A stretch of 64,000 bases of DNA, taken from assembly GCA_965285935.1 (NCBI GenBank), contig OZ260662.1, positions 70,742,001 to 70,806,000 of the forward strand, in the 5' to 3' direction. This DNA is from Ophelia neglecta. Its lineage: Eukaryota. The translations under genes were made by a program, and so were the position numbers. This document shows, in pieces, positions 1-64,000 of this stretch. The notes beneath the pieces are model-generated. The model ran no database searches. It saw only the letters and a list, made by a program, of their open reading frames with translations, and had not been told where the DNA came from. Numbering within the stretch: the first letter of the stretch is position 1; every line of letters begins with the position of its first letter.

Positions 1-272
1 CAGGAACGGGCAACTAATGATAGCTTATTTCGATGTTGCCACGGAATTATACAGGCCAAACATCACATAACACATGATATTATATTCGTGGTGGCCTTGA
101 CATGAAAAATTAAATTTGTCCCTAAGGGTGTGTGTCTTGCCCCATCCTCCCCTAGGCCCTTCAACCTTGGGAGTCTGGAAAAACTTACCCCGTCCCCCTT
201 GTCTTGCATGGGTCAAGGAATAACATATCCCCCCCCCCCCCCGAAACCTGCAAACTAAATGATGCAAGTCAC

Positions 273-567
273 TAAGACGGCAACTGTTGACAGAGAAGAT
301 TCTGATAGTCCAGTAACGTGTTGAGTTTTTTTTATTAACTATAGAACTGCGTCGACAATTTTGGAGAAAAAAAAAAGAATTACGACGAATTGTGTTAAAA
401 TACCGACCCCATTACCACGAGTTAAACTAAATGTGTTCTGTCGACCACTCTTGGAACTCTTGGGAAAAAACTGTTTCTTTGGTTTGGCTTGAAAAAAAAT
501 GGACTGATGATAAATGCACCCCCCCCCCCCGCCAGATTTTAATATCAATTTAATGGTCGCTGCCTTA
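273..567. mobile_element. Degenerate MITE-like element (possibly PIF/Harbinger type)
   Basis: Ends taagacggcaactgtt and aatggtcgctgcctta are imperfect inverted repeats (about 5 mismatches in 16) bounded by TAA/TTA, with a poly-C near the right end. Confidence 0.3.
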
Positions 568-869
568 TAAATATGCCTTAATCACATTGCGCAATTCATA
601 GAAAAAAATTAAGGGGAGTGCTAAAAAGAAGATAGAGTCGTTCAGTGTTATAGATTTTCGATATTTTTGTGGGGCAGGTGGTATTTTATACAAAAAAAAA
701 GATCCTCAATAATGATATTCAACAATAGATTCAGGTACGATACCGAAATATGGCGAAATGTTCCTTAGGGTGCACGTCTTGACCCACCTACCCCTTATCA
801 CCCGTGGATAACCTCTCCCCCCCCCCCCACACACATAAACAGGTACACCCCAACGGGACCCACCCCCGG

Positions 870-1318
870 GACCCACCCGCTCGGAAATTACGAATTGCTG
901 TTTTTTTTTTCACCAATACGTTTAAGTCAAAATTGAAAGTAAAAAAAAATATATACGGGAAAGGTTAAAAGTGCACTAGACATTGCACGTCACACCTCCC
1001 CCAGCCCCTAATATGACCCCGGTGTCGTCTGCTCCGCAGCTTGTTTCGTTCTGAGATCTTTCTACTACCGTGCCTATTGAGGCCTATTGATTTGAGCATT
1101 GCTTACTTGCTGCCTGATCGCCCTTCCCGCGTCAATCTGACGTCACGGACTTGTGTCGATGCTAGATTGATGCTGAATATGCATGAGTTGCAGCCATATT
1201 GGATCGACAGCAGCGCTGAGCACCACTCTGCTCAGCAGCAAGACATTAGTCGACGGCATATTTTTTATTATTTCACGAAGAGACAGGTTTGAAAATATGT
1301 TATGAAGATGGAGTGAGC
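870..1318 (+). promoter_or_regulatory. CpG-rich promoter/5'UTR of IA-2
   Basis: CpG dinucleotides are dense from about 870 to 1900 and sparse in the downstream intron. The region lies directly upstream of the first coding exon. The TSS cannot be determined. Confidence 0.6.
1138..1145. promoter_or_regulatory. cAMP response element (TGACGTCA)
   Basis: Perfect palindromic CRE about 180 nt upstream of the ATG, inside the CpG-rich region. Confidence 0.6.
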
Positions 1319-1421
1319 ATGGGGTGGGCTCGAGGAATGAGGGGGGTGTGTATTTTGGTCCTGGCAGGCACCCTTTTTGGAATATCTCAAGCTGACAATT
1401 CCATCTTCTCGGGATTTCTAG
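1319..1421 (+). CDS. PTPRN: IA-2 exon 1 (signal peptide MGWARGMRGVCILVLAGTLFGISQADNSIFSGFL)
   Basis: ATG at 1319 in a CpG-rich region; hydrophobic core followed by an SQA|D cleavage-like site; donor G|GTAGGT at 1421/1422, phase 1, matching exon 2. Not in the ORF track because it is too short. Confidence 0.82.
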
Positions 1422-4400
1422 GTAGGTGGACAGCCGTTAGATATTAGTGTTTGTTATGGTTATTCCGATCACCACTTGGTTTGAGGTTTCGCAAACAAGT
1501 CTGTTTACGGTTATCTGTCCGTTTACATGATTTTCGATATTGTTGAGTTAAATCGCCATACTTGAGTCTAGCAGTCCTTTTTAACGGATTCATTAGCGTA
1601 TTAGCAGGCGCATCCCTTATGCTCAGCGATCCTCCCACGTATACCTTTATAGGAATTGTTGATAATTACATTTGGGGAAAATCACCATAAACAGCGACGA
1701 ATGCTGTTTCATAACGAGTTCATCTCAAGATCAGGGTTTTCACGATATGTACTGTGTACTGTTGCACTTCAGTGTGTATTAATATTGATAACGTTTAGTA
1801 TGTGATCCGTTTTTCATAATTTATTGGCATACTGAAAAACCTGATACGAAATACTAGATACGAAACACAGATACGAGATACAAGGTGTTAAAACGAAGCC
1901 ATATAGACTAGGTTTAGGTAAGCGTGAAAGGTTAGAGTTGGAATGTTTCAGTGCTAGCTTAACTCTGCCCCTTACCCTGTCATAACCAAAGCCTATTTTA
2001 ATTTTTGTATACATGTATCTTGTTTTCCGTCATATCTCTTATCTGGTTTTCCAGTAATTTAAAATGTTGTGAATGTGACAATGTGTTACACAAAAATTTT
2101 GTACTGAAACAAATGAGAACACATTCTCCAGCCATGTACCAATTTAAAGATGCACTTTCTTTAGTGATACTGGAATGTAAGGTTAGTATTTTGTTTAATT
2201 AATGAGGTGCAGATTTTGAGTTGTGCACCAAACTCATTTTTTAACATGTGCTGGGCTAGTTTTGTGTTTTCTTATTCACCATATTAAGGCTATACTGAAC
2301 CACAAATTTATGTTTTATGCCAAAATTGATTTCTGCCAAAGACTATTGTATATACTGCAAAACATTAATAATAAAGAGTGGCCACAAGGTATAAAAAAGG
2401 CAATGAATGGAATTTTCTGAGAAAAATAATGAAAGGTATGATATTGTAGCACTTTTTGTCTGAACATATTGGCATTTTTTTTAAAGCTTACCTTGAAACA
2501 TTGAAATTAATTATGAGTATAACATTTGGATGAATGTGTTCATAGGAATGCCAACTAGTATGCGGAAATTCAGATTTCCAAATTCCAGTCCTGACGGGTA
2601 TTTTTGGAGGTTTGGTAACTAGTCATCCAACATAGTTCTCATTATTTGCAATACAAACTTCGGGTAACTATTGCTAATTAAAAGGAAATCCTATCTAAAA
2701 GCTGCATGATAATCCTCATTAATTCCTTCCAAATACTATAATTATATCTTAGTGTTAAATTTTCATTTTAAATGCTTAATTGTTATATGTGAAGAAAAAA
2801 CTGTAAAGAAGAAGGATTCCCTCTACTGGAAAAAAAAGGTATGACTTGTGGGAGGGGGGGGGGGGGATATATATATATATCTCTTGGTTCCATTTTATTA
2901 TTATATCAGTGATTTCATGGGCACTCTAATACATGGGCCTCTATAAATTGAATTTGAGATGGGAGCTTCCACAGGGTAAATTAAAACCTGTGAATTAAGA
3001 CCACCCTAGGGGCTGGTAAATACTGGTCTGATTATAGAGGTGGCCAGTTTACACTGGTTAGTTTACTTGGCAGGTATATACTATTGTCTTCATATTAGTA
3101 GTCTGAATTGGCAGGTAGTCTGAATATAGAGCTGGTCTTTGCAGCAGGTTTCACTGTAGCACCTTTAAGCATAGAACAGCCCCAGACTTTAGTTAGACAC
3201 CCTCAGAGTAGCAGTATTCCCATTATAACCACTAGACCTTGTGAAATGACCATGTGCATCATTGACTCCAATGGAATTACACATATATAAGGGGGCCTTA
3301 CCATATAGACATTTATGGACAAGACCAAGAGCTAAGCAGTCCACTCTATTCTGCACATTAAGGAAACTGAGAGTATTGTTAAAAGATGCATCAAGATGGT
3401 TCCTAGCATTTAGATTGAGTATAAAGCAGATTTTTACAAGAAAATTGCAGCCCTATTATATAATACTGAGACAACGATAAAACCAAAACTTACACCAACA
3501 ATCAAAGTAAGATTGCAGCAAAGCAAAGTACAATAATTTTCTAATGTAAGGAATTGTAAGTTCTTGCTTTCTATTAAGAAACTTAAATCTGGCATTTGCT
3601 CTTGTCCATACTTCACCATCCATGTTCCTATTGTTATGAGCACCAAGGTATTGGACATTACTTTCACATTTTATTTTAACTCCATCACATTAAATATTTA
3701 AATGATGGGTTATTGACAGCCTGTAGATGTTTAGTACAAAAAAAGGATACATTCAGTCTTGCCCAATGGCAATGATAGTTTATTGTCAACGAGCCAATTT
3801 TTCATATTATGCAATGCTTTATTTCTATTGAACGGATATATCTTTACCTCTGAGTTTTAACCACTAGGGCAGATACATCAACATATAAAAATAAGTAACA
3901 TTTAACAGCAGCAAACATGTCATGAATACATATAAGGAATAACAAGAGTCCAAAAATTGAGGCCTGTGGGACACCACATGTGATAGGAAGTCTGAAAATA
4001 CACCAGCCACATCTAAACTTGGAAAACCAGGATATAAATATGACTCAAATCAGTTGCCTTATTTTGGTCACCAGGAGTTTTGACAAAAGTATATTGTGAT
4101 CAACAGTGTTGAAAGCCTTTATAAATTAGATATCTGTGTTATTATTTTAAAAGGGTGTTTTTGAGTACTTCTCAAGTACTATATGTGAATAAATAAAAGA
4201 AACAGGCACATACCACTTACATCTGATTCAAAAGATGGCTACAATCGCCGCTACATCCAGCCTTCAATCACATGGTGCTTATATGTCATCAAACCCCAAA
4301 AACCAAATCCAATCCTTATCAAAATTAATGTAGTCACAGTGTAGGTACTAGTGAAAGGATTTAAAAAGAACCAAAATGTGCTGATATGTGAACTTGGTAA

Positions 4401-7400
4401 AGGTGGTCAGAATCCTTGCATAATGTGTACAGAATTTGATTTGTACCAGCTTGAATGGCAGTGAATGCTAGGTTTTAGTAGTCATAAATACATTAGGGAT
4501 GAATTTTGCCCAATAGTACATGTATGTAGTGTTTAAGCTGTATTCCCTGTGGCACTTAGTGTGGATGGCATTGGCTGTACTCCTCCCTCTCTCTCTCGTA
4601 CATATTCCCACCATTTTGGATGTGTTGTATGGGTGGAACCATAGTTTCATATCGCTAGTCTTATGTTTCCTGGCTCCCTGCTTTTGGCCTGGAAGCTAAA
4701 AAACATTTATAGCAATCTGAGATTTATTACAGGTGCATGCCTCCGGTAGAAATTTTCGCAAGCTTTGGGTTTTTGGGAGGAGGGAACCGACTCCCTTTTT
4801 TCAAATTTTGATAAGGTTTTTGGCAGCTCTGGACCAAATGTGATTTCCTTGCACATATTGTTTCAGTTATCTATCTACAGATGTTGTGGAAATAATTGGA
4901 AGAAAATAAATGGCAACAAAAAAGAAACAAACTCAAAAGTACACAAAAAAACAACAGCCAGAACTCCAGTGCTTTATTACTGGTGCATGTTAAAGATTTC
5001 TTTGACAAGATTTCGTGTCTGCAATGGAACGTTACACCCATGTATTATCAATATGTTGGATTGCTTTACCTAAATTTTCCTTACATCTGTTGGATTGTCT
5101 TGTACCAGTGTATTTTTGCATGAATTGCCATTTTCCAGTCAAATATTAAACTGTGTGAAACCTGTATTCTCAAATAAAAGTAGGAAATTTGAACTATATG
5201 AATAATTCATACTGTACAAAGTGTGGGTGGGTTTGTGGGGGTGGGGGGTTATAAGCATATGGGTGGCCACATTTTTTGTTTCCATGGAAATGGAAAAACT
5301 ATCTAAAAAATCTTAAAATTATCAAATTTGTCTGATTCTGGTGGCGATTTATCTAAGTTACCATTATGTTTGCATGCACAATGAACCTGCAATTATTGAA
5401 AAAATGTCTGCTGAATCCTAAGTTTGTCTTTTAATAATCTAATCCCAGCGGTTTCTTACAGTAATTGACCTCTGAAATATTGCTTCCTTAGTTGCCATGA
5501 CAACAAACCTCTCAAATGTTAGTTTTTTTATAAGGAATGCTCTTGATATTTTGTGACAGCATAAATTGGGGCTTGAAAATGTGGCTCATGAACAGCTCAA
5601 AATGTGGCTCATAATCAGCTCACAGACGGGCTCAGGAACAGCTCAAAATGTTGCTCATGAACAGCTCACAATGGGGCTCAGGAATAGCTCAAAATGTGGC
5701 TTATAATCAGCTCACAGTGGGCCTCAGGAAAAGCTCAAAATGTGGCTCATGATCAGCTCACAGTGGGGCTCAGGACCAGCTCAAAATGTGGCTCATGATC
5801 AGCTGAAAATGTGGCTCATGATCAGCTGAAAATGTGGCTCATGAACAGCTCACAATGGGGCTCAGGAACAGCTCAAAATGTGGCTCACGATCAGCTCAAA
5901 ATTGGGTTATGAATAGCTCAAAATGGGGCCCATGAACAGTTAACTCGGGCTTGTTTTCTCTGGTTGTATGCCAGAAATCTTTACAACCTGTGGATAATTA
6001 TTAAATAACTACCAAATAACATTGAATTTGATTTCTTCCATTCAAAAGGTTGTATTAATGAAAAATTTAATGCCTTCTGTTTAACTACATATAGTAGTAG
6101 GCATTTTTCACTAAGGCTTTCGGATTAAACACTTCATGACTGCCTGAAACAGATCAATTTTAGCTATGAATTCCCAGTTTTTGTGTTCATACTCTGTGTT
6201 ATTCATATATATTGTAAATAATCTGGCCTGGAGAATTACTAGCAAAGCACACATACATCGACATAATATTGTAATTTTGTAGTAAACAAAGAAAAGCCAG
6301 GAAATGCTGAATCATTCCTATTGGTTTTCAGATAATACAATCCGTAGGTGTTTATTTGGTACCGCTGCCCACTCTCCCGATTTGGCACAACATCTGATTG
6401 ATGTACATGTCAAGGTCATGTTGCTCTTGTACAGCACACCTGCACAATCAATATACACCCACACCGCTCAGATGCCACCTAGCAACTATACATGGAGATT
6501 AACTGTGTTTACTGGTGTGCTACTTCAGTCAGCTTCAAGATATAACTAGTTCATAATTTGAGACAAGGCCTATATGATAATATATTTTGTTGAGCTTGTA
6601 TGCTTTGCTGGGGTTACAAGCATGTTAATGTCCTAAGTACATGAAGATGTCTCAATATATTTGACAATACAAGAAAACACCAGCAGGTTGCTGGTTCGCT
6701 TCTGTTAATTGACAAGGGCATATGGGACTCTCAGAAGGATGAAATATCCATGATGACAAGTATAGGTACATGTACATGATATAAGCCTAGGGTAACATCG
6801 TTAATTCAGCAATTACTTGTACACATTGCCTTTCCTCCTTATATATGTACATGTACACATAGGTTAGTTGAGCGAGGAGTCGCTTATGGGCCAAGAAGCC
6901 AGTGGGTCATTTGGTGACTGGGTGTTACTGGCAGTATTAGTTAATTTTACACGGTCTACTATATATTCTTTAACTTGGGACTCAGAGACTTTTGGCAAAT
7001 CATAGTAATGCTTGGAGTTGGCCACGAAATTTTTACTGGAAGTTTAGTTATGCAGCTGGAAATAATGTTTGGCATACAAATTATTCACCCTGTTCTTTGG
7101 AAGCTCCCTTTTTCCAGGTATCCATATGTCTCTTTTGCTCTCCAGAGCTCTGTAAGCACAACCCCTCTTTCGGTTAGATAGACTCAGTTGAAACTTGGAC
7201 CAGCGAAATACAATGATGTATAACTGTATAGATTTTAAATAGCTTTATTAGATGGGTATGAAAGAAGGAAATTTTCTTGATCAATGATTTTTACAGGTTT
7301 TACAGGTTTTTGAACAACCACACTCAACATGAAGACCACGACTTTTCTCATATTGTATAATCATCTGATGTATTAATTCCCTTACAAACATGCCACTATA

Positions 7401-10400
7401 ACACCACTTTTTGATTACCTATAGCGCCAGCTCAAAATATGGCTCATAATCAGCTGACAGTGGGCCTCAGGAAAAGCTCAAAATGTGGCTCATGAACAGC
7501 TCACAATGGGGCTCAGGAACAGCTCAAAATGTGGCCCATGATCAGCTAACAATGGGGCTCAGGACCAGCTCAAAATGTGGCTCATGATCAGCTCACAGTG
7601 GGGCTCAGGACCAGCTCAAAATGTGGCTCATGATCAGCTCACAGTGGGGCTCAGGAACAGCTCAAAATGTGGCTCTTGATCAGCTCACAGATGGGCTCAG
7701 GAACAGCTCAAAATGTGGCTCATGATCAGCTCACAGTGGGGCTCAGGACCAGCTCAAAATGTGGCTCATGATCAGCTCACAGTGGGGCTCAGGACCAGCT
7801 CAAAATGTGGCTTATTATCAGCTCAAAATGTGGCTCATGAACAGCTCACAATGGGCCTCAGGAACAGCTCAAAATGTGGCTCACGATCAGCTCAAAATTG
7901 GGTTATGAATAGCTCAAAATGGGGCCCATGAACAGTTAACTCGGGCTTCTTGCTCTGGATACTGTCCATTGATAGGAACTTGTATGCCAGAAATCTTTAC
8001 AACCTGTGGATAATTATTAAATAACTACTAAATAACATTGAATTTGATTTCTTCCATTCAAAAGGTTGTATTAATGAAAAATTTAATGCCTTCTGTTTAA
8101 CTACATATAGTAGTAGGCATTTTTCACTAAGGCTTTTGGATTAAACACTTCATGACTGCCTGAAACAGATCAATTCTAGCTATGAATTCCCAGTTTTTGT
8201 GTTCACACTCTGTGTTATTCATATATATTGTAAATAATCTGGCCTGGAGAATTACTAGCAAAGCACACATACATCGACATAATATTGTAATTTTGTAGTA
8301 AACAAAGAAAAGCCAGGAAATGCTGAATCATTCCTATTGGTTTTCAGATAATACAATCCGTAGGTGTTTATTTGGTACCGCTGCCCACTCTCCCGATTTG
8401 GCACAACATCTGATTGATGTACATGTCAAGGTCTTGTTGCTCTTGTACAGCACACCTGCACAATCAATATACACCCACACCGCTCAGATGCCACCTAGCA
8501 ACTATACATGGAGATTAACTGTGTTTACTGGTGGGCTACTTCAGTCAGCTTCAAGATATAACTAGTTCATAATTTGAGACAAGGCCTGTCTGATAATATA
8601 TTTTGTTGAGCTTGTATGCTTTGCTGGGGTTACAAGCATGTTAATGTCCTAAGTATTTAGCCTAGGAGGTACATGTAGATGTCTCAATATATTTGACAAT
8701 ACAAGAAAACACCAGCAGGTTGCTGGTTCGCTTCTGTTAATTGACAAGGGCATATGGGACTCTCAGAAGGATGAAATATCCATGATGACAAGTATAGGTA
8801 CATATACATGATATAAGCCTAGGGTAACATCGTTAATTCAGCAATTACTTGTACACATTGCCTTTCCTCCTTATAAATGTACATGTACACATAGGTTAGT
8901 TGAGCGAGGAGTCGCTTATGGGCCAAGAAGCCAGTGGGTCATTTGGTGACGGGGTGTTACTGGCAGTATTAGTTACCGTATTTCCCCTAATTTTCCGACC
9001 GAATTTTTTTACTCTAATTATTCGACCACCCCCTCAAGTCAAAAAACATAATTTCTAAAATGTTCCTAATAATTCGAACGCTTTTTTTCGTCAATTTTCT
9101 TCATTCCTGACTATCATACAGCTATTCATTATCGTCAACAATTTGTCATGAAAGCAAAACCAAAATTGAAGACCTAGTTTCGAACATTTTAGCTCCTTTA
9201 TTATTATGTAAAATACATAAGTCAATCATACTTTTTACAGGTTTTACAGGTTTTTGAACAACCACACTCAACATGAAGACCACGACTTTTCTCATATTGT
9301 ATAATCATCTGATGTATTAATTCCCTTACAAACATGCCACTATAACACCACTTTTTGATTACCTATAGCGCCAGCTCAAAATATGGCTCATAATCAGCTG
9401 ACAGTGGGCCTCAGGAAAAGCTCAAAATGTGGCTCATGAACAGCTCACAATGGGGCTCAGGAACAGCTCAAAATGTGGCCCATGATCAGCTAACAATGGG
9501 GCTCAGGACCAGCTCAAAATGTGGCTCATGATCAGCTCACAGTGGGGCTCAGGACCAGCTCAAAATGTGGCTCATGATCAGCTCACAGTGGGGCTCAGGA
9601 ACAGCTCAAAATGTGGCTCTTGATCAGCTCACAGATGGGCTCAGGAACAGCTCAAAATGTGGCTCATGATCAGCTCACAGTGGGGCTCAGGACCAGCTCA
9701 AAATGTGGCTCATGATCAGCTCACAGTGGGGCTCAGGACCAGCTCAAAATGTGGCTTATTATCAGCTCAAAATGTGGCTCATGAACAGCTCACAATGGGC
9801 CTCAGGAACAGCTCAAAATGTGGCTCACGATCAGCTCAAAATTGGGTTATGAATAGCTCAAAATGGGGCCCATGAACAGTTAACTCGGGCTTCTTGCTCT
9901 GGATACTGTCCATTGATAGGAACTTGTATGCCAGAAATCTTTACAACCTGTGGATAATTATTAAATAACTACTAAATAACATTGAATTTGATTTCTTCCA
10001 TTCAAAAGGTTGTATTAATGAAAAATTTAATGCCTTCTGTTTAACTACATATAGTAGTAGGCATTTTTCACTAAGGCTTTTGGATTAAACACTTCATGAC
10101 TGCCTGAAACAGATCAATTCTAGCTATGAATTCCCAGTTTTTGTGTTCACACTCTGTGTTATTCATATATATTGTAAATAATCTGGCCTGGAGAATTACT
10201 AGCAAAGCACACATACATCGACATAATATTGTAATTTTGTAGTAAACAAAGAAAAGCCAGGAAATGCTGAATCATTCCTATTGGTTTTCAGATAATACAA
10301 TCCGTAGGTGTTTATTTGGTACCGCTGCCCACTCTCCCGATTTGGCACAACATCTGATTGATGTACATGTCAAGGTCTTGTTGCTCTTGTACAGCACACC

Positions 10401-13400
10401 TGCACAATCAATATACACCCACACCGCTCAGATGCCACCTAGCAACTATACATGGAGATTAACTGTGTTTACTGGTGGGCTACTTCAGTCAGCTTCAAGA
10501 TATAACTAGTTCATAATTTGAGACAAGGCCTGTCTGATAATATATTTTGTTGAGCTTGTATGCTTTGCTGGGGTTACAAGCATGTTAATGTCCTAAGTAT
10601 TTAGCCTAGGAGGTACATGTAGATGTCTCAATATATTTGACAATACAAGAAAACACCAGCAGGTTGCTGGTTCGCTTCTGTTAATTGACAAGGGCATATG
10701 GGACTCTCAGAAGGATGAAATATCCATGATGACAAGTATAGGTACATATACATGATATAAGCCTAGGGTAACATCGTTAATTCAGCAATTACTTGTACAC
10801 ATTGCCTTTCCTCCTTATATATGTACATGTACACATAGGTTAGTTGAGCGAGGAGTCGCTTATGGGCCAAGAAGCCAGTGGGTCATTTGGTGACTGGGTG
10901 TTACTGGCAGTATTAGTTACCGTATTTCCCCTAATTTTCCGACCGAATTTTTTTACTCTAATTATTCGACCACCCCCTCAAGTCAAAAAACATAATTTCT
11001 AAAATGTTCCTAATAATTCGAACGCTTTTTTTCGTCAATTTTCTTCATTCCTGACTATCATACAGCTATTCATTATCGTCAACAATTTGTCATGAAAGCA
11101 AAACCAAAATTGAAGACCTAGTTTCGAACATTTTAGCTCCTTTATTATTATGTAAAATACATAAGTCAATCATACTTTTTCGACCAACCCCGATTTTCAA
11201 ATAAATAATTTAGATTATGTACCTAATTATCCGACCAAATTTGATCTTAATTAATTAATTGGTGGTCGGAAAATTAGGGGAAATACGGTAATTTTACACG
11301 GTCTACTATATATTCTTTAACTTGGGACTCAGAGACTTTTGGCAAATCATGGTAATGCTTGGAGTTGGCCACGAAATTTTTACTGGAAGTTTAGTTATGC
11401 AGCTGGAAATAATGTTTGGCATACAAATTATTCACCCTGTTCTTTGGAGGCTCCCTTTTTCCAGGTATCCATATGTCTCTTTTGCTCTCCTAGAGCTCTG
11501 TAAGCACAACCCCTCTCCCGGTTAGATAGACTCAATTAAAACTTGGACCAGCGAAATACAATGATGTATAACTGTATAGATTTTAAATAGCTTTATTAGA
11601 TGGGTATGAGAGAAGGAAATTTTCTTGATCAATGATTTTTACAGGTTTTACAGCCCTTCACATATCGCGTAGTGGGTGGTCTCCACGAAACCCTTGTTCA
11701 CAAGTGCTACATGCTCCTCCCAGACTGTGCGATGGATGGATTTCATTGGAACTTGTCACAGTGAATAAAACAAAACCCATGTGTTAATGTTTGTAAAGTT
11801 TACATGCTAAATATGGGCAAATGTTAATAGCATATTCAACGAAAAAAGGTTTCACAAAAACAAGAACCTCCAGTTGAATCTCAATACACACAATTGCATT
11901 TGATTGGTTCATATTTGATTAGCAGCTTAAGTTTTAAGTTTTTTTATGGTCCTTAGAATGTGGAGCATAAACTCCCCCTTCCCCTCAAGAAAAGATTTAG
12001 TGTGTATATAAATAGACACTGCATTGTCTGTCCATCCGTTATCAAGTGAGTTGAGGGATTCAAAATAAATCATGTAAACATAAAGAAACTAGTTTTCTTC
12101 TAAAAGTTCTCATTAAAATTAGAAATGGAAACAATGGTGACTATAAGCAATCATATAACAACCAATTATTAGTTATTTTGAGACAGTATGGTCAAATCAT
12201 AATCTCTTCATATAAAAATGTATGATTAATTATCCAGTGTTCCCTAGAAATGTAAAGAATGCAAATATAGCCACACATATTTATGTTTATAACTATTCAT
12301 TGGATTGAAATTGTGAACAATTAATGTTCATAAAAAGGGGCCATGAAATTCTACATTTTACTTGTAGTTGCTATTCCAACTTATATGTCCAAATGATCAC
12401 CTGCTTGTTGTTAGTTACTAGTATACATGTGCATTTACATTTACTTCCAATAATTGTCTACATCACCTTTATTAGTGCATTGGTTTTGTACATATAATAT
12501 AGAGAGGCAGTAGATGAAGCCCAAACATACTAGGAATATTAATTAGTTGGTGTAAATTACAGGGTACTAATTGGATGCCATACAATGATAATTATACATG
12601 TGATAATTTCTTTTATATATATACTCATGTGCATTGCATGTAGCACACAGTATATTGTACCTGTCAAATTAACATGGTCCCAAGGCACAGGTTAATTAGT
12701 AGAAAATGATAGGAAAGTCTTCAGCTTGGAGTTAAAGGTTATTACCTTTGTTATGAACAAATAACAGGAGAAACAATAATGTAATTGTGGTGCAGGTGTT
12801 TTGCACGTTAAACGGCATGTGCTAGAATTTGTAACAGAAAGTGCTACATTTGGTCATATCTGAAGCTGACAGTAATTAGAGGAATAATATTGTTCATCAT
12901 TAGTTTTCATTTCCACCTTATGTAGACAAGATTTTCCATCCATTTTTCAGCTGTTTGACCCATGTGTGATATTTGAAATCCTTCAAACATGTAACTGAAA
13001 ATTGGTATGGTTTGCGGAATCATTTCTCCTATTGAAAATCAGGGTTTTCTTTTTTCCAGCAATTTCCAATACTTTGCTCGGTGTGCCACAATAACACTGG
13101 GGTCTCCATGCACTTTAAATGGAGGGCTGTAGAGTCTGGTGTTATCGCTCATATTAATGCATTCACACATATTAACTCTTGAGGTAAAGGCACAATGGAG
13201 CCTGTGGCTTCTATAGGAAGATAGTCTAGATAGAACATATCAATGTGGCACATTGTAATGTAATGTTGAGAGTACAGCAGGTAACCGTGAGTGCTGTAAT
13301 GGTGTCCCTGGATTTAACATTGACTGAGACTTTTCTTTGAATCAGGTCCATGGCATGTCAGTCATTTTTGTACTTTATTAATTGGGGTTGGGTGCTGGGG

Positions 13401-16400
13401 AGAACTGAGGCAAAAGGTACATATGCAAGTAGAGTGCTGGACACCTTTAGGGTAGGTGCCTCCATCAGAGTATGTGATCCCATAGTAAAAAAACACACTG
13501 TATATACCAAGAGCTGAGGCTGTAGGTCCAGACCTGTATTAATATTAATTGGGATTAGTTAAATAATTAAAGACTAATGAAAAATGTATCCACCTGATCT
13601 CCATCCCATGTTGATGCTACTGGCACGCAGTCCAGCTTTGCCTGAGTATACCCAGTGGCCCATAACATATAAAATGGTTCCCCGGGATGTCTACCAATTG
13701 GAAATCACAGAGTGAATATTCTAGTAGGCAAATATTCATGGGTTTGGAAGATTTGTTTTATGCATTATTATTAGTAGAACATTTTGACAACTATACATTT
13801 CCTGTGTACTTGGGGACTGTGAATATTTAGTGACATTGATTGCCTGTATTTTCATTCTGAGCATCTGCATTATTGAAGAAATTATTGGGTGTAAATATGA
13901 ATGCAATGGTCATCATGTGTTGCTGTCAATATAGATATATATATATATACCCAGTGTCAAGCAATATAGGGAAGTCTCACTGGAATGCTGTTTCCTACTT
14001 GTTAATATGCGGATTGCCTTGGTCTTGGTTATTGATTTATCTCATAAAGATTCCAAAGGTCCGAAGTAATAAATGCTCTTATAATTGTAAGGTGGCACAA
14101 TGGCCAGACAGGAAGGTCTGTATTGCAGACTATCAACACATCAATTGATTCAACGTTCCATAAAATTAGTGAGGTTGCTAGCCTCAAAGGAAAAGATGAG
14201 ACCTTTACTTCTATCTACAAAATGGTTCATAGAAACATCTGCATAATCATATAATAGATTATTGCCAATAAACACAACAAGCAAGAAAATATGTGAGAAA
14301 GTCTGAGAATTGTGGACACTATTAATTGTTTGTATACATGAATTCCCCTGATTACCAAAAGTACAAACAATTTCTCTACCATCTCTGGCTTGGGTCCCAA
14401 AACTTTTTATGGCCTCATTGAGTTGGTAATCTGTTATTTCCCAAATGTTCCTTGTGGTATTTGCTTTTTGCATGATACTAAGATCTACCTTGGCATCAGC
14501 ATAAAACCATATCCATGATGATTAAATATTGAAGTAAACACTAAACTGTTAGAGGGAAATTGAAAAATGTTTAGTGTTAGTGCTGAGCTTCAATTGGTTA
14601 GTTTTATAATTTTCAAAAGGCCAACTTTTTATTTTGAGAAATCTAATAAAAATATAAGCATGATAACCCCAGCCAAAAGTCATAATTATCTACATTATTT
14701 TGTAAACCAGAATTCAGAAAAATTGTCATAGAATTGATAATGGGCCCATGGGAAAAAAAACTGATTGTGCGTTATGATCTACATAATAAATTAATTATTT
14801 TAAATAATTAATAATTATCCAAAATACACCAGAATAAATCCAGTTCTTCCTCTCAGTAAGATCTATGGCTGTGTCAAATTTGAAAAAGATGTATCGAATA
14901 TTTTTATGTTATTGCAGAAAATACATTTCCGACTTAATAAAATAATTGTTTTAACTAATTAATAATTATTGGAATTTTGCCAGAATCTAATCAGTAATTT
15001 CTCTCAATAGGGTCTATGGCTGTGCCAAATTTGAAAAAAATGTATAAAATGATTTTGGAGTTATCATGTTAATGACTTAGATCTTGTTCCAAATTTTGCA
15101 TAGTGATTCATGTAATATCTATCAACAATATGTGTCACTTTCTCTGTGATTCACGAAAAGTCAAGTAATCAGTTGACTGGTAACTATTGATAACTGCAAA
15201 TGAAAAGTAGTTAAGGTTCTTTTTGTTTGAAATTGAGTTTATATGGACAGTTTAATCATTTACAATTGCTTATTTAGCTAACTTTATTATTAATGATAGA
15301 AAAATTAGTTTAGCTTTTATTTCTTTATCAATGAGTTATATAGGGCAGTTTGACCATGTAGTGGCCTTTGTCATGTAATTTGCATCATTATACTATTTCA
15401 GTTAGTTAATTTCATTAATGGTGCAAACACTTCCTGTCTTTCATACAAACTAAGAACTACCATATTCATTACTCAGTCTTATAGCATTTTCACCAATCAT
15501 CAATTTCACCCACCTGCTGATATTCCCCTTGCTGCCCCTCCCCCCCCCCCCCCCTGACAGCGTAGGCCTAGTTTCTTCTGTAACCATAGCTGTTTTCTTC
15601 ATATTTGTTGACCTTGATTGTTTTACTGCTAACTATACAGTGGCCATTGTTTTTGCATGTTTGGAATTGTTTGTATGTACATGTATATCAACTTGTTTTA
15701 TGCCTATTTTGTTGACTTTTGTTAACATTGGCTGCAACCAAGTTTAGCTGTAGTTTGGCAGACACAGCCCAGGAGAACAGGTGCATGGTTTATTTGTTAA
15801 GCGAGTAGTCCACCATGCTTTTATGAAATAGGCCAACTATTTACTACAGTTGATACTTAGTTGGCCTCCTGCAGTAAGACACAACTCAAGAAGGCCTTTA
15901 TTGGGAATAACTTAGTCTGTCAGGTTAAATATCATTTCTCAGGAGTCATGACCCAAAATTAGATATTTTACCCTTTCTATTTATGTAAAAGGAATATAAG
16001 GACTGCCCACGCGTGTTGTCATCATCTGCATGTAGAAACAACTTTTAAATAATTATTCATAAAACATAAATGTATTTCATTTTTGTCTGTACAAAGGGGA
16101 TCAGTAATTATTATCATCGTAGCATGCTGGGAATGCTAATCTTATTTATGGTTTTAAGTGGTATTGGGATGGTATATTGCTTTCCCTTATTATTGTTGGC
16201 ACAATAATAATCCCAATGTCATACATTGTATATGACAGTAAATGCTTCTTTACGAATGCTTTCATGTACTCGTCTTTTATTGATGCTTTTATACTGATTA
16301 CCTTTAGCCGAGAGAAAGGGTTTTTCTATGTTCATTTAATGCCAATGTGTATAATATTGGAAAATTGATAGCCATCCAATACTGATGTTGTGTCCCACTG

Positions 16401-19400
16401 AGCTTATAAGTGTTGCAGTGTTGTTTTATCTTCATCCACATGTCACATGATCAGCCGTCTTGGCTAGTATTAACATGAAAGCATTGCAACTTGAAGGTGT
16501 GTTAAAGATATGTATGTTATACTTAATGTAGACAGTGTTTGGTGTAACACTGCTGGTTTCATGTTTACTTGAGTAAGTCACTTATTAATTTGCTACCTAT
16601 ATTTTCCAGTGGCAATTTAACCCATCAGCACTGTTATCAGTCCCATTCATATAGAATACATTTGGTGGCTCACTGAAGTTTCATCATGGCATTGAGTATG
16701 CCTCGTGAAGTAGAGGAAAGATTCTTAAATGAATATATGTGGGTTGTGCGTTGCCATTGCCCATTGGAATGAGTTTTCTGGTGACCTGATCTTAACGTCA
16801 TTATCCAAAGATTCTTTCCCCCAGCTATATCTTCTATATATAACAGGAAAAAGAATGTATTATATAGGCCACAGGTGGAGAAAGGAAGGGTATATTCTGA
16901 TCTCAGCATCACCCTTAATCAGATAGTCACCTCATCCTTGCAAAAGGCCTCTAATAATCAGAAAGGCGAGCATGGAAGGTGAATGTGTGTGTGACCATGT
17001 TGGTACTATATCTGACTATCCAGGGCTTTCGAAAAACACCAAACATAAGAAGACTTGGAAACAAGGACCTGAGTCGATTTCTGTGTTAGAAATTACTGAC
17101 TTTTTGTATTTTTCTGTTTCCGCTCATGACTTGCCTTCTCTACCTGGGTTGTCAATTTTTCATCCAATTGACAATCAAGCATGACATGATGAGTGTGTGC
17201 CGTGTCTGATTGGGCAATAGTTCACCTTTTCAGTAATTATTAAAATAGAATTTCACTTTAACTCAATTTTATTGAGTCCCTAAAATATAAGCACTGAGCT
17301 GTCAAACAAGATTACATGTAACTTTGTTGAAAGTATTTAATTTAAATCGTATGGACATAAGGAAAAAATTAAAATAAACTAACTGCTTCCTGCCCAACCA
17401 TGTCAACAGGTTGGCACTGAAAAGTTTTGGTTTCATTTTCAATTTTTGCAGCTAGAGCTCAACTGGCTGGCTACCCTGAGTAGCATTGTCATCAATATAC
17501 ATGCAAGCAGACACTCTATCCTTTCTTACCAATGTTAATTTCCTACAATTAAGAAAATGCAAAGTTTCCGGTAATTATGAGAAAAGTGAACTATATTGGC
17601 CTAGGTGACGCGTTTGCAGGCATTTTCTGCTGGGATTTTCACTAGGACAGAAAGCCGTCAAATAAAGCATCATGCCTGCAGTACTATCACTGTTTTAGCT
17701 TTCATTAATATAGCAGTAAATGTCTCAAGGTTTAGTTAAAATTCTTCTGTTATGATGGGTATCACCACCCTAATAGAAAATGAAATGGCGACAAGCTATT
17801 TGGAAGCACAAAGAAATATCCAAGGCACAGGAGAGAGCTATTTGTGGTTGACTGGAGACAAAAAATATTTTGTGCTATTTTCCGGCAGTGGAAAATCTGT
17901 CCCCTTCCAAATATTTTGTTCTTAGGTGAAGAGCTTGAAAGCCATCCAAGAAGCACATGGGAGCATTTGGTGCTTCATCGTATACAAAAACAGTTAGGGC
18001 AGTCTTGAGGAACAGACACTGTGACCAGAATTCGAGTCTAAAAAGTATTACCCAATTCACATGTCAGCTGTTTACTTCCTCTGTCAGCGGCCTTCATCGC
18101 CAATTAAGAAAGCAGTGATCAAAGGTGCCTTCCAGACTAGTTTAAAACAGTTAGATCACAGATGGGAATTAAGACTGCCTGCCATCTGCTGAGAGGCTCT
18201 AGATCTAAGTTGCCCATATTTGACAGACCTTAATTGGAGCTATCTAATAATGTAGGCACAATGTAGGGCTGCTACTCAGTTTACTGGCTGGCATGAAATG
18301 TGTTAAATTATTACCTCTGTTTATTCAAACAATACAATGCAAATCAATATGTATGCAACAGTAGTTGCATACGTATTAGTACTTTACATATTCTTGCTCC
18401 CAATAACTGCGATTCATGACCAATCTGGATGCCAAAAATTTTCTTTTGTAGATCGAATATATATTTAAATCTAAAACCAATTTAACAGCATTTTACTACT
18501 TCAAGTCACTAAAAGTAAACAGGAATAAGAGAGAATTTCATTTTTGCCTACACATTTTCTGTGTGCACTATGTGTACATTTGTACCTGTATGCACCTTTT
18601 TTTCTGGTACATGTATACAAGTAGTTGGAATTGTAGATTTTTAGGTATTTTGATAAAAGTAGGTATGCATTTCACATTTAGGAAATAAAATTTGTAGCAA
18701 GCTAGTATTTATGCATTGTTGATTATAACAGTATAAAGAACAAGATGTACATGTATGTCTGAACATTTTAGGAGTAAATGGTATATTTGTATATAGCTTT
18801 GTAAGATGACCAGAGTTTCTCTTCTCATTTTGTATTATAATTGTTTGTGAAGTGAATAAAAGCACAATATGTCCAATAATGAGAAATGATTTTGCGCCCT
18901 CCTTTGAGTGCTCCTGAAATTCTGAACCATATGAACAAACTATTTTGTTTGGTCTCAGCTGTAGATATTCATAGAACTTAGATTCATGGGCACTGCAGGT
19001 CAATATTAAACTGTACAAAAGCTGCTTCCTCAAGTATAAATTGTGTAGAAGGAACGCCCAGAGAGAGATCAGATGTGAAGAAACTGGTGCAATGGGTAAA
19101 TTATAAACATGGACCCTTAGACACAACAAATCCAGGCATGTCATATTGTATACAAGGAAATGGCTTAATGGAGACTTGCTTGTCGGTGACTCAATACACA
19201 AGATACTAAATACACAACAGTTTTGCTCAGGATCTTGCAATTTATTTGTCCATCTCCTGCCTGAGCTATAAGCCGATCCACATCAAGGTGGTCTTGTGTA
19301 TTTGTTCAGAGTAATATTCCACTAATGTAGGTTTAATTAAAAGATATAAGCAGACAGCTGCTAGCGCTTGGAATAGGCACTCCTCTTTTGTCTCATTCCT

Positions 19401-22400
19401 TTTTCATGCACATAGCAACTTAATTTGCAACAATTTCCAGAGAAAAAGAATGAAGGTAGGAAGGAAGGCTGCAGTGTGACAGAAGAATTATTGTTATTAA
19501 CAAAAGGAAATTATATGTGAATAGCAGAAATTACACACTCTCATTTCATAAAAAAAAAGCTTTCATTTCTCAATTATTTGTGCTAAAAGTAAACACTCAT
19601 TTCTTAAAAGATATTTCCCATATTCCTCATGTTTTTGTGTGTACAATACATTTAGCATTATGTAATTAATTTGGTAAATATTACTTTGTACTAGTACAAA
19701 TGTATGAATTGTATGTATACAACACCTAGCTGTATTTGCCTCAACATAATTTCAAATAATGTAAAATTTATAACATAGACCATAGTTTTAAAACACCAAC
19801 CATCTTTCAAGTACTGTACCTGTGACCATGGTGGGTGGAATAATCTGAGGGCAAAAATGAATAAGAAAATCAGAGAAAAAACAGAATGTGGTCATACTTT
19901 ACAGTAATATCAAAGCAGTAAGGCATAATACGTTCATATCTGTCACATGGTTTTAAAAAAACCATATAGACTATTTTATATTACTTAGTTTAGCATAATT
20001 CTGGCATAGTGTACAGTCTTCTACTGCGAAAAAGCATGCTAAGAACTGTTGAAATTTCTAGGCAAAATTTAAAGCTTAAGAAAAAAAGAATAATAGGAGT
20101 GTGTGTTTCTGTTCAGTGGAGCCACAAAGATAATTCAGGATGCCCTGAGGAAGGAATACAGGATGGTGTAGAGAGCAATCTTGTATGGTGTCTGCATTAT
20201 GAAGGTAGACAGAACATGACAACAACCTACACGTACTTAGGGAATGCCCACTCATTCATCTTTTAAATATATAACGTATTTATACAACAAGCTTCAACTT
20301 AGATTTGAGTAAAATGCAAAACAAAAGGAATATTTAAGCACTGATTGTGTTGACTGGTATATTTACTTCAGTAGTCCTCATGGAATGAATGAGGAGGGGG
20401 GGGGGGTCCAAGGGGGGGGGGACATGGGAACAGGCTGTGACATGTGTATGACTGTTGTCACAATGAAAATTGCTGCCAATACTTAGCTTACAATTTATGA
20501 CTGCATTGCATGAGGACTTGTGCTTTGACATAAAATAACCCTTTATTTATTGGTAATTAATTGACATTAATGGTAATGAAAAGATAGCAGTTATGTCTTT
20601 ATATTGGCTTGGAAATCAATTTTTTATGATAAATGGCAGTTTGATATTATGGATTAAGGTACATGCCTTGTGGAATTGTGTGATGTCGACGCAGTTCAAA
20701 TGTAATGTGTGGATTTCAGGTTTTTATGGATAATTTCTTGCTTTATTTACTGCTTAAAAAAACCCTTTCGACATGGCAAGCTTCTATAGAGGCTCGAGGC
20801 CCCTACTTCAGTAACAGATATTCACCGATGAGTTTAATGTGCATCAAGAACATATTAGCAACCCATATTTTCAGTGCCATTGGCCAGCTTCAGTGGAGAC
20901 CAATATTATTGAAATCCATTATTTCCTGCAGAAAACACTGCTCAAGTCCATATAACAAATCCTTTGAACACTAAACATGTACGTTTTTGTATGATGGGTA
21001 TGGTGCTGAGGAAGTAGGCATTTTGTATGCATGGGGAATGCCCATGGTTGAAATGACTGGGTGTTGCCTGGTGAGCCTCTGCTTGTGATAAATCTTCTCT
21101 CAGCTTAAATCTACCCTAGCTGATATTCTCTTCCTGGAAGAGGCTCTTGATCGGCTTCCATATTTAAGAGCCCTTGGACTAGCAAATGCTTCTGACAAAT
21201 TCATTGGTTTTATGGGAAACATGGTTTTGTACAAACTTGTGACAAATCCATTATGGAATTATTCAGCAGGGTCATGTTTTATTCAAAAGACTGTACATGA
21301 ACATGTATATTTAGAAGAAACTTAACCTATAACATTCTGTTTTTCACAAGAGTAGGTCATCATCTTGCCATTTTGATGTGTAATGTCCATGTACGTGTTT
21401 ACAAATACAAATTTCAGATACTAGGCAGAGATACGAGATATGAGGTATTTAGACCATACTGAAGCCTCATGTAGATTTGGATTAGGTTTGAGATGGACAT
21501 TATGGTTAAAGATGGATTGTTTCAGTTGGGTTGTTAGCAAAATCCTGCCACTTATCCAGTCACAATGTATCCTTAACTTATTTTTATATAGCAAATGTAA
21601 GTGTCCTTTGGGATTAATTGATGAATGAGACCATGCATGGTCATGCCTCTTGGCAAAATATCTGATTAAACTGGTTTAAAATTTATAAATTGTGCTTTTG
21701 TCCCCCATGCCAGCTCCTATATACATGTATAAATTTATGTCATTGTGTGGTTGGTGCATGTGTTCAGGAACAGAAAAAGCATTGTGTGGTCCACATTACA
21801 CTATTAACATCATTTATATTACACAATCTATAACATATAAACATATAAACTTTTTTCTTCTTCTGACCTTAAACATGCATCTATCTTTCATTTGTCATGT
21901 GTTTATATTATAGAGACAATTGCATCTGTAGTCTCTTAAAAAGCTCTCCTAGGGCATATTTCTTCTACTTCCTTATATGTTGACCACTGGCTCTTTTGTA
22001 ATTACTGGATTATTGAATGTTCTTGATTACTGATTTTGGTTTGTCATTGTTCATACATGTACTGGTATCCAAACCTATTTTGGCTTGTCTGCCTGCTATC
22101 CATGCCCATTTTTGTTAGTCTGCCAGGTATCCACACTCATTTTGGTGCATCTGGTTGGGATCCACACCATCTTTGTTTGTCTGCTAGGTACCCAAACCCA
22201 TTTTGGTATGTCTGGCTGGTATCCAAATCTATTGTGGTTACTTGGCTGGTATCCACACCATTTTTGCTTGTTTGGCTGGTATCCACACCCATTTTGGTGT
22301 ATCTTGCTGGTGTCTACACCCATCTGGCTGGTTGGTATTCAAACCAATTTTCTGTAGGGGGTCTATATGTATTAATTGATTCCTTTGCCTGCCACCACAG

Positions 22401-25400
22401 TGCCCCCTCTTTCCTGCAAAGTGTCAGCAGCAACAATAAATATCTCATACCATAAAACCATTTAGTACACAACAGTTGATTTGGCCGAGGCAATTATATG
22501 AAGCATCTTGTAGAGTCTGTCCATCAATTCTACCTGATTATTTTATTAATAATTAAAATTATCTCAGTTTGTATCGTATTATTGTATTGTTATGCAGCAA
22601 GATAACCAGTCAATGATACAGATTGCAGCATTTACATTGCTCTGGCTGCACAATAATACCCATAGTCACATTGGTCATTTTACAAAAGTAGTGTTGAGCA
22701 ATTTGATGTAAAATGAGCAGTCTGTTTGTCTTGATATCCCACAAAGATCTTTATTTTAATTTGAATCTGTCCTGTGTGCAATCCAGCAAATAGCATGACT
22801 GCAGTAAAACCCGTTAAAAAGGGAAAAGGTGGATGGAAACAAATTGGTAAAGATCTTAATCAGAAGAAGTGAAAACAATATTGACTTGCTTAACCATGTC
22901 AACGGAGGTAGTTGCTAGCCTTCAGCATTTGATATTCCTCACACACTCAACCTTGGGTAAAATCATTGTTTGCTCTTGGCTGATATAGCTGCATATTGCC
23001 TCCTCTGCTATGCTAGTAATATTGTTCTCAAATTATACCCCTCAGGTGTATAAACAAACAAATATTAATGATTGAGCCAAGTTGTCAGGCTGAGTAATCT
23101 GCAGTATATATGTATATTGCCTTTTCAGCAATTTTCTATTATTATTAATTATTATAATATTTGTAAATTGTTGTATATGCCTCTTAGCGTCATGGCCAGA
23201 ATTTTATTACCAGCATTAATGCATCCCAGGTTTGATGATTAAGATTTACTTGTTGTTGAAATTGTTGTAAATGCATGACAATATCCAGGAAATGTCCATA
23301 ACAGGAAATGTTCTCAATTTTAATGACACCAGACGGCTGAAATATATTAGTGAACCATTCCCGAGCAAACATAAACAATTTGGAAGGTCCATGTCATTTG
23401 TTCATTTGTACAGTAGTAATGATCAGCAAAAATAAACATGCCAAAACAGGCACTATTTCAAATCACCAACTTATCCTGTGTTGAATAAATTTAGGTGTAC
23501 ATACAGTACGGCTATCTGCCAGGCACAACCTGACATTTAATTTAGTCTCTTAATGCATGACAGAATTCAAATAAATTGTATAAAAGTTCATCCCTATACA
23601 GAGCTCTTTTTTTTTATAAGTTTTAGCATTGATATGTGGTTTTTCCTTTTCATCTGGAGCAAATCCAGGCAAATTTTGGGGAAAATTCCATGAAGGTGGT
23701 CATTGAAAAGAGATGCATGCAACTGCTCTCCATTCAATGCAAATGCAAAATTTCATTTCCTCCATTAGTTGCTATGAAATTTAATCTGACATAAAACTAA
23801 ACCAACTAGTCAGATTGTTTACACATTTTACTGTTTATGTGTATTTACAATCTTCTTTTTCAATACAGGAGCCATGATTCGTACAGCATATAATGCAAGT
23901 TGAAAGCCTTTGCATATATACTGTAGTCATGAACTGTATTTGACAGAATTATAAAATATGAAATCATGGTGATGACTAGGATTTTCAAAAAAGTGCCTGC
24001 AAAAATTGAATGCACCATCATCATCTTATGATCTAATGGCGCCATTCTGTAGCGGGAATAAAAAGCTGTCGCAAAAGTAAAGAGCTGGTTGTCATGTCTG
24101 TTAGTATCTTATTTTAGATTAGATTGAGTAAATAATATATTTCCAGATTAGATTTTTACTCCTGGTAATAGCCTTCAAGCCTGAAGGAGTATTGTCTTGG
24201 CTTAGAAAGTGGCCAGTGGAGTGGGCGTTTTCTTGTCCTACCTACATGTATTCATACATGCTAAAAATGGATCACTATGACTTGGGGATGCCAGCTATAG
24301 CCATATCAAATACATTAACCACTAATAAAAAGCTTTAGTTGTGGGGTTTGTACTGTATTGCACTCAATGACTATCAGATTTTCACCCAATAATCAGGATA
24401 ATACTGTGTTATTTTGCTAGCATGCATAAATGTACATGACTCCTGTTCCTCATCCTCCAATACACTCTCCTTCCAATAGGTATCTCTCCCTGCCCTATAT
24501 GATATGCATGATTATTTAATTTTATTTGAGTTTATGTAACAAATAGTAAAAAATGGCATTTTGACTCATAGTCTTTCTCATAGTTTGAACCATATTAAAG
24601 TGATATTATGGAACGGAATGCTTAGTAACATGTACATGATGCATGAGAAATGAAGATTCCTAGTGTTGGGAATGATAACGTATTATGTGTCAGGGATGAA
24701 GGGACAGAGATGTAGCTTTAGAACAAAGAACCTGTAAATGTCACTGGTGGAATTTATGCTGTTGAGAATATTAACAGAAACTACCTACATGCCAAAAACA
24801 TAAAATGACAGGGCAAAAGTGTCCATGATTTGTACCCTGAAATCACAAAAATGTGATGAATTGTATTAATAAAGTGATGTCAAGAAAAGACATTTGGTGA
24901 ATTAAAAATTGATAACTTGTATGTATCATGTAATATTTGCATGTATTTTACAACTTGTTTTGCGTAGCCTTCACATATTTTGACTTAAATCTGAAGAGCT
25001 ACATAGATACATAGATGAGGTTGAGAAACATATTGCTTTGGCATAAAATTCAGGTTTAACTTTGCTGACTCAATACTTTTCTTTTGCAGGATGTCGTTTC
25101 AGTAGTGTGGTTTGTAGTTGGGATGAAGAATGTGTGGATGGTAAGTACTGGCTCATAAATACATGTAGGTACACCGAATGATAGTTTTAGTTGTGAAGTG
25201 AATCTCATGTACATGTACAGGTACATATATGGAAATTGAATTGTTAATTTAGTATTTTGCTGTGTACTAAGGTGAATTATGGCTTTTTTCAGTTTGTGAT
25301 TCAAGCATTCAAATTAATTACTTGTCCATTTATATTAAATTATAGGTTCAATTCATACTCACCCTTTCTGGTGCTTTTCTGACTGTTTTATTAATAAGCT

Positions 25401-28400
25401 GTACCTAATGACCAGGACAGTACCTTTAAATATCTTATTACTACTTCCCATTTAGCGTAAGTTGTTAAGTGGCTGCATCGTTTTATTGTTTGAAGTACGA
25501 GGCTCAGCAATACGGTTTAATTCCCAAGAGTCGTATAAGTTGTTTGTGGGCAGCAAAGCAGGTTTTAACACCAATAAAATGAAGACATAGAACATCAGTT
25601 AACATTACCTACTAGCATTTGTGACAGAGTGACCTGAGAGATAAAGACACAATCCAGCATGGAAATATGATCATCATCAAGAATGCCCCCCTAGGATAAA
25701 ATATTTTGATCTGACTTCGAATGCGCATCATATTACATAGGAATGACTTACTGGCTAGGTGGCAGTGCGAAATTTGTCAGTACCCCCAAAATTCATGCAT
25801 TATCACTGAAGTGAACATGCCATATATTGATTACTTTATGAGACAATTGCAGCTATTTTTACAGTAATTACTAAAACAATTGATTGTAAGAATCCAAACA
25901 TTATATGCCTTTTCAACAAATTAAAATTGTCCCTAAACTAATTCAAATGAAAATTATGTGTCAATGATACTCTGATAAAACAACTAGTATTTTTTTTTTA
26001 AATATGCTGAAATGCACTTGAAAGTGACAAACCACATGTTTACACACAACTCAGTCTCTGGGACTTATACGTGTTCTGACTGCAGTACGTGGTGTCATGG
26101 GCGCTAGATTTTCCTGGTTGATCAGCCTTTTCTCGGGAGTTTTATTGCTCCTGCTGCATGGAGCAAATTATTGCTGCTTATTTTTCGTACTTTTGGGGTT
26201 TTTTTCACCAAAGAAGGTAATGATGGAATGCAGCAAAAATTGACTGCGGATTTCATGTCTGCCATGTTGTACAGAGCAAAGATGACACATGAATGATTGG
26301 CAGGATGAGTGATGCCATTACACGGGTATCCCATGCATTTGGAACTCGAGCACACTGGATCATGGGAGTCCAACCACTCGCAGTAATGGCTATGATAGCT
26401 GGTTTATCACCCATCAAAACCAGAGACATTCTCAGGGAAAGAAGGCAGTATGGTACATTTACAGAAAAATTGATGGTAATTTATGTCATATAAAACATCA
26501 GTGGACACCTTTGAGTTTACCCTGGCTTACGGAAGTATCATACTTTGTATGAAATGATGTGGAGACCTTTTGTATGAAGGAGTTAGGTGAACTATTTAAT
26601 ATTGTTTACAGGGCAACCCACGCAAGTACATTATTCATTATAATGCTATGTTCGTGGCAGTTTGGCAAGCTGTTACGATGATTTGATTATTTTTCACTTA
26701 AACATACTATTCAATATGATCTCAGCATATGAATAAATCCATTTTCCATTTTGAATTCGGGATGATTAGTTTACCTACAAGCCAAGATGGGCCACACCAG
26801 CCATGAACAAATCTGATGTAAGGAAAGGCAGAATATCAGTGCCTGATGCCTTTTCACCTGGCTGTATATGACGTCACAGACCACTTTACCTATGACGCAT
26901 GATGACACAATCAATTTGTTCATTTTATCAGAATGTCAAGCAGTATGTAAAGTGATTTTGTCTTGTTTTCCTGAGTTGGACGGACCCTGTGATAACCAAA
27001 CATAACAGTTTTTTGTGGAAAATAGCGTAAGGGAACAGAATGGGTTGGATGGGCTAGAACCATCCTTGATAACCTGTCTGCTAAGAATACTGAGTATTCA
27101 TTTGTAATCCAAATGACAGGATGATGATCTCTGGCTAACACGATGACTGAGGGTCAGCCTCTCTGCACCTTGGCAATTTTATTCTGTTTACAATATATCT
27201 GGGCAGTAAGAGAACTTGAGCTGAGAGAATTAGAACAAAGAACTGTACTGTACATGATCACTATTCCTCGCCAAATAGCGTGCTGTATTATCATCAACAA
27301 TACTGTCACAGCTAGTACTTGATATGAGGCGGTCCAGCCTATGTGGGCTGGCTTAGCATCCTCTTCTGTGACAGAAAGCTCTGCTGTCTTAGAGGTGTTC
27401 GTGTAGTCACCTGCTGTAACAGTTGCTCATACTGTATTTGACACCAAGGCTGTGTGAGCAGTGGAGCTTCATCACCTTCATGACACAAGAGCTACCTAGC
27501 TGTTGGTTTGACCATTTGGAGTCAGGTCTCTGTGTTTTTTAACATGGGCTGAATAGAATGTGGCTCCAGGCTACGTGATCTGCAGATGTAAGACTGGTTA
27601 TTCTTTGGCCATAAAATCTGTAGATTCAGCATTAATTTAATTAGCTTTTCTTTTAGGATAAATTCTCCTTTTTAACCTACATTTATTTACAGTTGGAAAA
27701 TTTAAAATGAGCTAATATGTCCATTAGTAAATTTACCATAAGATAGTAAATGCCAATTCAGTACTGAAGACATATGGAATAAAGTGTAAACAACAAGGTT
27801 ATTTTACATTGAAACTGAACAGTGTGGTTTCATATTTGGTGGTCTAAATTGACAGGTGGTCGGACTATACAAGTGGTCTTTAGAGCATGTTTCACTGTGT
27901 GCATGTAAAAACAATGTAGTTATTTTAAGAGCAAGCAAAAAGTTCCAACCAGCTGTGTACTGTTCGGGGACAACATAGAAGTACCGGTAGTATTCATGGA
28001 AGTTCATGTGTCCGTCTGCTCCCTAATTGCTCTTTAGCCTTGAGTGGTTTCCTACTCCAGAGTCTTCTGACACCCACACTGATTACTGTGATTGGCATAT
28101 GGCAAGTATTGATCAATGAACTTATGGGTTGTCTCAGCTTTGGCTTGGTAGTTGTAGGTTCTCCCTCAAGGTGGCTAGCCAAAGGTGAAATTTCCGTTGC
28201 ACCACGCATAGTCCTCTGGTGAAAACAAGGGCTCACATGGAAGGCTTTTTGGTGAGGTTTAATGAAAGCCTCCTGATTTAATGCAAAAAAAGGTTCCTTA
28301 TTGTCAAATAATGCACAGGGAATGCCAAGTATCCCAGAGCTTCATGTATAATATTTCTATTGGTTGTTATCATTTTATACAGAAGCACAAACACACAAAA

Positions 28401-31400
28401 TGTATGGGGTAAATGATGTTTCCAGCAGTTGTTCAAAATTTCCGTTATTACTAATGCAAATTGCAAAACTTCACTTTAAAGCAGTGCCATGTAAGATGAT
28501 TTTATGTCTTAATGGTAACATTATTATATGTATATGTTGATTTAACCTGCAAGAGACAACACTTTTAGTTATACCATTCTTGGACCTGGCATTTGGCGAG
28601 GTACACTGGCCTAGCAACTTGTTTAGAAAACTTGTATAGAAAAGGCTTTATGTTGCGTTAGACTGTTGTTTGTATATTACACAGCATTCTGTCAAAGCTG
28701 TACATATATGATTTACATATTTATACACTTCATTTGTGCTCACCCAGCCATAATTTTAAAGGTTACTAATTTATTTTGAAGATAAATGTGTGACTTTATG
28801 GTAACACAGTCCAATTATTTGAGTTAACCAAAGTGTGACACAATGTGTTGTGACCCTGCCTTGTTACCTTCAGGATAAATATCATCAATGTGGTGCCAAA
28901 TTCAAAAATGATTAGTGCTACTGTCCTTGTTGTCTTGGCAAGATCGAGCAAAGAATATTTCTGGTCTAATAATTGAAAAAATTGAATACTAAAATACCAT
29001 TGACCCTACTTTACAAGTTTGATGCAAAGTGTGCCATGTTTGACATGCTATAGGGTAGAGATGGGTAATTTTGCTCACTATGTGGATGTTTGACTTGAAG
29101 ACCGTTTAGGATTACTTTATTCCTGTTGAACCAAAATATAACTGTGTTAGACCTGTCCCTATGGTAACTCTCTTCATTATTATCTTCAGAAATATATTCT
29201 AGGTGCATTATTTTATGAGAAATTAATAAATATTTAAAGCCTCAGAAAATGCCTAAGTTTGCTCACTTTTTTCCAATTTTGCTCACCCCCGTTTTCAAGT
29301 TTGCTCACAGAGCAAAATTATGCACATGTTGAGCAAAATAAGACTAATTGGGTTCAAATTTGTTTGGGCAATACAATTAAACTCCTAGTATATGTGATTC
29401 AGAAATAAGACCTGCCTTCAATAATTTAGAATCAAATATATACAATTTATCCTGTGTGACCCAAATTCGTTGAAGGGCTTGCCATGTTTTCATTGTTCTG
29501 CACACACATATTTTCAGCTCACGAGGTGAGCAAATTTAGGCACTTACATTTCACACCATATGGGTGCTGGGCTTCAAAGCTGCTTAGAAGTATTTTATTC
29601 CAGCTGAACCTAAATGAAACTAGGTTAGACCTGTCCCTGATGTCACTCTCTTCACTATGATCCACAGAAATATTTACGAGGTGCATTATTTTATGAAAAA
29701 TTAATAAATCTGTCAGGTCTCTGGAAGTGCCTAAGTTTGCTCAATTCTTCTGATTCGGCTCACCCCTGTTTTCAATTTTGCTCACAAAGCAAAATTATGC
29801 AGTGGTTGAGCAAAATAAGACTACTTAGGTAAAATTTTGGTAATCCATTCAAATTAAACTTATAGTATTTGCACTGTAGAAATAAGACTTACCTCAAATA
29901 ACTTGAAATGTAAGATATAAAATGTATCATGTGTGACAAAATTCATTGAAGAATTAGCCATATTCAAGTCTTCAGCGTACACATATTCCAAACAGAAAAG
30001 GTGAGCAAATTTAGGCATTTCATTTCAAATTATAAGTATGATATTTACATAAAAAAGATATTAGGGCCTAAGTCCTGTTGTAATGAAATAAGTGTTAGGA
30101 TTATTTCAGGAATTTCACTCATGTTATAGATGTACGAACCTATGATTGATTTTAACATTAGTTTCATGTCCCAGTGGGTGGGTTTTATTCTTGCAGTTAA
30201 GAATAGAAATACATTATATTTGGATTCTTTTAACGCTTTGCATAGTTTAGGCCTCCTCGTATCTCCTGTTAGCTTTTGCCTTCGCCCTTTCATCTCCTAA
30301 CTGCCACCATGGCTCGCCTGGGCTTACTGACAGGGGTTATTATATCCGCGAAATGCGGATATTATGGAATCAGTAGCACCGCCGCCGCCGCCGATTTTAG
30401 TCGTTAACGCAATAACTCAAAAGCCATTTCATACATCTTATATGTTAGAAATAGTTAATAATAGTATGTTAGAAACGCATTTTCTGCAATTACACAAAAG
30501 ATATTTAATACATCTTTTTCAAATTTGACGCAGCAATAGACCTTATTGAGAGGAATAAATGGATTCATTCTAGTGAATTTCGGATAAATATTAATTAGGC
30601 AGAACAATTACTTTATTATGTCAAAAACAGATATTCTTTCACATATTCGAAAGTATAGATGATATTGGTTTGAAGTTTTGTGTTATGATTCATGTAATAA
30701 CTATATACAATCTGTGTAATAAGTTTACTAGTTAACTTTATTATTGACCTGAATAAAAATTAGTTTAGGTCGTTTTGCATTATTATTGAGGTCATATGGA
30801 ACCAACTTTATTAATGACTTGCATTGTTATTGAGGTCATATAGAACCAACATCAATCTGGTTAATAAGTTTACTAGTACCGTGTAATAAGTTTAATAGTT
30901 AACTTTATTAATGACCTGAAAAAAAATAGTAAATTAAGGTCGTTTTGCAATATTATTGACGTCATATGGAACCTACTAAAACACGTGTGACAAGTTAACT
31001 AGTTAACTTAATTAATGACCTGAACAAAAATTAGTTAAGGCTGTTATCTTTCCTGCCAACCATAAACTTCTCACTACTCCGCCTTATACCATGTTCACCA
31101 ATCGACTATTGCACGCATTCGCAGATATACCCCTTACTGTCCCCCCCCCCCCCACCCGAAAACTTGGCCTAGTTTCAACGATGTTCTTGACTCGTTCGTT
31201 GTGTGGGCGCATTTTAGGCTCACCTGAAACTATAAAATTTATTATCATAGCCTATGGTACATCATTATAAATGAAAAGTATAACACTGAAAAAAAACTGT
31301 TATACTTCACAACTTTTGCTTTTGAGAGTAAAATCGAAATTCAAGTGCTCACGCCCTGTGAGGACCTATTGTACATTGCTGCATGACAGGAAATTGAGAG

Positions 31401-34400
31401 GGCAGCGAAATAACTTTTTCGCCAAACCGCAAAAATTATGGAACAAATATTAATTGAATTAATTAAAATTAATTGAAATATTTTACACTTGGCCCTCAAA
31501 CTGCACAGTTAATAGTACATAACCCTACCTCTGACTTAGATGTGTGTCGAATTTTGCTCTATATGGGCCTAATTTTGCTTGTGAGCAAAGTTTTTCGCAA
31601 AAACACGCAAATTTGGGCACACCTAGGAGCAGAGCTAAACACACACCCTCCCCATTACTTTTGAAATGTTCTCAATCACTTTCCAACAAACTAGGCATGC
31701 CAAATTGTGCATATGAATAGCTTACAGATTGCTCATTATGCTGCTTTTTACCGCTTTTTGATGCTATATATAGTGGGGGAGCTATAAAGATTCTACACTT
31801 ACTCAAAAAGATTAAATAAATTGGTGAAATTTGCCTGTTTTTCTTGGAGGATTTTGGCAGCGTGTCACACGTGTAAGAATTTTGTCCGATGTAAAAGAAA
31901 CTTGTCCTTTTGCAGTAGTAAGGATGCAGAACTGTTATGCCAACTTGTGAGTCGTTTGGACTAGAAAGACAACAGCTGTAGGGATTCTAAGGTTTTGAGC
32001 AAAATTGGGCACTGAGCAAAATTACCCGTCACTACCCTATGTACATGTACATAGTCCATATACCCAGACAAAAGTATTTATACATTTTTAGATTACATTA
32101 AGTTCATTGTTGTGTATTATGATATTATAAAAGCTAGCTTGGCTGTATCACCACTGGTATAATACAAAATGTTGCTAGTTTCTTCAGTCTAGATTATAGC
32201 TGAGTAAGCAAAGGAGGGCTTACTAAAAATACTCTTGATGGAAATTCATAAAGTATATCATGTGGAGCTGCATTGAAAGCAGGAAAGCTTCTGGAGAACT
32301 CTGCTTTGTTGGGGTTAGCTAACAACACTCAATCCCCATTCAAAGGGCATGTTCTCTCAATAGATTGCTGTGAGGGGCTTCTGAGGCAAGCAAATGCCAT
32401 TTCTCTACTCTTTGAGGATATTGAAAAAGTTATGGCAATTCTTCATCACTTTGAAGATATTTAAAGTATGGCTTATTATTCATGCATAAGCTTGATAAGT
32501 GTCAAATGAAATGCAAAATCCAAGTTAAGTGATAGAAGAAAACATTCTGGTGAAATATCTGTGTATTTCAATGTTCCAGCTTTTAATTAATTTGTAAAAA
32601 ATAAGAAATTGATGTAAAAGAAAGAATTCTTGCATTTTTGCCTTATTTAAAATTTATGCTTTGTTTATATTATATACATTGTACACATAGGAATTTATCT
32701 TGCTCTCTGTTTTCTTATTGGTTGACTTCACCAGAAACCAATTAGTACCAAATAAATATGTTGTCACAGTATTGATTTGCCTTACTGTGAACATTGTCAA
32801 TGTGACTAATAATGCTACATACATCCATGATTATATTGTAGCTAATGATGTGACAGGTAAACTATGCGTAGCACATGCTCTCCTATTCATCTCTAGTGAA
32901 TGGAGTCAGGTTGTTCTAATATGCTGCCTTTGTTTCTGTTTAAAAAGCAGGGGTAGGTTTTAATATAAACCCTACTTGACTGTATTGAATGGCATGAAAG
33001 TTCTCACTGAAATTGTTATTGAAAATCTATGTTTACAGGAGAAAAAATTGTGTAACCTTGACTCCAGTGTGATGTTTCATTGCAGTGAAAGAAAAAAACA
33101 GTTATGTAGGCCATAATATTTAATGTGTTGGTTTACCCAAGCATTTGCAAATTATTTGCAAAAAGGTGTCAGATAAAAAGGAATAAATTTATACGAGGGG
33201 CAAAGGTGAATAACCCTGGTCCAGGAGCTTACCAAATTGCCAGTGAAGCACTTTTAAAACTCAACAAAAGAAATTAAAGAGTCAAGTATAGATTTTCAAA
33301 TCTTTTTGCTATGGAGATGAAAAATAAAAAGGGCAGTTTTCAAATTTATATTTTATTCTAATTTCTAATAAAACAGACCATTGCATTCTTGTAAACCAAT
33401 CAACTAAAACTGATGGTTTTACAGAGATGTGTTTTTGTTTGATTTAATTTTGTTTTAAAATACTAGATCATAAATGTTGTCCCGTGGAGTCAGGCTGGTA
33501 ATAGTTGATAGGGGTGTGTGCCTGCAGGCTCCAGGCAGGACACAAGGACTCTCCAGGGGGGTGGACCTATTTGTAAACCATTAACCTGCCTCTTCAAGGC
33601 AAGGTATTTTTCTTCAAAAAACTGGCTGAATACATTTATATGAAGTGTTTGATAACCCCACTTACCAGCAAGGCATGGGCATGGTAATGATAACTGGTTT
33701 ATAAAACAAGTATATAATATATTAAAGTATGATCATTTTTCATTGCAAGCTGAATAGTCATGATGATGATGTTGATGATGATGTGATGATGGTGATGATG
33801 ATGTGGCTTTATAAAGACAAATAAAGACTTTGTATTGATGGAATAGAGTCTGATGTAATCTGATTATGATTGTGATTACAGTACCATGATTATTAAAAGG
33901 CAGAACCCTCATTAATGAGCATTGCCAGCATGCGTCTTAAGTCCTGTTCTGACAGCAGTAGCTAAGACGCATTAATGTGGGACATGATACAGTACAGGTA
34001 CTCATTGAGCTGAAGGCATGTGGATATTTAGTCGGGTGTAGGCGTGCTGTCAAGACTAACGAAATTACCTGCAATATAAGCAGCCTTATTTTAGACTGAC
34101 ACCAGCAAATGAGGTCAGTAAAGACAGGTTTGGACTGGCTTATATTTGGCCAGTGTTTGCCTACGTGATGTATCCGTCTTTCTCAAATATTATATATACA
34201 TAGGCATGCATAATTTGTTTTGCTAGAGATTTTAAAACCTTGCTGCCTAATCGGCAGCAAGCAGAAAATGTAAAGGTGGGCATCAAAGCTAGTCTAGCAA
34301 GGTAGCAAAAACTAAATGATCAGGAGCTGAAGGCAGATATTGTCAGAGGTGAAGTGCCAATACATAAGCATTTACTGATTAATAAGTGGAAAAACCTAAT

Positions 34401-37400
34401 AATATCTAGTTTCAAGCAAACCAAAAAAAATGATCAGATTTTTATAGCAATCTAATTTCCATTTCTTGGCTGTTGGAGCTGAGATTAATTTAGGTAGAAA
34501 GTAATGATACCAGAACTCTGTATAGGTCCTCAGTCAAGGTCCTCTATCTAGATCTCAAATTCTATAGATTTATTCACAGAAATTTAAACAATAATAAAAT
34601 ACACCTCTTGAATTTGACCTTTTCCTATTTATTAAATCTCAGAAATTTAAACAATAATAAAATACACCTCTTGAATTTGACCTTTTCCTATTTATTTTAT
34701 TTATATCAAATCTGTAACGTCTGGGTATCTTTTTTAAAAGGACTTTATGGGATACCTAAATAATGTGTGTCATTGCTGTGGTGAGAAAGATCTTGGTTGC
34801 TTGATCAGATTAAATTCTTACCCGTTGTGTTTGCACCAGTCTGCGTGTTGCCCTGCAGGTACCATCATGTCCTGGTCTCGGGGGGCTGGTATGGTCATCA
34901 ACACTGGGTTCAGACGTGGTGGGAGGGAGCTGCTACAGGAGTTCAGGTCTATGTACTATTTACCAGGGAATTAAATACACAAAAATCATTTGCACAAATA
35001 TAATATCAAAGCACTTTATTGAGTGTAGAATGATGTTTTTCAGCAGTTTTTTCACTGTTTTGAATATGGATTGAAGTAGATTTGTGTATGGCTATGTGTG
35101 CTCAGTTGCCAATCTACGTGAGAATGCCATCAACTTTACACATGTATATGGCCAGAAATAAACTTGGCTGAAAAAGGCAGCACTTTGAAGGAGGTAGAAA
35201 TGTTATAACATTTTTTGTCTCAACCAGCCCCGGTTAACCAGTAGACATTTTTCTGCCAGATTTGCATGATTTGAGCAATTAATATACCCACCAAAAAAGG
35301 TGGGTACTTTAATAAAGGAGGTCCGATTCATGGTTCTATTGCCTTTATTGTACTTATGCTGCGATGACACCAGCATAGTATTCTTAAGTTTTTATTGCTT
35401 GAAATTGTCTATTTTTTTTAACTTTGTATGATATGATTTATTGGACATTAGGTTTGTCTTTTATAGTACTATAAGTCAAATAGAACCTCGAGTAATTGTG
35501 AGCTTACAGTTATTGGAAATAGCATTATGGGTACATGTACTTGTATTACAATCTAAATGTGTTAATTGGTCTACTTTGTGCCGACTCTGAATAGAGGAGC
35601 CATGAATACATTGATTACTACTTGTCCTAATGCTACAGCCCTGTTGACCAAGCCCTCTATTATTGGTGAATTCAGGAGACCACCTTGTCAATAAATGTCT
35701 TCAGAATACCGCCTTGGGGGCCATATTGATGGGATTGATCTTTGCATTGGAAAGAACCTCTGATTTTCTGTTCTGTGTAGGTGTTCAGGTGGGAGTGTAC
35801 ATGATATTGAATGCTGCCACAAATAGCAGCATATTATTGTGTAAATGGAATGAACCGGCTTACCTACATGGTAGTGAATAACAGAATGAATAAGGGCTTG
35901 TCAAATAAAGGTTGCCGACATGTAACTCTCAGATTATTCCCATACAGTTACATATACATTTAATCTGACTGGAGGTATAAAATAATAGATAACTCTCTGA
36001 AAGGATGAGATTGGCCTTTTCATGTGTGCTTTAGCTATCTTGGATATTCAAAAGCTGACAAATTATTTCTCATAAACTTAATTTTGTTCTTGAAAAATAC
36101 CAAATTGGCACTTTTCCTGTAAAGTTTCTCTTCCATTTTAACAAAATTCAAAATCCTTTTTCATTATACATCAACGTATGAACCTATTTTCCGTCAGATT
36201 TCACTTTAAATTATATTTATATTGATATTATCCTTCCTGTGGATAAATGAGTGTGTGTTAGTATAAAGAAATAATTTCAGGTCCAACTGGAAGTAAGAAT
36301 CAGTGAGTGCTCTTGACACTAACCAGAGATGTGTATACCCAGAGATTGGAATAGAGGCCCTCGGCTGCAAGGATTTAACTGCGGTATTCATATGCTAATA
36401 AGCTGCAAATCAGGTCGCACATGGGCAAAAGCAACCAGACAAGCCAATTACAGATGAGCTTATGGCCTGAATCTCTGAGACTATAGCTGAAGATATCTGT
36501 GGGAAACTAGCAACACCAATGCATGCCCTTAAAGCATTATTTCTACATACCGATTCTCGATACTAAAATATTTAAAATAGTGGAACATCACCTTCTGAGG
36601 TGGTGTAAAATGCCGACTACGCCAATTTATTTCTGTTTGTGTTTGGTGACCGCTGTTCGCTAGGCTTCCTCGATGTGAAAACAGGGGCGGCTCTGGACAA
36701 TTCGTGTCCAGTGTTCTGCGAGAGCTCATGTGGAAATAACCTATTACCATTTGCGCCATGTACAAGGAGAGCACGATTCCAATCTCTGGGTGTATACATC
36801 TCTGCACAAACCAAGGAATCAGTTCTTTGATTTTGTAACATCAGCCAGCACACTTAGATCTACATAATATAACATGGCCTCTTTCTTTTATATCCATCTC
36901 CAGTCCTGTTAAAATCTTTTTAACCATACTAACCTGGTAGCAGTCATCTGCAGCCTTGTTTACACATCTCAAACTAACTGTAAAACAACCCAAATTCTGT
37001 GTTAAGTATAGGTGTATACCCTTTATAGACCCTTTTTCATTGATAATCTTTAATATAAGCCTAATAGTTCTTGATGCATAATGTGGACTGAGCCATTAAA
37101 GATACTGTTTGATGTGTTAAAAATTATTTATAGATTTTCCTATCCTGTGGTCCTCTAGTAACTATTAGTATTAGTATTCTGACTTCTGATTAAGTATTAT
37201 GTTTTCATAATGAAGTGTCAATCTTGACCCTAGATGTTCAAAATAACTTTCATGCTACTACAGTGTATAATCAAACAGTATTTGCAAACAGTCAGACATG
37301 GTTAGGCAAAGCTATTTTGACCTGGGACTCCGTACCAATGCGTGACCCATCTGCACCGAATGTTGCTTGGTGGCAATTCTAATATCCCGCCTTAAACTAA

Positions 37401-40400
37401 TTGAGTTGCCATAGGCTGATGAACAATGGAAATTTGAATTTCTTGCCGGCATGGAAGGAAAACTAGTTTAATTTACATTTTAATTTGCAAATCTGTTTAT
37501 TATCTGCATAATTTCATAATCTTTTTAGGTATGCAATAGACTACCATGTTCACTCCTCAATAGGGTTCAAACCATATCACAGTAGCATTTTAAACCGATG
37601 GACTTACATATTTCTCCAGTTGAAACCCAAATCCTTAAAACCCAATATTAAACCACATCAAAATTTGGCCTTGGTGAACTAACAAACATGTGATATGGTA
37701 AAGATCAAAAGATCTCGGTTTTCCGTTAATCTGCATTTGAGTCCTTTGTTTTCACACTGCCCATTTACACATTTTGTGTGCTGCACCTCCATGATCAATA
37801 GATGTACAGTGTTGGTGGCCTGTGTGCCCTACAAAGACACTTTCACATCAATATATAGTTAAAAAAAGGTAGATGAACGGATCATTAATACTTCAATTGC
37901 CTTTGAAATGTTTCAAAGAAATGCTGTTGAATGACGTTTATCATATATTCCAAGAAGAAAAGCCAAGGCAGTGGTTTGACAGACTATGCATGTATATATG
38001 GAGGCTGGCTTAGCTAGTAAAAGGCATGACAAGGCACCTTCCAAAGAACTCCAACCTCTAATAATCTACCCCAACCACGTACCACTCACTTGGCCTTAAC
38101 CCTTAGTTTCTTTTTTCAACAAAAAACTTTTGAGGTTATTGGCATTCTCGTCAGGGTGCTGGTCATGATGAAGTGTGTGTATTTTGTCTTGATGTTCAAT
38201 ACAATACTTAGGAATTTAGCTTATACATGTCTACTGTACACATTTATGATAAATCCAATTCATTTATAATTTGTCCCTTAAAGCTGTGGCCGAGTAGTTA
38301 GGGTGTCCGCCTCGCAAGTGGGAGATCGGGGTTCGCTTCTCGATCGCGTCAAACCCTGCCAGGCGCCCGGTATTTTGGGGGTAGTATCAGGACTGGTCAA
38401 CCCGGTGTCAGTATAATGTGACTGGGTGGGGTTCTGTCTGGTGTCTAAGGCAGGTACTCCAGTGAGGCAGCACTCTAAAGAGGGCATTGAGGCCACAGTC
38501 ACAAGTAGGCACTGTGGCGATATGACCGATAAGTGTTGAAAGCCATGTAAAACCCCAAACAACACCAACAACAACAACAACCTAAAGCTGCACCTTATTA
38601 GTGTAGCCTACATAACAAGCTCATTATGCAAGGTCAAGACAACACTTATCCATTGTCAATATTAGTAAAATCAGTGCAGTTGGTTTAAGCTAAGTGATAG
38701 TAACATACATGTACTTGTACATCTGGGCATACTGAGTCTTACACTGTATTATTCACTTACAGTAACTATAACAGCCCACGTCAGTGGATGCTAAAGGAAT
38801 AAGTCAACTTTTTATTTAATTGCATACAGGTTTATTACTGGCGTAATATTTTCTTTCAATATTTTCAATAATGTCTTTATTTTATCGTGAAGACCTCTTC
38901 TTCTTCTCCACAAATATGTGTAAAATACATTCATCTTTTTTTCAATTTAATCATTCTATTTTATACTCATAAATATTACCCATGAATGAATATATGTTTC
39001 AAAGTTCATAGACTTCAATAAACTGCCTAGATATGCCCTATCTCTCCCCCCCCCCCCCCGGTAAAAATATTTTGTCAATAGAGTAGTTTAAATATAGTTG
39101 TGCAAAGGCACTATGTGGCAACAGGTGGAGACACTAGCTCAGTCAATTAGGGAAATGAAAACCACAAATGTCTGACACTTACGTCAGATATAAACACAGG
39201 AATGGCAGTTTTCATTAACAACATGGTCAAAATATAAACCAAGAACACTGCACACTGATTTTTGTAAGGTTTTATTAAATAGCTTTACCAATATTCAGCA
39301 AGGAAAAGCCACCTGGTGGCATATGCCATCTTATGCCATCAGGGTACCACCAACCTCTTGTACAGGGGGTCCAAATCATTGGTAAATCACCCTTCTCATG
39401 TTAAATAACAGATGCTGTCGTTTCTTTTTCATGGGTCAGTTTTCCTTAATCTGACAAATATGGTTTATGATGATAGTAGGCAACGGATTAAAAAAGTTTT
39501 TGGGGGCAGGATAAGGGAACGCATATATTATACCCGCGTTGTCTTCATCAAAAGTTTACTAAGTACAGGCTCCAAGTTATAATCTGGTGCTGACACCTGT
39601 AGACAAACTTGTTATAAGAGGGCTGAGGCTACTGCAATGGTTGTAGATTATTTTGGGTAAGATGCATACTTTCTTGCATATATATGAAAATGGTCTGTTT
39701 ATGGATATTTTTGGAGTTTTGGGAAATTTGAGTTTCTGTCTGGGGTGTATCCTTAATATATATAATGAATGACATGCTGATTATACATGGTGTAAATAAA
39801 GGTAGTTAATTCATGAAGGTTATTCATTAATCTAGTTTATAGTCTACCCTAATCTTTTTATTAATATGAAATAATATAATTTATTATTATGAAATAATAT
39901 AATAAGTTGAAATTGAAACAAACAGTTTTTACAGTTAAGCAATGAATGGCCTTTATTGTTAGATGTATGTATTTTATTGCCTCCAATGGGGAATTGTAAT
40001 AGTGGTATATAGCCTCCAGTCCATGATCTGCTAAGCACTACTTCATACATATTCTGGGTTACAAATAAACATGATACTACTTTTTTTGCATTTGGTTCTT
40101 AAATTGCTAAAGCAAAGAACAACTCTCCATTTGTGTGCTCCTAAAAGCTAGGGTGCAGGATTGATAAAAGAATTAAGGGACCCATCATCGTCAGTGGACA
40201 CTCAATGTGACTAAGAGTAATTGGGTCCATTATTCAGTCATTTCTTCAAGGTTACAGAAAGGATGAAAACGATCAGGCTTGATTTACTGCCTAGGTCATT
40301 TTGATCCATTTTTGCACCATGGAACTACAGCTAGATAATGTACCATAAATGATTTAAATCTTNNNNNNNNNNNNNNNNNNNNNNNNNNNNNNNNNNNNNN

Positions 40401-43400
40401 NNNNNNNNNNNNNNNNNNNNNNNNNNNNNNNNNNNNNNNNNNNNNNNNNNNNNNNNNNNNNNNNNNNNNNNNNNNNNNNNNNNNNNNNNNNNNNNNNNNN
40501 NNNNNNNNNNNNNNNNNNNNNNNNNNNNNNNNNNNNNNNNNNNNNNNNNNNNNNNNNNNNNNNNNNNNNNNNNCTGACAAAAATCAATGTTCATAGTTGA
40601 CTATGGCAATCCAGTGCAACTTCTTAAAGTGGGTGAATAATAGTAGTTTTAATAACATGGAAGTAGTATTGGTGAACTTATTTATCTCTATCTGAATCTT
40701 TATCTCTAACGCCATGGTTGTAAGTAGTTGGCTGCATTGCATTGAGCCTGTTGAATGTGACCACGACTAATCAAATATGATCACATACACATGATATAGA
40801 CACAAGTCAGAAGCAAATGAGCCATTACACCTTTTAATGTACAATAATGTCTTCAGTACACAGTGCAATTCACTGTGATTAAGATTGAATAAAAGGCTTT
40901 ATTGTTAGTCTTTTTTTTTTAATTATCTTGGAAAGTCTACATGTATCAATACCTTAGATGGACTATTAGGTTTATTGATTGTACTTTGATCATTATACAC
41001 CTCATTGAAGCGCCAGCTAATGAATGGCAAAGGCTGTCTGGACTATTGTGTACCTGACAGGCTGTTGAAAAACATCTTGTGTCATCCTTTGTATCACACA
41101 CAGCTATTTGGTATACATGTAAAGCCACAATATAAATATACATGTATAGTATGGATGGGGTGTTGAATTTTAAATATGATATTCACTCTATCCTGACAGT
41201 GCCAAGATTCTGTTAATTACTATTCAAGCTTCCTAACATTTTTTAGTTTTGACAATTACTAAACATAGGCATGTATATGGTTTACCCTAGGCATGTATTT
41301 TGGCTGAATAAAACATGCATAGGTCTGACTTTGAATGAAAGAAAATGGCTAAAATGAATGAAGGTCAATATTTTTTACTTTGCATTAGGCTGCCATATTG
41401 TGTGAATTGAGCCGGAGATAGTAGACAGGCTGCCTGTTAGTTTTTCCATTTGCGTAGCAGCGGGAGTTGCTACCTGGCACAATTAGGGGCTGAGAGAGGC
41501 GACAGGGGGACTCTCCAGTTGGATATTGAAGGTACTTGTAAGGAATGGCCTGACAATCACACTGGCGACAAAGCTCTACCTAGCCTAATCTGACCGGTGT
41601 GTCACTGCCAAGCTGCAGTGCCCGAATAAAAAGGGGACTTCATACAGGTGGTTTTGTGGGAAATTACCTGCCCTCTTTCAGCTGTCCCCACAGGCATTGC
41701 TGCTTCCTCTCTGAAATGATACTGGCAATGTAATTGCAGCAAATTGTCCTTCACAATGTGCGTGTGCCCAATTAGTTGAATTTGTTTCCTGGGCCCATCA
41801 TTACACTGCACATGGAGGGTGCTTTTCCCAAGTGCATGGGATTAGAACTGATTACAAATAAATAGGCTCGCCAAGACTCTTCCACACTCCTAGACTAGCT
41901 ATAAATCCAGAGTCTTGGAGCCTATCTGATTCAAAAGAAACTCTGAACATGAATTCCTAAGTCTACTTTGCTGTCATTCTGTCAACCATGATGGCAGCAT
42001 TGTACTTGTAGTACATGCACAAAGTAGACATTCCTGACTTTGTCTGTATCAAGACAATGTTGCTGCTCGCAATCCATGTTTGTCCATTACCTATGCTCAC
42101 CCTTGGGGCCTGAAACATGTTTAGGTAGCATTCCAATCTACCTGTCGGTAAAAGCCGCTCTTCCTTAACCTCTCCCATGTCCATTGCAATAGGGAATTTT
42201 GCCGATGGGTTCTCAGGTTTCCATGGTGATCACTGCTGAACCTTTGAGAGAATAATGTCATTTTATAAAATGTTTTTGTCGCTCAATCTCTAGTTACCCC
42301 GGAAGCAAAAAAAGGGTGGTGGTTTGTTCTTTAGCTTAATGCTTTTTCCTTACTTGCAGTCCTATCCATGTCAGTGAAATATCAGGATTTGTTTTTCAGA
42401 GCTAATACTTTGAATTGTTTGAAGGGAAGATTCTGAAAAATAATATCAGTGTCTGATTATTTAGAGAAGAATGCTTATATAGGTTATTTTTTCTTTGGTT
42501 CTTCTTACAAGAAAATAAAATAAATGAAAAAAAACTATCTTATAGGGTTTAAACATGTTTTATTTTTGCCTACTACATAAATTACAAGTTGTCTCTTAAT
42601 AATGTGATATTTCACATTTTGACTGGATTTGTCATTCCAATTCTTCATACGAGAAGCCTTTCAGTCTGATATTTCCAAATGAAATTACATTTTTGTAATG
42701 GACGTGTAACCCTAGCCATGTCATCCTGTAATTAAACCACATCTCAGTGGATTACCATGGACAGCATTTGCCATGGCACCTCCTACCCTCATTTCCTGTC
42801 AATGTCCATGTTTTGGTGGTTGGCTGATAGCATTGTGACTGTCACCAGGTGCAGCCTCCTCAAGCTTCATCTGCCAACTCCTCATCAGCCACTGCTAGCA
42901 GATAATTTTATTTTCTGAGAGGTTCTAGATTAGGTGAACAGCAGTGTAATGAAAAGAAAACTTGATTATGATTAATTACACATGGGAATTTATATTTTAT
43001 TTATTATATATATATTTTAGGAGTTGAAAAAAAATACTGATAATCAGTGCAACAACATGGCAAATTTGTATAAGGTATTTTGGACATTGCTATACAAGTG
43101 AAATTTTTTTATCAATCTTGAGTTTTACCAAGAAATAAATAAGAATAAATAGATAAGAATACTGCCGTAAAAATAAGCGTATCATCTGTCCTGTGATGAT
43201 GGAACATGCCATAATTAGCATTTTCAGTCTGACCTAATTGGCAAAATTTATTTTTTCTCCTTCCAAGCATTTGGTATCATCATGGAAATCCATATTCCTT
43301 GAGGGAAAATCATCTAGGCATTGATTACAACTCATGCTTATGTTTGCAGTATGCTGTACAATATCCTATAATTTCATTAATGCATGACATTTTGCAGGAA

Positions 43401-46400
43401 CTAGTTTCTGATGAACAGTGGTATAAATTAGTGCTTAACAGGATTATACAATAGTTAAATACAAATAACTCCTTTTCTATAATAAAGCAGAAGTATTGTG
43501 TTCCCTCTTTAGTATTAAATTTATATTGCAACTGATAATGCAAGTTAATTGTACTTTGATGCTTTTCTTTTCAGATCGCTTATTTGGGAATTGCCAGAAA
43601 GCTAATGATGTGAAAGATTTCTACCAATATCGCCTAAACCATGACCAGCTTAAGAGGTTGGAGGGTGAGATCACCCGTCTGCTGGGGGAAGGCTTTACCT
43701 GGGACAACCTCTATACCCAGTGTACCTTAGGAAACATGCTGCTAGCCTTCCGTTCAGGTTACCAACCTGACCCCAACTTCTGTGACAACAGAAGCATAGC
43801 CAAAGAGCAGCAGATTAGCAAGGAGCTGGTGGATGACACCCTAAAGCTCCTAGAAAAATACTTTGTTGATTACTATGATGACCTCATTGTTCCCAAAATT
43901 CCCCAGCAAGGGTTGTTGCTTGATGAAAACTCCGTGCCTGTTGATGGCAGTTATCCACCGCAGTCTTCAGAGTTGGACTCATACAGGGACAGCTCTGATT
44001 TTTCTGGACCTTTTGAAAAGAAGGACGAGTTTGTCAATGTACACAAATACCTGAAAAGTCATAAGAGGGACCCCTTTGACTCGGGAAGCCTTGAAGAGCT
44101 CGATGATCAAGGAGATTATTTGTATGATTATGATTTTGGCTCCAAGCTTGATAATCTAACACCACAAGCAATTGATCTTTTAAAGTCATTTCTGGGTAAA
44201 AATCCTGACTACCCAGTCTCTGATGATGATAAATCTGACAAAGGAAATGAGGATTTCAGTGAGGATATTCCTCTTACCATGGATAATAACCAGAGTGTTG
44301 ACCAAGAGATGGCACCACAATTTGCTGCCAAGAGCTGGGAAGGGTCAGACAGCCCAGACATCCCTGTTCCAAGTGGTATGTATATGTATATGACTCAATG
44401 TTTACATGTGCGCTGATATTTTATTATCCTTCCCTTTTGGTGTATATATAAACTGCTGCATATTGTCTCATATCAGTCTCAATATATTTTAAATATATAA
44501 TTTAATTGCTAAGGCTTAAAAAGGCACTTTAGCCCCCCTGTGAGAAATTTTGTGATGCGAGTGGCCAGTATTTATTTTATTTTCATATCCTTTTCATCAA
44601 TCACTGCTAAGATTTACAGTTGGTCTGAGAGACTAACTGTAGCTATAAAAAAAACAGAAATAGCTGAACACATTTTCCTATGTAGGCTCTGACAGTCACA
44701 GTATCTACATGTATGGTGTTAAACCACTGATACCCAGATGTAAAAAATTCTCATAAATCTATGCTGAAATGCTCATCATGTATAAATTATGATGGAGTAA
44801 GATAAGCTATCTCTCTGGTGTCTCCATTACATATTGGGTGTTTTTTCCTCGTCAAATTTCTGCGGGCTGACAGTCGAAAAAATAAGGTCATAGTTGACCA
44901 GGTCATAGTTCACCAGGAATGCTTAGTAGACAATTTACTACCGCTTGAAAAAACTAGTTTTAAATCTACTGATGGACACAATGTTTTGGATGAAATAATC
45001 TATCTTTAATCGACTTTAGCCTCTGCGATGCAGCGATTATGCTGGCGCAGCTTGTATTTTTTAACTATTTGTATGCCGAACATTGTTTGCTTAATATATT
45101 CATATGTGAGCAGGTCAGGGCAGGTCATGGTTGGTGTAACACGCAGCCGGCATACATACATCTGACATGTAGTGTACAATACATACCATGCCCTATTGGC
45201 TCCATTACATAATTTGACCGAAAGTCTTTTACTTGCCCAATTTATGACCAGATGTGGTTTTAATGCATTTGAAAAGTTATAATCAAGCAGTTAATATTAC
45301 AAAAGTAGCTATTATGTTAAATAATGTATGATCCCTCCTACCCTAGTTTAGTTTGTGGTAAACAGGCAAAATGGCAGAAGCTTGGAAATGGGGTGGGGAT
45401 CTAGATAGTCAGCATTTGCTTGTTTATTAACAGTTATGATACTTTCAGCGACCTCAAAGACGAGGGCTTTGTAAATAAATTAATGGGGTATCCATGGGTG
45501 GTAAAGGCTAGATAATATACCTGCTACTAATAACTTTATAATCATATCCATATAGCTTTTACTTTACTAATATCATGGTGGCACTGTTGCAATATGGTTG
45601 TTATAGAAGAAAGGACTTGTTTAAGTCACTTCATATATTTTAAAATGCGCATGCGTCGTTCGACCTATTAAGGTTAGTCCCAACATCCCCTCAGTTACTC
45701 TAGTGAAACAGTAGTTTTGTGACAAGAAACTAAAATGCTAACCATTGACTATGCCCTTGACTTTAGTGAGAGATTTCACAGGGGCTTTGCCAAAGCACCT
45801 ATGTGTCTCATTAATTTTTCAGTAATAATGCAGTTCATACTTTAATAGCTTGAGAATGACAATAAAAAGAGCATTGCTTCATTCAAGTCCCTAAAGTCTG
45901 GTATTGATTTTGACTGGACAGTGACCAATATGCCACATAGAGGGATGTTTGCTTGTGTATGGAGTTTCTCTATACTATCGTCACCAGCATAGAGTGAAGA
46001 TTCCTTGTGTGAACATTGATGGATAAAATGACATTTTGAGTTGCTAATAATCATCATGAAATATCATCCAATAAGTAGATTTGTATATGAAACTGGTAAT
46101 TAAAATTGGAAATTTTGTCAGACAATCTTCCTGCACACTTCTATTTGAACAAAGAATACTGACATGCACCTCAAGGGGCGCACATCCTGGGGAGAACCTA
46201 AAGTGTCTTTTTTAAAGCCTACACTTATCAATAGATATATTTGGTTTCATTTGAAATAAAATATGTTCACAAACAATGACAAAGAAATACATACCCACAT
46301 TTGAGAAGTTAGTTCTTTATTATATTGAATAACATATTTTATGCATAAACTGAAGCCCATCATAATCATCTCAACTTGTAACAAAATAATAACCTTGTAA

Positions 46401-49400
46401 ATAAAGTACAGAGATCAGCCCTATTGGACATGAACATGTTATTAGCAGGTAAAATAGGTGTAAAACATAGAGAATTAATTGACACATACATGTATGTCTG
46501 ATGTTTTTAGCATACAATTAAGTACTAATATTCTTGATAGGTTAAAAGGCCAAAAAATGAAGAGGTAAATATGGTTGAGGTTATTTTTATCAATATCAGG
46601 ATTTGGGAAACAGTAGAGTGGTACTGGTTTAAGGCCCTTGATATAAACGTGATAGCTCCAGATGTTAGTTTTCATGAGTTTTTGGTGATGGTACATATAT
46701 TTGCATTGCTTGTTCCTAATTAAGATTAATTTTTAAGACAGAAGCACACAAAAGCATGTTATTCGTTCCCCTATGAATGCCTAAAAAGTGCTGTCGTAGA
46801 GCTGCCTTATTACTCACTGCTGAATATTGGTCTTAATACATTTATGGTGAATCCTCGTCCAAACTGTTAATACCATCAGCCCCAGGAGATTGTCTTTCTC
46901 CTACAATAATTCATGCTCCTGTTCTATCTGGTTTGCTTCCGGCACCAATCTTCTTCTGCTACTATTTTCAACTTGGCTCAATTGTTAAAATTCAGGCCCC
47001 TATATCTCATTAGCCACTGGTACTGGGAAAGCAGAAAGATACGCAATGAGGAAAACTGACACTTTCTCTTGTATTTATACAAAGCCATTCCATTTGGGCA
47101 GTAACTGTAATGGCGAGAATCAGTAGAGAACATTCAACTGGTTCAGATCAGGTGGTGTAGCAGGTAATACTAAATCAGACACCTTGGTAACATGTGGAAC
47201 TTCATCAATCACTTCCTCTTCCTGTTGTTCTCAAAAAAGCTTGCAATATTGGGGTGGTAATGAAATGCTTGCTGTTATTGCCATTGTCCATAGTGACTTA
47301 ATGGCCTCAAAGAGGGTTACCTGAGGTTGGAGAGAGGTGGTTGCTGCTCTTGTCAATAAAGCTTTGTCTGATTCCATCTCCTAGCACAGTTGAGGAGCAT
47401 GAACTATTCTCATCTTCATTATTAAGATCTGTAATCAAATAATGCAATTCACCACAGTATGAATACAAATTTGTCTACATCTATGTAACTTTTAAAAGAA
47501 GAAAACAGCTGGTTAATAGAAGTATAAGTCATATGTAAATGTCACACTACTGATCTTGACTGTAGAATGTGATGATGGATTAATTGTAGAAAGTCAGTTA
47601 ATGTTTTAGCAGTGTTTTCATCCTTCAAAAATAAATCTAAACTTAAGATATATTTTTTAATGCACAACAAAATTTAATTCTAACAGGTATGCAGTTACCA
47701 GTGCCTATTGCAGAGTCTGAGGATAAAGATACAAGTAAGTTTCATACTTGTATAGATTTAAAAGTATTTGAATATTATGGAGGGGGGGGGGGGAGCATGG
47801 GCTGGATCATGCAGAGACAACCCTACCTAGTTTAGAATTGCATTTCACACTTTTGAAACTCTGATGCCGTATAATAAATTGAGCATTGGTTCTTTCCCTA
47901 AGTGTGCACTGATTTTAAAAGTTAGATCAAGGAAGTATTAAAGACTAAGTGATCAGTGGGTAGCAATTTAAAGCAAGCTATTTTATTGAAAGTAAGATGT
48001 TAAGTTTCTGGATCCTTCAGATTTTCTCCTCATTTAATATGCCCTCCCTCCCCCCCCATTGGAGAAGTGGGTACACCTTGCTATGCCCCCACTTGAATAA
48101 CTAATTATGTGATTTTTTCCAGTTCCAGCTTACGTTGCCATGACACCCAAAGACGCAAAGCTACTTGGAGATTTATTGCAAGGTAGATACAATTAAAATT
48201 GCTCTTGTAAGCTTTTTCTTAAACTATTTTGTTCTTTACTTCATTTATTTAGTGTGTAAAAAAAAAGGAATGTAATCTGTTCACAAGATGATGCTCTATA
48301 ATTTTTATGTGCATTCTTTAAGGTTGTTTTCACATACATGTATGAACTGGTGTCTAGTGAAGAACCGTATGTGTTTATAATTCACTGAAAAGTCGTTGAA
48401 GGTCAAAGTGACATATTTATTGCAATAAGAATTTGACTTCATTTTCTAGCCTCTGACACATATAAGTGCCAGTCACTTTTCAGTAAATGCTGAACATGAG
48501 TAGAAGCTCTTTTTTTTCTGTATGGCAATGTTTTGTTTGTAAAAAGGAATTGAAAGATTTCTTTGGTCATTATTTTTAAACCTGATGTAGTCCATTTTGA
48601 CAAGATGTTAATTAAGATATTTTTTTTTCCTGCTCTTTGAAGTTTGCCTGCTCAGAATACATTTAGCAATATTAAAGCACCAGCAATGTCAAAGATTTCT
48701 GGCCAAGACTAGAGAAGCAAAGCAGGAACTTATTACTAGAGCTTGTATCACCAACGTCCGGAGCTCTTTTATAAAGTATTGGATGTTATGGATTTCAATC
48801 GCCAAATAGAAAAAAAATGTTCAACACATACTTATTTCCATAGTCCATCTAGGCTAAATTTTTACCGATAACTGTTCAAGATACAATCTTCATATTAAAT
48901 AGTGGTGCCAGGTCACTTGAAATTGAATTTGGTTCTGATCAGAAAAAAGAATGCCACAGAATTTATCCAGAAAACATCATTAGCGCAATAATATTTAAAC
49001 AACCTTAGGGATTTGCTTGTGGGCAATATACAGTGAGGTGAGGTAAAAACACTAAATGGTCCCACATACTACCATTAATGTGGCAGTGGCATATATGTAA
49101 ACATCAGAGGGCATCAAATTATGGTGTAATAACAAAAAGGGCCCACCAGAGATGATTCATACTGCTGACCAACAGCCACATTTTCTCACCTTCAAGAATC
49201 AATTATTAAATGTAGCTCTATGATTACTGTATAAAAAGGTTTTCCAAATATGTCATTTTCGATCATTTTTGTCTGAAGACTGCATGATTTTTAATGAGCT
49301 AACTAGCGCTGCAAAATCACAACCTTACCCCTATTTATACTGTAGACTAGTCATATGCAGTGCTGTCCCCTGCCAGATTAGGAGCTGAACTAGGCTTAGT

Positions 49401-52400
49401 GATGTCATTTATGACAGGCAGTATTGTTACTCAATTTTTAGGCAATATTAGAGCATCAGAATTGCCTGACAAGGAAATTGAGAGGCTTACTGCATATGTA
49501 GACTCCATGCTGAGAACTATTAGTAGAATGGACAGCCGAGAATTGGATGAAATTGAGCAATACCTGGAATCTGAACAAGGTGATCACCATTTTAAAAACT
49601 AGGGAACATCTAAGTTAGGTTTTTTGTCTCTTAATATTTTTTACATCTTTCTGATTTCCTTCTAAAGCAATACTTTTGTAATCTGAATGCAAGACAATTG
49701 TGTAATGAGTTTTAATCATGAAACTTGTATCTTCTGTTAAGCAGATGTGAAGCTGCCAGAATTACACAAAGCTGTAAAAAAAGAACAAATGTCTTTCGAG
49801 TCCCTGAAAACTCCTGGCAGTGATTCCAAAATCAGTGTTGACATTGCTCCCCAGGAATATGGTACGTTATACTTTGTTTTGGGTGATAATAATTACTTGA
49901 GTGTATTGAAAGAGTTGGACATGTGTAACTGTTGTATACTTTTTCAAGTACAAGTATATCACATTTTACCATATATTTTTGCAGGACCACATTTTATTTC
50001 CCACTTAATTGTTGGTAGCTGTCCAAATATTCTTGTGTCGGTAGTCAACACACTTATTAAAATTCCCTCCTTTTTACCACTTTTGGACATCTAAATGTCT
50101 GATATGAGTTCTGAAAATTTCCACATGGTCAGTATTGACTGCACCCTATGTCCTCTGATTTAAAAAAAAAAATTCCCCCCTTTCTGCCTTTGGTGTAATT
50201 TTTGGCCAATTTACCTAGTCTTTGTTTTCTGATGAACCTTTGAGAATGACATTAAATGAAATCACTTGTACTGTGATGCCAGTAAAGGAAGAAAATGGTG
50301 GGAAAATTGTGAGAATAGCCATAATATATGAAATAAGCCTTCTGCAATGCATAAGTATAGGTCTACTTGGTAGGCTTGATTTGGTGTTGCTGGCTTGCTT
50401 GGTTTGTGCCATTTTCTGCAGCTATTCAAGTTTAGAAATGCACTGATTTTTTCATTTTTTGGCTGCTTTCCTGCATGACAGTGTGCCCACAGCTGCTGGT
50501 ATAATATACCTACAGGCCCCATTGACCCTGTGATATATATATATATATAAGCAGCATGTGGTTAGTACTTTGATCAATCAAACTAATCAATTTTTGTTTG
50601 TACAGGCATTTTTCCAGCCAAAATTATAGCTTTATCATGGCCGCTGTAGTAGATATAGGCTTATAGGTAAATTAAGTATCTGAAACTGTAAATGATTAGG
50701 CTGTATTGAACAGTATGGTTAAGATAAAAATAAAAACATGCTTGCAAAATCAAGGCAAACATAGAATTATTACGAATCAGCTGCCCTTGCCTGTGGTGGT
50801 TCTAGGTAACCAACTTTAATTATTTCACCTAACCCCTTCATAAGGTAAATTGGCTAAAATTTACACCAAGGGCAAATGGGAAAAGTTGTGATTTAAAATG
50901 TCAGTAATTAAAATTTGGTGACATATGAGGGTGTGATCAATTATGATCATGTTCAAATTTTCTGAAGTTGTATAAGCTATTTAGAAGTCCTCAAAAAGAA
51001 AAGGGAGGGGACCTTGGCAAGCGTTCTAACTAGTATTAACGAACAACAAACAGGAAAATTGATTTTTCAAAATTAACACAAATATATAATGTTGTACTCT
51101 CCTCGGTGCTGTGATGCTGAAATGTTGTACTCGGAAAAAAAAGGTTTGCAAACTTAATATGCAGTGCTTAACAACAATCCTTGACACAATATTAACCAAA
51201 TTTGATGCTTGGACTTTCAAATTCGGTTAAGTCCAGTCTCAACATTTCAATGTTATTATTGAAAATATGCTATGGGGTGAAGTTACCCTGTGAAGTGATG
51301 GGTATTAAGAATGCGGTACAGCTGTCCTTGGCATCTTTCTGTACCCATAATATATATAAAAGGATTGCTGAAAATCATAGAACGCTCTTACTTCAACTTA
51401 CTCATGTAGACAATTGAATTTATTGTCAGGAGATCCCTGCTCCCTTTAGGCCACTATTGATTTAATTACTGTACAAGGATTTTCAGACTGAAGTGACACA
51501 ATTAGTGTGAGAAAGGTGATAAATCCTAAACAAAGCAGACTGCCTATTCTAGCTCTCTCAAGTCTAGCCTGTACAAATTTACATCTTTAATGAAAGAATG
51601 CCTGCAAGAGAGAACTGCACACTGCCTTTTTTGTATATACAGATGGATTAGGAAAATATTTGTACTGACATTTCGTTTGTATATTGACCCTTGTATCAGG
51701 AAGGGGTCCCATGTATTTCTGTGCACTGAGGCTGCAATCTGACATTGTTAGCCTCAAAGATATTTAATAAATGTGTTTTTTTTTTCTGGAACACTGTCAC
51801 AAATATTTTGTACACTGTTACAACTGATAGCAGGGAATTTAGAAATTGACTTTTATAACATGTATTATACATTTATTTTTGGGTCCTATTTTCTGATTTA
51901 TATTTCTCCTACCTCTCAGTTGACCGTCTGAAAGATCCACATGACCACCATTTTGATGATGATATGAAACCAATTCCAACATCGAGGCCCAAGTATGACA
52001 GCGTCGCAGCTAATTACGCCTATCTGACTGTCAAACCTAAGTATGTCTGTCTTTATTATAAAGTCACCATACATGTAATGATATTGGAAAATGGTAATTT
52101 TTTGCAAGCAAATCTATCACAGTATAGTAGGGAAGGAGTCCTGAAATTTAAACCTGATGTATGGGCAAAATGTTTTATTGGTATCAATATTTCACATGTC
52201 TATCTTTTCCATTTTAGTACCGATGATCAAGAAGATGCTGTTTTGATTGTTGACACACTGGAAAGTCTTTTAGGGCTGCCTCTTGGGACTTTCTCTGATG
52301 TCAGGTAAACAGAAATTTCCAGTCTGTGAAACTTAAAATTTGTGTACATGCTAATTATGATTAAGGTTCACTTGTGACACCTGGTAATTTTTTAAGATAG

Positions 52401-55400
52401 GTTTAAAAAAAGAATTTTAGTGAATGTAGAATGTTTTAATATTGGGGCTGATAATATATCCTCTGTGCCACAGTCCAAAACTTGTATTTATATTTTACAT
52501 AATGAACAGTGGCCATTGATTTCCTAGCTGTTATATTTTGACAATTAAAATTAACTCACCTAATTTATTTTTTAAACATCTTCATTAAATTTCCAAAACA
52601 ATTAGTGCACAAAATGTATCTTTTAATTACATTACAAGGACAACTAGAGAGAATAAGTTCCAATATACTACAATACAGTATGATGTATGTATAGCATTGA
52701 AAATTTACATGTGATAACCTGTGATAACATTTGAAGGATGCAGGACAGTTCCCTAGCTAGAGACATCTCTCTTAATTCACCCAACCTGCAATACAATTCG
52801 CCATCTGGTGGGCATCGCAGAACTACAATCGCGCAATGCATTGCGGGAAAAAAGTTGACCAAAACAGTAGGCGTACCCAAGCTGTCATAAACATTGCATG
52901 GCGTCTTACATGGTCTGCTGAGATCGTCGCGGTATAACGTTATTTTGAGGTTACAAACGAATGAAAGGAAGATGGTGTTTATCTGCGAGGCAGCAGAGTG
53001 CTTCTCCCATAGCAGAAAAATTAACCATCTGGACAAGTATCCTTGGATGGCAGAAATATCTTGGGTTAAATGGGCCCGAGACGACCCAGCAGCCGTGGCA
53101 AGATGGCGGCGCCTGGTACGAAGAGAAGGCAAATCGTCGAAGGAAAACAGCATGATCGTGGACAAATTAAATATAAACAAAAGATCTAGACTGTGTTCAA
53201 GGCACTTTGACCCAGAACAATTGAACACTTATCGAGGAGTCGCCATCTGAGATCCCAAATACTTCGCGTGGAATAACTGGGGACAGCCTGTCAGGCCACG
53301 AGCGGTGTCAGCCCTGAGAAAGCTACACGCCTCCCGAATGTTGACAGATGTCAAACTGCGCGGCAGACTGCAAAAGTAACTCGCGAAAAGTGGTCGACAA
53401 GGAAGTCCAAAAACCATAATTCTGCGATGCCCACCAGATGGCGAATGGTATTGCAGGTTGGGTCAATTGGTCCAGGTGTTTGAGGACAGATCCCCAGGTC
53501 TAGGTGTTTAGGACAGTTCCCCGGTCTAGGTGTTTAGGACAGTTCCCGGGTCTAGATATTTAGGACAATTCCCCAGTCTAGGTTTTAAGGACAGCTCCCT
53601 GGGTCTAGTTGTTTAGGACAGTTCTCTGGGTCTAGGTGTTTAGGACAGCTCTCTAGGTTTAGGTGTTTAGGACAGCTCCCTGGGTCTAGGTGCTTAGGAC
53701 AGCTCCCTGGGTCTAGGTGTTTAGGACAGCTCCATGGGTCTAGGTGTTTAGGACAGCTTCCCGGGTCTAGGTGTTTAGGACAGTTCTCTGGGTCTAGGTG
53801 TTTAGGACAGTTCTCTGGGTCTAGGTGTTTAGGACAGATCCCCGGGTCTAGGTGTTTAGGACAGCTCCCTGGGTCTAGCTGTGTATGGCTATTTCTAAGC
53901 CTGCAATGGTTTATCCATATGGTTTCACAAGTCCTTTATTATTCCCAGCTCGGGTCATGGCTGGAAATGCCCTGTACAGAACACCATGATTCTACATGCC
54001 CAGGCCATGTTCGAATGTGCAACCACTGTGATGTACCGAATGACCCTTTTATGACTTGAGCAAATTGGAGCTGTCAAACACGTGCAGTCCTAAACAATTG
54101 TGTCCTGTCTTAATACCCAACTACACCAGCAGTCCAATAACAAAAAAACAAACATTGACATAGTTACAGCTCAACAACAATCAGTATAGTAAAGGCACAT
54201 CAACATCAAGTGATAATCTCCCTGCATGAAAAAGAACTGGTCATTTCCAAATGAACACCAAACATACACTGTACATGTATTAGAGGGAAGGCTGCCAATC
54301 TTCAGTCTCCAAGCAGTAGATTACATATGTGATCATCGGCTGTTAATCCAAAATATAAGAAATCAGAGCATGGGCTTTATACAGTATAAACAGTCGAAAA
54401 TCTACCCAGCATGCAGAAGAGAGGGCACATAAAGGCTTTATCAGCAAAGTACAGCGGGAACCCAGCCCGAGGTAAGAAGAGAACGTCCTATCCAACCACC
54501 AGTGACCTGCACATAATCAAGGGGGGGGGGGGGGGGAAGCATAGTGTCAGCATGGGTTCTATAGACAAGGCTTGTTACCAGCAAATTGCCATTAATGCTA
54601 ACAGACTTGCAGAATTGTTACAATGACAGCTTGCTAGAAGATTTGGCAATTTTGGATTTCTCCAAAGGATGCAACGTGGGGTCGCCCTGGAATCTTGCTG
54701 AGAAACCAAGTCATTATAAAATAGCATGGAGTCCTGGCTGGATGGGTAGAAGGATTTTTGGCACAACAGGCCAGAAAGTTATAGTGGATGTCCTATCTTC
54801 TTCTACTGTCCCATTACCCTCAGGAGTGCCACAAGGCACCTGCCTTGGTCCGGGTCCCATACACTTTCTTTGTTACATTTATGAAATTGAGGACATGAAA
54901 CTCATTATTTGCAGTTAATATACTCTTAATAGCTAGTTCGAAACAAAAAAGATCACCAAATTTTACAAGAAGACTTATGAACATTAATTTCTATTCCATA
55001 GAAAGATTTATTATGTGAGATTCCTGGGGAAATAAAATGCTACACTTCTACTAAAGTCTAAAAACATGCATCCAGGATGATCAGTAGGAATAAGAACGAA
55101 ACTGAAATTGTGATTGGCATGATTAGGGGACTGGGGTGGGAGCTATTGGAGGAAAGAAGGAAACAAACAGACTGTTTCTTATGTACCAAATTTTAAATTG
55201 ACTTATTCAGATTCAAGTCCAGGAAGATCTTAAGCAGGGATGGAGAGAGTGCTACATTCATATCAAAGCAAATTTCCACCCCTGTCAACATTGATTTTAC
55301 TCAAAAACAATAAGAATTGAAATAATGTTCCCACAGAGGCTATATCTGCTGATTTACTAAAGGCTTTAATAAAAGGCTTGCAACAAAACAGTTCTGGTGT

Positions 55401-58400
55401 TGCCAGCATCCAGCGACACTCCTTCTTCAGGCATCACTGTGAGTTGGTTACGGATCTTTGTGATTATATTACCAGAACCAGAAAATTTCTCTGAAAATGG
55501 TAACAATTAATACAATAAAGTGCAGATATACAAATGATTAAATCAACAGAAGAAAAGAGTGAAGTGATATGGAAAGGCATCTGTTGCACTCAGCTGCTAT
55601 TGTTTGGGCTGCTGTATCCACTATATCATTGCTTTAGTTGGCTGATTGTCAATCTGCTTGAGAATCTGGCTTTTCCCTAAGTAGTATAGCTAAGAAGGTA
55701 GCAAAGAGGCTGAAATTTAAGGACAAAGTGTCTGCCCTTGAATGTACTGATACACTTTTGGTACATGTTTATCCCTATATATTTGGATGCCATAGCAATG
55801 CAAACAAATAAAAGTATTTTTATAACTCCTTATACGTTCTTAGTTTCAACAGGAATACATTTAAATGTATGGCCTGGTACACTTTTTATTCGATTCCTGT
55901 TGGTGAAGCTTTATATCATAATGCACAAATTTAACCAAATATAACCAAATATAACCATGCAGCCTTAATACCTTAATATACAAATTTTGGAATAAGGACC
56001 TCTGTCTGGATCCTCTGTCCAAGTCCTCCTTTCATAAACTTAATGAACAACTTAATCAACTTAATAATATTTGAAATATGTTGCTAGCATTTAGGAAGCC
56101 ATAACATTTGATTCCATTTCAGTGTATTTTATCAAATTTTATCAAAGTAATCTTAGACAGACATGTTTACTATCTCTTAATTGATGGAGAGCTTGCATTT
56201 CTAAACACCTTGTAGTACATTTCTTTCCTCTGGGGGCATGTTATTCGAATGGTCATGTTATATCTTGTTTTAAAAGCTGACATTTAAGAAGCTATGCAAA
56301 AGTAGGGAGCTTTCCTGAAAAGCCATAGAGGATCACCCCAAGTCCTTAGTTTACAGCAGTGAAATTGATATCTCTCTCTGATTAGAAATCTTATCAAGGT
56401 TTTTCTGTGCAATTGAAGAGATTGGTTGTGCTGTACAGGAAATCAGTATAAAAGAAGCAGTTAGTAGAAAGTAGTATAGGCAAAGATATCCACAGGCAAG
56501 GCAATCATTGTCTAAGTTTACCAATGTATGTGTACAGGTGGGTATGACATCAAGATAACCAATAAAGCTATGCAAAAATGACTTGCACATATCCTGTTGC
56601 TTGTTCATATAATCATGTGTACATTCTCAATATCATTTAGACCACTGAAATGTAATAAAGTGATTCTCAGTCACCACCTACCTCCTTCCATAATAATAAT
56701 CATACATTTTCTATGATGATTTTGTTTAAAAAAAGGTCACCACCTGCAACTAGAAAGCAAGAAGCAAAGGAAAAAGTCACCGCCTTCAGAAAAGACGGGT
56801 GTATAAATAAAAACTGCCCGCCTCTGTTGTGTTGAGTAAATATAAAAACAGAAATAAAACTAACTTCTTTGAGATAGGCAAGTCAACATAAAGAGTTGCT
56901 CATGATAGTCTAAATGCCTGTAAGGCAAGACAAGTGGAAATGTTAACATAAAGGAGGTATTAACACTGTACACATTTATTATTTATTTGCTTGAGCATTT
57001 CCATGCATTAATTTAGCAAAAAAACACGCAACAAAAACCTCCTGCTCTCACAGAATAATTCATGTGCAAGCAGATTCCTTCCCCCTCACTTCATAATACC
57101 TGTACTAAAAAACAGAAAAGAAAAAACCCGCCCTCCCCTTATTATTCTTGTGTAAAAAAAGCCCACACTCACCCTCTTGTTAACAAAAGTGCCTGAGAAT
57201 CCCACGTTTAACCCATTTGCTCCTAAACCATGATAAGCTAGAAGCTGACAAATTCATTCTTATGCGGTGGTTTAACATGGACAAACTTAGCTAGAAATCT
57301 GATTGTTTTTGGGTGTCATAGACATTGCATTTTTTTGTTAACTCCCTGATTTTTTTTGCATTGACTATCTGACATTAAAAATTTGATCCCCCTAGGGGGT
57401 GGGGGGGGGGGTCCTAGCTTGTGTTGTGGTTAGACTCTTTGGGTTTTGGTTCTTTGTGTGTTCCTCATTGAATTTGGAAAAAGGTCCCTATGATGTAGGG
57501 ACACCCCTAAAACTCCATGTAAAAGTGGCCCTTTAGTGCAGGTGGCCCTCAATGAGAGGTTATTTAGCATGGAAAAAGTAGGACATAGGGATTCAAAAAC
57601 TGTCCAGCCATCGCAGGTGGCCCTTCATCGGAGGGGGCCCTACATTGCAGGAACCACTGTAGTAATTAAAAAGCTATTCAGCTTGGCAGCTTTGTCATGG
57701 TGATTCCTAGTCCAGCTCCGGGCTTTCCTTATCAGATACTAGGTTCTTTGTTGGCTTCCAGATTTAATTGCCTCTTATATAACACTCGATACTCAGGACA
57801 TTAGTTATTGACAAATTTTTCTAAGAAGTCTTTGTAACTATATGTGATCCAATGCATATTTTGTCTACTACTATTTGACCATTTACAAGACAACCCATGA
57901 ATTGGTCTTTTTTTTTGCTTTAAACCAGTAAATATAGTTATATCAACCATTTCCACCCCCTAGTTTGGTGCATGCCATGTAAATCGGCTTGTATTTGTAT
58001 TTTACATGGAGGCAGACTAGTAATTTTGTGGCAGAGCAGCCATGAATAAAATGTCTTTATGACCTACATGTTGATGTACCAGCATGCCCAATATATGTAA
58101 TGGGCTTTTATTAAAAGACAAGAATAAACATATCCAACATACATGCACTTTTTGAGTTCATAGCCGTGGTGAAAGCTTGTGGCACTTAACCTTATGAGAA
58201 GACATCTAAGTGGCCGGTTGTGAGACCTATCAAAGCGCTTTCCAGTAAAGCTGGTGGCTTGCTTTTACCTGCTTTCAACAGTATCCGGTAGATCATTCAG
58301 AGAAACTAATGCTTTTGTCTCCAGAGAAGCTATGGTGTTTTTAAGAGGCAACATGCAGTGATTACTCCAGAGCTTTCATCTTTTGTCTTGCCCTTGTGTC

Positions 58401-58963
58401 TGTCTAAAAAGTACTAAAAGCACAACTTGAAAGAGAATATGATGAACACCTTGATCACAAGAGCAGAGTGGCTGAGATGAACACCAATATGATAATAAGT
58501 TAATTAATGCTTCTTTGTTTGATTCAGGCTCATTTTGCTGCTGAGTAATTAGACAGGTTGTTGCCAGCATGTCTCATTAATTCCAGTACAATAAAATCTG
58601 CAGCTATCATCCAGCTTGTTAATATCTCCAGTTCCCCTCAGGTGTTTCATCTTCAGATGCTCCCTCGGCCTCTCCTTACCTGTTACATCCATTAGTCCCT
58701 ACCTGTTACATCCATTGTTATAATTAATAAATGCCCAACAACATTATACCTGTATCATGGACTACAAAGATACAAACTGTATATCAGATCTATTCAAACA
58801 GAATTGAAGCTGTAATGTTATCCAAGCAATGTGATGATTGATATATATTTTGAATCATGCTATATAAAGATGTCATTTTTCAGGGTGGAGAATGGCTATG
58901 TGAACTTCAAGGTGGAGAAGAACCCCAATCACCTGAATGGTTCAGCAGTGGCTGTTCTAGCAT
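1319..58963 (+). CDS. PTPRN: IA-2/phogrin (PTPRN/PTPRN2-like) receptor-type tyrosine phosphatase, 5' part; join(1319..1421,25090..25140,43575..44375,47687..47734,48123..48182,49442..49579,49745..49861,51920..52040,52218..52304,58884..58963); continues 3'
   Basis: The spliced translation is open throughout. It gives a signal peptide, then GCRFSSVVCSWDEECVDDRLFGNCQ...LKRLEGEITRLLGEGFTWDNLYTQ (RESP18-homology pattern GCxF...C...C..D..FG.CQ and G(F/L)TW..xYTQ of the IA-2 family). Later it gives YAYLTVKP...LESLLGLPLGTFSDVRVENGYVNFKVEKNPNHLNGSAVA (IA-2 SEA-like ectodomain pattern). All introns are GT-AG with matching phases. Family recognised from memory of the motifs, not by search. Confidence 0.9.
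2971..3157. mobile_element. Tc1/mariner (Tigger-like) MITE remnant
   Basis: Right end CAGGTTTCACTG-TA; degenerate left end ...aaaacctg; repeated internal GGTGGYC/CTGGTC motifs. Related fragments occur at about 27807-27898 and 57500-57661. Confidence 0.5.
3290..4200 (-). mobile_element. Degraded LINE (L2/CR1-group) reverse transcriptase relic
   Basis: The minus strand reads KAFNTVDHNILLSKL (~4080-4120), ITCGVPQASIFGLLLFLICIHDM...LFLYVDVS (~3865-3985; GVPQGSxLGP and YADD motifs) and ANARFKFLNRK (~3565-3600), with frameshifts. Confidence 0.8.
4205..4316 (+). mobile_element. Possible 5'-truncated SINE 3' tail adjoining or inserted in the LINE relic
   Basis: Ends in aaaccccaaaaaccaaatccaatcc, resembling the tail of the SINE at 38.5 kb; locally CpG-containing. 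Confidence 0.3.
5570..5937. repeat. 23/46-bp minisatellite, array 1
   Basis: Alternating CAGCTCAAAATGTGGCTCATGAT and CAGCTCACAGTGGGGCTCAGGAC units. Confidence 0.95.
7428..7934. repeat. 23/46-bp minisatellite, array 2
   Basis: Same units as array 1; longer array. Confidence 0.95.
8976..9235. mobile_element. Truncated copy (left part) of the pogo-like MITE
   Basis: Starts TA-CCGTATTTCCCCTAATTTTCCGACC; matches 10920-11180, then breaks off at a T-run. Confidence 0.9.
9372..9878. repeat. 23/46-bp minisatellite, array 3
   Basis: Essentially identical to array 2 at an offset of 1944 nt. Confidence 0.95.
10920..11288. mobile_element. 369-bp Tc1/mariner (pogo-like) MITE, complete
   Basis: Perfect 25-bp TIRs (CCGTATTTCCCCTAATTTTCCGACC / GGTCGGAAAATTAGGGGAAATACGG) and a TA target duplication, confirmed by the empty site gtattagtTAattttacacgg at ~6933-6953. 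Confidence 0.95.
14780..15572 (+). mobile_element. Non-autonomous Helitron/Helentron-type (HINE/pearl-like) element, older copy
   Basis: Two ~151-bp tandem monomers (ctatggctgtgycaaatttgaaaaa at ~14863 and ~15014). The 3' part is homologous to 31040-31173 and ends in poly-C...GGCCTAGTTT. The 5' boundary is uncertain. Confidence 0.6.
22060..22350. repeat. ~30-bp degenerate minisatellite (ctggtatccacacccattttggt...)
   Basis: About 9 recurrences of ggtatccaMac-like cores; this explains the repetitive WYP ORFs in the ORF track. Confidence 0.85.
25090..25140 (+). CDS. PTPRN: IA-2 exon 2 (51 nt, GCRFSSVVCSWDEECVD; Cys-rich RESP18-homology N-terminus)
   Basis: Strong acceptor tactttttcttttgcag| and donor G|GTAAGT; phase 1-1; supplies the three Cys that precede FGNCQ in exon 3. 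Confidence 0.9.
29053..32037. mobile_element. ~3-kb non-autonomous TIR element (pogo/Tc1-mariner-like)
   Basis: 25-bp TIRs GGGTAGAGATGGGTAATTTTGCTCA (29053-29077) and TGAGCAAAATTACCCGTCACTACCC (32013-32037), 2 mismatches, each flanked by TA. Internal ~478-bp tandem duplication (gttagacctgtccct at 29146 and 29624) and many TTTGCTCA/TGAGCAAA motifs. No transposase ORF. Confidence 0.85.
30337..31173 (+). mobile_element. Helentron-associated (HINE/pearl-like) element nested in the 3-kb TIR element
   Basis: 5' hairpin ATATCCGC-gaaat-GCGGATAT (30342-30362), then (CCG)5, a satellite-like core and internal direct repeats. Subterminal IR pair TATATCCGCGAA (30341-30352) / TTCGCAGATATA (31118-31129); CTAGT end before TT. 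Confidence 0.72.
33760..33803. repeat. Imperfect (GAT)n microsatellite
   Basis: atgatgatgatgttgatgatgatgtgatgatggtgatgatgatg. Confidence 0.85.
34577..34696. repeat. 57-bp direct duplication (period 63)
   Basis: cagaaatttaaacaataataaaatacacctcttgaatttgaccttttcctatttatt occurs at 34577 and 34640. Confidence 0.9.
36324..36804. mobile_element. ~480-bp non-autonomous TIR element (P-like or hAT-like)
   Basis: 29-bp inverted repeats CAGAGATGTGTATACCCAGAGATTGGAAT and ATTCCAATCTCTGGGTGTATACATCTCTG (2 mismatches); flanks cactaac/cacaaac (7-bp near-duplication); CpG-rich interior. Confidence 0.75.
38287..38580 (+). mobile_element. tRNA-derived SINE
   Basis: A-box-like TGGCCGAGTAG and B-box-like GGTTCGCTTCT in a tRNA-like head; GC-rich body; (CAA)n tail; flanking direct repeat TAAAGCTG (38279-38286 and 38583-38590). 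Confidence 0.88.
40363..40573. other. Assembly gap (211 N) in intron 2
   Basis: Run of N. Confidence 1.
43575..44375 (+). CDS. PTPRN: IA-2 exon 3 (801 nt; rest of RESP18-homology domain plus acidic pro-region)
   Basis: Core of the 306-aa ORF 43496..44416; acceptor gcttttcttttcag|AT, donor AGTG|GTATGT; DRLFGNCQ...GFTWDNLYTQ motif. Confidence 0.92.
47687..47734 (+). CDS. PTPRN: IA-2 exon 4 (48 nt, GMQLPVPIAESEDKDT)
   Basis: Acceptor ttctaacag|, donor A|GTAAGT; phase 1-1; open frame. No homology support. Confidence 0.68.
48123..48182 (+). CDS. PTPRN: IA-2 exon 5 (60 nt, IPAYVAMTPKDAKLLGDLLQ)
   Basis: Acceptor gattttttccag|, donor AAG|GTAGAT; phase 1-1; coding-like composition. Confidence 0.72.
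49442..49579 (+). CDS. PTPRN: IA-2 exon 6 (138 nt, GNIRASELPDKEIERLTAYVDSMLRTISRMDSRELDEIEQYLESEQ)
   Basis: Within ORF 49360..49602; acceptor caatttttag|, donor AAG|GTGATC; phase 1-1; amphipathic helical, protein-like sequence. Confidence 0.78.
49745..49861 (+). CDS. PTPRN: IA-2 exon 7 (117 nt, DVKLPELHKAVKKEQ...APQEY; contains a KK candidate convertase site)
   Basis: Overlaps ORF 49747..50094; acceptor ...ttaagcag|, donor G|GTACGT; phase 1-1. Confidence 0.78.
51920..52040 (+). CDS. PTPRN: IA-2 exon 8 (121 nt, VDRLKDPHDHHFDDDMKPIPTSRPKYDSVAANYAYLTVKP; start of SEA-like domain)
   Basis: Acceptor ttctcctacctctcag|, donor AA|GTATGT; phase 1-2; YAYLTV corresponds to the YGYIVT strand of IA-2. 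Confidence 0.85.
52218..52304 (+). CDS. PTPRN: IA-2 exon 9 (87 nt, NTDDQEDAVLIVDTLESLLGLPLGTFSDVR)
   Basis: Acceptor cttttccattttag|, donor CAG|GTAAAC; phase 2-2; SEA-like helix and F..(I/V) motif. Confidence 0.85.
52777..53465. mobile_element. ~690-bp TIR mini-transposon carrying a THAP ORF (possibly ISL2EU/Harbinger-related)
   Basis: 52-bp inverted repeats 52774-52825 and 53417-53468 with 3 mismatches. The symmetric AATT outer ends are compatible with an AT target duplication. CpG-rich. Superfamily assignment is tentative. Confidence 0.88.
52972..53379 (+). pseudogene. THAP zinc-finger ORF (135 codons) with one in-frame TGA at 53248-53250
   Basis: MVFICEAAEC...KW...RWRRLVRR...SRLCSRHFDP matches the C2CH THAP signature (Cx4C, W, CxxHF). 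The frame continues after the TGA as DPKYFAWNNWGQPVRPRAVSALRKLHASRMLTDVKLRGRLQK*. Confidence 0.8.
53470..53878. repeat. 27-bp minisatellite (GGGTCTAGGTGTTTAGGACAGCTCCCT), about 15 units
   Basis: Head-to-tail repeats with a conserved TCTAGGTGTTTAGGACAG core and a variable pyrimidine-rich remainder. Confidence 0.95.
54560..55483 (+). mobile_element. Degraded LINE (CR1/L2-group) RT and 3' end
   Basis: AILDFSK (LDFSKAFD motif) and QKVIVD...SGVPQGTCLGP..FLCYI in ORF 54586..54918; LGWELLEERRK...LMYQIL at ~55125-55200; short ccagaa repeat tail at ~55472-55483; frameshifts and stops. Confidence 0.85.
56655..57210. mobile_element. Degenerate MITE
   Basis: Inverted pair GATTCTCAGTCAC (56662-56674) / GTGCCTGAGAATC (57189-57201) enclosing A-runs followed by CCGCC/CCACC motifs. 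Confidence 0.45.
57500..57661. mobile_element. Right end of a Tigger-like MITE
   Basis: Repeated (A)GGTGGCCCT motifs ending in GCAGGAACCACTG-TA. Confidence 0.5.
58884..58963 (+). CDS. PTPRN: IA-2 exon 10 (80 nt, VENGYVNFKVEKNPNHLNGSAVAVLA)
   Basis: Acceptor catttttcag|, donor T|GTAAGT; phase 2-1; aligns with the vertebrate V.gp.lTFr...N..NlS...V pattern, including an NGS sequon. Confidence 0.87.
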
Positions 58964-61900
58964 GTAAGTTATTGAAAAAAAAAAATCATCGTTTGCGAGT
59001 TTTAAAAATAGTATAATCATTATTATATTAGTTAAAAAAACATAGCTATCAGTCATGTTTCGTTATTTAGAACTAACTACTCACAGAATTACCTTCCGGA
59101 GTCTGAGGGTTTGTGATTTGTAAATGGAATATATCCTAGCCATAGCAGTATATACATGTACATATAGCAGCATTGATGGTCTGGCTGCTATTACCTTACA
59201 AGACGCAAAGCCATTAATATTCTGAAACCACCTGTTGAATTTGCACCTACACAACTGTATGGATGTACATCTAGATGTATATACCTTGCCCTGACAAGCT
59301 TATCATAGATATTTTGTGATTATGAAATTGCCACCTGCCGATCAATAATGAGATATGCCTGCTGAAAGTCTACACTCATTCATTCAAATGTGTATGTCAG
59401 AAATGTCACAATGGTTTCTTCAGCAGCACATTCAGACAGCTTGAGTCTAAATCGGCTTTTATCCTAGAATTTATGCGGCATGCTGCTTTATTGCTTATGC
59501 TGATTTGGGTATGGGCATCAGTATAAGGCTGGCCATGTCACATGGATGGCTGCCACCTGAGAAAATGATGGGTCAGCATCTTGAAGAAATTGATTTCTTC
59601 ATGCTCCTAATCTTCTTGAGGGTATTTTTTGATGCTGGCTAGATCTTGAGTAGCATTAGCCCCAGGTAATAACCAATGTGAATTTTGATAATGGGATACA
59701 TGGAAATCCTAGTCATTGTAATTACAGCATGACTTCCAAAAAAATGCCCAGGTATGGTATATTGTTCTTACTCTAAGATTTTGTACCACTTTGTTGATTA
59801 AGTAAATTTATTTATATAAATAATTAAGCCCGATGTATTTGGTCAGCTGGGATTGGTGATATTTGTAAGAAGGACTGCAGGTGCACAAGTTTTCTTTGGC
59901 ATCACCTGTCTTTTCCTGAGATTGAGTCTTTGTGCGCTGTAGGCTGTTGTGCCCAATAAGGAGCCACCAATTCCCCCTTGAAGCTGATATTGGAGCATGC
60001 TAAGACTGATGGGCAGCAGTCCAGATTAAGCCATCAGCAGAGGGATGCTACTTTACAAGATAGTGTCTTCTGCTTCAGCAAGAATGAGCTTGTAATTAAA
60101 TTCTGGGGAGTTGTTAAGCTTGCAAAGCGCAGATTTAATCCTGTTTTTCTAATCATTTTTTCTCCCAGGAATACTTTGCATAGTGATTTGAGCAGTTGCT
60201 GGCAAATTGTTTCGTAGCCTTTGAGTAACTGATTGCAGAAAATCAAAAGAACTTTCTAATGGCCCTACAGATGTATAATCTGAAAAAAATTATGCTGTTA
60301 ATATATGTAAGTGGCTGATGGAGGCTGGGTCGGTGTGATTAACATAGGTTTTTTTTTCTACCTGTATGAAAAGCTTCACTTCTGAGTGGGCATGCCAGAC
60401 GACAAAAATGAACTAGACTCAAGGTAGTGTGCTCAAGGTGAGTTTTAGCAGTAGTCTTGAGAGACAAAGACAAACTTCATTGTAGAACTAAGCTGATGTG
60501 GAGATGGGGTTATCATGTGGAAAAGTCCTTGTACAGCCGCATCTTTTCAAAGGTGCTCTCCAAGTTTTCTATTCCGTTAAATGCAAAGCATAATGAAAAA
60601 TGATGGGCATTGCCTTCATGTGAAGGTCAAAGGAAGCTTTTAGATTTACTGGCAGTCTTTGTACGGGCAGTAATGAGGGTTCTAGTTAGAATCCTCAGGC
60701 CTAACTCACTCTTTCATGAAATAGAAAAGAGGGAACCGATGCCCCAACCTTTGGCAACAAGCAGTCTCCCATGTGTGTCCTCTCCACAAGTGGACCCGGT
60801 CACTGCGGAGGTATCCCGATCGCTGAGGCCTTGAAGGTGGACCGAGTAGTCCTGCACTGCAGACTGGAAGTAATGAGGTTTGCTGTATTTGACTGCAGGT
60901 GGGAGAGAATTCTCCAGAGCTGAACGCATTAGAAGTGATTCTCTGGTAAAGGTCAAGGACCTTGTGGGGTTTCCACTTGAACACTACTACTGATTCCTGC
61001 TGTGATGAGATGGCACTTTGCTTGGAGACCAATTAATATTGAATTCCTTCTCCTGGAAAATATCACCTGTGTTAAAGGCACATAATTGAATGAGGTAGAA
61101 TTTATCAGTTGGTGGAAGACCACGGCACCAGTTTGTCACATTTACCCCTAGTAATCATTAGGCATTGAAAATAGAAAAAAAATCATTTTTTTCAACTTCA
61201 ATAAAAAATACAACTTAGCAGATTTAATCTTTAGATTGGATAAACAAATTTATCTTCTCTAACACTGCATTTGATAAGTTAGTGCTGATTTAACACATTT
61301 ATTTAAAATATTATGTTTAAAAGCATTTCCAATAGAAACAAGCTAGACGACAGAAAGCCATTGCTAAGAGCAAAATTCACCCAAAGCTGCCCTTGTCTTG
61401 GCATTGCTTGGAGGGACATTTGATAGGAATGTGATTTGGACAGACTAATGCCTGACCTTTCAGCCTCCAGGAAAGGCGATGGCTTCTTCTTGTGCATCAC
61501 ACTTCCCAATTCTGTGTGGCAACCCTGGTAAGGAAGGCTCTTGTAGTAACTCATGCTAACCTGGCACTAATCTTATTTTCTGCGCATCAGTAGGCCCACT
61601 GCACCTTTCAACAAAATCATATTTCAAGCATCGCCATCCTACACCTGATCGAATATCAACGGGTATGAAAGCATTCATCACAGAGGCCATCATTGAAGCT
61701 TTCTGCACTCCTAATACAATGTTCTCAACATGATGTTTGACACATGTTTTGCTGTATGTATACATGTATATAACCCTGAAATTAATATGAAATCAATAAT
61801 TTACCAAGATGTATATTTCCAGTGACACTGTGTCTTTTCTTTCCATTTGACTTGCCACTGCTAATAGGAGCTTGAGTCCCTCTGAAAAAGAAAAAAGTCA

Positions 61901-64000
61901 CATTAAAGAAAGAGAATTTAAAGCTTTTTAGAAGCAGGAAGTGACTATGACACATCCTATGTTCACAAGGAGCTCTGAAAATGACAGCTCAGGATGTAAT
62001 CTTATTGAAGCTAGAACAAGTGTAAGTGGATGATGTCCCAAGAACTGCAAAATTATAAATTCATTATTTTCTCTCTGATATAACAAGATTTCTGTGCAGG
62101 TTTCGTCAGGTATTTTTTCAGCTACTTAGTCTAGTCATTTATAATTTTCTGAATTTATTTGTGGACATTTTGAAATTGGCATATTTTGATTGAACTGCAT
62201 GAAACAAAATGATGGTTGAATACTTTAAAACATGTAGGGAGAGTGGAAAACAATATGTGACAGGACAATACCGTCAGATTTTGAGGTAGCCTTGATCCGA
62301 GTATGGTTGGAGATGGACCGGGATACCTTCTGACCTTGTGTGCTCTCGACCACAGCTGGACTTGACATCTGTGTACCTCATTCTAGCCAAATGGTTCTTT
62401 CATGTCCTATTTGATGGTGTTTCCTGGGCATCCTGATAAAAAAGATGCCATCATAAATTAAGAAAGGGTTAATGTTGAATGGCAGTAATTTGCCAATCCC
62501 CAAAACTCCTGGGAGGCTGGTTAATGCCTGGTATGAAGAGGATCTTACATGACCAAGGGGATTTATTGCCAAGCAATGACATGCTCCCTGTCCCTTCCAG
62601 ATTAGTACATATCATTATTACCCGCCTGCTTCACTGTCCATAAAAGCTAGAGGCGACAGTGGCTTCCAATGCATACATGGCAGCAGCCATTCCCAGGGGA
62701 GAAATGACAGACAGTGGGCTGTACAAGTAGGGATCCATGCATGGCTCCACGGGTTCTTGCCATTCTTTGTAGTTTAAGGTCTGAACCTGTGCTGCACCTA
62801 TAGTTTAGTATTACCTATTGTGCTGGATGGGAAACTCAGTCTGACAGGTTTGCCTGTTAAGCTAGGCATCTTTGAATGAATTACATGTATATTGCAAGTA
62901 ATTAGCTTATGGTTCACCTCGCTACGTGCAAGTTGGTCATGCAGTAGCCCTATGTTGTTTTATCAAACTAATTTGTGAGAAATTTTCCATCGAAATCTTG
63001 AGGTCTGGTGTAGCCATGAATGGTCTGATGTTTCATACAAGTCATGCAAATGTTGTAGCAGAAAAATTTCCAGCATGCCTTCGGAAAATGACTTCAATCA
63101 GAGATTAATGATATTATTGACATTCCCCTATCTGTTCTGATGGGCTGGATTTCCAATATGCCAAATCAATGGACAGTTTTCACATTAGATAGAAGGTTCC
63201 CACTGCGAATGTAGCATCATGATTGCTTTGGTAAATTTGTATTTCCATTAGCGGTGTTGTAGATGACGAGGAGTACATTAGGTGCATGTACAGTTGTTTG
63301 ATGTCTACATAGTTAATAATTATTGTGTCCTATGTTTACATCAAGGAGACGATAAATATGGTGGTACCTTGGTTTAATCTCCACTCCTCAACCTCAACAT
63401 TGTCTGAAGGGTTGCCTGATTATCATTATCAGTATATAGACTGAACCACAACAGACTTGTTAGTACATATTCTTGTAATTAAACATTGTGTTAGTGTATT
63501 TTTTGAATTCTTTCAGCACTGTCACAGTGGTGATAAAAAGCATTGTAATATAAACACAAAGTAGCCATCTTCAAACTAGGGTCATTAATGAACTAAGTTT
63601 GTACAAATATGTGCCTTTGCTTTGAATGATCTAAAAATCAGTAGGTAATCCCCTACTCAGGCGAGCATCTGAAATCAAGAAATAATATATACTAATATAA
63701 AATGATAATAATATATAATAATAATAATTAGGATGAAAATAATTATATCCAAGGTCAATATAATATTTATTTTGCTGGACATGTGTGCAGGCATAGATAT
63801 AGAGAATACATAGATTCGCAGCAAGTAGTATTTCTGGCTGGCCTTTGCCCTGCGAGATTTGAACAGGGTTTTGCCAGATTCGGCTGCGAGATTTAGGGGC
63901 CATTGTTTGAATCATAACATAGCGTCTGTTCCAGCCAATAATTCATCACTTTCATCAACATTTCCGATGGATTTGACGGATGATCGCAGTTGAAAGTTAT

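Follow-up and report, generated by a model that had tools for sequence, protein, structure and literature searches.

The 64-kb window, by which we mean the whole stretch of DNA analysed, carries a host gene of the IA-2/PTPRN family of receptor phosphatases, which spans positions 1-2000 and 25053-58992 and has a CpG-rich 5' region and a CpG-depleted body. Exons of this gene were matched at 1334, 25053, 43574, 48122, 49771, 51949, 52219 and 58873. Downstream of the exon at 52219-52305 (plus strand; tblastn of P0095, which contains PF00102 and PF11548) lies a short element bounded by inverted repeats. The next matched exon starts at 58873, so that the element is intronic, on the same strand as the host gene. 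The inverted repeat comprises 52 nt (52774-52825 and 53417-53468, 94% complementary), and its outermost four bases on each side read AATT (52774-52777 and 53465-53468), the putative target sequence or target-site duplication; the target reported for ISL2EU transposons is A|AT|T (PMC4482050). If AT was duplicated within A|AT|T, the element extends from 52777 to 53465 (plus strand, 689 bp); if the duplication is the 4-bp AATT, it extends from 52778 to 53464 (687 bp). The left terminal inverted repeat (TIR; 52777-52825, plus) pairs with the right TIR (53417-53465, minus), with three mismatches over the 52 nt. A minisatellite with a 27-bp unit adjoins the right end (53469-53882, plus; 15.4 copies by TRF, repeat family D3), and a unit-like piece is found to the left of the element at 52739-52756. 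The element has a GC content of 0.485 and a CpG observed/expected ratio of 0.92 in a CpG-depleted gene body; tiles of equal size (n=89) have a median ratio of 0.23, with two of them above the element.

No second copy of the element is present in the 64-kb window, and none of 37 pattern matches in bacterial and archaeal genomes was confirmed as a copy. An Rfam search for structured RNA returned nothing beyond chance, and the element's left end folds no better than its shuffles (z -0.48). A sigma-70 promoter scan was set aside as being of no relevance in a eukaryote. Elsewhere in the window, the region 5574-11653 holds a 1.9-kb tandem duplication (7288-9236 and 9232-11180, 99.9% identical) together with 23/46-bp arrays, possibly an assembly artefact or a recent duplication. 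A further CpG-rich intronic repeat (30229-31600, observed/expected 1.09), with an inverted partial copy at 14781-15064, is probably another young element.

Inside the element, an ATG at 52972 opens a THAP-domain frame (52972-53379, plus; Pfam THAP, E 3.6e-5), which we take for the 5' remnant of a transposase gene and which is interrupted by a TGA at 53248-53250 and ends with a TAA at 53377-53379. The TIRs, the AATT junctions and the Pfam THAP match bear out the description of this locus, in an initial annotation, as the remnant of a mobile element with a THAP frame; all sequence strings named in that annotation were likewise recovered in place. A profile-free library search gave 91 matches, from which three non-THAP repeat proteins (P0053, P0063 and P0064) were left out of the homologue counts. 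Five longer relatives share 52-61% identity with the frame, and four relatives could be named: Ptychodera flava, Acanthaster planci and two Lytechinus species. P0004, P0028 and P0046 show the architecture THAP+HTH_Tnp_4+DDE_Tnp_4, P0003 and P0018 that of THAP+HTH_Tnp_4. P0005 and P0006, both from Lytechinus, contain no transposase domain; here a THAP of this subfamily is joined to a C-terminal part that is not a transposase, possibly a domesticated gene in two sea urchins. In a tree built on 50 of 94 rows, the bootstrap of which had not converged, the window protein falls into a clade (99/97) with P0003, P0004, P0018, P0028, P0005 and P0006.

Could the encoded THAP domain still be functional? 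The C2CH ligands are present. Alanine occupies a position where 22 of 23 relatives have proline, and a stop codon directly precedes the DPKYF box, so that the copy offers no single open frame with the conserved P/W/F residues and the C-terminal box. The THAP domain of the window copy is therefore probably dead, as judged from its reading frame. The HCF-1-binding motif is [DE]HxY (PMC13631171). A matching DHDY lies between THAP and HTH in five of eight long relatives (P0003, P0004, P0028, P0043 and P0046) and is absent from the window copy. Autoregulation by this copy, which had been raised as a possibility, can be dismissed because the THAP frame is interrupted, the proline is replaced by alanine and the HCF-1 motif is missing. 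Among structural-database matches, THAP2 (1.8e-7) ranks better than THAP11 (2.7e-5).

To which group of DNA transposons did the parent belong? ISL2EU elements are defined by a THAP-HTH-DDE transposase and the target A|AT|T (PMC4482050, PMC4122938); in Table S2, at least ten ISL2EU rows carry THAP, among 18 of the 25 rows listed. With ISL2EU (PHIS, PIF/Harbinger-like; PMC4482050, PMC4122938, PMC9179366) the element shares an N-terminal THAP, which probably belongs to a THAP-HTH_Tnp_4-DDE_Tnp_4 lineage, a putative AATT target at both ends and an animal host. Its TIR of 48-49 bp inside the target sequence lies within the 6-259 bp described for ISL2EU. In contrast, ISL2EU elements average about 4.8 kb, whereas this one measures 0.69 kb, and their TIRs usually begin with GG, whereas the ends here read TCACCC/TGACCC or CACCC/GACCC. 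Nor is there room for the second ISL2EU ORF, a YqaJ exonuclease, as would be expected of a deletion derivative: the THAP homology stops near 53337, about 80 bp short of the right TIR, and no HTH, DDE or YqaJ frame remains in the element. We infer from this endpoint that the HTH, the DDE and any YqaJ frame were deleted. The AATT at both junctions is compatible with an AT duplication in A|AT|T and with a 4-bp AATT duplication alike. Because the latter also fits, and because the ends do not begin with GG, we call the element ISL2EU-like rather than a member of ISL2EU. The catalytic pattern of PHIS transposases, D(19-29)K(29)D(18-40)D(11-19)P(18-28)R(3)E, is matched in one of three full-length relatives (P0028) and is absent from the window. 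THAP similarity alone would not prove the type of the parent, since the clade includes P0005 and P0006, which have no transposase domain. Kolobok transposons generate a TTAA duplication on both sides; this assignment was rejected, as TTAA occurs at the left junction only. Spy was rejected on its target sequence.

The initial annotation drew attention to motifs for host factors along the element. We scored these against dinucleotide shuffles (n=5000) of the element without its right TIR; scores for CTCF (JASPAR) and YY1 refer to working versions of the matrices, and those for Staf to a working version of the consensus. The motifs proved unequal. The strongest is a predicted Staf/ZNF143 site of the SBS1 type, consensus TCCC-R-NN-ATGCA-YY-GCG, on the minus strand at 52832-52850. 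It scores 22.5 of 23.2 bits against the working Staf consensus, the best match in 64 kb (per-position p 2.4e-8; 0/5000 shuffles; 0/97 tiles), and is the sole match to the working SBS1 consensus in the window, again with 0/5000 shuffles. The annotated ZNF143-type site thus stands well above background. The Staf core TCCCRNNATGCA alone arises in 16/5000 shuffles. Identity to the single probe published in PMC3627581 is 13/18, a marginal value reached by 249/5000 shuffles. PMC3439442 gives a consensus that lacks one base relative to the probe, and this string has no exact match at the site. The site overlaps a perfect 14-bp palindrome (52832-52845; minus strand, TTCCCGCAATGCATTGCG), which is not rare by itself: palindromes of at least 14 bp occur in 152/5000 mononucleotide shuffles, and the window holds 19 matches. 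In part, the palindrome would be inherent in the Staf consensus. A second, weaker match to the Staf consensus (14.3 bits, per-position p 8e-6) lies in the outer left TIR at 52777-52795 (plus).

The SBS1 site lies about 120-140 bp upstream of the ATG at 52972. A promoter role of the left end is plausible, and the site is likely to have been an activator site of the parent's transposase promoter. Is it conserved? The upstream read-throughs of relatives allow this question to be approached at the protein level. The closest relative, P0002, reads SAMHHGK about 50 codons before the THAP methionine; its counterpart in the window, RAMHCGK, precedes the methionine by about 46 codons. The P0002 peptide fits a same-strand site with p 0.003 when unconstrained and 0.0007 with strand and distance fixed, a score matched by 1 of 444 window ORF controls. 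Overall, 3 of 19 extensions reach p<=0.05, as compared with 2 of 59 controls. Among the extensions long enough, 1 of 9 is compatible with the site; P0004 and P0013, which rank next in closeness, do not show it, and splicing may affect the gene models. P0017 (p 0.016) carries its match on the opposite strand at 16 codons, and P0093, about 83 codons upstream, passes a shorter core model only (p 0.0025). We regard the P0002 peptide as a hint of a conserved SBS1. The papers searched offered no confirmation that ZNF143 is active in this host group. A literature search, outside of which lay subscription journals, Repbase and bioRxiv supplements, recovered no report on promoter motifs of ISL2EU, ZNF143-type sites included. 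The supplements of PMC4482050 (three files) and PMC9587614 (four files, one of them partial) gave 0 motif matches and yielded no ISL2EU DNA consensus, so that motif sharing is not addressed there; PMC12676858 mentions neither CTCF nor ZNF143 nor YY1.

Next to the Staf site, at the inner end of the left TIR, lies a module that matches RRACTAYR without mismatch (52820-52827, plus). Its ACTACA (52822-52827) ends 145 bp before the ATG. The initial annotation had read ACTACA and palindrome as a composite of the THAP11 type, but the geometry argues against this. ACTACA faces the degenerate plus-strand half of the palindrome, which has TCGC for TCCC, across a spacer of 1 nt instead of 2 nt, and the good, minus-strand half has no ACTACA. 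Thus ACTACA-NN-TCCC in one orientation (SBS2/TBS/M4) is not present, and the upstream core RRACTAYR is. The M4 score is at background (2614/5000 shuffles). The SBS2 matrix score is equalled in 132/5000 shuffles, and its best match is the SBS1 site, which has no ACTACA. For an ACTACA to lie 1-3 nt from either half, p is ~0.002. The base changed here is the second C of TCCC, mutation of which reduced ZFP143 binding (PMC3439442). The upstream core is the part needed for THAP11/HCF-1 (PMC5006282); at odds with this, ACTACAA by itself was reported as unbound (PMC3627581), and according to a review, recruitment of THAP11/HCF-1 depends on spacing and direction (PMC7154149). ACTACA and half-site might possibly represent a decayed or variant SBS2. 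The corresponding place in the right TIR reads ATTATG, a variant. The inner TIR ends (52820-52828 and 53414-53422) read GAACTACA on the left and GAATTATG on the right, and the CA versus TG at matching place would fit decay of an ancestral CpG on opposite strands. The right subterminal region (53379-53406) contains TCGCGA and GGAAGT, which by eye resemble what we take to be the BANP/CGCG and ETS promoter words. This region may be what is left of a promoter for a second ORF pointing inwards.

The CTCF-like word is carried by the TIRs themselves: CCACCAGATGGCG occurs on the minus strand at 52799-52811 and on the plus strand at 53431-53443, as annotated. The matrix matches extend over 52796-52814 (minus) and 53428-53446 (plus), the latter a symmetry copy identical in sequence and score. 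Each scores 14.7 of 26.5 bits against the working matrix (per-position p 4.5e-6), a value equalled by 32/5000 shuffles and exceeded in 1 of 97 native tiles. The regular expression of the initial annotation was matched by 2/5000 shuffles. A better CTCF match in the window lies in a host exon at 44299. The site thus passes an ordinary PWM threshold, though as one independent site, because the inverted repeat copies the sequence. That the two copies point outwards, which had suggested a boundary-like divergent pair, is uninformative: in a pair of TIRs, the two copies of a motif can only converge or diverge. In addition, echinoderm boundaries are enriched for CTCF motifs, the orientation of which follows no pattern (PMC13317027); three of the four named relatives are echinoderms. 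In the upstream read-throughs of relatives, 0 of 19 passed the CTCF peptide-compatibility test at p<=0.05 (2 of 59 C-terminal controls), and few of these extensions reach the distance of the TIR, which makes the test a weak one. Host CTCF may bind the TIR word.

A perfect YY1 consensus, CAAGATGGCGGC, lies at 53099-53110 (plus), on THAP codons A43-R47. With the working matrix it is equalled in 1/5000 shuffles. The codons involved, GCA AGA TGG CGG CGC, specify A-R-W-R-R around the invariant tryptophan. Among 20,000 synonymous recodings of this peptide, an exact YY1 site arises in 0.5% and a site of at least 12.5 bits in 11-16%, so that coding constraint explains the match incompletely. Most relatives cannot encode a strong site. 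Of the 67 of 90 relatives aligned there, 38 have lysine after the tryptophan and one has arginine, and a site of at least 15 bits can be encoded in five of 67 only. Conservation of the YY1 site, chosen beforehand as a refuting test, is not found as far as proteins can show. As a component of a regulatory cassette the YY1 match therefore falls away, and it is probably incidental.

What, then, does this element represent? We consider it likely that it is a dead ISL2EU-like derivative, non-autonomous and internally deleted, which retains the ZNF143-type transposase promoter of its parent. The parent would have been a cut-and-paste transposon with the transposase layout THAP-HTH-DDE (ISL2EU; PHIS/Harbinger-like) and probably borrowed a ubiquitous host activator of the ZNF143 type for its transposase promoter. 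An internal deletion would have produced the window copy, which is inserted at AATT within an IA-2/PTPRN-family intron. What survives in this copy are the two TIRs, the promoter region on the left, the beginning of the transposase gene with its THAP codons and some 80 bp on the right. Any movement of the copy would have to occur in trans and depend on the transposase of an intact one. The CTCF-like word, part of the TIR, would have been retained mainly since the transposase must recognise the ends; the YY1 match would be a codon coincidence, and ACTACA does not form a canonical SBS2.

Could the element instead deliver a working promoter, an insulating divergent CTCF pair and YY1, and have been shaped or kept for that purpose? 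Each of three motifs of the housekeeping class ranks first or second among the matches in 64 kb, the element stands out by its CpG content in the depleted gene body (higher in 2 of 89 tiles), bound CTCF sites are known in zebrafish non-autonomous DNA transposons (PMC7182764), and echinoderm boundaries are enriched in CTCF motifs. We nevertheless consider a functional cassette unlikely: the CTCF pair amounts to one site with modest PWM support (32/5000) and a better counterpart in the host exon at 44299, TIR symmetry dictates its orientation, which is without pattern in echinoderms, ZNF143 has no general looping role (PMC11687419), the YY1 match is coding and cannot be encoded in most relatives, and a recent insertion explains the CpG richness equally well. 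The idea that all matches are accidents of a GC- and CpG-rich 0.7 kb, compared by eye with many known motifs, draws on the following: CTCF (0.6% of shuffles) and YY1 (~0.5% given the peptide) would be lost if corrected for some 100 motif families, M4 does not exceed background, and such a palindrome turns up in 3% of shuffles and the probe identity in 5%. Chance is improbable as an explanation for the whole, given the SBS1 site (per-position p 2.4e-8, 0/5000), its location where a promoter is expected, the compatible site in the closest homologue, with matching orientation and comparable distance, and the ACTACA 1-3 nt from either half (p ~0.002).

A further explanation invokes sites of the transposase itself. 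AGATGGCG, common to the CTCF- and YY1-like words, would be a repeated end-recognition motif, and the likeness to host-factor sites incidental. It occurs four times in the element (in both TIRs, at 53101 and at 53241) and not once in the rest of the window; a TIR 8-mer recurs twice internally in 40/5000 shuffles, a post hoc test, and the TIR has a GGCA core like that of THAP1 (PMC13631171). Both internal copies, however, lie in coding sequence, one of them over the stop codon, and form no subterminal array, and we hold this explanation to be quite improbable. We give a very low probability to the most far-reaching proposal, that a marine-invertebrate lineage of THAP transposases might combine, in its promoter, a conserved ZNF143 site with an adjacent ACTAYR module bound by its own THAP domain, while DHDY would recruit HCF-1. 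Leaving room for such a circuit are the ACTACA one base off SBS2 spacing, the hint from P0002 and the DHDY in 5 of 8 relatives; that THAP11 is not the best structural-database match counts against it. If true, mammalian THAP11/HCF-1/ZNF143 promoter logic would parallel or descend from transposon self-regulation, and if the family's THAP binds ACTAYR and recruits HCF-1, the origin of the THAP11/M4 logic would become directly testable. As it stands, the dead ISL2EU-like derivative is one further transposon with host-factor motifs, a known phenomenon, the modest value of which is the hint of a conserved ZNF143-type promoter site in an ISL2EU-like lineage.

The initial annotation had proposed an undescribed system, yet each ingredient has a published precedent: the literature documents CTCF sites in DNA transposons of the non-autonomous kind as well as retroelement-borne sites for ZNF143. 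Zebrafish non-autonomous DNA transposons, Harbinger and Kolobok families included, are enriched for bound CTCF sites (PMC7182764). Like the element described here, TDR13B, HATN11_DR, Harbinger-N11/N13_DR and Kolobok-1N1_DR are short and bear a CTCF motif; in our case, the host is an invertebrate and the motif is predicted and located inside the TIR. The available supplements of that study contain no ISL2EU/IS4EU entry. MLT1J retroelements carry SBS2 to which ZNF143 and THAP11 bind, and it has already been proposed that SBS2 sites originated from transposons (PMC3627581). The present element is likewise transposable and carries a strong, predicted SBS1; unlike MLT1J, it is a DNA transposon in which ACTACA adjoins the degenerate half across a 1-nt spacer and which has no SBS2/TBS/M4. 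THAP11 itself is reported to descend from a DNA transposon (PMC5695914), and ZNF143 is no looping factor (PMC11687419). Finally, RAG-2 is transcribed from a bidirectional, ZFP143-activated promoter shared with NWC (PMC3439442), so that here, too, ZNF143-type sites serve a transposase-derived gene. NWC/RAG-2 is a host-gene promoter with two inverted SBS2 40-50 bp apart, whereas the putative promoter described here lies inside the element.

Follow-up and report, generated by a model that had tools for sequence, protein, structure and literature searches.

A short THAP-coding element in an IA-2/PTPRN-like intron of Ophelia neglecta: a probable internal-deletion derivative of an ISL2EU transposon

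We analysed a window of 64,000 nucleotides from the genome of Ophelia neglecta (contig OZ260662.1, positions 70,742,001 to 70,806,000 of the forward strand); all coordinates given here refer to this window. A short element bounded by terminal inverted repeats (TIRs) lies in an intron of a host gene, between an upstream exon at 52219..52305 (+) and a downstream exon at 58873..58992 (+). Both exons were mapped from the relative P0104, which carries Receptor_IA-2 and Y_phosphatase domains and whose exons fall on either side of the element; on these grounds, the host gene is IA-2/PTPRN-like, in agreement with the IA-2 intron named in a preliminary description of this DNA. Only seven coding exons of the host gene were detected upstream, so the intron number given in the preliminary description, 9, is provisional.

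The surroundings are rich in repeats. The right end of the element abuts a 27-bp minisatellite of 15.4 copies (53469..53882), which is host sequence and lies outside the element. One stretch resembling a minisatellite unit is present at 52742-52760, just before the left end; with this stretch on the left and the array on the right, the element sits at the edge of the array. A stop-to-stop frame at 54565-54918 (-) resembles a degraded LINE reverse-transcriptase fragment. Further away lie a 1.95-kb tandem duplication (7288-9236 and 9232-11180, 99.9% identity) and a third, older copy of it (5578-6943, 93%), all of which hold a 23/46-bp satellite; the duplication at 7288-11180 is either a recent event or an assembly artefact. 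Two adjoining copies of about 478 bp at 29076-30027 (76% identity) form an old tandem duplication, and a run of about 211 N, an assembly gap, occupies ~40305-40520 in an intron of the host gene.

The inverted arms of the element span 52774-52825 and 53417-53468: they measure 52 nt each, differ by 3 mismatches, and are spaced by 591 nt (blastn E 2e-17), as the preliminary description had reported (52-bp TIRs, 3 mismatches, about 590 bp enclosed). Both element ends read AATT, at 52774-77 and 53465-68. Other copies, recovered as contigs of sequencing reads, match the window copy out to 52773/52774 on the left and 53468 on the right; beyond these points, the flanks are divergent and unrelated. ISL2EU transposons, members of the PHIS superfamily, insert at A|AT|T with duplication of the AT (PMC4482050; ISL2EU is further covered in PMC4122938). 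If this rule applies, the outer AATT would be target-site sequence and the TIRs would be trimmed to 49 bp. The element would then occupy 52777..53465 (+, 689 bp), with a left TIR at 52777..52825 (+) and a right TIR at 53417..53465 (-); a flanking A and one AT duplication would lie at 52774..52776, and the other AT duplication with a flanking T at 53466..53468, both target sites being placed by the sequence, the limits shared with other copies, and the A|AT|T rule. We infer the length of the AT duplication, because no clean empty site occurs among the contigs; judged from the letters alone, a 4-bp AATT duplication, or none, would look the same. The element termini are TG..CA under the AT reading, and the start is GA under the AATT reading. 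The element has 48% GC and a CpG observed/expected ratio of 0.93, against 37% and 0.30 for the 64-kb window; the higher CpG ratio indicates that the insertion is fairly young. Sequence comparison of the window detected no second copy within its 64 kb. The element contains no AATAAA, and one ATTAAA is located in the middle of its open reading frame.

This frame runs from ATG 52972 to TAA 53379 and is interrupted by a single TGA at codon 93 (53248-53250), directly before DPKYF, just as the preliminary description stated. The THAP domain proposed there was recovered by the Pfam profile PF05485 (25.1 bits; cut-off 23.9), and a profile built from 31 relatives matches human THAP2, THAP11, and THAP1 (E 3e-11 to 2e-8). 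The window copy retains the residues C5, C10, C75, H78, W45, and F79; a PKYF box, located after the TGA in this copy, occupies the place of AVPTIF. An AlphaFold model of the frame, with the TGA read as X, has a mean pLDDT of 85. In Foldseek, this model returned four weak rows, all of them THAP domains and none at E<=0.001; the ESM Atlas returned only generic THAP clusters.

Homology places the frame within a much larger protein. Residues 1-123 correspond to the N-terminus of a transposase with THAP, HTH_Tnp_4, and DDE_Tnp_4 domains, at ~45-60% identity to relatives of 570-620 aa; in the top matches, the homology ends at about residue 123. Long relatives that combine all 3 domains include P0018 (Acanthaster), P0022 (Saccoglossus), and P0023, at 573-619 aa; the closest named relative is P0017 (Ptychodera), at 60% identity. 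These relatives were gathered in a near-length search (7 of 20 candidates), a longer search (7 of 8000 scored), and a full library (90). We therefore annotate 52972..53340 (+) as the first ~123 codons of an ISL2EU transposase, comprising the THAP C2CH finger, the PKYF box, and a WNNWG extension. The preliminary description saw no DDE transposase in the element; in line with this, tblastn with 7 long relatives gave a strong match to the THAP part only, among the matches listed. Two relatives on metagenome contigs, L001 and L006, carry a spliced transposase and a convergent YqaJ ORF (YqaJ E 1e-21 and 7e-17). This is the layout of ISL2EU and supports the assignment to that group; the role of the second ORF in ISL2EU is not known (PMC4482050). 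TIRs were not found in L001-L006, which stop short of the element ends. Taken together, the THAP-transposase homology, the YqaJ ORF of the relatives, and the AATT ends make membership in ISL2EU (PHIS), as an internally deleted derivative, well supported, and they bear out the ISL2EU relation raised in the preliminary description.

Other placements were considered and set aside. Spy elements make no duplication, target AAATTT, and lack THAP; here THAP is encoded, and joining the two flanks gives TTAATTGG. The ends show neither an 8-bp nor a TTAA duplication, the latter being the target duplication of Kolobok, and the relatives carry DDE_Tnp_4; P elements duplicate 8 bp (PMC7776569). The search for relatives in viral contigs gave 0 of 437 candidate stretches by protein and none by TIR pattern. 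One weak GTDB match among 61 candidates (L008, 39% over 37 aa), and the equally weak L007, were dismissed as chance or irrelevant.

The frame appears to be cut inside the first exon of the transposase gene. In the relatives, exon 1 continues to a splice donor by way of a VPEIGxEV-like motif, which is located 41-71 residues past WNNWG; the window frame terminates 35 residues past WNNWG and has neither the motif nor the exon end. We tried the frame tail, SRKVVDKEVQKP, as a counterpart of the motif, and found no support (score 3.3, against 7.5-18.8 for true members; the motif block was obtained from 15 of 19 relatives). By homology, then, the frame is the N-terminus of a transposase and no stand-alone gene, and its ATG is the native start of that transposase. 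The preliminary argument that a start of its own inside the TIRs marks an independent unit fails. Short relatives of 112-206 aa (P0001-P0016) could be mistaken for THAP-only elements: most stop at an IGRK/ISGK-like stretch, which in L006 is a GTAAG splice donor, so most are probably gene calls of exon 1.

Information on the family comes from the contigs of three runs of one sample, in which 179, 192, and 182 contigs aligned to the window. Some contigs are identical to the window at the left junction; the sample may therefore be the window's own source and does not provide independent support. Depth is 12-27 on unique flank and reaches thousands on the element in the three runs. The family resolves into 2 paths, one at ~100-300 times flank depth (the ~200x path) and a second at ~20-30 times (the ~20x path), which is the closer of the two to the window copy. 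Summed contig depth is a rough guide and gives no copy number; read in this way, the depths show roughly that the element belongs to a high-copy mobile family. The mobility claimed in the preliminary description is thus upheld by high-depth contigs and by other copies that share both ends. A second haplotype in the runs omits 52628-53482, that is, the element and about 150 bp of left flank, and nearby shows 8 base differences and an 18-nt insertion over 223 bp; the insertion site is therefore polymorphic, although this haplotype is no clean empty site.

The window copy bears several lesions. The premature TGA (53248..53250, +) contrasts with GGA in other copies: base 53248 is G in 9/9, 9/9, and 6/6 contigs of the three runs, and all aligned protein relatives have a sense residue at this position. 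Since every aligned contig reads GGA, the TGA is private or rare, the weaker term being kept because contigs drop rare variants. It is thus a mutation of the window copy, as had been proposed; its proposed origin, from CGA by CpG deamination, is ruled out, since the change from GGA is a transversion. An Ala at 53074..53076 (+) replaces the nearly invariant THAP Pro35 and is private to the window copy. The A-run at 53372..53375 (+) is one base longer than in the ~20x path, which creates the TAA at 53377-79. With one A fewer, the ~20x path stays open until it meets the right TIR, whose inner three bases (53417-19) are the stop codon of the family frame, TAG in all contigs aligned to the window and TAA in the window copy. 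The TAA at 53377 is therefore a property of the window copy, and the stop inside the TIRs loses its force as a sign of a separate unit. Compared over 231 bases with the ~20x path, which is its nearest, the window copy shows 5 base differences in addition to the TGA and the extra A; the six variant rows that set it apart from this path comprise 4 synonymous changes, Pro35Ala, and the stop. Given the nonsense codon, the frameshift, and the Pro-to-Ala change, the window copy cannot make a complete THAP domain and is a dead member of its family.

The contigs also reveal how copies of the family differ at the right of the frame. Depth at 53316-53376 falls to 384, 535, and 169, lower than even the ~20x path (570, 731, and 246). 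Past 53354, one contig departs from the window sequence for 143 nt; a second contig, coming from dissimilar sequence, joins the window sequence at 53353. Loose contig ends of this kind, one contig each in X2 and X3, point to a probable deletion junction at 53353..53354, in transposase exon 1 (codon 128), with a 2-base overlap of both sides; the stretch that follows, 53353..53416, would be the right subterminal segment of the parent, whose matching end in relatives lies upstream of the convergent YqaJ gene. Two low-depth contigs instead connect 53309-11 to 53380-86 by way of 7 or 16 intervening letters and look like one junction, one base apart. This junction coincides with the place where cover of the ~200x path stops and resumes, so that this path probably belongs to the shorter type. 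There are at least 2 junction types, 53353/54 and 53309-11 to 53380-86, tallied from the loose-end and piece rows listed, among which no high-depth joint occurs. One of the short-junction contigs (X2 only) reads in frame up to the stop at the TIR edge, an in-frame difference of 60 nt separating it from the ~20x path; the other (all three runs) has a one-base shift and meets no stop within the TIR. Deletions that break the frame occur in low-depth copies, for instance from 53212 to 53249 with 5 letters between.

Neither high-depth path has an indel in codons 1-112. Between the ~200x path and the window-copy type, 15 differences were counted, of which 9 are synonymous (expected, 21-26% synonymous; P 0.001-0.006); the difference at 53228 has no firm assignment, and leaving it out gives 9/14. 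Variants were classed by hand from depths, with 21 rows in codons 1-93 among 40 of 81 variant rows. In the tail, 2 of the 2 listed differences between the paths are synonymous in the frame that ends at the TIR-edge stop. Selection on autonomous parents before the deletions would explain this bias equally well. The preliminary description had held that decaying copies with heterogeneous breakpoints would indicate an ordinary internal deletion; this is partly borne out, since at least 2 types of breakpoint exist and frameshifting deletions occur in other copies.

We consider it likely that the element is an ordinary non-autonomous derivative of an ISL2EU (PHIS) transposon, produced by internal deletion, and that the window copy is decaying. 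The parent would have comprised a multi-exon THAP-HTH-DDE transposase on the plus strand and a convergent YqaJ nuclease gene, an arrangement present in the relatives and presumed for this family. A deletion would have begun within transposase exon 1, at about codon 128, and ended some 110 bp short of the right end; judging from homology and junction contigs, what survived was the two TIRs, along with the 5' leader and the beginning of the THAP-coding region. Such short copies could have been cut and pasted in trans by the parent transposase into AATT sites and, as the rough depths suggest, multiplied to hundreds. The THAP frame would be a passenger, open in the family paths because a functional gene gave rise to their founders, and decay would set in once a copy has inserted. 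Short derivatives that arise through microhomology and become more numerous than their parent have been described (PMC3814204, PMC12393704). Against this account stand the absence of indels from codons 1-112 in the high-depth paths, the largely synonymous differences (9/15), the X2 contig that keeps its frame to the TIR-edge stop, and termini that read TG..CA rather than the usual GG. Part of the depth evidence would also suit an improbable variant, in which the abundant paths are longer, autonomous or intermediate elements, the window copy arose from one of them by a deletion that is rare or unique, and a THAP-only family barely exists: cover of 53316-53376 lies under that of even the ~20x path, the contig ends at 53353/53354 lead into other sequence, and among the contigs listed none is shown spanning the junction of the window copy. 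About 200 near-identical full-length transposon copies would, however, be unusual; the short junction of the two low-depth contigs at the ~200x cover gap suggests a short path, and the mechanism overlaps with that of an ordinary deletion derivative.

In another reading, that of a KP-like repressor family, which we regard as unlikely, short copies with the promoter and an unbroken THAP frame would be transcribed and produce a THAP protein of ~130-150 aa; the product would occupy transposase sites and damp ISL2EU activity, selection on host or element would favour such copies, and the window copy would be a dead member of the family. The anatomy fits the 2 criteria given for P-element repressors, an interrupted translation and the presence of the DNA-binding domain (PMC12393704); both apply to the family paths and not to the window copy, whose stop falls inside THAP. 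Both junction types, at codons ~113 and ~128, lie just past the conserved THAP block, the family frame stops at the TIR edge with one short junction in frame 60 nt away from the ~20x path, the synonymous bias extends to the tail (9/15 and 2/2), and the read-through model, with its mean pLDDT of 85, finds only THAP domains in its four weak Foldseek rows. Several points speak against it: selection on two autonomous parents would also give a synonymous bias; the short-junction contig seen in all three runs is one base out, with no stop within the element; among low-depth copies, deletions disrupt the frame; the tail has no detectable exon-1 homology (3.3 vs 7.5-18.8); and the element lacks AATAAA. 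Preferential mobilisation, described for deleted P copies, suffices to explain the abundance, and the study that describes it leaves room for repression as well (PMC12393704). THAP domains also occur in host genes and in the P and Kolobok superfamilies, and L002-L005 may be host genes; still, a domesticated THAP gene or a P or Kolobok element is scarcely credible here, given the TIRs, the very high family depth, the absence from the other haplotype, the private lesions, and, for P and Kolobok, the lack of an 8-bp or TTAA duplication at the element ends.

With ISL2EU, the element shares the THAP domain that opens a transposase of the THAP-HTH_Tnp_4-DDE_Tnp_4 type, an A|AT|T target, an animal host, a 49-bp TIR within the range of 6-259 bp, and relatives with a convergent YqaJ ORF; unlike ISL2EU, it is only 689 bp long, has no DDE or YqaJ coding sequence, and ends in TG..CA, where ISL2EU TIRs usually start with GG (PMC4482050). 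KP and other internally deleted P elements similarly keep their ends and the N-terminal THAP, lose the catalytic part, and reach high copy number (PMC7776569, PMC12393704). They belong to the P superfamily, however, and the 207-aa protein encoded by KP has been demonstrated to bind DNA and to repress, whereas the element described here is known from sequence and its window copy is broken inside THAP. The Gnome, Elf, and Goblin MITEs, derived from Ozma, offer a third parallel, since a single type of parent gave rise to several families that are short and abundant and have different junctions; they differ in their Tc1/mariner parent and in microhomologies of 6-8 bp, against an apparent 2-bp overlap and a whole DNA-binding domain in the present case (PMC3814204). 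In the titles and abstract openings covered, with Repbase Reports and most subscription papers outside that scope, no THAP-only ISL2EU derivative was found. A Drosophila MITE, Vege, is reported to carry THAP.

As most likely read, the element adds to the non-autonomous ISL2EU families an abundant one whose TG..CA ends are unusual; it is useful for repeat annotation and shows that a PHIS element has recently been active in the host animal. Were the repressor reading true, truncated THAP proteins would self-regulate in a second superfamily, a parallel to KP outside P elements, and the family would provide a short natural pair of THAP and binding site for ISL2EU studies.

The TIRs carry one further sequence feature. 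In each TIR, 12 bases match exactly the core of the CTCF consensus published for human (PMC6746451): 52800..52811 (-) in the left TIR and 53431..53442 (+) in the right TIR. The window contains 3 exact matches, against 0.08 expected, the third at 39308-39319 (-). The TIR pair is divergent and points outward; both are candidate sites by sequence, against a human consensus. A bolder proposal, which we hold to be unlikely, would join these observations: an ISL2EU lineage may on more than one occasion have made THAP-only mini-elements with a frame open to a TIR-edge stop, one of which, at about 200 copies, would be a selected KP-like regulator that scatters pairs of CTCF-like sites.

Some minor observations concern the relatives. 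L006 has a one-mismatch match to the CTCF core at 125-136, 130 bp upstream of its transposase ATG. P0003, P0008, and P0009 are near-identical THAP-only predictions of 112 aa on contigs of ~1 kb and end soon past WNNWG; they possibly represent a THAP-only element in another species. In L002-L005 (ORF starts 193, 157, 718, and 928), a stretch resembling a splice acceptor stands just before the ATG, and the exon-1 ends are similar across the four contigs; these are possibly host genes, that is, a domesticated ISL2EU transposase gene.
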